Below are positions 1 to 64,000 of a DNA stretch of 64,000 bases, piece by piece; positions within the stretch are counted from its first letter, which is position 1, and each line of letters starts with the position of its first letter. A program made the translations under genes and the position numbers. The notes beneath the pieces are model-generated. The model saw only the letters and a program-made list of their open reading frames with translations. It searched no databases and had not been told where the DNA came from. This DNA comes from Eledone cirrhosa (Eukaryota), in the NCBI GenBank assembly GCA_964016885.1, contig OZ024742.1:340566001-340630000 (forward strand), in the 5' to 3' direction.

Positions 1-55
1 CAAAAGTTCAAAAGCAGCCACTGTAGATTTCACCACAACTTCGACTGCTACAGAC

Positions 56-1890
56 ATGCCTGTCATCCAATCCACTGAACGTGAAGGCAAAACTGAAAAG
101 CTACCATCACAACCTTCTGTGTTAGCCGCAGTATCATCTGAAAACGACATCACCACCACAACAACAACAACTCAGAGCAACAACGACAATAAAACCGACA
201 GTTTCAATGTAAACACAAATGGCGGTGGCAACATCAACAACAAACAAAACAACAACAACAACACCAATAACAACAGCAAGAACAACACCGACAACAAGAG
301 CAAGAGAGGCACCACATTTGCTGCAGCAGCAGCAAAATCAAAGCGCTTATTGAATATCGATATTAGCGATAAAGACAAACAGCTGACCCAGGCGTGGAGG
401 CTAATTAAATGGGAGAAGTCCTTGGCAAACCTGATCATCCCGGACGGGGCAATAACGGCCATGCAAAGGAGAACGATGTACTTTCGATGCATTTCGGTCC
501 AGACACGAAAAGTGGAACTTGCCAGCCAAGCAGAGGTCGAGGCTGCTTTTTGGAGTGCATCGGAAGTGACATAGAGTATAAAGCAAGAGCCAAATAGTTC
601 GGTACCATCTCGGTACTGTTCAAAACTGAGGCCCTTGCTATTAAGCACTCGGTGACCCCCTGCAGAACGGAACGCATTATCATGCACCCGTCCTACATGT
701 GTAAAAAGACAGTAAAGGCCCGCATTCCCAGCATCGCACCAGGAATGAATATATGGTGGTTGCTGGGATGCGTAATCGAGGAGGGGACAGACACTACCCT
801 CCTGGATATCAAAAGGACAGAGAGAGAAGACTGGTCCGGAATGGATTTGGAGATTCTTCTCCAAATGAAACCGGAGGACATGAACAACATGACGGATTTT
901 GCCCGCCTGCAGGACGGGACAAAAATCCAACTAATCACTGAGGTAAGAAGGCCACACTGCTTCGTCTGCGGGGAAGCAACGCATCTGCAAGCCTTCTGCC
1001 CTCAGCGCAAAAATGCAGGGCGTCGCAAATCTACTTTGTTGCCAACGCCAGTGTTAGCACGTAAAGCTGCACCACCACCACCAAAAACAACACGAACAAA
1101 GACACGGACACCAACATCAAAAACAGCCGGACCACCACCAACACTGAAACCAATTCAAGGGGAAAACGAGGAAAGCTCCCCCCCCCACCAATTATACACA
1201 TAGACAAAACGATAAACGCACACACAGGCACAGAGACACTCACAGCCACAGACCCTTTGTCTTCTAGCAGCGAAGATGAAGGAAAACCCAAAAGTGCAAA
1301 AAAACAGAGAAAACTCATCAAAAAAGCCCCAACAAAACACAAAAACATACACCACTAACGCAAACACTTTCCCAATAACATCAGCACCAACAGCAGCATC
1401 GACACCACCACCCACAATCCCTGAAACGCAAATAACCTAAACAAACACAAGTACAAATGAACACACAAATACCTGAAATTGCAGACACCATACCTACAAC
1501 AAACACAGACACACCCGAAACAACACCACCAAAACCATCACCACCACAGTCACCAAAACGAAAACAAATAAAACCACACCAACAAAATGTTAAAAACTTC
1601 GAGCTTGTCAGAAGGGCCAACGATAAACTGATGGCTCTCTTAGCACGAAGCGAGGACATTCAAACAGAGGGGAGATTTTTGAAATGAGCACATTTTGCGT
1701 GCCAGAAGATTTGCTTCTGGTCCGAATGTCACTCGATTCCTTCAAAGAAATTCGGGAGAGCTTTCCTCAAGACGGGGAAACCCCAAATGTGAAACACACA
1801 TCGAGAATTTTAAATGGGTTCCCAAAAGAAACCCCACCAACGCTGGAGGTCGAACCACCCGACCTTCACAAGACCCCGGGAGGTAAGTAA
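56..1890 (+). pseudogene. ORF1 (gag-like CCHC protein) of copy 1, disrupted
   Basis: Fragments 56-574, 652-1203, 1457-1687 and 1684-1890 are collinear with the intact ORF1 at 13922-15835 (PSYM/PTYM, NIWW, RRP-CCHC, QTEG). Confidence 0.85.
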
Positions 1891-1919
1891 ATATTCCCTC
1901 TCTCTTTTAGCTTGCCACC

Positions 1920-4900
1920 ATGGCCATATTAAGAGTAGGAAGTTTAAATGTTCGCGGCTTGGGGTCACCCTGGAAGCAGGTTCGCCTGCTCAATGACTTC
2001 AGGTCGCTGGAAATGGATGTGATTGCTGTCAGCGAGACCAGAATTTCCGACACGCGTCCACTAGCCCCCATTTTGACCACTATCTGATCTTTGCATCTGT
2101 TAGCAGGACGGGAATGAGAGGTGGGGTGGCAGTGCTCTTTAGGAAAGGACTGGATCTCGAGGTAAGGTCGATCTTCCGGGACCCGGACGGTAAGTTGGTG
2201 GTCTTGGATGTGAGCAGTAGCGAAGGTGGTGCCTTTAGACTGCTGGCCGTCTACGCTCCTACAGGGGCCGGACGACTGGACTTCTTTAGGTGCCTGGAGA
2301 CTTTTCTGGGTACGTCTCGCACTTTACTGTTAGCGGGGGACTGGAGTGGCATCTTAGACGCACGCTTGGGTTGTGTGGGAGTAGCTGATAGGAGCGGAGT
2401 TTGCAAAGGCCTCAAGCACCTACTCAGCTGTTCCAACTGTCTGACAGGTATCAACTAGATTTCCCTAATGTGCCAGTATGGACATGGACCAACCGAATGG
2501 GGTCGTCTAGATCGTATATAGACAGGATCTTCATTAGGAAAATAGATAGAAATAGTGTAGGCTGCCCACTTTTTAAAACGGTCGCCTATTCATATCACAA
2601 ATTTGTGATCTGTATGGTCGACCTAGATAAAACGCGTAGGTTGGGACCGGGTTACTGGAAGCTGAACATGTCATTTCCGGCACGCAAGGCTTACAGAGAC
2701 CAGGTCAAGAATTTAGTTAAGCAAAAGTTGACAGGGGGATCATCAACAACTGATGGTGGGGGGCTCTCAAAAGAGAGATTAGAGTAATGTCGATAGAGTT
2801 CAGCAAAGAACTAGCGTTAGAGAAAAAAACAGAAAGGAGGGGGAGCTGGTAGATCAGTTAGACGAGGCTAGTTGTAGTGACATTGCAACTGACGTGCTAG
2901 CAGCGACAATGGCATTTGACCATTTCTTCAATGCGAAACACGAAGGTTGCATTGTCAGAGCTAAGGCGCGTGCGCTGAGAAGCGAGGGAACCAAAGCTGT
3001 TCGATGGGCCCGCGTGGCGGAAGCGCAGTGTGGTAATAAAACCACAATTCGGTCTTTGGCGAACCGAGACGGACATGAGATAAGCGATTCCAAGCGGATG
3101 TGTGAGGCCTTTCGCCAGCATTTTGCTCGGTTGTTCGGGGAGAGTGCCGAATCAGAGAGAGTAGCGGATTTCAGTCCCTACCCTGACGGCTTGCCGCGCA
3201 TCTCGACGGTCGACGCTGAACGCTGCGAAAGGCCGATTACTTCAGCCGAAATTCAGGATGCCCTTGTCGGCTGCATGAGGCGCAAGTCACCCGGTTTGGA
3301 TGGCCTGCCCTACGAGCTTTACGTAAATATGCCAGACTTGTTCTCCGATCTCCTCGAAGCACTCTACTGCAACTGACAGCAGAATGGGAGTATTCCCAGT
3401 TCTGTGAGCAGGGGAGTCATGACGCTGATAAGGAAAGACGAGAACAAGAGGGATACATTAGACAACTTCAGGCCCATAACTCTGCTCAACACAGAGTTTG
3501 AGATTTTGGCCAAGGTGTTAGCAAAGAGACTGGCGCTTGTCGTCGAGGATTTGGTTGGGGAGGCACAAACTTGCGCAATCCCAGCCAGGTCCATACACGA
3601 CAATCTCCACCTCATGCGATACATCATAGAGAGGGTAGGGTGTAAACCTGGCTTCGGTGGGGCACTGATCAATTTAGATCAATCGAAAGCATTCGATAGG
3701 GTCGACCATCGGTATATGGAGTTTGTCTTCAAAGCAGCTGGCTTCGGCCCTGTCTTCAGAAGCTGGATCGCTGCAATGCACAGCGGCACACGCTCGGTGG
3801 TCAAGGTTAATGGCCACCTCTCGAAACCATTTCGGCTCTCCCGATCGGTGCGCCAAGGGTGTCCTCTCTCTTCCCTTCTGTACGTATTGACTCTCGAGCC
3901 GTTACTGCAGAAGCTGGAGCTGTTTCAGGGCATGTTGTGTCGAATACCTCAGAGATCGAGGTGGTCGGCACCTTATTGAAGGAATATGAAAGTTTGACAG
4001 GAGCCAAACTTAACCCGGAAAAGTCGGTGGGCTTGCAGCTCGGAACCTGGAGAGGCAAGTCCATGCCGTCCAACAGCGTCGTGGGCCGCTGGACGGACGG
4101 ACCGGTAAAGTTGCTAGGGGTTTAGTTCGGACCAGACCTCCAGGTGGAAAAGAATTGGGACGAGGTAACGAGCAGAGTAGCCAGTCTCATCCCAAAATGG
4201 CCTGGGAGGAAGCTATCACTGAAAGGTCGCGCGGAGGTGGCGAATGCGTACATCGCGTTCGTCATCTACTACGCCTGACCGTCGTCCCTTGCCCCCGCCG
4301 CGCCTCGTCAAGTTGGAACGGCTCCTCTTCAAATTCTTGTGAAGGGGACAAGTTCCGTTGGTGAGGCGGTCCATCTGCTGCCAGCACCCTCTACGCGGAG
4401 GGATGGGCATGCCATGGCTAATGATGCGCAGACATGCGTTTAGGCTGCGACATCTCCAGATATTCTGCCTAAACGGTGAACAGGTGTGGTCGCCGTTTAT
4501 CAGACGGACCTTTCCGCAGCTCATTTCTTTAACTGAGCTGCAGTCCTGGGTCAAGAAGAGACCGAAACTGGGTGACTGGCACCTGGAATGTTGCCAGGCA
4601 CTCACTGCCCTCTACCAAGCGGATAATACGATCAGTAGAACTTCCACTCTCGAGTTCTATAGGGGATTAGTGGTGGGCAAGTGCGATGACGCACTCGGAG
4701 GAGCTTTGGGCCTCGACGAAGTCGAACTGACCAGTCTGTACCGGAGGATTTTCGAGCCGGTGACGATGGACAATTTCCGGAAATCCCTCGCTTGGCAGTG
4801 CTACCGGGGGGGGGGGGGGGGCACTGCCGGTTCGGGATAAACTCTACAGGCACGGAAGTGCTGTCAGACGGACCTTCCCAAGATGCACAGAACGACGAAA

Positions 4901-5289
4901 CCGTTCTGCACGCACTTGTCCAATGTCCGTGCGTTACTGACTTGTGGAATTATGTCGAACAGCTACTGCCGCGTGTGGAACGAATTCGGCTATCAGCCGA
5001 GTCCAAAGTGAACATCGACCCGCCGCCTTCCTTAGGTCAGGAAGAGCAGGAAACTTTCCTCTGTCTGGTCGCAGTTGCGAAAGAGGTTATATGGTGGACC
5101 AGATTAAAAAGACTGAAGGCAGATACTTTTCTCTTCGGCCAATCCCTCATCAACTTCTTCAAGTTTCACCTGGAAAGGAATGTAAGGGTGGGGAGAGAAG
5201 TGCTGCCACCTAGTACATTTGCTGAAAGGTGGATGAATGTGGCCAGAATGGCCCGTGTGAATGGGCCTACTCTGACCATGCGCCTATAG
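1920..5289 (+). pseudogene. ORF2 (APE endonuclease-RT) of copy 1, disrupted
   Basis: GCCACCATGG start at 1920; several frameshifts and stops; the YADD segment is deleted near 3930 relative to copies 2-4; ends ARVNGPTLTMRL*. Confidence 0.9.
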
Positions 5290-5585
5290 GCTAGCTAACT
5301 TGAGGAGAGGGTGCTCTCCCTGGGTGCCCTAGAAGCGCAGGGTGGTTCAGGATTGGTGGGGTACCCGAGTCACCCCAGGGTCGTCCACCCCCTATCGGGG
5401 AATTTATTTTGTTGTATTTATGCATAGTTTATTTTAGATTATTTATATCTTCATTGTTAAATTAGTCTTGCCATTGTGCACTTCTACTCGACCTTATTGT
5501 AAACCCCCACTGTCCCTGTCTTTGTATTGTCCCCTACATGTCGGCCCTTGTGGAAAATAAATGAAATCATCATTATTATTATTGC

Positions 5586-5851
5586 TTGGCAGTTTCGGTA
5601 GAAGGTCGGACGCCATGCTTTGCAGCAAAGAGTTACGGCCCTTTATTTTATCGACCCCGTAAGGATGAAAGTTAAAGTTAACCTCGGCGGAATTTGAACT
5701 CAGACCATAAAGGGCCATAGAGTTACGGCCCTTTATGGTCTGAGTTCAAATTCCGCCGAGGTTAACTTTACCTTTCATCCTTACGGGGTCGATAAAATAA
5801 AGTACCAGTAATGTACTGGGATTATTGCTGGCCTTGTGCCTATAGTAGAAA

Positions 5852-5893
<42 letters not shown>

Positions 5894-6418
5894 GGGTGGT
5901 GCATTGGTAGTGTCGGGAGCGGGTCGGACATCATGCTAGGTGGCAGAGAGTTTCAGCCTTTTACGTTCTGAGTTCAAATCCTGCCAAGTTTAGCTGTGAC
6001 TTTCATCCTTACGGGGTCGATAAAATAAAGTACCAGTCACGCACTGGGGTCGATTTAATTGACTTTCCCCTCCTCCAAAATTGCTGGACTTGTGCCTATA
6101 TAAGAAACCATTATTATTATTATTAGGCGGTGGATTGGCAGTATCATTAGAGGGTTGGACGCCATGCTTTGACGCATAGAGTTACGTCCCTTTCCATTCT
6201 GAGTTCAAATCCCGCCGAGGTTAGTTTTGCCTTTCATCCTTACGGGGTCGATATAATAAAGTACCAGTAATGTACTGGGTAATTGCTGGCCTTGTGCCAA
6301 AAGCAGAAACAATTATTATTATTAGGGCGGTGGATTGATAGTGTTGGTAGAACGTTGGACATCATGCTTCGTGACATAGTGTTACGGCCCTTTATGTTCT
6401 GAGCTCAAATACCGCCGA
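5586..6418 (+). mobile_element. Tandem cluster of about 4 tRNA-derived SINEs separated by (ATT)n; first copy has an internal inversion
   Basis: Repeated unit GGCGGTGGATTGGCAGTATCGG...GAGTTCAAATCC (B-box like)...GCCTTTCATCCTTACGGGGTCGATAAAATAAAGTACCAG...TTGCTGGCCTTGTGCC...AGAAAC-(ATT)n at about 5586, 5893, 6125 and 6324 (partial). Confidence 0.85.
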
Positions 6419-6429
6419 CAATGTGTGGT

Positions 6430-6725
6430 GGAAAAGACTGAAATGCCATAAGACAAGAATATTCCTCTTCGGCGAAGCTCTCATCGACTTCACTTGTAAA
6501 AGATGGGTGAAGAGAGTGGTGCTCCCCACAGTAATCTTACCAGGGCCATGTACACGAGTGATGGAAGGCAGGAGGTAAATTAAGAACAAGATTTGCAGGA
6601 GCTGGTGCAGTAATTTCCCAGCTTCAGCATTCAGTAATCAGAAGGAGGAAGATAAGTGTAAAAGCTAACTCACTATCTTTAATTCGGTATTCATAGCAAC
6701 CCTTACCTATGGTCATCAATCTTAG
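6430..6725 (+). pseudogene. Decayed RTE-clade LINE RT C-terminal fragment
   Basis: Manual translation gives TSDGRQE and IFNSVFIATLTYGHQS*, resembling the RTE-type post-RT region; frameshifted. Confidence 0.55.
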
Positions 6726-7021
6726 TTGATTTGACCATCTGAGTTGATTTGACCTGAGCTGGACTGAGCTTGATTGTTCTGAATTGAACTGAACTCAACA
6801 GAACGGATCATAGCCGATTTGATCTGATAAGAGCTGAATTGTATTCATTTCAGCTGAGTTATGCTGTCATTTTCTGTCCTGATCTGAACTGATCTAATCA
6901 GGAATGTCCTGATCTGAGCTGAGCTGAAGTGATTTGAAATAACATGATATAATAGGAACTAGTGTCACCTGAAATAAACCGAGCTTAATGGGAATTTATT
7001 TCAGCTGAGTTGAGCTGAACT
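6725..7021. repeat. Degenerate pentamer array (CTGAG/CTGAA/TTGAT)
   Basis: Recurrent 5-bp periodicity, e.g. ctgagctgagctgaa, ctgatctgaactgatct. Confidence 0.6.
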
Positions 7022-7312
7022 TGTCTCTTTTATTTAACAACAGTTATGTGAAGTGAAAGGAGTAAAATGAAATAACTAAAATCCAACTCAGTATTCAGGT
7101 GGTGGAGTGTAAAAATGTAGGTATATTATATTTTGTTCAGTAATGTATTGGCTGTAAAATCAGGTGTATATATATAAAAAACACAGTTATGTAATATTAA
7201 ACAGTTATATTGCTATAGATTATGATTTATTAACAAAACACTCCAATGACCAATTTGTGTTTAGTTGCAACATACATACATAATACAGACATTATTATTC
7301 AATAGAACATGG

Positions 7313-7900
<588 letters not shown>

Positions 7901-8002
7901 TGTGTCTCTTACTTCGTCGATATTAATTCAATCACGTAGGCATTCAATTCTTCATTTCTCTCATAGCTTCTTACATATTTCTTTCTTTCTTCCCCAGTTT
8001 CT

Positions 8003-9590
8003 TTCCCTTCCCCCTCACTCTATATCTCTCTCTTATCTCCCCCTTCCCCCTCACTCTATATCTCTCTCTTATCTCCCCCTTCCCCCTCACTCTATATCTC
8101 TCTCTTATCTCCCCCTTCCCCCTCACTCTATATCTCTCTCTTATCTCCCCCTTCCCCATCACTCTATATCTCTCTCTTATCTCCCCCTTCCCCCTCACTC
8201 TATATCTCTCTCTTATCTCCCCCTTCCCCCTCACTCTATATCTCTCTCTTATCTCCCCCTTCCCCTCACTCTATATCTCTCTCTTATCTCCCCCTTCCCC
8301 CTCACTCTATATCTCTCTCTTATCTCCCCCTTCCCCTTCACTCTATATCTCTCTCTTATCTCCCCCTTCCCCATCACTCTATATCTCTCTCTTATCTCCC
8401 CCTTCCCCCTCACTCTATATCTCTCTCTTATCTCCCCCTTCCCTCTCACTCTATATCTCTCTCTTATCTCCCCCTTCCCCCTCACTCTATATCTCTCTCT
8501 TATCTCCCCCTTCCCCCTCACTCTATATCTCTCTCTTATCTCCCCCTTCCCCATCACTCTATATCTCTCTCTTATCTCCCCCTTCCCCCTCACTCTATAT
8601 CTCTCTCTTATCTCCCCCTTCCCTCTCACTCTATATCTCTCTCTTATCTCCCCCTCCCCATCACTCTATATCTCTCTCTTATCTCCCCCTTCCCCCTCAC
8701 TCTATATCTCTCTCTTATCTCCCCCTGCCCCATCACTCTATATCTCTCTCTTATCTCCCCCTTCCCCCTCACTCTATATCTCTCTCTTATCTCCCCCTTC
8801 CCCCTCACTCTATATCTCTCTCTTATCTCCCCCTTCCCCCTCACTCTATATCTCTCTCTTATCTCCCCCTTCCCTCTCACTCTATATCTCTCTCTTATCT
8901 CCCCCTGCCCCATCACTCTATATCTCTCTCTTATCTCCCCCTTCCCCATCACTCTATATCTCTCTCTTATCTTCCCCTGCCCCCTCACTCTATATCTCTC
9001 TCTTATCTCCCCCTTCCTCCTCACACTATATCTCTCTCTTATCTCCCCCCTTCCCCCTCACTCTATATCTCTCTCTTATCTCCCGCTCCCCCCCCCCCAC
9101 TATATATCTCTCTCTTATCTCCCCCTGCCCCCTCACTCTATATCCTTCTCTTATCTCCCCCTTCCTCCTCACTCTATATCTCTCTCTTATCTCCCCCCTT
9201 CCCTCACCACTCTATCCCTCTCTCTTATCTCCCCCCACCACTCTATCCCTTTCTCTTATCTCCCCCCACCATCTATCCCTCTCTCTTATCTCCCCCCTCA
9301 CTCTATCGCTCTCTCTTATCTCCCCCCACCACTCTATCCCTCTCTCTTATCTCCCCCCACCACTCTATATCTCTCTCTTATCTCCCCTTCCCCCACTCTA
9401 TATCTCACTCTTATCTCCCCCTTCCCTCTCACTCTACATCTCTCTCTTATCTCCCCCTTCCCTCTCACTCTGTATCTCTGTTTTATCTCCCCCCTTCCTC
9501 CACCTCTCTATTCCTCTCTCTTATCTCCCCCACCACTCTATCCCTGTCTCTTATCTCCCCCCTCACTCTATCCCTCTCTCTTATCTCCAC
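8003..9590. repeat. 36-bp pyrimidine-rich minisatellite (CACTCTATATCTCTCTCTTATCTCCCCCTTCCCCCT)n
   Basis: 12-aa periodicity ([12 protein letters not shown]) in the spurious ORF; units near-identical at left and degenerating to the right. Confidence 0.95.
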
Positions 9591-9719
9591 CATATTATAT
9601 ATATTCCAATACTACAATTTAATAAGGATCAACAATGTCACCTCATCCATCACTGATTTCCTTTCTTTACTAATATCCCACGCTTATGTATTTTTCATAT
9701 TATATTTTCATTGCATTCT

Positions 9720-11660
<1,941 letters not shown>

Positions 11661-12094
11661 TGTGTAAACAGGACAAGAATTAATCCTATTATAGGTTTCT
11701 CTGAGAGTTTTAGTGTGCTGAAAATGGTAGAGTAGCAATATTTAGTTATTTTATTCCTGCAGTTCTCAGTTCAAATCTGATTTTCACATTCATATATTTT
11801 TAGTTCACAATTTATGTACTCTTGGGTCCCAAATAATAGGTGTGGGGTTGGGAGGGGGTAATAACTGGTGGGGTGGGGAATCGGTAATTTTTTTCTACGT
11901 TCTCCCCGTTGATTTTTTTTAAGAACAAGAATTAGTCGTTTAGTTTACATATTGAGACCTACCCCCACCCCACCCCCCGCAATGTGTGTGTGTGTGTGTG
12001 TATGATAGCTCACACCTATGCAGGTTTAGCTGGCCTCCTCCAAGGTATATCTCGTAGGAGGTATTTTGGGTGATTTAATGATATGGACCCCAGT

Positions 12095-12240
12095 CCTATC
12101 ATCTCATTTCTACAGCTGAGTAAACTGGAGCAACGTGAAATAAAATGTCTTGCTCAAGGAAACAACACATCACCCGGTCCCAGAATTGAACTCACAACCT
12201 TTCGATTGCAAGCCCAATGCTCTAACCACTAAGCTATGCA
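12095..12240 (-). mobile_element. tRNA-derived CORE-like SINE
   Basis: Minus strand reads TAGCTTAGTGGTTAGAGC (A box)...GAGTTCAATTC (B box)...TCCTTGAGCAAGACATTTTATTTCAC...CTCAGCTGTAGAAATG. Confidence 0.7.
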
Positions 12241-12865
12241 TCCTATTTATTTGATAACGTATGGGATTTCTAGTAATGTACTTTTTTGTCATGTATAATG
12301 TTTTTTTAATGTCTAAAGAAAATTAATTGTCGCAGTAATTCTACCATTTAAAATAAGATTTCGTCGGAGAGGGGTTAACAAAAATGAATAAGCTGGTGGG
12401 ATGATTATTCGATATCCAAAAGTACCAGCTATGTAGTTAGGTTCTTTTCCTTCTAATTTCATGAATGCTGTTCAGACGCACGTCGTCTCACGGGAAGCAG
12501 GCTTATGATAGGTACCATTCCAGAAATGACAATTCCAAATTAAATTTAATTCTATATTTGCTGCATTATTTTCTACGTTATAACTTCACTTTTAAATATA
12601 TTAGCATGAACAACATAACAACAATAACAACAACAGTAACATCAATACGTATATATACACGTACTCACACATACATAAATACACACATCCATCATTACAT
12701 ATATATATATACACGAACCGACACACACACACATATATATATATGTGTGTGCGTGTGTGTGTGTGTGTGTGTGAATGTATATATATGTGTGTTTGTGTGT
12801 ATATAGTGTCAAACGAATAAGACTTTGTCTTTTAGATTGAACTCTTTTATATATGTATATATGTA

Positions 12866-12921
<56 letters not shown>

Positions 12922-12949
12922 AATATATATATATGGGTGGGGGGAATGA

Positions 12950-13240
12950 GTATCTTAGTATTTGCTGGTATACGATGATCGTGAGGTCGTAAGTTCGATT
13001 CCCAGCGGCGCATGATATCCTTGAACATGACACTTTATTTCACGTTTCACCTGATCAACCAGCCTGCAAAAATGAATTATACCTGCAATTCAAAAGGCCA
13101 GTCTTTTCCTGATAACTAGTTACATTAGAGGTACGCATATCTGCAGAATGCTCAGCCACTTGCATGTTGATATCATTAGTAGTCTGTTCCGTTGATCTAT
13201 CAACTGGAACGCTCATCATCGTAACTGACGGAGTGCCAGT
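12950..13240 (+). mobile_element. tRNA-derived CORE-like SINE, degenerate
   Basis: GTTCGATTCCC B box followed by TCCTTGAACATGACACTTTATTTCACG, homologous to the 12095-12240 copy. Confidence 0.6.
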
Positions 13241-13442
13241 TTATGTGTATGTATGGACGGACAGATATATATATAGCCAGATGCAATTGTAGCGAGGTCA
13301 TTGACCTCTCATAACATCTATAGGTTAGCCTGACCAACATTTTAGCTCCATTTATGTATTATTAGACACATTAATAACTGTAATATATTTCTGATTCAGG
13401 TTTTAATTTCTTTCTATTACATTTCTTAGTTAATTTCTAAAG

Positions 13443-13532
<90 letters not shown>

Positions 13533-13558
13533 GTCTGTCTATCTATCTATCTCTCTAT
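13443..13558. repeat. (CTAT)n microsatellite, apparent Tx1 target
   Basis: About 28 tetramers, immediately upstream of two stacked Tx1 insertions. Confidence 0.95.
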
Positions 13559-13688
13559 TTTTTGTTATATCTTATTTTATTTTTATATTTTGTTATTGCC
13601 TCCTCCTTATTGAGGACGCCTTTTTGTGTAAACTCCCCCCTTTGTACTTGTCTCACTTTTGATGCCCTAGTGGCAAATAAAAGAAACA
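13559..13688 (+). mobile_element. Extremely 5'-truncated Tx1 3'UTR fragment with 15-bp TSD
   Basis: Family 3' motif TGTAAACTCCCCCC...TGCCCTAGTGGCAAATAAAAGAAA; flanked by TATCTATCTCTCTAT at 13544-13558 and 13689-13703. Confidence 0.8.
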
Positions 13689-13921
13689 TATCTATCTCTC
13701 TATCAGACGTGTGTAACTTCGCGGAGAAGTTTCCGTTAATTTATGTAAGAAAAAAACGTGAGTTTTTAGTTAAATTTTATATCATTGTGTAACTTGATCC
13801 CCCGTCTGATAGTTCAGGTGGTGGGTCAACTCATTTTCCCCCCTACAGGGGCGGAATATCCATTTGAAAATTTTTTCTCCATCGAATCTTTCAAAAAATA
13901 TTGTAAAATTTTGATTACGTT

Positions 13922-15835
13922 ATGAACGCTGCGTCCAACGATAATGGTGGTGGAGAGGCGGTAAGACTACAAAGCTCGCAGTCAACAACGTCTTTTTCAC
14001 TAGATACTATAGAGAGGGAAAGACGAAATGAAAATGTAAAAACGAATTCATATTCAAACAACACAAATGACACCAAACAATTCAATGACAACAAAAATAA
14101 CAGCAACACCAATAATGATGATAAAAGCAACAATGATAACAACAACAAAGAAAAAAATAAAGACAACACCAATAACACCAGCATCAAAGACAACAACAAC
14201 ACCAAGGAAAATACGAATAATACCAACATCGGTGACAACAAGAATAACAACAACAATAACAACAATAATGACAACACCAACAACACGGAATCCACAAAGA
14301 AACCAAAAATCTCCTTTGCAGAGAAAGTTCAAAAAAAGGAAGAATTGATATATCTCGACATAACAAATGCTGAACAACTTTTAAAGGACGCTAGGAGATA
14401 TGTCACTTTCGATAAAAATGGTGCTTTCAGCATCAATTCTCCGGTAGAAATTCGCAAGGAAACTGCTCTCAAAACGATAGTTTTTAGGACAGTTTCCAAT
14501 TCTACCCAAAAACCAGGCCAATTGTCACAGAAAGAAATTGAACTGGTTTTCAAAAATTCAATGTATGATGTTGCATTCATTCAAAGAAGCAAACTTTTTG
14601 GGAGTATTTCGGTACTCATGAAGGATCAATTGACGGCCCAAAATTACTCTGTGTCGCCAATTGTATCCAACCTGTACACCTTTTTCCCTACATACATGGG
14701 AAAAAGGACACAAAAGATCAGAATCACGAGTGTCACACCAAAGGTGAACATATGGTGGATACTGTGCTGCTTCATCAATTTTGATGAAGACAGAATACTG
14801 TCAGTAGGCAAGTCCCCCAGAGATGTATTCAATGGGACTAGCATTGAAGTTCTGGTGCAAATGAGCCCAGAGCGAATAGCTATGATCCCACAGCGTGTAC
14901 TCCTGGACGGACTCACGTACATAAACTTTTCGGTTGAGGGTAGGCGGCCTTCATGTTACCATTGCTTTAGCAGGGGCCACCTGAGGGCTTCCTGTCCTAA
15001 ATTAATGAACCAAAAAAAGGCTCTTCTGCCGACACCCATCAAAACAACACAACCACCAACACCACCACAACAACAACACCAACACACAAAAATAAACACA
15101 ACAAACACAGTCCCACCAAACCCCACTCCACCTAAAACCACTGCAAAATCACAGACAGACACAACAGCTCCTGAAGACATACCCCTCCCCAATCACACAG
15201 ACGATACAACAGATGAGGCTATCTCGCCATCACCCAGTGAAGACGAGGGAGAACCCCATCGCTCGAAAAGAAAGAAAAGACATCACAAAAGCAAAAGACC
15301 AGCAAACACTACCACAAACATACAACCACCAACAGAAACAACAAAAACATCACAAACAAAACCCCCACCTCCTGAAAACAAAATACCTACAACAAAACGA
15401 AAGCACACACAAGAACTACAGACAAAAACAAACACAACACAAGAAAATTACACTTACACATACATAAACACTGAAAACAAAACACTAATGGAGACCATCA
15501 CGAATGACCCTTCGGTGAAAACCGAAGGGAAAACTTTCGCCCACTCTATTAAAAATAGCAAAAAACTGAACCTAAAACTGATTAGGGTCCCTATACAAAC
15601 TTATAGGTCCCTAAAAGAAACATTTGAGAAGGATGTGGGGAATTCCTGCGTGAAACCACTCAATCGCGTCCTTCTCAAATGCCTCCCCACCCCAGACACC
15701 CCCATCCCACCAGACCCCACCCCACCAAACATCTGCGTCCCCACCCCGCCGGAAACCACCACCCATCCAGACAACCCCTCCAACATCCCCATGGAAATCG
15801 TGCGGCCTGGTCCCCAGGAGGCGAAGGGTGAGTGA
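13922..15835 (+). CDS. ORF1, 637 aa gag-like nucleic-acid-binding protein (CCHC knuckle), intact
   Basis: Uninterrupted ORF; Asn-rich N-terminus, conserved core, CYHCFSRGHLRASC, Pro/Thr-rich linker, basic patch RSKRKKRHHK, conserved C-terminal block (YTYIN...TEG...VKPLNRVLLK). Confidence 0.9.
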   Translation: MNAASNDNGGGEAVRLQSSQSTTSFSLDTIERERRNENVKTNSYSNNTNDTKQFNDNKNNSNTNNDDKSNNDNNNKEKNKDNTNNTSIKDNNNTKENTNNTNIGDNKNNNNNNNNNDNTNNTESTKKPKISFAEKVQKKEELIYLDITNAEQLLKDARRYVTFDKNGAFSINSPVEIRKETALKTIVFRTVSNSTQKPGQLSQKEIELVFKNSMYDVAFIQRSKLFGSISVLMKDQLTAQNYSVSPIVSNLYTFFPTYMGKRTQKIRITSVTPKVNIWWILCCFINFDEDRILSVGKSPRDVFNGTSIEVLVQMSPERIAMIPQRVLLDGLTYINFSVEGRRPSCYHCFSRGHLRASCPKLMNQKKALLPTPIKTTQPPTPPQQQHQHTKINTTNTVPPNPTPPKTTAKSQTDTTAPEDIPLPNHTDDTTDEAISPSPSEDEGEPHRSKRKKRHHKSKRPANTTTNIQPPTETTKTSQTKPPPPENKIPTTKRKHTQELQTKTNTTQENYTYTYINTENKTLMETITNDPSVKTEGKTFAHSIKNSKKLNLKLIRVPIQTYRSLKETFEKDVGNSCVKPLNRVLLKCLPTPDTPIPPDPTPPNICVPTPPETTTHPDNPSNIPMEIVRPGPQEAKGE

Positions 15836-15866
15836 TCTCTTCCTCTTTTAACTTTTCAGCACCAAC

Positions 15867-18800
15867 ATGGCCAATATAAGAGTTGGATGTGTGAACGTAC
15901 GCGGCCTGGGGATGCCCTGGAAACAGGGCAAACTCTTAAACGACCTCAGGTCGCACAGTTTGGATGTGGTAGCCATTTGCGAGCCCAGGATCCACGGCGA
16001 GCGACAGCTGGCCCCCATCTTCGATGACTTTGAGATCTACGCATCTCTCTGTCAACCGGGGGGTGGGGGCGGAGTTGCCGTTTTACTGCGGAAACACCTG
16101 AGCCTCGTAACACAGACGGTACATCTGGACCCGGAGGGTCGACTGGTGGTCCTAGACGTTGACGGTAGTGAAGGTGGAGCGTTCAGGCTGGTGGCCCCAT
16201 ATGCCCCATCCGGGACACCGCGGCCAGACTTCTTCAAACGTCTAGAGACTTTTCTGGGAACGTCCCGCTCCTTGCTTTTAGTGGGGGACTGGAATGGAAT
16301 GCTAGATGCACGTTGGGACTATGTGGGAGCATGTCCCGATAAAGGGGGGGGGGGTGTAACAGCCTCAAACAGTTAATCGACCGATTTGACCTGGCCGATA
16401 GATATCGACTAGATTTTCCGACTGCGCCACTGTGGACGTGGAGTAATCGTAGCGGAACATCTAGATCGTACCTAGATAGGGTTCTAGTTAGAAATAAGGA
16501 TAGGGACATGTTAAGCTGTCCACAAATGTTCATGGTTGCCTATTCAGATCACAAACTAGTGACCTGCATGGCCAACCTTGATAGAACCCATAGACAAGGA
16601 CCCGGCTACTGGAAGCTGAACTTGTTGTTACCGACAAGCAAAGCCTACAGTAGACGGATTAGCACTTTAGTTAAACAGCACTTGACAGGGGCCATTGTCA
16701 ACAACAGATGGTGGTACTCTCTCAAGAGGGCAGTTAGATTAGACTCGATAGTTTTTAGTAAAGAATTAGCGTTAGATAGAAATAGAACCGAGAAGGAACT
16801 GGTAGATAAAGTAGAAGAGGCAATTAGAAGTGGCAACGTAGCCAGCGTGCTAGCAACGAGAACGGCCTTGGACCAGTTCTTCGACGCAAAGCACGAGGGC
16901 TGCGTTGTCAGAAGCAAAATACGTGCTCTGGGAAATGAGGGAGCCAAAGCTGTTAGCTGGGCCCGAGTGACGGAGGCAAAAAGTGGCAACAAGTCCACGA
17001 TTCGGTCTTTGAAGGACCAAAACGGACGCGTGATACGTGAGCCGAAGCAGATGTGTGCGGCTTTTCAGCGGCACTTTGCTCGGCTGTTCGGGGGGGGGGG
17101 GGGGCGGCGCGTCGGGAGAGGCTATGGATTTCGGTCCATACCTCGACGGCCTACCGCGACTCTCGGACAGCGAGGCGAAGTTCTGCGAAAAGCCGATTTC
17201 AGCCACTGAGATAGGGGACGCGCTGAGCCAATGCGGCAAACGCAAATCTCCAGGTCTCGACGGTCTACCCTACAAATTTTGCGTAGCAATGCCGGACTTA
17301 TTCTCCGGTCTCCTGGAAGCGGTCTACTGCAACTGGCAACAGAACGGGAGAATTCCCAGTTCTGTAACCGGGGGCGTGGTCACACTAATCAGGAAGGACG
17401 AGAATAAGGGGGATGACATAGGCAACTTCCGGCCCATAACTCTGCTAAACACAGAGTTACAGATTTTGGCCAAGGTGTTGGCAAAGAGGTTGGCGCTTGT
17501 CGTCGAGAACCTGGTGGGAGAAGCGCAGACATGGGCGATCCCGACCAGGTCCATACACGACAACCTCCACCTCATGCGATACATCATAGAGAGGGTAGGG
17601 TGTAAACCCGGCTTCGGTGGGGCCCTGATCAACTTGAATCAGTCTAAGGCTTTCGATAGGGTTGACCATCGTTACCTGGATGCGGTGCTCGAGGCGGCAG
17701 GCTTCGGACCCGTGTTCAGGGGCTGGATTGCTGCAATGCACAACAGCAACATCTGCTCAAGGGTCAAGGTGAACGGTTACCTCTCGGAGCCGTTCCATAT
17801 TACGCGATCCATTCGACAGGGATGCCCTCTCTCCTCCCTTCTGTACGTACTGACTCTCGAGCCACTACTGCGGTAGCTGGAGCTATTGCAGGGCATCCCT
17901 CTGGAACAGGGACTGCGGAAAGCGGCGTCGGCCTACGCCGACGACGTGACAGTAATGGTGTCGAGCGCCTCGCAAATCGAGGAAGTCGGCACCTTACTAA
18001 AGGAATACGAAAGTCTCACAGGAGCGAAGCTGAACCGGGACAAGTCCATCGGTTTGCAACTCGGATTGTGGAGAGGCAGACCGATGCCTTCCGATGGCGT
18101 CGTCGCACGCTGGACGGAAGGACCGGTAAAGCTGCTCGGGGTCTGGTTTGGTCCGGACCTCCAGGTGGAGAAGAACTGGAACGAAGTGACGGCCAAGGTG
18201 TTTGCAATCACCCAGAAGTGGGCCAAGTGCAAACTATCCTTGAAAGGTCGAGCGGAGGTGGCGAACACTTTTATAGCGTCCGCCATCTACTACCGCTTGA
18301 CCGTCGTGCCTTGTCCAGCCAAAACGCTCGCCAAAATTGAGCGCGCGCTCTTCCAATTCCTTTGGAAGAGGCGGGCTCCTTTGGTGAGAAGATCCATCTG
18401 CTGCCAACACCCTTCTAACGGAGGGCTGGGGATGCCGTGGTTGACGATGCGCAAACACGCGCTCAGGCTGCGGCACCTCTACGTATTCCTCACCGGACAA
18501 CCGGTGTGGGCCCCGTTCGTGAGGCGAGCCTTCCCACGACTCGTCTCGCTGACCGAGCTGCAGTCCTGGGTCAAGCATAGACCGAGGAAAATGGGCGACT
18601 GGCACATCGAATGTGCTCAGGCGCTCACAGCCCTCTGGCAGGCGGACCCGGTGATCAGTGGAGACTCCACTTCGTCATTCTATAGAGGGTTGGTCCGCAG
18701 CAAGTGCGACGACGCGCTCGGTGAAACTCTAGGCGTAGAGGAAGATGAACTGGCCAGTCTGTTCGGTAGGACCTTCCGCCCGGGACCGATGGACAACTTC

Positions 18801-19316
18801 CAAAAGTCCCTGGCCTGGCAGTGCTACCGAGGAGCTCTACCAGTTCGAGACAAGCTCTACAGACATGGGCGCCCGGGCAGGGACCCTGCAAAACAGATCT
18901 GTCCGAGGTGCGTGCGAGACAAAGAAACCATCGCGCACGCATTCATACACTGCCCGGGCGTCACTGACCTGTGGGGCTATGTAGAACGACTATTGTCGCG
19001 GGTGGGACCAATCCAGTTGACCACCGAGTCCATTGTCATGATCAAACCGCCACCCTCCTTCAAAAACGAAGGAGAGGCGGTTTTCTTTTGTGTGATAGCT
19101 ATGGCGAAAGAGGTTGTATGGTGGACAAGGTTGAAAGGGCTGAGGTCAGACACCTTTCTCTCCGGCCAACAACTGATTCTTTTTTTCAAATACCACTTTG
19201 GAAGAAGAATCAGGATGGAGAGAGAGGTGCTGTACCCCAGCAAGTTTTATGAAATGTGGGTGAAAGTGGCGAGAATGGCCCGAGTGAATGGGCCTTCTCT
19301 CTATATCAGCCTGTAG
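15867..19316 (+). pseudogene. ORF2 APE endonuclease-RT-Zn finger of copy 2 (two G-run frameshifts, one stop)
   Basis: NVRGL, GDWN, YLDR, YSDH, KSPGLDG, RQGCPLS, AYADD, CPRC...ETIAHAFIHC; breaks near 16350 and 17095 (G homopolymers) and TAG at 17874-17876. Confidence 0.93.
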
Positions 19317-19451
19317 GTTGTGGAAAAGGAGGAGGAGAGGAAAGGAGTACAAGCTCTTCGTACTCCTGGAGATGAGGGTTGCACATTTTTTTTCGGGGGT
19401 ATGTGTTACCCATATAAACTGTCTCCCTCTATTGGGGAAAATCGACTAACT

Positions 19452-19553
19452 TTTAAATTCCATCTGTGATAACATTTTACACGTTTTTATTGTATGTAAA
19501 CTTCCCCCTTTGTATTTGTCCCCTTCTTTTGTGCCCCTGTGGCTAATAAAGAA

Positions 19554-19603
<50 letters not shown>

Positions 19604-19704
19604 TTAAATTCCATCTGTGATAACATTTTACACGTTTTTATTGTATGTAAACTTCCCCCTTTGTATTTGTCCCCTTCTTTTGTGCCCCTGTGGCTAATAA
19701 AGAA

Positions 19705-19754
<50 letters not shown>

Positions 19755-19873
19755 TTAAATTCCATCTGTGATAACATTTTACACGTTTTTATTGTATGTA
19801 AACTTCCCCCTTTGTATTTGTCCCCTTCTTTTGTGCCCCTGTGGCTAATAAAGAAATATATCTATCTCTATAT
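19452..19873 (+). repeat. Triplicated Tx1 3' end, 151-bp period including (TCTA)n
   Basis: TTTAAATTCCATCTG...GGCTAATAAAGAAA starts at 19452, 19603 and 19754. Confidence 0.92.
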
Positions 19874-19985
19874 ATATATATATGATGGCCAGAAGATCAC
19901 CGATAATTTATAGTCCTGGCTTCTAGCTCTACTTTTTAATTCATATGTATCACATTCGCAACAACGCAGCACGCCATTTTTCATT

Positions 19986-20035
<50 letters not shown>

Positions 20036-20215
20036 GTCTAAGCCATGCTAGCGTGGAAGATCGACGTTAAACGATGATGATATATATGTATGTCTGTGTG
20101 TATGTGTATATATATGTGTGTGTGTATACATTCATACATACACAGGTAAATGGCCACATGCGTGGCTGCCTCCTTGATATTTGCAGCATCATTCGTCCAT
20201 GTATATATACATATA

Positions 20216-20263
<48 letters not shown>

Positions 20264-20282
20264 ATATATATGTATATATTGT

Positions 20283-20660
20283 TATACTTTGGGAGGGTCA
20301 TGCTGCCAATAAAAACACACGCACCTGTTGATTTCCACTTCAATATATTATAAATTTACACTTGGCTGGTTGGTTCGATGACCGGATCGTTGTTTATATA
20401 TTGTCAAATCTCTTTCGTCACACGTTCTGTGACCTCCTCAGTTTTTATTTTTTGTCTCTCCTACACTATCTTGAGATACAAAATAAAAACCCAGTCACTG
20501 AGGCGGTCACAGAATGTGTGGCGAAAGAACTTTGACAATATATAAACAACCTTCCGGTTATGGAACCTACCAACCAACCAACCGGAAATATATAATAAAT
20601 TGAAGTGAAAACCAACAGGTGTGTGTGTTTTTATTGGCAACATGACCCTCGCAAAGTATA
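20283..20660. repeat. Imperfect inverted repeat (arms about 180 bp) with a hammerhead-like motif in each arm; Penelope-like terminal remnant
   Basis: Arms about 20283-20458 and 20473-20660. Plus strand 20494-20536: gtca-CTGAGGC-ggtcaca..tgtggc-GAAA-gaactt-tgac. Minus strand 20403-20441: CTGAGGA-ggtcaca..tgtgac-GAAA. Confidence 0.7.
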
Positions 20661-20726
20661 CTAACATCTATTTCAACACACGTTTTCATATAAGAAATCT
20701 AGCAAGACAAATTCAAAAAGAAAGTA

Positions 20727-20792
<66 letters not shown>

Positions 20793-20823
20793 TATATATA
20801 GATATATATATATACATATATAT

Positions 20824-20917
<94 letters not shown>

Positions 20918-20960
20918 GAAAATAAACCAAAGAAGCCTTCAATACATCAAAAGTCTTTAT

Positions 20961-21002
20961 TAGCCAACAATGTTTCGTCCTATTGAGGACACATCAGGGC
21001 AA
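20961..21002 (-). ncRNA. Minimal type I hammerhead-like motif (CUGAUGU core variant)
   Basis: Minus strand: gcc-CTGATGT-gtcct caat aggac-GAAA-cattg-TT-ggc. Confidence 0.5.
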
Positions 21003-21078
21003 GTAAAGCTATAAGAAGCACTATCGGCCAATACAAGCAAAAAACTGTTTAACTCCAACACACTCTAGTATTTTAATT

Positions 21079-21118
<40 letters not shown>

Positions 21119-21363
21119 TATATATAGAAATATAGATAGATAGATATATTTCTTTATTTACCATGAAGGCATAAAAAGAAGGGACAAATACAAAGGGGGA
21201 GTTTACATATAATCGAGTAAAAAGGGTGTAACATGAAAATAATCGAAAATAACCTCAAAAGGGAGGGGACGTGATGGGGGTTGCACACACCCCCGAAAAA
21301 GTGTGCAATCCTTTGCCCGGGGAGCACATGGAGAAGGTGCTCCCCTCTCCTTTACTTCTTTAC

Positions 21364-24300
21364 CTACAGGATGGTATACAGAGAAGGCCCATTTACACGA
21401 GCCATTCTTGCCACTATCACCCACCTTTCATAAAACTGCCTGTGGCCAAGCACCTCTCTCTCCATTCTTATCCTTCTTCCGAAGTGATATCGGAAGAAGT
21501 AGACCAGACTATGGCCAGAGAGGAAGTTGCCTGACCTCAGACCTTTCAATCGTGTCCACCAAACAACCTCTTTCAACATGGCTATTACGCACAGAAAAAC
21601 CGCCTTTGCTTCCTTTGTGAAGAGGGGAGGCGGTTTGATTGTCATCACGGACTCGGCGGTCAATTTAATCGGCGCCACCCGCGACAGCAGTCGTTCGGCG
21701 TAGCCCCACAGATCAGCCACGCCCGGACATTGCACCAATGCGTGCGCAACGGTTTCTTCGTGACGCACGCATCTAGGGCAAATCTTTTTTGAGGGATCCT
21801 TGCCCGGGCGCCCGTGTCTGTAGAGCCTCTCTCGAACGGGTAGAGCCCCCCGGTAGCACTGCCAGGCCAGTGACTTCTGGAAGTTGTCCATTGGTCCTGG
21901 GGCGAAAGTCCTACCGAACAGGCTGGCCAGTTCGTCTTCTTCCATGTCCAGCGACTCTCCAAGGGTGTCATCGCCCCTGCTAGCCACCAGCCCTCTATAG
22001 ATTGATGAGTTGGATTCTCCACCGATGGCCTGGCCCGCTTGCCAGAGAGCCCTGAGCGCCTGAGCACACTCAGTGTGCCAGTCTCCCAGTTTTCCGGATC
22101 TTTGCTTGACCCAGGACTGTAGCTCGGTGAGCGAGACGAGTCTCGGAAAGGCTCGTTTCACGAACGGAGCCCACACCGGTTGACCAGTGAGGAATACCTG
22201 TAGGTGCCGTAGCCTTAATGCGTGCCTACGCATCATCAACCATGGCATCCCCAGCCCTCCTTTCGAAGGTTGTTGGCAGCAGATGGATCTTCTCACCATA
22301 GGAGGGCGCTTCTTCCAAAGAAATTGGAAGAGCATGCGTTCCATGGTGGTGAGTGTTTCCTTAGGGCGAGGCACGACAGTCAGGCGGTAGTAGGTGACGG
22401 ACGCTATGTAAATGTTCGCCACCTCCGCCCGCCCTTTTAGGGACAGCTTACACTTGGCCCATTTCTGGGTTAGTGCAAACACCTTGTTCGTAACCTCGTT
22501 CCAGTTCTTTTCCACCTGGAGGTCCGGTCCAAACCAGACCCCAAGCAACTTTACCGGGCCCTCCGTCCAGTGTCCGACGACACCGTCAGGAGGCATCGGT
22601 CTGCCTCTCCACGTTCCGAGTTGCAGCCCGATGGATTTTTCCCGGTTCAGTTTCGCTCCTGACAACCTTTCGTAATCCTCCAGTAAGGTACCGATCGCCT
22701 CGATCTCCGAGTCGGTCGATACCATTACTGTTACGTCATCGGCGTAGGCCGACACCGCCTTGCTCAATCCTGGTTGCAGGGGGATACCCTGCAACAACTC
22801 CAACTTCCTCAGTAAAGGCTCGAGAGTCAATACGTACAGAAGTGAGGAGAGAGGGCACCCCTGTCGAATGGATCGTGTGATTTCGAACGGCTTCGAAAGG
22901 TAGCCGTTCACCTTGATCCTAGAACAGATGTGGTTGCTATGTAAGGCAGTGATCCAGCCTCTGAAAACAGGACCGAACCCAGCCGCCGCTAGCACCGCAT
23001 TCAGGTAACGATGGTCGACCCTATCGAAGGCCTTAGACTGATCCAAGTTGATCAGGGCCCCACCGAAGCCGGGTTTGTTGCCAACCCTCTCTATGATGTA
23101 TCGCATGAGGTGGAGGTTATCGTGAATGGACCTGGATGGGATAACACATGTCTGCGCATCTCCCACCAGGCCACCCACGACAAGCGCCAACCTCTTTGCT
23201 AACACCTTGTCCAAAATCTTTAACTCTGTGTTTAGCAGGGTTATGGGCCGAAAATTATTTATACTATCTCCCTTGTTCTCGTCCTTCCTCACCAGCGTGA
23301 CTACGCCCTTGGCTACAGAACAAGGAATTCTCCCGTTCTGCTGCCAATTGCAGTAGACCGCTTCGAGGAGTTCGGAGAAGAAGACCGGCATTGCTAAATA
23401 AAGTTCGTAAGGTATACCATCGAGACCTGGAGATTTGCGTCTGCTGCATTGGCTCAGCGTATCTCCGATCTCATCAGCCGAGATTGGTCCCTCGCAGGAC
23501 TCTGCCTCTTCGCTCGAGAGACGCGGCAGGCCGTCGAGGTATGGACCGAAATCCACGCCCCCGCCCGGACCCTCGCCTCCCCCGAACAATCGGGCAAAGT
23601 GCCTTTGAAAGGCCTCGCACATCTGCTTAGGCTCCCGGATCACCCGTCCATCTTCGTCTTGCAACGACCGGATGGAGGATCGATTTCCACTCTTAGCTTC
23701 TGTCAGGCGGGCCCAGCCAACGGCTTTGGCCCCCTCATTACCTAGAGCACGTATTTTACTTCGAATGACGCAGCCTTCGTGCTTTGCATCGAAAAACTGG
23801 TTCAAGGCCGTCCTCGATGCCAGCACTATGGCCACATCTTCGCTCTTGATTGCCTCTTCTAATTTACCTGTTAATTCTTTCTCGTTTCTATTCCTATCGG
23901 CAGCTAACATCTTGCTATAACTTATTGATTCTGTTCTAATCTCTCTTTTGAGAGATACCCACCATCGGTTGTTGACGATTGCACCCGTCAACCTCTCCTT
24001 AGCTAATCTGCTAATCCGGTTTCTGTAAGTCTCTTTTGCCGGTAAAGACAAATTAAGTTTCCAGTAACCGGGACCCTGTTTATGTGTTTTCTCGAGATTG
24101 ACTACGCAGGTCACTAATTTGTGATCCGTGTAGCCAACCATGCGCATTTCTGGACAGCTTAATATGTCCCTATCCTTACTTCTAACTAAGAATCTATCTA
24201 AGTACGATCTAGATTGACCACTGTGGTTTCTCCAAGTCCAGGTAGGCACAGTTGGAAAATCTAGTCGATATCTATCGACCAAGTTCAAACGGTCGAGTAA

Positions 24301-24800
24301 CCCCTTGAGGCTGTTACACCCCCTCTATTAGGACATGCTCCTGCATAGTCCCAACGTGCATCTAGGATGTCATTCCAATCCCCCGCTAGAAGCAGGGAAC
24401 GCGACGTTCTCAGAAAAGTCTCCAAACGCTGGAAGAAGTCGGGCCGTTCAGCTCCGAAAGGGGAGTAGACGGCGACCAGTCTCAAGGCCGCACTTTCACT
24501 ACTGCCAACGTCTAACACCAAAAAACGACCCTCCGGGTCCGAGTGCACAACCTGTACGGCAAGACCCAGGTGTTTTTGCAGCAGTACGACAAACCCACCC
24601 CCACCTCCAGGTTGACAGAGAGATGCATGCACCTCAAAGTCATCGAAGGTGGGGGCCAGCTGCCGCACGACGCTGATTCGAGTCTCACAGATAACCATTA
24701 CATTTATACTACATGACCTGAGGTCATTTAGAAGCTTTGCTTGCTTCCAATTTGAGCCCAGGCCACGTGCATTCAAACATCCTACTCTTAACACATCCAT
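21364..24800 (-). pseudogene. ORF2 APE-RT-Zn finger of copy 3 (single frameshift)
   Basis: 171-aa and 974-aa ORFs join at a G run near 24320 (G5 versus G6 in copy 4); AYADD and CPRC...H...C intact. Confidence 0.92.
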
Positions 24801-24833
24801 GTGGGCGGCAGAGCCAAAGGAGAGTGTAGAGAC

Positions 24834-26731
24834 CTACCTTTCCGCTTCCCGGGGTTCGGGTTGCACGACTTCCATGGGGTCGGGGGTGTTGGGTGAAGGG
24901 GTGTCTTGTGGTGGTGTGGGGTCGTCAGTGTGTGGTGGGGTTGGGGTGTTTGGAGTTGTGTTGGGGAGGGGAAGGGGATGGGGAAAGCTTTTTAGTAGGA
25001 CGCGGTTTATGGGTTTGACAGAGGGTGGTCCTACGTCCTCCTTAAAATCCTTTTTTAGTTTTTGGTAGAGGTTCATTGGGATCTTTATTAATTTTAAATG
25101 TGGGTAGTTTTCTGAAGAAACAAAGTTTACACCTTCGGTTTGTACCGAAGGATTATTGTATATGAGTTCATTTAATTTATTATTGTTTCTGTTGATGTAA
25201 GTATAGTGTAATGTCTTTTTTTCGGATGGTGTGAGTGTTTCGAAGAGGGGAGGGGCCGGTTTGGTTTTGTTTGTTGCTGGAGGGGTGTTTTCTGTTTTGT
25301 TGGATTGTGTTGACATTTGGGTGGGGGTTGTTTGGCCTTGTGTGTTTTGCACATGTTTTCTTTTTTTCTTTTTAATCTGTCTGAAGGACTCCGTTTCTTC
25401 CTCCGAATTCGTTGGGTTATCTTCAGTGTTGGAGGGAAGAGGTATGTTTGCTGGTAATGTTCCGTGTTGGTTTTCTTTGTGGGGGAGATGGATGTCACTA
25501 TGTTAGACTGTGTTGTGTGTTGTGTCTGCGGTGGTTGTGTTGTTTTATTGAGTGAGAGGTTGGGTGGGCCTGTATTTTGTTTTGGGGTAATGTGTTGTGA
25601 CTGTTTGTGTTGTGGTGGTGGTGTGGTTTTACTGAGGGACGGGTTGGGTGGGACTGAGTTTTGTTGTTTGTTTATCTGTTGTGGTGGTGGTGGTGGAGCT
25701 GGTGTTGGTAGCAGGGTTTTCTTTTTGTTGAGTTGGGGACAAGCGGCCTTCAGGTGCCCTCTGCCTGCACAGATATGGCAAGACGGCCTTCTCCCCTCCA
25801 CGCTAATGTTTATATACCCGTGGCCCTCTAATAGGATTCTGTCGGGTATTTGGGCGATGCGTTCAGGCTTCATTTGCACTACCAGCTCTATACCTGTTCC
25901 ACTGAACGCATTGCCTGTGGTTTTCCCAATGGAAATCACGTTGTCATTCACTGGATCGATGAAGCCAGCTATGAGCCAGCAGTAGTACACATCTGGCATC
26001 ATTGCATCCAGCCATATGCGTTGAGTTCTTTTCCCCATATAAGATGGATAAAAGGTAAAATTTTTCGAACGAATCGGTGACAAAGCACATTTTTTTGCCG
26101 CCGATTCGTTCTTCATGATAATTGCTAGGCTTCCATACAGTCTGTCTTTTCTTATGAAAGTGGTTTCATTAAGTACTTCTGTGAGTACTGTTTTGATATC
26201 TGCTTGAGAAGGCTGTTCAGGTTTTTTTGTGCTGTTGTTGATGGTGCGGAACTTGACCGTTCGGCTTTCAATGTCTTTGGTGAATTCTTGAGGCATTTTT
26301 ACCGATAAAATACCATTCTCTCCTTCACTTATGTATTGTTTGGCGTCTGTGATTCTTCGTGCCACATCTGAAATATTTTCCGGTATATAAGTCAAAGATT
26401 TCTTTGTTGTCTGTGCAAATGAAATCTTGTCGTGTGCTTTGCTTTCTGTTATGGTGTTATTTTCAAATGTTATTTTTGTGTTTGTTGTGTCTTTGTTTGT
26501 GTTATTAGTATTGTCATGCAATTTTTCAAATTTTTTTTTTTCGTTGTTGGAATCCATGTCCAGATTTGTGTTTTCGTCATTTTTTTTCTCCGCAGATTCG
26601 TCTGTTTTTATTTTTATTTTTCCTTCCTTCTCTATGACGTTAGTTGGGAAGGAAGGGGGGACTAAAGCGTGCGAGCTTACAACTCTTACCGCTGTCCCCC
26701 CACCACTATTTTCGTTCGCTGCGTTTAACAT
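24834..26731 (-). pseudogene. ORF1 of copy 3 (single frameshift)
   Basis: MLNAANENSGGGTAV matches copy 2 MNAASNDNGGGEAV; CHICAGRGHLKAAC; frame changes in the Pro/Thr linker and continues in ORF 24834-25352. Confidence 0.88.
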
Positions 26732-27015
26732 TTCTGTTAGACGATTGAAATTGTTTTGCCACAAAATTTTTAAAACAGGTTTTTCACCTCTGGGAGGGGT
26801 AAAGATGAGCTGACCCACCGCCTGACAGTTCAGACGGAGGGTCAAGCTACACAATTGTATCAAAATTAAATTTGAACTCCCAACATTTCCGCAATAAATT
26901 TGAACAAAACTTCTGCGCGAAGTGAATTACATCGACACTGTAGAACAGACGACAGCTAGATTGAAATATAGATAGATAGATAGATAGATTTACATGAATG
27001 TATATGTGTGTGTGT

Positions 27016-27074
<59 letters not shown>

Positions 27075-27381
27075 CATATATATATATATATATAAATAAC
27101 TGTTTCTACTTTTATAATGAGAGAGAGAGAGAAAGAAAGAAAGAAAGAAAGAGGAAATGAGTGTGAGAGATTATACGCAGATATCAAACACATCTGGAAT
27201 TCTATAACATCAAATCTTATTGTTGTGTATACCTACACACACACACACATATGTGTGTATATACATACATATATATAAATATGTATGTATATATACATGT
27301 GTATGTAGGTATACACAACGATAAGGTTTGAAGTTACCTACATACACACACACATGTATATATCCATAGAAACATATATAA

Positions 27382-27426
<45 letters not shown>

Positions 27427-27954
27427 CAAGCAACAACGTCCTTCAAATATAAACCATAAGCCTAACTGTTAAATCAGCCGGGGTTAGATTATTCAGTGAG
27501 TGTAGATTGCTAGTAAATCCTTTATTCCTCTCACTATTATTGTACTTAATAATTAATACCATGGAGATTCGCTTGAACGAATCTTTCAACAGGTCTTGCT
27601 TGTTCAAGTCATTGTCATCTTTTCCGCTCTATTTTCCTTCTTATTCTTCGTTGAATTTTCTGCCTAAATATCACAGCTTTCTATTGGGAATTATTCATTG
27701 TTGTTGTTGCTGTTATGTTGTTTGTGTTGTTGTTTAGTACCAGGTTAGTAACCGTTATTGAACAATTCAATATAATCATAGATGTTCCGGCTTTGACCTG
27801 CCTATATATATTTTTTTATTTTTACATTTTTTTTGTTTGTTTGTTTTTTTTTCAGACAAAGCTGCCCTCATTGTATTACAGGTACAGTCGATTTCACAGA
27901 CTTCCAAAGTGTTTCCGTCTCCCCAATTTTACCAAGAGCATGGCAAATAACAGA

Positions 27955-28320
27955 TGCCCCATATCATGATCGAACTCAGGACTTAGTGATTATGAAGTAA
28001 ACTTCTTAACCATACCGCCATACTTTTTACACATATTTCCATAGATATTAATATAAAATGACAATCTAAATAAATATACCAGGTAGTGCGATCGAACCTG
28101 GGACCTAATGACTACGAAGCAAACATCTTTTCTATTCGGCTATTCTGCCTTATCACGTTTTCATGGATATTCATATAAAATGACAAATTGAATGAAAAAT
28201 GCCACGTAGTGAGATGGAGTTGGGAACCTAATGATTGTGAAAGGAACTTCTTAAACATTCAGTCCTGCTGTGTCCAGACGTTACCATAGATATTTATATA
28301 AGATGACAAATTAGATTACA
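27955..28320 (-). repeat. About 3 diverged ~120-bp tandem units each containing a tRNA-like SINE head
   Basis: GATCGAAC(T/C)..GGAC.TA.TGA.TA.GAAG...CATAGATATT.ATATAAAATGACAA recurs near 27968, 28090 and 28212; related segment at 30088-30148. Confidence 0.6.
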
Positions 28321-28687
28321 ATTGTCAGCGAAGAATCACTGAGAGACCCGCATTGTATGACTAACTTACTCAAAGGTTGAAAGGCCTTTTGTTATAAAGT
28401 GATTATTCTGTTTGTTGAGACTGGAACAGTGTTATTTGCTTTGTTGAGCGTTTCTATAAGTGTTTTCTTCTATACTAAAGTAATCCTTCGAGCTTTGAAC
28501 TACTCCGCACTTTTTTTATTGGGTAAAGTCATGTTTCTTTTGAACTCAACAATTGAATCAAGTTTGAGACGTGACATAAGGATATCTGAGCTCCGTATTT
28601 TGTTTTGTATTATTATTATTATCATAATTTTTATTTTTTAGTTCATTTACATTTATGTATGCGGTTGAGACAGAGATACATAGGCAG

Positions 28688-28758
<71 letters not shown>

Positions 28759-28760
<2 letters not shown>

Positions 28761-28960
28761 TTTCTGCTTTAGGTACAAGGTCAACAATTTTATTTTTGGG
28801 GGAGGTGAAAGTCGATTAAATTGACCCCATTGTGGGACTGGTAATTTTTATTTTATAGACCCCGCAAGGATGAAAGGCAAAGCTCACCTCGACGGGATTT
28901 GAAACGAGAAGATACGTAACTCTCTACCGCAAAGGATGATGTCCCACGCCCAACCGATAC
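28759..28960 (-). mobile_element. tRNA-derived SINE (same family as 5586-6418)
   Basis: GACCCCGCAAGGATGAAAGGCAAAG...GGGATTTGAA. Confidence 0.75.
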
Positions 28961-29408
28961 TGCTAATGAACGTAACCGTTCGCTGAAACAATTTGGTTTT
29001 AGTCCCTTAAAAAAGGCCACTCTACCAACTTCCTAGTTTCCAAACTATGCCGGGATAACAGAGCTTGTGGTACATTAATCCCACGATAAACCCCAGGGAA
29101 GCCCTTCGCAAAGTCCAACAAATACATCAACATTTATTTGATTAACTAGCTAGCTTAATATCTGGCCATAATGATTCGACAGCAAATATGTAAGGACTGG
29201 CTGATAAATATTTTTTTAAGCTGTTAAAATTTAATATGAATATTATGGAAACTCCTTCGCTTTCGACGATGATCATCCCGTTCGTAAATAACCGTGTATG
29301 AAACTGAGTATTCCATAAACACGTGTAGCCTTGACATGCCAAATCGGTGTGGTACAATATGGGACAAGACTTGACCATTTAATCACGGGTAAAATCTCTC
29401 ATTATAAA

Positions 29409-29597
29409 GGGCGGTGAATTGGCAGTATTGGTAGAGGGCTGAATGCCATGCTTTCTAGCATAGTTACGTCCCTTTACGGTCTGAGTTCAAATCCCGCCGA
29501 GCTTAACTTTGCCTTACATCCTTACGGGGTCGATAAAATAAGGTACCAGTAATACACTTGGTAATTGCTGGCCTTGTGCCAAAATAGAAACAATTAT
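29409..29597 (+). mobile_element. tRNA-derived SINE, full length
   Basis: Complete family unit from GGGCGGTGAATTGG to AGAAACAATTA. Confidence 0.85.
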
Positions 29598-29675
29598 AAT
29601 GTAAGTGGTTGAGTATTCCACGGATGTATGTAGCTTTGACTTACTGTAATTCGCAAACCGAATTAATATGACATA

Positions 29676-30009
29676 ATTCAAGGGTCAACTTGATAGTTCA
29701 TAGGCTGACCAAGATACTCTTATGCAATGACCAAATGAGGTTTATTTTCCAACATAGTCCGTGGAAAGAAATAATGCAGTAATTATTAAGAAGAGTTGAA
29801 ATTAATGCATGCAAATTTCACAGCTCTAGCATCACTCCTTCATAGGCTGACCAAGATACTCTTATAAAATGACCAATCGAGGTTTATTTTTCAACATAGT
29901 CCGTGGAAAAAAGCAATCAGTTATTAATAAGAAGGGTTGAAGAAGATTTCACAGCACTAGCATCAATCTTTCATAGTCAGTCTATGAACTTTTTAACATA
30001 CCATCGTAT
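29676..30009. mobile_element. Mariner-type MITE with an internal ~140-bp direct duplication
   Basis: Inverted ends AGTTCATAGGCTGAC and GTCAGTCTATGAACTTTTT...ATCGTA; TTCATAGGCTGACCAAGATACTCTTAT repeated at about 29697 and 29839. Confidence 0.55.
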
Positions 30010-30666
30010 ATGACAAGGCTTGAATTATAGGTACAATCAATCCTACGGAGTTTCACGGAGTTTCTGGCTACCCCAATCCACTCACAGTGGGATCGAAACC
30101 GAGACTCCGTGACTGTGAAGTGAACTTCTTAACCACTCTGTCATGCCTGAGTTCACCTTTTGTTTTGACATGTTTAATGTAAAGCGATAGGTTTGTCAGA
30201 TATTTTGCTAAACACAAATATTATAGTAGTTTTTTATTACACTTATTATATACTTGATTATATTCGCGTTAAACTAAAATAAAGACTAAAATTATTCTAA
30301 TATATTGATTAAAGTCATTTGTGCTATTGTATTGCAGTTTATTTCATCATGGAATTTAATATTTATTTATTCTAAATTTAGCTTTCATCAGCAATAGAAG
30401 TGAAATAATTGTAAAAGTATTATAAATAAAATACTACTGAATATCAAATACTATATTAAGGAATATTGTTCTTTTGAGCTTCGAACAAAAAGATAACGAT
30501 TTCTTTAAAGAGTTCAATATTTGAGAATTAAAAAATTATTAATGGTTTCTTTAATTCAAATCGATATTTTGTATTTTATTTAAGAATAATGTCTAATGTA
30601 ATTCCTAACATAGCCTCATCCATGACTGTTTGGTTAACAAGCTCCTTTACACACTTTCTTACTATA

Positions 30667-30845
30667 TACGAGAGGGTGCTGAAAAGTTCCTGGTGAAATG
30701 GTAGAGTTGTTACCTTTACAGGGGAGGTAGGGTCGTTGCAATAGTGTGTGAATCTGAGAGAGAAATATGTTGAATAAAATCATAATTAACTAACGCTCCT
30801 GAATTTTCTTTTACCCCAAACAAGAAACTTTTAAGCCCCCTCCCC
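30667..30845. mobile_element. Mariner-type MITE remnant
   Basis: TACGAGAGGGTGCTGAAAAGTTCCT at left and AGAAACTTTTAAGCCCCCTC at right form an imperfect TIR pair. Confidence 0.5.
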
Positions 30846-31007
30846 CTCCTAGCTTTGGTTTTCCTTCTCCTCTGCGGTATCTGTGTCTTCTATTATATCT
30901 TCGAATTGACCAACCCTGTGTATCCTTCTTTCCGCTATTCACCATCAAACACATTAGTATCACCACTGACATAATATATTACTGGCAAATATTATTAATA
31001 GTAACAA

Positions 31008-31200
31008 GGGCGGTGGATTGGCAGTATCGGTAGAGGGTCGGACGCCATGCTTTGCAACATAGAGTTACGGCCTTTTATGATCTGAGTTCAAATCCCGCCG
31101 AGGTTAACTTTGCCTTTCATCCTTACAGGGTCGATAAAATAAAGTACCAGTAATGTACTGGGTAATTGCTGGCCTTGTGCCTAAAGTAGAAACAATTATT
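31008..31200 (+). mobile_element. tRNA-derived SINE, full length
   Basis: Best-preserved complete unit of the family. Confidence 0.88.
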
Positions 31201-31831
31201 AATAGTAACAACTAAATAACATCACCAATAACTTGTGAATGAAATTTTGTAGACGGAAACTGTTAAAAGGTCTGCCGATTGTTTCTTTAATCATGGTCGA
31301 TTGCTCCATATTGGTGGTGTAATTCTGCTATATTAAGCATTACCGCTAACCCCAGCTTGTCTGTCACAGCTGCTGTCTTTTTCTGACCAATTAGCAGTTA
31401 ATGGCACACGTGGGATACCTACACCGATTTCAAAATATAGTAATAAGGTCGATTTTCGGAAATATGATTGCTGGCCGATGAGAATTCTCTTGTCCGGAAT
31501 TTGCTGGATATGGATTTATTATTAATCGATGACCAGCGATTTCTCAACGGGGTTTGAAACAGCACTGTACCAGCTTGGACGTGGAGTTTTGTACTCCGGC
31601 AGACTTTGGTTTGCTTCAATAAGAGGAAACTGTCTGTTTCAATTGATGAAATTGTGAGTACTTTGAAGTTTTCATGTGTTAATCAGTCGATACAATAATT
31701 ACACTAGTTTCATATCTTAGGCGTCTGGCTGGGAATGTTGTTTTACAATTAATCCTAAGCGTGAGCTCCAAAAGAATTTATTGAGCAAATTGTAAACAGC
31801 GAGATTGAAAACATTGGATATCAATCTAAAT

Positions 31832-31871
<40 letters not shown>

Positions 31872-32236
31872 TTTTTCGAAGTTTTTTATATGAAATCGTG
31901 TGTCGAAACAAATATTGTTATACTACCAAAGATGGCGTAGGCAGTAAATGCAAAGGGAGGAAACATAACAGCACCACTGACGATGTTGCAGATGTGCAAC
32001 GAAAGAACTTTGTTAGACTATATATATATGTGTTTGTGTCTATATTGTATCTGTATTTTTGACCGTTGGTCAGTCAATGGTAACATTGAGGACCGAATAA
32101 ATTAAATTAACCGATATAAAAGACACAGGAGCGAAAACCAACCAAACAGTGAGTGTGTTCTGTTATTAATTCTGGCAATATTATTACAACAATATGACCC
32201 TCCCCAAGTATAACAATATATATATATATATATATT

Positions 32237-32357
<121 letters not shown>

Positions 32358-32418
32358 TGTGTGTGTGTGCGTGTGTGTGTGTGTAATTATTATCATTTTA
32401 TTAAGGCTAAATAGTGAG

Positions 32419-32469
32419 TCTTGTTACTCTGGGGTTTCGCCTGTTTATAAACAGGCTCATCAGACAAGA
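32419..32469 (-). ncRNA. Type I hammerhead ribozyme motif, canonical core
   Basis: Minus strand: tcttgt-CTGATGA-gcctgttt at aaacaggc-GAAA-c cccaga g-TA-acaaga. Perfect 6-bp stem I and long stem II; lies in inverted repeat 32393-32438/32504-32549. Confidence 0.8.
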
Positions 32470-32737
32470 ACGGTACTTTCTGATGACCCTGTGTTAAACA
32501 TGTGAAACTCCAGAGTAACAAGACTCATTACTTAACTTTAATAAAATGAATATTAAAACTCTACTTTGGTATTGAGTACTCCTTTCTACCAGATACCAAC
32601 CACATATGTAAATATGTATATATATTGAAAAAGTCATTGAAAAATAAGTTCTAATTTCGACATGAGGTGCTCCATCATAACCGCACTCTATCTAAAACCA
32701 GTAAAATAATAAGAAATAAAGTAATAATAATTATATA

Positions 32738-32925
32738 TGTTTCTACTTTTCTGGCACAAGGCCAGCAATTACCCAGTGCATTACTGGTACTTTATTTTAT
32801 CGACCCCGTAATGAATCAAGGCAAAGTTAACCCCGACGGGATTTGAACTCAGACCGTAAAGGGACGTAACTATGCTAGAAAGCATGGCGTCCATCCCTCT
32901 ACCGATGCTGCCAATCCACCGCCAC
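32738..32925 (-). mobile_element. tRNA-derived SINE
   Basis: Reverse complement of the family unit. Confidence 0.85.
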
Positions 32926-32928
32926 CAA

Positions 32929-32969
<41 letters not shown>

Positions 32970-33309
32970 ATATATAGTAGTTCCAGGGCTTGATACAATT
33001 CAAGGGAGATAACTCAATCTCGCCAATCTAAAATAACAATGTGTGGCCTTTTTTCCGAGCTTTAATATAAAACGTAAATATTATCGTTGCTGTTATTTCT
33101 TTTGTAAAATAACACCACATCCCTTTCCAATGTCGCTCTACGTATCCTTGCCGATTTAATAAATGATTAGCAACCACTTTAATCCGGCAGTTATCAGTTG
33201 ATCTCGCATTTCCTCCCTCATCCTGTTTGTTATTCTCATCAACTGTCAGCCACACCCTGACAAATCATCCATTACGAACAGATATGTAATAAAAAAAGAA
33301 AAAAAACAC

Positions 33310-33321
33310 AGCCACCACCAT

Positions 33322-33371
<50 letters not shown>

Positions 33372-33387
33372 ATACTACTACTAATAG

Positions 33388-33449
<62 letters not shown>

Positions 33450-36400
33450 CCACCACCACCACTACTACTATTATTACTACTAACACCACAACAATTACCA
33501 ACAACAATAACATAAAAACAATCATTACTTCATACACCTCAACCACCCTAACGATCACCATCACCACAACCACCACAAACATAACACCACCATCACCATC
33601 ACCACAATCGCCACAAACATAACACCACCATCACCACCACCACAACTACAACAACAACAATCACCCTAACCACACCTAACGAAAACAAAACATCCAGCTT
33701 CCATCCCATCAAAACCACCACTACAACCACCACAGACCAAACCACCACCAATACCAACACTTCTACCACGAACAAAACCACCACTACAACCACCACAGAC
33801 CAAACCACCACCACTACAACCACCACAGACCAAACCATCACCAATACCAACACTTCTACCACGAACAAAACGACAACTACAACCACCAATACCAACACTA
33901 AAACCACAGACCAAACCACCACCACTACAACCACCACAGACCAAACTACCACCAATACCAACACTAAAACCACAGACCAAACCACCACCACTACAACCAC
34001 CACAGACCAAACCACCACCAATACCAACACTAAAACCACAGACCAAACCACCACCAATACCAACACTAAAACCACAGACCAAACCACCACCACTACAACC
34101 AACACAGACCAAACCACCACCAATACCAACTCTTCTACCACGAACAAAACCACCACTACAACCACCACAGTCCAAACCACCACCAATACCAACACTTCTA
34201 CCACGAACAAAACCACCACTACAACCACCACCGACCAAACCACCACCAATACCAACACTACTGCCACGAACAAAACCACCACTACAACCACCACAGTCCA
34301 AACCACCACCAATACCAACACTTCTACCACGAACAAAACCACAACTACAACCATCACCAATACCAACACTACTACCACGAACAAAACCACCACTACAATC
34401 ACCACAGTCCAAACCACCACCAATACCAACACTTCTACCACGAACAAAACCACAACTACAACCATCACCAATACCAACACTACTACCACGAACAAAACCA
34501 CCACTACAACCACCACAGTCCAAACCACCACCAATACCAACACTTCTACCACGAACAAAACCACCACTACAACCACCACCAATACCAACACTACTACCAC
34601 AAACAAAACCACCACTACAACCACCACCGACCAAACCACCACCAATACCAACACTACTACCACGAACAAAACCACCACTACAACAACCACAGACCAAACC
34701 ACCACCACTACAACCACCACAGACCAAACCACAACCAATACCAACACTTCTACCACGAACAAAACCACAACTACAACCACCACCAATACCAACACTTCTA
34801 CCACGAACAAAACCACAACTACAACCACCACCAATACCAACACTACTACCACAAACAAAACCACCACTACAACCACCACCGACCAAACCACCACCAATAC
34901 CAACACTACTACCACGAACAAAACCACCACTACAACCACCACAGACCAAACCACCACCAATACCAACACTACCACAACGAACAAAACCACCACTACAACC
35001 ACCGCAGACCAAACCACCACCAATACTAACACTACTACAACGAACAAAACCACCACTACAACCCCCACAGACCAAACCACCACCAATACCAACACTTCTA
35101 CCACGAACAAAACCACCACTACAACCACCACCAATACCAACACTACCACCACAGCCAAACCACCACTACAACCACCAGAGACCAAACCACCACCAATACC
35201 AACATTACTACCACGAACAAAACAACCACTACAACCACCACAGACCAAACTACCACCAATACTAACACAACTACCACGAACAAAACCACCACTACAACCA
35301 CCACAGACCAAACTACCACCACTAAAACCACCACCAATACCAACACTACTACCACCAACAAAACCACCACTACAACCACCACCGACCAAACCACCACCAA
35401 TACCAACACTACCACAACGAACAAAACCACCACTACAACCACCACAGACCAAACCACCACCAATACTAACACTATCTACCACGAACAAAACCACCACTAC
35501 AACCACCACAGACCAAACCACCACCAATACCAACACTTCTACCACGAACAAAACCACCACTACAACCACCACAGACCAAACTACCACCAATACCAACACT
35601 ACCACCACAGACCAAACCAGCACCACTACAACCACCACAGTCCAAACTACCACCAATACCAACAATTCTACCACGAACAAAACCACAACTACAACCACCA
35701 CAGACCAAACCACCACCAATACCAACACTACTACCACGAACAAAACCACAACTACAACCACCACAGACCAAACCACCACCAATACCAACACTACCACCAC
35801 AGACCAAACCAGCACCACTACAACCACCACAGTCCAAACTACCACCAATACCAACAATTCTACCACGAACAAAACCACCACTACAACCACCACAGTCCAA
35901 ACCACCACCAATACCAACACTTCTACCACGAACAAAACCACAACTACAACCACCACCAATACCAACACTTCTACCACGAACAAAACCACAACTACAACCA
36001 CCACCAATACCAACACTACTACCACAAACAAAACCACCACTACAACCACCACCGACCAAACCACCACCAATACCAACACTACTACCACGAACAAAACCAC
36101 CACTACAACAACCACAGACCAAACCACCACCACTACAACCACCACAGACCAAATCACAACCAATACCAACACTTCTACCACGAACAAAACCACAACTACA
36201 ACCACAACCAATACCAACACTTCTACCACGAACAAAACCACAACTACAACCACCACCAATACCAACACTTCTACCACGAACAAAACCACAACTACAACCA
36301 CCACCAATACCAACACTACTACCACAAACAAAACCACCACTACAACCACCACCGACCAAACCACCACCAATACCAACACTACTACCACGAACAAAACCAC

Positions 36401-36990
36401 CACTACAACAACCACAGACCAAACCACCACCACTACAACCACCACAGACCAAACCACCACCAATACCAACACTACTACCACGAACAAAACCACCACTACA
36501 ACCACCACAGACCAAACCACCACCAATACCAACACTACCACAACGAACAAAACCACCACTACAACCACCGCAGACCAAACCACCACCAATACTAACACTA
36601 CTACAACGAACAAAACCACCACTACAACCCCCACAGACCAAACCACCACCAATACCAACACTTCTACCACGAACAAAACCACCACTACAACCACCACTGA
36701 CCAAACCGCCACCAATACCAACACTTCTACCACGAACAAAACCACCACTACAACCACCACCAATACCAACACTACCACCACAGCCAAACCACCACTACAA
36801 CCACCAGAGACCAAACCACCACCAATACCAACATTACTACCACGAACAAAACAACCACTACAACCACCACAGACCAAACTACCACCACTACAACCACCAC
36901 CAATACCAACATTTCTACCACGAACAAAACCACAACTACAACCACCACAGACCAAACAACCACCAATACCAACAGTACTACCACGAACAT
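33310..36990. repeat. (ACT)n run followed by a 63-bp-based minisatellite with module variants
   Basis: Unit ACCACCACTACAACCACCACAGACCAAACCACCACCAATACCAACACTTCTACCACGAACAAA; a marker variant at 35142 recurs at 36771. Confidence 0.93.
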
Positions 36991-37064
36991 TTTTGCATTT
37001 ACCCCCTTTTTAGGGGGTAAAATAAATATCTATTTTTTTGCCGAAAAATTTCTTTCTTGGCAGC

Positions 37065-38913
37065 ATGGCGGAAAAGATGGCAGACATGTCTGCCATTAGC
37101 TCTGCCACGCCCCCCAAGTCTGAAGAACAAAAAATAATTACAACAAAATTAGACAACGAAACAAACAAGGAAAATGAAAAAACAAATGTTAAGGAAAATG
37201 AGCAAACGGAAAACAAACAAACAGAAAATAATACAAATAACAACAGGGCAAATTTCGCCCAGAAAACAAAACAATCCATAACATACACACCAATTGACTT
37301 AACTGCCGCCAGAGAAAAACTGGCCGAAGCGAAAAAACAAATAGTCTTGGGGGAGAACGGAATGTTTTCCATTAACTCCGCCCCCCCCCCCCCCAGAATT
37401 CAAGAAAGCCAGAACAGAGAACACAGTTCTCTTCAGAACTATACTGAACCAAACAAGAAAGCCAGCACAGCCCAGCCAAATGGAAATAGAGTTGGTCCTA
37501 AAAGACTAAATGAAGAATATTCTCTTCATACGAAAGGACCGACTCTATGGCAGCATTTCGGTCTTAACAAAAGACAAGGAAACGGCGGAGAAGCTTTCCC
37601 TAAGCCCACTCTCATCGACAACATACAGCTTCTATCCCTCCTACATGGGTAGAAGAACACAGAGAGTAAAAGTAAAAACAATGCTGCCCACAATGGACTT
37701 CTGGTGGGCTATTGCTGGCTTCATAGACATGGGCGAAGACACAATGCTGTCAATGGGGAAGGCAACTGGAGATGCGTTCCTGGGAATGGGCCTCGACATA
37801 CTAGTCCAAATGAGGCCCGAAAGAATAGCACAAATCCCGGATCGCATCTGGCTGGATGACCTTACCCCAATAGATATAATTGTAGAGGGGAGAAGACCAG
37901 CATGCTATTTATGCATGGAAAGGGGACACGTTAAGGCTAACTGCCCGAAACGTATCCCCCAAAAAGGACTATTGCCCACACCCACCACAAACAGTACACC
38001 AACACCACCCACCTCCAAAAATACACTAATACCACACACAGCAAACAAAATACAGACACCACCAACCACAAACACAACACAAACATCACCACCACCAGCA
38101 CCAAACACAAGCACGACACAAAAATCACCACCACCAACCACAACACAAACATCAGCACCACCATCACCAACCACAAGCACGACACAAACATTACCACCAC
38201 CACCACAAAACCCATTCCAAACAAATAATAAAAAAAACAGTAACAAATCTACCCCTCCCGCAAAAAAAAACCAACCACACAACACGTCCCTCCCACCTAG
38301 CGCTGAAGAGTTTCCCCCAACTTCTGAAGAAGAAGGAGGAGAAGCCTTCAGACAAGTTAAAAGAAAAAAAAGAAAACACACACCCAGCACACCACAAATA
38401 ACCCACACACAAACACCAACTCCAATCAAAAACACCCCACCCTCAACAAACAAAAATAAATCTGCGCCTCCCCTCTCCGAAACATTGACAGCATCACAAA
38501 AAAAGACGTTGCAATACACATATATAAATAAAGAAAACAAAAAACTAGTTCAATTAATAAACAATAACCCTATGGTGCAGACCGAAGGGCCAAACTTTAT
38601 CTCAACAGAGAACTTCACCCATTTAAAAATGATAAAGGTCCCTCTGGACCTTTATCGTTCCTTAAAAGAACAATTTAGACGGGACGTGAGCCCCCCCCCC
38701 CCCTGTTTAAAACCGTTAAATCGCGTCCTCTTGAAAGATTTCCCCATAACCGCCCCTCTCCCTGACACAACTCCAAATACCCCAACCCCACCACACACGG
38801 GTACCCCCACACCACCACAAAACATCCCTCCACCCAACACACCTGATGCCATGGAAATTACACAACCCGGAGAGGTAGGTGCTTTTCTTTCTTCACTTTC
38901 AACACCAAAATAG
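37065..38913 (+). pseudogene. ORF1 of copy 4 (frameshift at C run near 37385)
   Basis: CYLCMERGHVKANC; FIRKDRLYGS and FYPSYMG shared with copy 3. Confidence 0.87.
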
Positions 38914-38918
38914 ATCAA

Positions 38919-41900
38919 TTGAGAGTTGGCTGTTTGAACGTGCGTGGCCTGGGCTCAGCTTGGAAGCAAGTAAAGCTTCTAAATGACCTCAGGTCACAAA
39001 GTATAGATGTGATGGTTGTTTGCGAGAGTCGGATCAGCAGCGTGAGACAGCTGGCGCCCGCCTTCGATGACTTTGAGATGCACGCATCTCTCTGTCAACC
39101 CGGAGGCGGGGGGGGGGGTGCCGTACTGCTGGATAAACGTCTGGCTCTCGACGTACAGATTGTTCACTCGGACGCGGGGGGTCGATTACTGGTGCTGGAC
39201 GTCGGAGGCGGTGAAGGCGGGGCTTTCAGACTGGTCGGTCTCTATGCCCCATTCGGGGCTGAAAGAGCCGACTGCTTCCAGCGTCTGGAGACTTTTCTAG
39301 GAACGTCGCGTTGGGACTATGCAGGGGCATGTCCCGATAGAGGGGGGTGTAGCAGCCTCAAGGGGTTACTCGATCGATTCGACCTGGTCGATAGATTTCG
39401 ACTAGATTGTCCAACTGCGCCAACCTGGACCTGGGCAAACCGCAGTGGACAATCTAGATCGTACCTAGATAGGTTTTTGGTTAGGAGTAAGGATAGGGAC
39501 GTATTTAGTTGTCCAGAATTGATCATGGTTGGCTATTCAGATCACAAATTAGTGACCTGCGTGGTCAACCTTGATAGAACGCATAGACAGGGTCCCGGTT
39601 ACTGGAAGCTGAACTTGTCCTTACCGACAAGTAAAGCTTACAGGGACCGGATTAGTACGTTAGTTAAGGAGCGGTTGACTGGAGCGATCGTCAACAGCAG
39701 GTGGTGGGTATCTCTAAAGAGAGAGATTAGAGTAAGTTCGATAGGTTACAGTAAGGAACTAGCGGCGAATAGAAATAGGAAGGAAAGGGAGTTAACAGAT
39801 AAACTAGAAGAGGCGATTAGGAGCGGAGACGTAGCCAGAGTGTTAGCGGCGAGAACGGCGTTGAGCCAGTTCTTTGACGCGAAGCACGAAGGCTGCGTTG
39901 TCCGAAGTAAAATACGTGCTTTAGGAAACGAGGGGACCAAAGCTGTTAGCTGGGCCCGCGTGACAGAAGCCAAGAGTGGGATTAAATCCACCATTCGGTC
40001 TTTGCGAGACCAGGATGGACGGGTGATCCTTGAACCTGAGCGGATGTGCGAGGCCTTTCAAAGGCACTTTGTTCGACTGTTCGGAGGGGGCGGGGGGCCG
40101 GACGGGGATGTGGACTTCGGTCCATACCTCGACGGTCTACCGCGTCTTTCGAGGGGCGAAGCGGAGTGCTGCGAAAGGCCAATCACAGCCACTGAAATCG
40201 GGGAAGCGCTCAGCCAATGCAGCAGACGCAAATCTCCGGGTCTCGATGGTCTACCATACGAACTTTATTTAGCTATGCCGGTCTTGTTCTCCGAACTCCT
40301 CGAGGCTGTCTATTGCAACTGGCAACAGAACGCGAGAATTCCCTGCTCTGTGACCAAGGGCGTGGTCACGCTAGTGAGGAAGGACGAGAGCAAAGGGGAC
40401 GACTTAAGTAACTTTAGGCCCATAACTCTGCTAAATGCAGAGTTACAGATTTTGGCCAAGGTGTTGGCGAAGAGCTTGGCGCTTGTGGTGGGTGGTTTGG
40501 TGGGAGACACGCAGACATGCTCACGACAACCTCCACCTCATGCGATACATCGTAGAGAGGGTTGGCAACGAACCCGGCTTTGGTGGGGCCCTGATCAACT
40601 TGGATCAATCTAAGGCGTTCGATAGGGTCGACCATGGTTACCTGGATGCGGTGCTAGCGGCGGCGGGCTTCGGACCCGTTTTCAGGGGCTGGATTTCTGC
40701 CATGCACAGTGGCAACATCTACTCTAGGATTAAAGTAAACGGCTACCTCTCGGAGCCGTTTCAAATCACCCGGTCCATCAGACAGGGGTGCCCCCTCTCC
40801 CCCCTTCTGTACGTATTGACTCTCGAGCCACTGCTGCGGAAGTTGGAGTTGCTGCGGGGCATACCCCTGGAACCGGGATTGCACAAAGCGGTCTCGGCCT
40901 ATGCCGACGACGTAACAGTAATGGTGGCGGACGCCTCGGAAATCGGGGCGATCGCCACCCTACTGGAGGAATACGAAAGGCTGACGGGGGCTAGGCTTAA
41001 CCAGGACAAGTCAGTCGGTTTGCAACTCGGAACGTGGAGGGGCAAACCGATGCCGTTAGACGGTGTCGTCGGGCGGTTGACGGAGGGCCCGGTGAAGCTG
41101 CTCGGGGTCTGGTTCGGACCGGACCTCCAGGTGGAGAAGAATTGGGGCGAGGTGACGAGCAGGGTGTTTGCGCTGACCCAGAAGTAGGCCAAGTGCAAAC
41201 TATCACTGAAAGGTCGGGTGGAGGTGACGAACGCTTACATAGCGTCCGTCATCTACTACCGCCTGACCGTCGTGCCTTGCCCCAAGGAAAAGCTCACCAT
41301 CATGGAACGCATGCTCTTCCAGTTCCTCTGGAAGAAGCCGCCTCCCATGGTGAGGAGATCCATCTGCTGCCAGCACCCTTCGAAAGGAGGGCTGGGTATG
41401 CCGTGGCTGTTGGTGCGTAGGCACGCATTGAGGCTACGGCATCTACAGGTATTCCTCAACGGTCAGCCGGTGTGGGCCCCGTTTGTGAGGCGAGCCTTCC
41501 CACAGCTCGTCTCGCTCACCGAACTGTAATCCTGGGTGAAGCAAAGACCGAGAAAACTGGACAACTGGCACACCGAGTGTGCCCAGGCGCTCACGGCTAT
41601 CTGGCAAGCGGACCCGACTATCAGTGGAGAATCCACCTCGACATTCTATAGAGGGTTGGTGGCTAGCAAGGGCGACGACACCCTTGGAGAGTCGCTAGGC
41701 ATGGAGGAGGACGAACTGGCCAGCCTGTTCGGTAGAACTTTCGGCCCGGGACCCATGGACAACTTCCAGAGGTCCCTAGCCTGGCAGTGTTACCGGGGGG
41801 CTCTGCCCGTTCGAGAAAAGCTCTACAGACACGGGCGCCCGGGCAGGGATCCCGCGAAAAAGATCTGTCCCAGATGCGTGCGCGACGAGGAAACCGTTGC

Positions 41901-42282
41901 GCATGCACTGGTACACTGCTCGGGCGTTGCCGATCTGTGGGGCTACGTCGAACGACTGCTGTCGCGTGTGGCGCCGATTCGATTAACCGCCGAGTCTGTG
42001 GTGAACATCAAGCCGCCTCCTCCCTTCAGAAATAAAGCAGAGGCGGTCTTTCTGTGCGTAATAGCCATGATGAAAGAGGTTGTGTGGTGGACGCGCCTGA
42101 AAGGTCTGAGGTCGGGTGACTTTCTCTCCGGCCATCACCTGGTTTACTTCTTCCGATACCACTTCGGAAGAAGGATCAGGATGGAGAGAGAAGTGCTTGG
42201 CCCCAGACAGTTTTATGAAAGGTGGGTGAAAGAAGCGAGAATGGCCCGTGTAAATGGGCCTTCTCTCTACATTGTTCTGTAG
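38919..42282 (+). pseudogene. ORF2 of copy 4, disrupted
   Basis: ATG lost; GDWN segment deleted near 39310; deletion and frameshift near 40520; stops at 41185 and 41527; AYADD retained. Confidence 0.9.
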
Positions 42283-42532
42283 GTGAAGAAGTGAAGAGGA
42301 AAGGGGGAGCGCCTCCTCTCTGGGCTTCCCCCGCGAAAAGAGTTGCACACTTTTCGGGGGTATGTGCAATCCCCAACACGCCCCCTCCCTTTTGAGGACT
42401 TTTTATTGTTATATTATTATTGTTATTCCTTTTATCTTTACTCAATTTATGTAAACTCCCCCACTGTGTAAATGTCCCCTTCTTTTGTGCCCTCGTGGCA
42501 AATAAATAGAAATTTATCTATCTATCTATCTA

Positions 42533-43132
42533 TGCCCGGGCGTAAGCGACCCGTGGAACTATGTGGAACAACTGCTGTCGCGTATAGGACAAATACATTT
42601 GACTACCGAGTTCATAGTAAGGATCAAAACGCCAGCCTCTTTCAAAATCGAAAGAGAGGCGGTTTTCCTCTGTACAGTGGCTATGGTGAAAGAGGTTATA
42701 TGGTGGACGAGATTGAGAGGACTGAGGACAGATGCCTTTCTCTCCGGACAACAATTGATTCCCTTCTTTAAGTATCACTTTAAAAGGAGAATCAGAGTGG
42801 AGAGAAAGGCACTGCGCCCCAGTAAGTTTACTGAAAGGTGGGTGAATGAAGCGAAAATGGCCCGAGTGATTGGGCCTTCTCTGTTTATAAGCCTGTAGGC
42901 TAAAGAAGAGAGCAAAAGGAAGAAGGGAGAACTTTCACAACACGCTCCTGAAGTTGATGGTTGTTCTATCGACGGTGTATTAAACAACCCATTTGTGGTG
43001 CTTACCCCTATTGGTGATTTCGATTGTTATAATTGTTTGTTTCAATATGTTTACACGACTGTATGTAAAATACCCGGCATGTGTCTTTGTATTGTCCCCT
43101 TTTCTTGTGCGCCCTTGTGGCAAATAAAGAAA
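42533..43132 (+). mobile_element. 5'-truncated Tx1 fragment A between (TCTA)n tracts
   Basis: ORF2 C-terminus (KEVIWWTRLRGL...ARVIGPSLFISL*) plus its own distinct 3'UTR ending AATAAAGAAA-TCTATCTA. Confidence 0.9.
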
Positions 43133-43163
43133 TCTATCTATCTATCTACCTTTCTATCTATCT

Positions 43164-44682
43164 AAACCCAAACAAGTCTATCGGTTTGCATCTCGCCACA
43201 TGGCGAGGCAAACCATGCCTTCCGACAGTGTCGTTGGACGCTGGACGGAAGGACCGGTGAAATTGTTCGGGGTCTGGTTTGGTACAGACCTCCAGGTGGA
43301 CAAGAACTGGAACGAGGTCACGGCGAAGGTGCTTGCACTCACTCAGAAGTGGGTTGAGTGCAAAAACTCTCCTTGAAAGGTCGAGCGGAGGTGGCGAACA
43401 CTTACATAGCGTCCGTCATCCACTACCGCTTGACAGTCATGCCTTGGCCCCGCGAATACCTCACCAAAATGGAACGCCTACTCTTCAAGTTCCTCTGGAA
43501 GAAACAGGCTCTATTGGTGAAGAGATCCATCTGCTATTAACACCTTTGTAACGGAGGGCTGGGCATTTTTTGGATGATGATGCACAAACACGCGCTGAGG
43601 CTACACCATCTCCAGCTGTTCCTGACCGGCGATCCGCTGTGGCTGTCGTTTGTGAGACGAGCTCTTCCACAACTCGTCTCATTTACAGAGCTGCAGTCTT
43701 GGGTCAAGCGAAGACCAAAAATGGGCGCCTGGCACCTCGAGTGCCTTCAGGCGCTCACAGCCCTCTACCAAGCGGAAACGGCAATCAGCGGAGACTCCAC
43801 TTCGACATTCTATAGGGGATTAGTGGAGGATAAGTGCGACGACGTTCTCGGGGAAACTCTAGGCATCGAGGAAGACGAACTGACAAGTCTGTTCGGGAGG
43901 ACTTTCCGTCCAGGGCCTATGGATAACTTCTAGAGGTCTCTGGCCTGGCAGTGCTACCAAGGAGCTCTACCAGTTCGAGACAAAATCCACAGGCACGGAC
44001 GCCCTGGCAGAGATCCTGCCAAAAGGACCTGTCCAAGATGCGAGCAGGACATCGAAACCGTTCTGCACGCAAGTGTTCAATGTCCAGAGGTGACCGACCT
44101 GTGGAATTATGTCGAACAGCTACTGTCACGTGTAGGACGCATCCAGTTGTCAGCCGAGTCCATCGTGAATATCACCCCGCCGCCTTCATTTAAGAATGAA
44201 GGAGAGGCGGTCTTCCTCTGTCTGGTGGCTATGGCGACAGAGGTAATATGGTGGACGAGGTTAAAAGGACTGATGGCAAGCAGACAACAACTCATCCCCT
44301 TCTTTAAGTACCACTTCAGAAGGAAGGTGAGAGTGGAGAGAGAGGTGCTACACCCCAGTAAATTCGCTGAAAGGTGGGTGAATGTGGCGAAAATGGCCCG
44401 GGTGAATGGGCCTTCTCTGTATATAAACCTGTAGGTTGAGGAAGACAAACCGAGGGAATTCGGGAACACCTACAAAACGTGTTCCTGGTGTTGAGGGTTG
44501 TGCTATCCACGGGATATAAAACAACCCCGCAGTAGCGTTACCCCAACCCTTAATGGGAATTTCAATTGTTTTATTTTTATATAGTTTATTGTTATTTATC
44601 ATTGTTAAAGATTTTATGTAAAACCCCCGCCGTCACGTCTTGTAATGTCCCATTTTTGTACGCCCTGTGCCAAATAAAGAAA
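43164..44682 (+). mobile_element. 5'-truncated Tx1 fragment B between (TCTA)n tracts
   Basis: ORF2 from the NPNKSIGL region to ARVNGPSLYINL*; 3'UTR ending AATAAAGAAA-GATATCTATCTATC. Confidence 0.9.
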
Positions 44683-45064
44683 GATATCTATCTATCTCTC
44701 ACTATCTATCGATTTCTCTCGCGAGTCTACATGTTAAAACATATCTGATAAGCTTCCGATTCCAGTGTCAGGTTCGATCGTGATAGATCGCTCCTCGAGC
44801 TGATCGACAGTGAAACATATGTAATATGTAACTAAATATGTATATGATGCAACACTGACTCTTCGTTTCCTTATACATTAATATTATATATATATATATG
44901 CGTGTGTATGTGTGTGTGTGCGTGTGTGTCTGTGTGTCTGTGTGTCTGTGTATGTACGACAGAGAAACAGATTATTTATAGATAGATACGCAGGCAAGTA
45001 TATATATATATATATATATACATGACAGAATCTTAACCATCTACTATGTCAGGGTATGTCATGC

Positions 45065-45128
45065 ATTTTATCTGATGAGGACGTACTGTTGAAGTTAGCT
45101 CAGTACCTCTGAAATATGATAATAAAAT
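45065..45128 (+). ncRNA. Type I hammerhead ribozyme motif
   Basis: attttat-CTGATGA-ggacgtactg..cagtacctct-GAAA-tatga-TA-ataaaat; 7-bp stem I. Confidence 0.7.
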
Positions 45129-45177
45129 ATACTTGATCACACGAATGTCTATTTTTGTTAATATTTTGAATTAATAT

Positions 45178-45291
<114 letters not shown>

Positions 45292-45374
45292 GGAGGTGAG
45301 TTTTATTGTAGTACAATAAAGCAATGCAGATATCGGATAAGAAGCACTCTACAGTTTGTAGGACTGGAGTATGC

Positions 45375-45704
45375 ATAATATAAGATCAAAAGATGGTTAA
45401 AGGAGTTCAATGTATTTTATTATGCGCATTTCAAAAACAAACATCATCATGCAATAATATTTGTGTTTTCATCAGATAAAACAGGAGAACATGATATGAA
45501 GGCTAAAAAACACTTGTGGATAGTGCAGTTTTAAATCAACATATCATATGTTGATTTAAAACTGCACTATCCACAAGTGTTTTTTAGCCTTCATATCATG
45601 TTCTGTTTCATCTGATGAAAACACAAATATTATTGCATGATGATGTTTGTTTTTGAAATGCGCATAATAAAATACATTGAACTCCTTTAACCATCTTTTG
45701 ATCT

Positions 45705-45712
<8 letters not shown>
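45375..45712. repeat. Near-perfect ~338-bp palindrome centred at 45545 with a hammerhead motif in each arm
   Basis: Arms differ by one substitution and a 3-nt indel. Motifs at 45415-45481 (-) and 45606-45672 (+): ttttat-CTGATGA-aaaca...tgttttt-GAAA-tgcgca-TA-ataaaa. Confidence 0.88.
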
Positions 45713-45747
<35 letters not shown>

Positions 45748-45751
<4 letters not shown>

Positions 45752-45865
45752 TTTCACCGAGGCGGCTCGGGTTCGACTCCCGGCATGGGAACTTTATATT
45801 CCAAGGGCGGTGCCCCAGCATGGCCTCAACCGGATGACTGGAACAGGTAAAAGAGTAAAAGAGTA
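45748..45865 (+). mobile_element. 5'-truncated tRNA-Glu-like SINE or tRNA pseudogene half with SINE tail
   Basis: TGGCTTTCACCGAGGCGGCTCGGGTTCGACTCCCGGCATGGGAA resembles the 3' half of tRNA-Glu(TTC); followed by GGTGCCCCAGCATGGCC...(GTAAAAGA)2. Confidence 0.6.
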
Positions 45866-46015
45866 AATATATATATATGTAAACACACACACATATATAT
45901 ATATATATATAACATATCTCTCTCTATATATATGTATATCACTTTATTAATAATCTTTCCTCTTATGTCCTCCTTTCCTTCTTATTCAGCTTCTATCTTC
46001 CTTCTCTTTACATAA

Positions 46016-46692
46016 TTTCTACTTTAGGCACAAGGCCAGCAATTTGGGGGAGGGGGTAAGACGATTAAATCAGTTCACTGCATTACTGGTATTTTGTTTT
46101 ATCGACGTCGTAAGTATGAAAAGCAAAGCTAACCTCGGCAGGATTTGAACTCAGAACGTAAAGGCCATAACTCTATGCTGCAAAGCATGTTGTGTGACGT
46201 TCCACCGATTTTGACAGTCCACTACCCTTACATTATATAATAATTGTTTCTACTTTTGGCACAAGGCCAGCAATTACTCCAGTACATTACTGGTACTTTA
46301 TTTTATCGACCCCGTAAGGATGAAAGGCAAAGTTAACCTCGGCGGGATTTGTACTCGGACCGTAAATTTCAATTCCCGCCGAGGTTAATTTTGACTTTCA
46401 TACTTACGAGGTCGATAAAATAAAGTACCAGTAATGTACTGGTTCGATTTAATCGACTGTTCCCTCTATCCAAATTGCTGGCCTTGATGGTTCATTAACT
46501 TGTTTACACTGGCGATTATAATTGTTTATATTTTTGGCACAAGGCCAGCAATTATCCAGTGTATTACTGGTACTTTATTTTATCGACCCCGTAAGGATGA
46601 AAGGCAAAGTTAACCTCGGCAGGGTTTGAACTCAGAATGGAAAGGGCCGTAACTCTATGCGTCAAAGCATGGCCTCCGACCCTCTACCAATG
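46016..46692 (-). mobile_element. Cluster of tRNA-derived SINEs (three on minus strand, one inverted partial at about 46370-46486)
   Basis: Family motifs at about 46016-46230, 46243-46365 and 46520-46692 (-) and 46370-46486 (+). Confidence 0.83.
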
Positions 46693-46749
46693 TTATTTGA
46701 CTTTTAATCTCTATCCCTTTCACTCCATTTATTTGTATGTGTATCCCTC

Positions 46750-47480
46750 TATGTGTGTTTGTTTGTGTGTGTGTATGTTTCTTTATGAGTGTGTATGTTT
46801 GTTTGTGTGTGTACGTTTCTTTATGAGTGTGTATGTTTGTTTGTGTGTGTATGTTTGTTTATGTGTGTGTATGTTTGTTTGTGTGTGTGTATGTCTGTTT
46901 GTGTGTGTATGTTTGTTTCTGTGTATGTATATGTTTGTTTGTGTGTGTGTATGTTTGTTTATGTGTGTGTATGTTTGTTTGTGTGTGTGTGTATGTGTGT
47001 GTCTGTGTGTTTGTATGTGTGTATATGTATCCATGTATATGTGTTTGTGTCTGTGTGTGTATGTATGTGTGTGCGTGTGTGTCTGTGTGTGTCTGTGTGT
47101 GTCTGTATGTATATGCGTGTGTGTGTGTATGTATCTATGTGTATGCGTGTGTCTGTGTGTGCGTGTGTATGTGTGTGTCTGTGTGTGTGTATGTATGTGT
47201 GTGCGTGTGTATGTGCGTGTATGTATGTGTATGTCTGTATGTGTGTGTGTATGTGTCTGTGTGCGTGTGTATATGTGTGTATGTATGTGTGTGTGTCTGT
47301 ATGTGTATGTGTGTGTCTGTATGTGTGTGTATGTGTGTGACTGTATGTGTGTGTTTGTGTCTCTGTATGTGTCTGTGTGTGTCTGTATGTGTATGTGTGT
47401 GTCTGTATGTGTGTGTGTATGTGTATGTGTGTGTGTGTCTGTATGTGTCTGTGTGTGTGTGTGTATGTGTGTGTGTGTGT
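46750..47480. repeat. Degenerate (TG)n-based compound microsatellite
   Basis: Direct inspection. Confidence 0.93.
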
Positions 47481-47728
47481 GGTGCAGCAGCTGTCCTTTA
47501 TTCGGCCGTCACTGACGTCGCTGTCGTGTCGACCACAACCAAACCGGAAACAATCAGCTGTCAATGACGTCATCATATATGGCCTCACTCTCCATCTCTA
47601 TGTAACAGTGATTAGAGCATGGCGGCTGTGGCCGTTGCAATTGCTGGCATGAGGAAGACACGAATAAGAAGGATTACTGTATGTGTGTATGTATATATAT
47701 ATATATATATATACATACACACATACAG

Positions 47729-47819
<91 letters not shown>

Positions 47820-47874
47820 GAAGACTGCCGATGAGCAGGAATTCTGTATGTGTTTTCACCGACGTTTTCCAAAT

Positions 47875-47908
<34 letters not shown>

Positions 47909-48349
47909 GATATATATATATGTATATATATGTATATATATACATATATATATATATATAAATACATATGCCTGTGTGCCTGTAAGCGTATATATATATA
48001 TATATTATATATATATATATATATTATATATATATATATCCTCCTCAAAATTCGCCCGTTCTTATGTTCGAAATGAATTATTGACTTGATTTTTTCCTTT
48101 TTTCCTCTCTTTACGTCGCCTCTCTGTTTACGTGTCCTTCTCTTTCTCCACCCACTTCTTTTTATCCCAATAACTTACTTTAGTTATTGTTTCGCCCTAG
48201 GCCGAGGTATCTTGTCTTTAATGCAAAGAAATGCCTATGACACCTAGTAGACAACTGATGATGGATAATCCTAACTTCTAATTTCTTATTTTTCATTATC
48301 TTAATTGTAACAACACCGCTCGCCATTTTGATTTATATATATATATATA

Positions 48350-49065
48350 TGTTTAGGGCGGGTAATATTTCCCGAGAGCCATGGACGAGTTCCCTCCAGT
48401 GGTCTCTGTCCCTCATTATCGCTGCCATGTCCTGCGTCTCCAACAGACCAGTGTCTGTCCTTAGGGCATCAACATACGTTAACCTTGGTCTTCCTCTTCC
48501 AGTGTGTCCATGTAGGGGCTCCCACAGGAGCACTGAGTGCAGTGTCAACTCTGGATGTCGGTGAGCATGTCCAGCTAATCTCAGTCACCTCTGTGTCACA
48601 TTTGAGCTGACTTTTGGGAGGCTCCCATACAGCTCTGAGTTTTTCATCCTCAGTGTATACTGATTAATGTTCAGAGCCATCCTCAGCATTCTCGTGTAGC
48701 ACCCATCCACCATCTGAGTGAGTTTCTTGGTGAGTGTCCAAATCTCAGACCCGTACAGCAGCACAGACTCCACTACAGCAATGAAGAGGCGGATTTTCAG
48801 GTCTTTACGAAGGTCCGACTTCCACACCGATCTCAAGCTGTGGTACGCCGTCCAGGCTTTTCTCTTCCTCTCAACCACATCATCTTCCGTATTCCCAATC
48901 TTTGCTCCCAAATACAGGAAGTCCTCAACCAATTCTAGCGGCTTCCCGCCTACATTAGTAATCCCCTCTGGCTTCTCAACATTCTCTACCAGATATTTTG
49001 TTTTAATCTCATTCATTCTCAGCCCCTCACTCATCGACACAGTCTCAACCTTCTCCAATGACTTG
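48350..49065 (-). pseudogene. 5'-truncated RTE/RTEX-type LINE 3' end
   Basis: GLRMNEIKTKY...VEDFLYLG...KIRLFIAVVESVLLYGSEIWTLT...YTRMLRMAL, then LAGHAHRHPE...GRGRPRLTYVD; ends in (TA)n. Confidence 0.88.
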
Positions 49066-49374
49066 GGCTTTGATATTGGTGTAGAGCAGTGGTATCAGGT
49101 CCACTATCTTCTTTGGGATTCCATATTCATTATTCACAACTAACCTAATAATCTTTGCAGATGAAAATATACCTCTGCTTCAACATCATGATTTATGTAC
49201 ACAAACACTCCCTACAACACATACATATACACTCACACACACTTATATACATTGATACACACAAATACATACACATGTTTATATATATAAGAATATTATA
49301 GAAAACAATATGATTATATAAAGTAATACATCTTGATTTCTTTTGTACTTGTCATATGTATTACCTTATATAAT

Positions 49375-49563
49375 TGTTTCTACTTTTGGCACAAGGCCAG
49401 CAATTATGCCAGTGTATTACTGGTACTTTATTTTATCGATCCAGTATGGATGAAATGCAAAGTTAACCTCGGCGGGATTTGAACTCAGACCATAAAGGGA
49501 CGTAACACTTTGCTGCAAATCATGGCGTCCGACCCTCTACCGATACTGCCAATCCACCACCCT
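49375..49563 (-). mobile_element. tRNA-derived SINE
   Basis: Reverse complement of the family unit. Confidence 0.87.
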
Positions 49564-49691
49564 TATTTACATATAATGATATTGTTTACTGAAATAGTCT
49601 TGTATAATTTCTCTCTGCTCCATATTTTTTATGAAACAACCTTCCATTGAGCTTTTACAGAACAACGAATTTTCGAGATGTTACTATTTAG

Positions 49692-49724
<33 letters not shown>

Positions 49725-49954
49725 CCAAAGATTAATATGGTTCTTTGATTACTCAATCAATACAATTTTACAATAGATTAGAAGCACTCAACAGTTTGTT
49801 TTCCGGGAGTTTTTAATATTATTCAAAATATTAACAAATGAAAAATATTCTCATAATCAAAATATATACTTTATTATATATATTTCAAAGGTACTGCCAA
49901 TACTGGAATTGAATAATCAAGACCGTAGCGGTACGTCATATATCAAATCATATA

Positions 49955-50016
49955 TTTTGTCTGATGAGGACGTACTGAAAAAACAACACAGTACCTTTGA
50001 AATATATATAATAAAG
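49955..50016 (+). ncRNA. Type I hammerhead motif, homologous to 45065-45128
   Basis: ttttgt-CTGATGA-ggacgtactg..cagtaccttt-GAAA-tatata-TA-ataaag; its 3' half is part of inverted repeat 49819-49896/49989-50066. Confidence 0.68.
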
Positions 50017-50064
50017 CATATATTTTGATTATGAGAATATTTTTCATTTGTTAATATTTTGAAT

Positions 50065-50123
<59 letters not shown>

Positions 50124-50214
50124 ATGTATGCAAAAGGTAAGCAGAAATAACAACACAATCGGTACAGTATATGGAAGGGATATATTAGGAAGGGATATAT
50201 AGCAGGAAGATGGG

Positions 50215-50250
50215 TCTTAACGCTTCAGACGCTAGTCCTTCATCAGAAGA
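50215..50250 (-). ncRNA. Degenerate minimal hammerhead-like motif (GAAG variant)
   Basis: Minus strand: tctt-CTGATGA-aggac tagc gtct-GAAG-cgtt-aaga. Confidence 0.45.
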
Positions 50251-50605
50251 AAGAATGAGAAATAAGATAGATTGAGGGGTCGGGCGGGATGGAATTGGAA
50301 AAATGTCTTTAGATAAAAATTACAGGTCCATTCATATTGACATCCCGGATTCTAGAACTGTTTCAATGAAACCGCTCTAGTCCAGTAGAAGCCGACACAC
50401 ACTCACACACACACACACACACACTCACACACTGTCTCCTGCCATCACGTAAATTTATAAATCGGTGGCCAATCAGGGGAGAGCATTATGATGTGTAGTT
50501 ATCCCAGCTGCTAATCACTTTACTGTGTTGGCCGTCACAAAGAGCCATAACCGGCATGGACTGGAGTTGAATTCTGTCGATCGATTGATTATTGATTAAG
50601 CGAAA

Positions 50606-50715
50606 CCCGCTGATGAAGCCACATCGCCGATTGTGCATTGTTGCATAATATATGCACACAGAGGTTGCAATGCACCCTACTGCTGAATTTAGTGTGGCTG
50701 AAACTCGAGTTCGGG
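50606..50715 (+). ncRNA. Type I hammerhead motif with a long stem-II insert and palindromic stem III
   Basis: cccg-CTGATGA-agccaca...(about 70 nt)...tgtggct-GAAA-ctcgag-TT-cggg. Confidence 0.75.
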
Positions 50716-50891
50716 AACTACTGTAGGTACCCGTTTACGGGTGTTGTATTGAAGCGAATAACTATGTGTATTCTATGAGAGTTTATTTAACATTACCTAT
50801 TGAGTACGCTGAGATGCACCGGTCCTAGCAGTGATACCTACGGTAGGTCCGTCAAATTATTATATATATATATGTTTATAAAATATAGAAA

Positions 50892-50944
50892 CGGCTTCTA
50901 CAGGACTAGAACTGTTTCATTCGGGAGAAAACATCAGGAAGCCG
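50892..50944 (-). ncRNA. Hammerhead-like motif (CUGAUGU variant) in an inverted repeat
   Basis: Minus strand: cggcttc-CTGATGT-tttctcccgaat-GAAA-cag..ctg-TA-gaagccg; 7-bp stem I; inverted repeat 50882-50918/51071-51107. Confidence 0.58.
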
Positions 50945-51201
50945 ACTGTGCATGTAATATGGTGGTATTTATACATTTTCTGGTGGTAGGAGAGAGTGGT
51001 GATTGGGATGGGTGGAAGTCATTGGTTGGTGGATTTAAAGAAAGGGGATTCTTTAAAAACTATATTTAGAGAAACAGTTCTAGTCCTGTAGAAGCCATTT
51101 CTATATTATATATTAAATATTCATACTCTGCTATGTATTGAGTACCTTACTTATTGCGGCTACCTCCGATTGAACCCGGGAGAAACTTATATATATATAT
51201 A

Positions 51202-51289
<88 letters not shown>

Positions 51290-52324
51290 TCAAGGAGCAG
51301 AAGAAAATTGGGGGAGGGGAACGGAAAATTCCTTTTCTCTATCAAGTGTTTCTTCAATTTTCCTTTTTCAACTTTTTTCCTTCTTTCCTTTTATTTCTCA
51401 CACATTCTACACCAATAAAACAGTTGAAGCTAGTTATTAAATAGCTCCAATTATATAATATTTGCAATAAAAAAGAATGGGTAAGAATATAGCAATAATA
51501 GATTCTGAGCTTGTAGATGTTTCTACCTGGGTTGTGTACGTTTAGAGGGGAGGGGGGAGGAGAGAGAAAGACAAGAAAAAGAGAAAGATGACGAATGACG
51601 AAGAGGATAGAAAAAGACAAGAAAAGGTAAAGACATATGTCTGCCCCTCTCTTAATTGTGTAGAAAAATACTGGAGCAATTTCTAGAATATCTCACCAAC
51701 TAGGACGACATTTCTCGGAGGAATTCTGTAATGAAAGATCCTATGATGAGATTAACTCCAACCTAACAAGCAACCGTCAATACAATCCCACATTGATAAT
51801 ACTACACCACCCCACATCGAAATATACCTCCCACCTCACTCTATAAATACTGCACCTCTTCCTCCACTCCACAGACGATTCCCCACACTTACCATTGTAT
51901 TACTGTGTTTATTCTGAATGATGAGAAATGAATTGATGAATTTATCTGTGAAATAAACAAATAGTTTATGGGGTTAGTTGTAATGACTTTTCAGTAATAA
52001 CATAAATAGTAAATTCATACATCAATAAAATTTACTATAGAGCCTGTTGGTAATAAAACAAAACTACTTTTATTCCATTATATTTTATTATTTGATAATA
52101 AAATCTACTGCACAATATGGTGTCGTAGTAATTAAGCAGCTACTTAATGCCAATGTAAATTTACTATATGTCTTGTTGGTAATACAAATGTCATCTCGTA
52201 TAGATGACTTCTTAGTATTACAAATAATGGCATTCTAATTTTCATAGTAAAATTCTGCAGTTCTCTATTGCTTTTAGTTAGATTGCAAGATACAGCAGGA
52301 TGGCTGTATTTCTGCTATAGTATA

Positions 52325-52342
52325 CACACATATGCACACACA

Positions 52343-52394
<52 letters not shown>

Positions 52395-52430
52395 ACACAC
52401 ACACACATATGCGCACACACACAGATATAT

Positions 52431-52462
<32 letters not shown>

Positions 52463-52511
52463 GTATGTATATAATATATATAAATATATATAATATATAT
52501 AATATATATAA

Positions 52512-52566
<55 letters not shown>

Positions 52567-53104
52567 AATATATAAATATATATCTTATATATGATATAAT
52601 ATTTATATATATAATATAATATCTATATATATATATATAATATTTATATATATATAATATTATATTTATATATATATATATAAATATATATAATATATAT
52701 AAATACATATAATATAATATTTATAGATATATAATATAATATTTATATATATATATATATATATAATATATATAAATATATATAATATATATATTATATA
52801 TAAATATATCTATATAAATATATATATATATAATATATATAAATATATATATATATATAAATATATATAATATATATAAATATATATAATATATATAATA
52901 TATATAAATATATCTATATAAATATATATATATATAATATATATATATATAATATATATAAATATATATATATATAAATATATATATATATAAATATATA
53001 TAATATAATATTTATATATATATAAATATATAAATATATAAATATATATAATATATATAAATATATATAATATATATAGTATATATAAATATATATAAAT
53101 ATAT

Positions 53105-53169
<65 letters not shown>

Positions 53170-53174
53170 TATAC

Positions 53175-53238
<64 letters not shown>

Positions 53239-53275
53239 ATATATATATATATATATAATATATATACATATATAT
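52325..53275. repeat. (CA)n and long degenerate (TA)n
   Basis: Direct inspection. Confidence 0.95.
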
Positions 53276-53395
53276 GCCGTCGAGGTCATATTTTCTCCTA
53301 TTACCCACTCTACTACCCTAAGTATTTAGTACTTTGGTGCGTTATGGTCCATCTGGTTTCTTACCACAACTCCTCCGTTATATATATATATATAT

Positions 53396-53960
53396 GCCTG
53401 CCTCAGCCGAGTCCCTCCGCCTACCCACTGGCCTACTTGTCATATGGAGCCCCGAGCATGCTCCTTGCTGTTGATACGGTCATACCTTCGGCCACTTCAG
53501 ATCCAACAGGGCAACCCTTTGGGCCCCCTCCCGTTTCCTTTGGTATAGACCACATTGCTCGGAGTATCACGGCCCCTCTCAACGTTTGGTAGCTGGATGA
53601 TGCTATGCTGGGCGGGCCCGTGGAGACTGTCTGCCATGACCTACAATCGATGGTTCCTGCCCTGGCAGGAATCGGCCTCCATGTCAATTCATCCAAGTCG
53701 AAGGTGGTGAATGTCAGCCATGATGCTGAGAGCTTTGCAGCCTCCGTCACGGACGTGCGGTCCATTCTGAAGCAGGTACAAGTGACCCCCAAATAAGATG
53801 TCCTCATCTTCCGGTCACCGATCCACCCGCCGGTCATCTGCTCCACCATCATGTCTAGACTCCAACAACTCCAGACCTTCACGAGCCGATTGGACTTGAT
53901 CGACGGCCACCCAGCTCCTCTACACCCTTCGCAGCGCTCCGTTCTACAGCCACGCATATC
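53396..53960 (+). pseudogene. Decayed RT fragment of a CRE-like (RLE-group) non-LTR element
   Basis: YPLAYLSYGAPSMLL...IPSAT, a frameshifted IQQGxP.GP-like motif, then IARSITAPLNVW*LDDAMLGG...IGLHVNSSKSKV (YLDD motif with the Tyr codon changed to a stop). Confidence 0.6.
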
Positions 53961-54094
53961 TCCACGCTGACCTCGATAATTTTATCCGAACGGCAGCTGA
54001 GAAGATATGCACCGTCATCAATTGTGTTTCTATTCCTCAAATGCTAATTTCCGTATACCACTCTCCCCAAATCTCCCCCATCACTAATTACTTA

Positions 54095-57000
54095 TCAACA
54101 ACACCAAAACACCAACAAAACCAACAACACCAACAATACCAACAACAACAGCACCAACAACAAAACGACCACCAACACCAACAACACCACCAACAACACC
54201 ACCAACAACAACACCAAATACACCAACAACACCGGCAATACCAACACCAACAACACCAACATCAACAACAAAACCAACAACAACACCAACAACACCAACA
54301 CCAACAACACCAACAACACCAACAACACCAACAACAACACCAACAACAACACCAACAACACCAACAACACCAACAACGCCATCAACACCATCAACATCAA
54401 CAACACCAACACCAACAACAGCAACACCACCAATAACACAAACACCGACAACACCAACAACACCAACAACAACACCACCAACACTAACAACACCAACATC
54501 AACACCAACAACACCAACAAAACCAATAACAACACCTACACCAACAACACCAACAAAACCAATAACAACACCTACACCAACAACGCCAACAAAAACACCA
54601 ACAACGCCAGCAACACCAACAACAACCACAACATCAACCACACAAACAACACCATCAACACCAACAACAACAACACCATCAACCACACCAACAACAACAC
54701 CAAGAACACCAACAACACCAACAACAACAACACCACCACCAACAACAACACCAACAGCACCACCAACACCAACAATACAAACACCGACAATACCAACACC
54801 AACAACAACAACAACACCACCAACAACAACAACACCAACAGCACCAACAGCACCAACAACACCAACAACACCACCAACACCACCAACACCAACAACACCA
54901 ATACCAACAACACCAACACCACCAACAGCAACAAAACCAACAACACCAACAACAACAACAACACCAAAAACACCAACACCAACAACACCAACAGCAACAA
55001 CACCTACAACACCAACAAGACCAACAACTCCAACACCAAAAATACCACAACACCAACAACACCAAAAACAACAACACCAAAAATACCAACAACACCAACA
55101 ACACCAACAACACCAACAACAACACCAACAACAACAACACCAACAACAACACCAACAACAACAACACTAACAACACCAACAACACCAACAACACCAACAA
55201 CACCAACAACACCGACGACACCACCAACAACAACACCAACACCGACTACACCACCAACACCAACACGAACAACAACAACAACACCAACAACAATACCAAC
55301 AACACCAACAACACCAACAACAACACCACCAACACCACCACCAACAACACCAACACCACCACCAATAACAACACCAACAATAACACCACCACCAACAACA
55401 ACAACAACGCCAACAACACCACCACCACCAACAACACCAACAACACCATCAACAACACCAACAACAATACAACCAGCACCAACAACACCAACAACACCAA
55501 CAACAACACCAACAACACCAACACCACCACCAACAACAACAACAACACCAACAACAACACCAACAACACCACTAACACCACCACCAACAACAAAACCAAC
55601 AACAACAGCACCAACTCCACCACGAACACCACCACCAATAACAACACAAACAACAACACCACCACCACAACAACAACACCAGCAACAGCAACAACAACAC
55701 CAACAACACCAACAACAACACCACCAACACCACCACCAACAACACACCAACACCACCACCAACACCAACTACACCAACAACAACACCAACAACACCAACA
55801 ACAACAACAACAACACCAACAACAACACAAACAACAACACCACTAACACCACCACCAACAAAAACAAACAACAACACCACCAACTCCACCACCAACACCA
55901 CCACCACCAATAACAACACCAACAACAACACCACCACCAACAACAACACCAGCAAAACCAACAACTACACCAACAACACCAACAACAACATCAACAACAC
56001 CACCAACAACAACACCAACAACACCAACAACAACACGAACAACAACAACACAAACACCGACAACACCAATAACACCAACAACAACAACACCACCACCAAC
56101 AACAACACCAACAGCACCACCAACACCAACAACACAAACACCGACAACACCAACAACACCAACAACAAAAACACCACCACCAACAACAACACCAACAGCA
56201 CCAACAACACCAACACCACCAACACCACCAACACCAACAACACCAACACCAACAAAAACAACAACAACAACAATAACACCAACAACAACACCAACAACAC
56301 CACTAACACCACCACCAACAACAAAACCAACAACAACAGCACCAACTCCACCACCAACTACACCAACAACAACAACAACACCAACATCAACAACAACAAC
56401 AACAACAACAACACCAACAACACCAACAACAACACCACCAACACCACCACCAACAACACCAACAACAACACCACTAACTCCGCCACCAACACCACCACCA
56501 ATAACAACACCAACAATAACACCACCACCAACAACAACAACAACGCCAACAACACCACCACCACCAACAACACCAACAACACCATCAACAACACCAACAA
56601 CAATACAACCAGCACCAACAACACCAACAACACCAACAACAACACCAACAACACCAACACCACCACCAACAACAACAACAACACCAACAACAACACCAAC
56701 AACACCACTAACACCACCACCAACAACAAAACCAACAAAAACAGCACCAACTCCACCACGAACACCACCACCAATAACAACACAAACAACAACACCACCA
56801 CCACAACAACAACACCAGCAACAGCAACAACAACACCAACAACACCAACAACAACACCACCAACACCACCACCAACAACACACCAACACCACCACCAACA
56901 CCAACTACACCAACAACAACACCAACAACACCAACAACAACAACAACAACACCAACAACAACACCAACAACAACACCACTAACACCACCACCAACAAAAC

Positions 57001-60000
57001 CAACAACAACACCACCAACTCCACCACCAACACCACCACCACCAATAACAACACCAACAACAACACCACCACCAACAACAACACCAGCAAAACCAACAAC
57101 TACACCAACAACACCAACAACAACATCAACAACACCACCAACAACAACACCAACAACACCAACAACAACACCAACAACAACAACACAAACACCGACAACA
57201 CCAACAACACCAACAACAACAACACCACCACCAACAACAACACCAACAGCACCACCAACACCAACAACACAAACACCGACAACACCAACAACACCAACAA
57301 CAAAAACACCACCACCAACAACAACACCAACAGCACCAACAACACCAACACCACCAACACCACCAACACCAACAACACCAACACCAACAAAAACAACAAC
57401 AACAACAATAACACCAACAACAACACCAACAACACCACTAACACCACCACCAACAACAAAACCAACAACAACAGCACCAACTCCACCACCAACTACACCA
57501 ACAACAACAACAACACCAACATCAACAACAACAACAACAACAACAACAACACCAACAACACCAACAACAACACCACCAACACCACCACCAACAACACCAA
57601 CAACAACACCACTAACTCCGCCACCAACACCACCACCAATAACAACACCAACAATAACACCACCACCAACAACAACAACAACGCCAACAACACCACCACC
57701 ACCAACAACACCAACAACACCATCAACAACACCAACAACAATACAACCAGCACCAACAACACCAACAACACCAACAACACCAACAACACCAACACCACCA
57801 CCAACAACAACAACAACACCAACAACAACACCAACAACACCACTAACACCACCACCAACAACAAAACCAACAACAACAGCACCAACTCCACCACGAACAC
57901 CACCACCAATAACAACACAAACAACAACACCACCACCACAACAACAACACCAGCAACAGCAACAACAACACCAACAACACCAACAACAACACCACCAACA
58001 CCACCACCAACAACACACCAACACCACCACCAACACCAACTACACCAACAACAACACCAACAACACCAACAACAACAACAACAACACCAACAACAACACC
58101 AACAACAACACCACTAACACCACCACCAACAAAACCAACAACAACACCACCAACTCCACCACCAACACCACCACCACCAATAACAACACCAACAACAACA
58201 CCACCACCAACAACAACACCAGCAAAACCAACAACTACACCAACAACACCAACAACAACATCAACAACACCACCAACAACAACACCAACAACACCAACAA
58301 CAACACCAACAACAACAACACAAACACCGACAACACCAACAACACCAACAACAACAACACCACCACCAACAACAACACCAACAGCACCACCAACACCAAC
58401 AACACAAACACCGACAACACCAACAACACCAACAACAAAAACACCACCACCAACAACAACACCAACAGCACCAACAACACCAACACCACCAACACCACCA
58501 ACACCAACAACACCAACACCAACAAAAACAACAACAACAACAATAACACCAACAACAACACCAACAACACCACTAACACCACCACCAACAACAAAACCAA
58601 CAACAACAGCACCAACTCCACCACCAACTACACCAACAACAACAACAACAACACCAACATCAACAACAACAACAACAACAACACCAACAACACCAACAAC
58701 AACACCACCAACACCACCACCAACAACACCAACAACAACACCACCAACTCCGCCACCAACACCACCACCAATAACAACACCAACAATAACACCACCACCA
58801 CCACCAACAACAACGCCAACAACACCACCAGCACCAACAACACCAACAACACCAACAACAGCACCAACTACAATACAACCAGCACCAACAACACCAACAA
58901 CACCAACACCAACACCAACAACAACACCAACAACACCAACACCAACACCAACTACACCAACAACAACAACAACACCAACATCAACAACAACAACACCAAC
59001 AACACCAACAACACCAACAACACCAACAACACCACCAACAACACCTCCAACACCACCACCAACACCACCACCACCACCAACAACACCAGCAAAACCAACA
59101 ACTACACCAACAACAACATCAACAACACCAACAACAACATCACCACCAACACCACCAACAACAACAACACCAACAATACCACAACAACACCAACAACAAC
59201 ACAAACAACACCAACAAAAATATCACCAACACCACCAACAACAACAACACCACCAACAACACCAAAAACACCACCACCAACAACACCACCAACACCACCA
59301 CCAACAACAATACCAACAATAACACCACCAACTCCACCACCAACACCACCACCAACAACAAGACCACCACCACCAACAACTCGAACAACACGACCACCAC
59401 CACCAACACCAACAACAACAACGCCACCAACTTTACCACCAATAACAACACCAACAACACCAGCAACACCAACAACAACACCAACAACACCAACGACACC
59501 AACTACAACACCAACAACACCAACAACACCAACACCACCAACAACATCAACACCAACACCAACACCACCAACAACACCACCAACAACAACACCAACAACA
59601 TCACCACCAACAACACCACCACCAACAACACCACCATCAACAACACCACCAACAACACCAACAACACCACCAACAACAACACCAACACCAACAACACCAC
59701 CACCACCAACAAGCCCACCAACAACAACACCAACAACAACACCAACAACAACACCACCAATAACACCACCACCACCGACAACCCCACCAACAACACCACC
59801 AACAACACCACCACCAACAACACCACCAACAACACCACCAACAACACCACCACCACCAACAACACCACCAACAACACCAACAACAACAACACCAACAACA
59901 ACAACACCAACAACAACAACACCAACACCAACAACACCACCAACAACACCAACAACAACAACACCAACAACAACAACACCAACAACAACACCAACACCAA

Positions 60001-60690
60001 CAACAACAACACCAACAACAACACCAACAACAACACCACCACCAACACCACCACCACCAACAACACCAACAACAACAACAACACCACCAACAACACCACC
60101 ACCACCACTAACACCACCAACAACAACACAACCAACAACACCACCACCACCAACAACACCACCAACAACAACACCAACAACAACAACACCACCAACAACA
60201 CCACCAACAACAACACCACCACCACCAACAACAACACCAACAACAACACAACCAACAACACCACCACCACCAACAACACCACCAACAACAACACCAACAA
60301 CAACACCAACAACAACACCACCAACACCAACAACAACACCAACAACAACACCACCAACACCACCACCACCAACAACACCAACAACAACAACACCACCAAC
60401 AACACCACCACCACCGACACCACCAACAACAACACCAACAACAACACAACCAACAACACCACCACCAACAACAACACCAACAACAACAACACCAACAACA
60501 ACAACAACACCAACAACAACACAACCAACAACACCACCACCACCAACAACAACACCAACAACAACACCAACAACAACAACAACACCACCACCACCAACAA
60601 CACCACCACCAACAACACCACCACCAACAACACCACCACCAACAACAACAACACCAACAACAACAACACCACTAACAACAACACCAAAAT
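54095..60690. repeat. 6.6-kb (CAA/CAC) cryptic satellite containing a ~1135-bp higher-order repeat
   Basis: Plus strand almost all A/C; near-identical spurious ORFs recur at 55965, 57100 and 58235, and at 56905 and 58040. Confidence 0.93.
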
Positions 60691-60694
60691 CTCA

Positions 60695-61450
60695 CAATTC
60701 TCTCTTTCTATCTCCTTACCTCCCCCTCTTCTCTTCTCCTTCTCTACCCCTCCTCCCTCTGCCTCTCTGTTTCACACAAGTTTCCTATCTCGCATTTACA
60801 CCGCCACTCCCTCTCTCTCCCAACCATCTCCCTCTCTCTCTTCCTCCGCCTCTCTCTCTCCCTCCCGCTCTTCACTCATAACTCCGTCTCCCTCTCCCTC
60901 TCTTTGTCCCTCCCTCTCTTTCTCCCTCCCTCTCTCCCCCTACCTCCTCTCTCTCCCTCCCGCTCTCCACTCTCAACTCCCTCTCTCTCTACCCCTCTCT
61001 CTCACTCCCGCTCTCTACCAACGACTCCCTCCTACTCTCCCTCCCTCTCTATCCCTCCCGCTCTCCCTCTCTCTCTCCCTCCTTCTCTTTCCCACCCTCT
61101 CTCCACTCCTAACTACCTCTATCTCCCTCCCTTTTCTCTGTCTATGAATTTTTTTTCTTTAATTTCCCTTCCATTTTGCTCGTTCTTCTTCTTCTTCTTC
61201 TTCTTCGTCGTCGTCGTCGTCGTCGTCGTCGTCATCTTCGTCATTGTTGTCATCACCGCCACCACCACCATCAGCATCATGACCATCATCATCATCAGTA
61301 TCATCTTTTCTTCGTCTTCTTCCACTCGGCTTCGCTCCCCCCCCCCCCACTATCTCTCTCCACCTCTCTCTGTCTCCCTCTCTCTCTATCTCTCTTGATT
61401 TCTCCTCTCTCTTTTTTTCGCCCTTTGTCTTCTTCTTCTCTCTTCCCCAC
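60695..61450. repeat. CT-rich low complexity with (TTC)n(GTC)n(CAT)n
   Basis: Direct inspection. Confidence 0.85.
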
Positions 61451-62082
61451 TCCGCCACACTTTTCTCTGGAACCATCTTTCAAGAATGTGATGCAGTCAT
61501 TCATTCATTAAGCAAGAGAGAAAGAAAGAAAGAAAATGAAATAAAAACTAAAGAAATAAATAAAGAAAGAACTAAGAGTCGTCATCATCACTGTCATCAT
61601 CATCGTCATTGTCGTCGTTGGTTGGTTCGTTCGATCACTGATAGGCCACCTTTTGAATTTCAATAACAAAAGGAACGCTGAAAAGACCGACAGAAGTGAT
61701 TTTCTCCTCTCTTCTACTACTGCTGACAACATGAGTAATATTCCATCCAGTTCGCCCAATTCTACATATATAGGGGGAGCTGCTGGTGGTATTAATCTGT
61801 TTTACTCACGGGAACTGAGCCTCAATGGCGGCTATCAAAAGAAGGATTGAAATATTAGTATTAGCTTGTCTAAGATGGCGGAAAACTAAAAAGGCTTTTC
61901 TTTTATTTTTCTTCTTTTTAATTTTATTTTATTTTTATGTTATTTTCTTTCATTTTTGATTTGTTTCTTTTCATTCTCTTCTTTTCTATTATATCTTTTC
62001 TTCTTTTAATAGGACACAACTTGTGAACGAAAGAACGTGACAACCTTTCATTGGTTGATTCGTTCTGTTACCGTTTGTCACT

Positions 62083-62113
<31 letters not shown>

Positions 62114-62146
62114 CATAGATAAATACACAGATTAACTGTAATAAAC

Positions 62147-62215
<69 letters not shown>

Positions 62216-62383
62216 ATGTGTGTGTGTATTTGTGTATGTATATGTATGTATATGTATGTATATGTATGTATATATATTCATGTATATGCATGTATATATA
62301 TATATGTGTGTGTGTGTTTGTATGTGTGTGTGTGTATTTGTATGTGTATATGTATATGTATGTATATATATTCATGTATATGC

Positions 62384-62424
<41 letters not shown>

Positions 62425-62534
62425 ATTACACACATGTAAGTACATACACACATTCATTCATACATACATAAATACATACATGCATTCATACATACATACA
62501 TACATTCATTCATATATACATAGATACATACATG

Positions 62535-62597
<63 letters not shown>

Positions 62598-62881
62598 CAA
62601 ACGTTGCTACCAAATCCACCATATTTCTTCGTACCTGCAACATTAGAAAACATCAAATGACCAATATTTTAAAAGAAGACAGTTTAGTGTTCTGTGGTGT
62701 AATAACTGCAAAAGGCCTGCATTAAAAATTAGTAAACCATCTGCAATAATTTAATGGCGGCCAATGTAATGTAGCAAAGCAGAGCCAAAGAAGTAAATTA
62801 CTGCAGACGAAATAGTTTTATTCTTTAATTCTTTTATTGGTTTCAGTTATTACACTGCGGCCATGCTGTGTCACCACATTT

Positions 62882-62919
<38 letters not shown>

Positions 62920-62935
62920 TACTATTATTATACAA

Positions 62936-63125
62936 GGGCGGTGAATTGGCAGTATCGGTAGAGGGTTGGACGACATGCTTTCTAGCATAGTTCTGTCCCT
63001 TTACGGTCTGAGTTCAAATCCTGTCGAGGTTAACTTTGCCTTTCATCCTTATGGGGTCGATAACATAAAGTACCAGTAATGCACTGGGTATTTGCTGGCC
63101 TGTGAAAAAGTAGAAACAATTATTA
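62936..63125 (+). mobile_element. tRNA-derived SINE flanked by (CAT)n and (ATT)n
   Basis: Complete family unit. Confidence 0.87.
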
Positions 63126-63369
63126 TTATTATTATTGTTTTTATTTTATTTTATTATTGTTTCTGAGGTATATGCCGAGTGTCTTCCTGACACCTAGGGC
63201 AAATAAATTCTCAGTGTGCATTGGTAAGCTTATTATTATTTTAAATATATCGACCCCAGTATTTATGTCTTTCAAATATGGAACTTATTGTAAAAATGTT
63301 TTGTTGAACAGCTAATTTACGGGTACATAAGCACAGACTCATACGGAAACATCGGCTCAGGAACAGAAG

Positions 63370-63418
<49 letters not shown>

Positions 63419-63419
63419 G

Positions 63420-63535
<116 letters not shown>

Positions 63536-64000
63536 AGAGTATTGAAGTTTGCTTGAAGCATTGTGGAATAATAAGGTAAATTTCTTTAAGTCGTTTGGAA
63601 GCCTCGACAATGCAAATGGGTAAATCTCCGGGTAACAAGATCCGGTGGTGGAGAGAGAGATGTAAGTGGGTGTACGTTGAGATGCGTGGCGTGTATAAGA
63701 CGTGTAGAGGAATGAAGGAAAGAGCGTAAAGGATAAAATAAAAATAACAACACGAGAGAGAATTACCTTGGGAGAGATTTAATTGTCCCTATATATTTCG
63801 GATTCACATCCATCAACTGGGGGTTTTTTCAGGGGTGGGGGAAAGGGTGTCTGTCGGAAAGGTGCGAAACGCGTCTCCGCTGCTCGTTGTTTTGAATATT
63901 CAGCAGAGCGCGCGTGCGCGTGTAATGGGGTCGGTCGGGCAGAGGTCAGCGGCCGAAGTAGTTCTTTCAATTGTGGGAGTGTGGTGGCGCTAGCTGTCAG

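Follow-up and report, generated by a model that had tools for sequence, protein, structure and literature searches.

Organization of the locus

The window (the whole stretch of DNA analyzed here, 64,000 nucleotides) carries copies of one LINE family, most of whose 3' ends adjoin a TATC-type microsatellite. One of these, copy 2, is nearly full-length and stands head-to-tail behind a 130-bp piece of another subfamily at the end of a (CTAT)n tract. The features on which the analysis rests are as follows.

13443–13558, plus strand: (CTAT)n microsatellite, the target tract; 116 bp, 29 units, three interruptions (13533, 13537, 13553)
13544–13558, plus strand: site 1, upstream copy of the fragment's 15-bp target-site duplication
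13559–13688, plus strand: the fragment, 130 bp from the 3' end of another subfamily of this LINE family, truncated on its 5' side (or from a SINE with that 3' end), ending in AATAAAAGAAA-CA
13689–13703, plus strand: site 2, downstream copy of the fragment's duplication
13689–13699, plus strand: within site 2, upstream copy of copy 2's 11-bp duplication
about 13697–13703, plus strand: within site 2, likely copy 2's own 5' terminus
13704–13921, plus strand: copy 2 5' UTR, homologous to that of copy 3
13922–15835, plus strand: copy 2 ORF1, an unbroken frame whose translation shows a CX2CX4HX4C knuckle (CYHCFSRGHLRASC)
15867–19316, plus strand: copy 2 ORF2 (APE endonuclease, RT, zf-RVT)
19317–19554, plus strand: copy 2 3' UTR, ending in AATAAAGAAA, with no poly(A) tail
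19452–19858, plus strand: within the outer duplication, three 102-bp 3' ends identical to one another, separated by two (TCTA)12 spacers that are also identical
19859–19873, plus strand: site 3, in which 19859–19869 is the exact 11-bp downstream duplication, followed by (AT)n flank
21127–26982, minus strand: full-length copy 3 (26962–21147), the control; it inserted once, duplicated 20 bp (TATCTATCTATCTATATTTC) and lacks a 5' fragment
37007–44700, plus strand: second head-to-tail stack (copy 4, t5 and t6, with TATC spacers)
to 42512, plus strand: copy 4, then a TATC spacer
42533–43132, plus strand: truncated t5, then a TATC spacer
43172–44682, plus strand: truncated t6, then a TATC tract

Other repeats lie in the same window: a 231-bp × 2.5 SINE-like tandem with (ATT)n (5716–6279), a 36-bp × 43 minisatellite (8005–9531), and a 6.6-kb (CAACAACAC)n-type array (54096–60687). 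A 3.4-kb ACC/AAC-rich minisatellite with a 1142-codon open frame (33585–37013) directly abuts the shortened 5' UTR of copy 4, and no TATC tract is found upstream there.

Identity of the element

ORF2 of copy 2 is broken by frame changes at two G runs (~16350 and ~17100) and by an in-frame stop at 17874–17876. The Pfam domains found in ORF2 are PF03372, PF00078 and PF13966; a Pfam search with copy 2 ORF1 returned no family. Against solved structures, the best match of a 986-aa segment of copy 3 is LINE-1 ORF2p (E 5.8e-46), and the endonuclease fragment gave no useful match; the nearest named relative of the copy 3 protein is an Argonauta hians protein at 62%, which makes an octopod the likely host. 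By its predicted domains the element is an L1/Tx1-type LINE with endonuclease, RT and zf-RVT.

A separate ORF1 with a CCHC zinc knuckle is a feature of the Tx1 clade. Such an ORF1, with a CCHC-type knuckle, is present here, together with an ORF2 that combines an APE endonuclease, an RT and a C-terminal zinc-binding domain; target-site duplication (20 bp at copy 3) and 5'-truncated copies (t5, t6 and the fragment) are found as well. In a quick RT tree with 89 rows (copy 3, 14 chosen proteins and the 74 loci, out of 80, that passed a length filter), midpoint-rooted and built without an L1 outgroup or curated references, copy 3 falls in a 64-row clade (support 97) with U2- and 5S-flanked loci and with a protein named Transposon TX1 149 kDa. 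Membership of Tx1 by phylogeny appears likely on this tree, not proven. The metagenome scan yielded mostly distant relatives at 24–37% identity, with two loci at 42–44%, and none of its 80 loci has a TCTA-type tract. Proteins P0007–P0030, mostly from ENA, are mostly ORF2 proteins of ~1,150 aa at ~40% identity, in clusters of up to 732 members; seven of them appear in the RT tree, as the sister group to the octopod clade.

The microsatellite as likely target

Nine 3' ends of the family were located in the window, eight by means of a motif designed on ends already seen and the ninth (t6) noticed through its tract, its body being shown independently by BLAST. Eight of the nine (six of seven when the three ends of the tandem described below are counted once) join TATCTATC at +3, in one register and one orientation, the junction having the form AAA-NN-TATCTATC; the exception, copy c1, joins ATC/ATT repeats. 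The octamer TATCTATC starts at 62 of 128,000 positions, only 3 of which lie outside the junction tracts, and all perfect TCTA-type tracts of at least 12 bp (10/10) fall within tracts that adjoin element ends and share their orientation. Exactly two variable bases separate the terminal AAA from TATCTATC (CA, TA, TA, TT and GA, with TC elsewhere), and no poly(A) tail is present; the junctions concerned are at 13687–13688, 19857–19858, 21148–21147, 42513–42514 and 44683–44684.

A TCTA tail made by the element itself was considered and rejected, as tracts also occur 5' of copies and inside the duplication of copy 3. In copy 3 TATC repeats stand on the 5' side and the 20-bp duplication includes non-repeat bases; the repeat is therefore a pre-existing target rather than a tail. 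Taken together, the junctions suggest that the family likely targets the GATA/TATC repeat. Copy c1 (1–5566, plus strand) is 70–75% identical to the other copies and ends on TCATCATTATTATTATT, not on TATC, and this sister subfamily may have a different microsatellite target.

The second stack (37007–44700) joins members that differ in subfamily (68% and 76% identity in their last 70 nt) and have distinct truncation points, and stacking is thus repeated within the window.

The three sites and their duplications

TATCTATCTCTCTAT occurs exactly at 13544–13558 and at 13689–13703 and as a 14/15 match at 19859–19873, just as the first-pass annotation had placed it, and site 1 is the end of the (CTAT)n tract at 13443–13558. 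The 15-mer does not mark a unique site, being the end of a (TATC)n tract and departing from the pure repeat only at position 10. Because 42 of its 45 matches with at most one mismatch are plain (TATC)n, the result of the shuffle control (0/100) overstates its significance and is no fair null. The informative part is the C at position 10, common to all three sites, which amounts to about one base beyond the repeat.

Sites 1 and 2 are identical over exactly 15 bp; sites 2 and 3, and likewise sites 1 and 3, match exactly over 11 bp only. An extra A on the left side is common to sites 2 and 3 and absent from site 1. The mismatch in the 14/15 match at site 3 is explained more simply if a shorter duplication ends there than by mutation after the insertion. 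The duplications measure 11 bp (copy 2), 15 bp (fragment) and 20 bp (copy 3), contrary to the earlier proposal that each insertion regenerates the same 15-bp site. What survives of the idea of one reused target is the reuse of the (TATC)n repeat in a fixed register; a unique 15-bp site does not.

The 3' end of copy 2 carries a feature absent from the first-pass annotation, a 151-bp × 2.8 tandem at 19452–19881: its first 3' end lies at 19554, and two more identical 102-bp 3' ends follow before site 3. Serial insertion of the 102-bp units into site 2-type sequence was rejected, the (TCTA)12 spacers being pure and without the C variant. The 3' UTR of copy 2 folds no better than its shuffles (z −0.11), and thus offers no structural reason for the break recurring at 19452. 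A conserved 3' hairpin (GCC-N5-GGC before AATAAA) found no support either, with three pairs, none showing compensatory changes, and −2 kcal/mol. The tandem may have come with copy 2's RNA, or have arisen by re-priming or been expanded by slippage or unequal exchange, or it may be an assembly artefact. If the last 102-bp unit is an earlier separate insert, site 3 would be the duplication of that insert and not of copy 2.

The fragment as a probable independent insertion

The fragment aligns to the 3' ends of copies 2, 3 and 4 at 82% over ~62 nt (scores 61–72 against shuffle maxima of 25–29), and matches neither of the 5' regions of copies 3 and 4 (scores 18–19 against shuffle maxima of 28–30; for copy 3 a local score of 19 against a maximum of 30). 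Over the last 70 nt it is 75% identical to the 3' end of copy 2, from which the two are assigned to different subfamilies; this upholds the earlier description of the piece as a 3' UTR fragment that differs from copy 2's own 3' UTR. The partners differ in length as well (130 bp and full length), and site 2, the inner target-site copy, agrees with site 1 along 15 bp and with site 3 along 11 bp, as expected of a tandem made by double insertion.

Public reads from 4 of 24 listed runs were aligned to 13531–14054 at 85% likeness, with reads clipped at 13531–13599. Bases specific to the window (13653, 13839 and 14016) are absent or nearly absent from the reads of X1 and X22, which therefore do not sample this locus, and the aligned stretch includes no unique flank of it; no empty or single-insertion allele appeared in these runs. 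As summed depths, which are not copy numbers, X1 gives 99,000–318,000 over the fragment vs 5,000–31,000 over the 5' end, and X22, a RAD library that may sample few loci, gives ~1,300–2,070 vs 35–210, a difference of about tenfold in X22. In X22, (TCTA)n stands directly before 13689 in 93 reads; for comparison, 13703 is covered by 119. From fragment-type ends, 538 reads run on into (TATC)n, and 243 and 98 into other flanks. Among the loose ends listed for X1 are those of 11 contigs before 13689; TCTA repeats close their consensus, and the letters ahead of these resemble another family 3' end, a weak hint of possible stacks elsewhere.

These observations bear on the possibility that the element regularly carries the 130-bp piece at its 5' end as a terminal repeat, the finding that the first-pass annotation had named as fatal to its proposal. 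The piece is indeed homologous to a 3' end and placed on the 5' side. However, the same repeat is not found at both ends of most full-length copies, as an LTR-like or Penelope-like element would have it: the 5' regions of copies 3 and 4 lack the fragment, the 93 reads place (TCTA)n directly before a full-length 5' end, depth drops about tenfold from fragment to 5' UTR, and the fragment is no more than 75% identical to copy 2's own 3' end. A terminal repeat is already largely refuted, and we regard it as very improbable.

The reads also inform on position 10 of site 2 (13698). In X22, minus-mate reads, nearly all of fragment type, have A in 607 of 617, and plus-mate reads have A in 54 and another base in 64 of 118; in X1 the non-A depth is ~7,000 compared with a total of 10,147 at 13703. 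The C is thus rare at fragment-type junctions (at most 10/617), and for this reason it ties the three sites together. As ~100 of the plus-mate reads cover the full-length 5' end and only 54 of 118 have A, at least ~45 of them likely keep the C. By subtraction from the depth tables, many copies of copy 2's subfamily probably have TCTCTAT at their 5' end; copy 3 does not begin with it.

Order of insertion

We consider it probable that the head-to-tail arrangement of a nearly full-length Tx1-type LINE and the 130-bp 3' end of another subfamily, at the end of the (TATC)n tract, arose by two insertions in the same register, the full-length copy likely being the first. Serial insertion, as proposed earlier, is thus still the best reading of the stack; the use of the same 15-bp site each time and the fragment-first order are the parts that we would abandon. 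Target-primed reverse transcription is the standard model of LINE insertion. Under that model the APE domain of ORF2 would nick the GATA strand at GATA/GA, and the freed end would prime reverse transcription. Copy 2 would have inserted between ...CTATC and TATCTATCTCT ATATAT..., duplicating 11 bp, with at most 3 nt of microhomology between this duplication and its own TCTCTAT-like 5' end, and would have left an intact TATC site upstream. A second RNA, primed at that upstream site in the same register and truncated after 130 nt, would then have given the fragment, whose 15-bp duplication would comprise 11 nt of target and 4 nt of copy 2's 5' end. With duplications that overlap in this manner, the 15/15 match and the 14/15 mismatch would both be explained without mutation. 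The 151-bp tandem would either have arrived with copy 2 (through donor read-through or re-priming) or have expanded afterwards.

The order follows from the 4 nt of the fragment's duplication that would exist only after insertion of copy 2, placing copy 2 first and the fragment second, just upstream. The fragment thus likely came second. The argument is indirect: the RAD reads could stem from a small number of loci, and the 5' end of copy 3 is different. On this order the pre-insertion allele would read ...CTGTCTGTCTATC TATCTATCTCT followed by (AT)n, an allele with copy 2 only would have one 15-mer directly before CAGACG, and full-length 5' ends would share TCTCTATCAGACG. Read-through (UAUC)n after AAUAAAGAAA in the RNA would fit both priming by annealing and spacers derived from the donor.

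The reading closest to the first-pass annotation retains serial insertion and reverses the order: the fragment inserted first, each insertion duplicated 15 bp, and site 3 later underwent a C-to-A change or the loss of a CT unit. Only the order sets this variant apart from the preferred explanation, and its probability is contained within that given above for two insertions; by itself we judge it rather unlikely. The 14/15 match is in its favour, and the left-side A shared by sites 2 and 3 and lacking in site 1 might seem to speak for it. That A is no evidence for the opposite order, however, because it is a feature of junctions, present at copy 3's new 3' junction (though not in its target) and at t6. 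Moreover, C seems to be the base at 13698 in many of the other full-length 5' ends, and the reversed order needs an extra mutation.

Two further readings are each less probable still. The arrangement could be the product of one event, in which the RT finished the copy 2 RNA, switched to the 3' end of an RNA of the other subfamily with read-through TATC, and copied 130 nt of it. Site 1 and site 3 would then form the single duplication, consistent with their exact 11-bp match, site 2 can be built from TATCTATC and an element-borne TCTCTAT, the same mechanism could yield the 3' tandem, and template-switch chimeras are known for L1, according to the available part of PMC4494074. A template switch does not, however, account for the extra CTAT at the end of site 1, which makes sites 1 and 2 identical over 15 nt, and the second stack, with three subfamilies and TATC spacers, is reached more easily by repeated insertion. 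At a similarly low probability, the 15-mers could be only the decayed ends of a microsatellite, with no shared duplicated site, the elements having been brought together by independent nearby insertions in one long (TATC)n, or through ectopic recombination or an error of assembly. A single base separates the motif from pure (TATC)n, the perfect identity of the 151-bp units points to slippage in the recent past or to an artefact of the assembly close by, and none of the 24 contigs listed of 860 pieces bridges the junction of fragment and copy 2. Against decay stands the fact that all three junctions share one variant in one register, although it is rare (at most 10/617) at comparable junctions, and the fragment and copy 2 are too diverged (75%) for easy homologous exchange.

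Implications

What the locus adds is a (GATA)n target, likely not reported before, of a Tx1 family in a mollusc; overlapping duplications supply a rule for ordering the insertions in a stack. Such stacks could be mistaken for terminal-repeat elements in annotation, and GATA microsatellite markers in these animals may often sit at LINE ends. A broader proposal is possible, though we hold it as doubtful: an octopod Tx1 lineage would be (GATA)n-specific, its own 5' end would mimic the target so that each insertion rebuilds the landing site, most (GATA)n tracts would hold growing stacks of mixed subfamilies whose overlapping duplications record their order, and c1 would have switched to (ATT/ATC)n. 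If true, the c1 switch would provide a natural pair for mapping endonuclease specificity.

Comparison with known systems

The mechanism is already known, both double insertion across a target-site duplication and microsatellite-targeting Tx1 elements having been published, as the available portions of the papers cited below describe. No (GATA)n-specific Tx1 and no octopod case turned up among the listings of the literature searched and in the papers cited here, although the supplements of PMC4494074, its Figure 3 target list or Repbase may list one. An annotation of Octopus vulgaris repeats gives, in the part available, 13 recently active L1-Tx1 families with 421 insertions, and the word "target" is absent from its main text (PMC13282606).

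Microsatellite targets reported for Tx1 elements in the accessible text of PMC4494074 are (TC)n for Kibi, (TTC)n for Koshi and (TTCC)n or (TTTC)n for crocodilian families. These and the present family are, as far as that text goes, APE-type LINEs with a fixed preference for one microsatellite, but the target here is (TATC)n/(GATA)n, which matches none of (TC)n, (TTC)n, (TTCC)n and (TTTC)n, and the host is likely an octopod. The same text calls for one repeat type in more than 20% of flanks; here, in one window only, 8 of 9 ends share it.

The Keno (U2 snRNA) and 5S rRNA-inserted Tx1 elements have RNA genes as targets. The latter are named Mutsu. Relatives flanked by U2 (6 of the 40 loci, out of 80, scanned with Rfam: L001, L004, L008, L015, L016 and L017, with three U2 matches in L016) or by 5S (2 of 40: L018 and L025) share the 97-supported clade with copy 3, but are distant, only ~25–33% identical.

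Stacking by repeated insertion also has precedents. Utopia elements form tandem insertions in U2 genes, according to the part of PMC4640811 available. Tandem copies of SINEU-3, mobilized by Tx1, sandwich a target-site duplication, which marks them as sequential insertions, and a single composite element was rejected for them by the author (Kojima, 2015; PMC4494074, in the text available). As described there, these tandems resemble the present stack in that sequential insertion by Tx1 machinery leaves a target-site duplication between copies, and differ from it in that the inserts are SINEs and the target is a transposon, Mariner-N4_AMi. Double insertion at one site leaves a duplication inside the junction, with R1 and jockey among the examples in the available text of McGurk and Barbash (10.1101/158386). 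The R1 rDNA array and the jockey and P-element dimers of that account are likewise head-to-tail and enclose a target-site copy in the junction, and distinct 5' truncations mark independent events in them as they do here; unlike those dimers, the present stack joins partners of different subfamilies at a microsatellite target, and its second duplication likely overlaps the 5' end of the first element.
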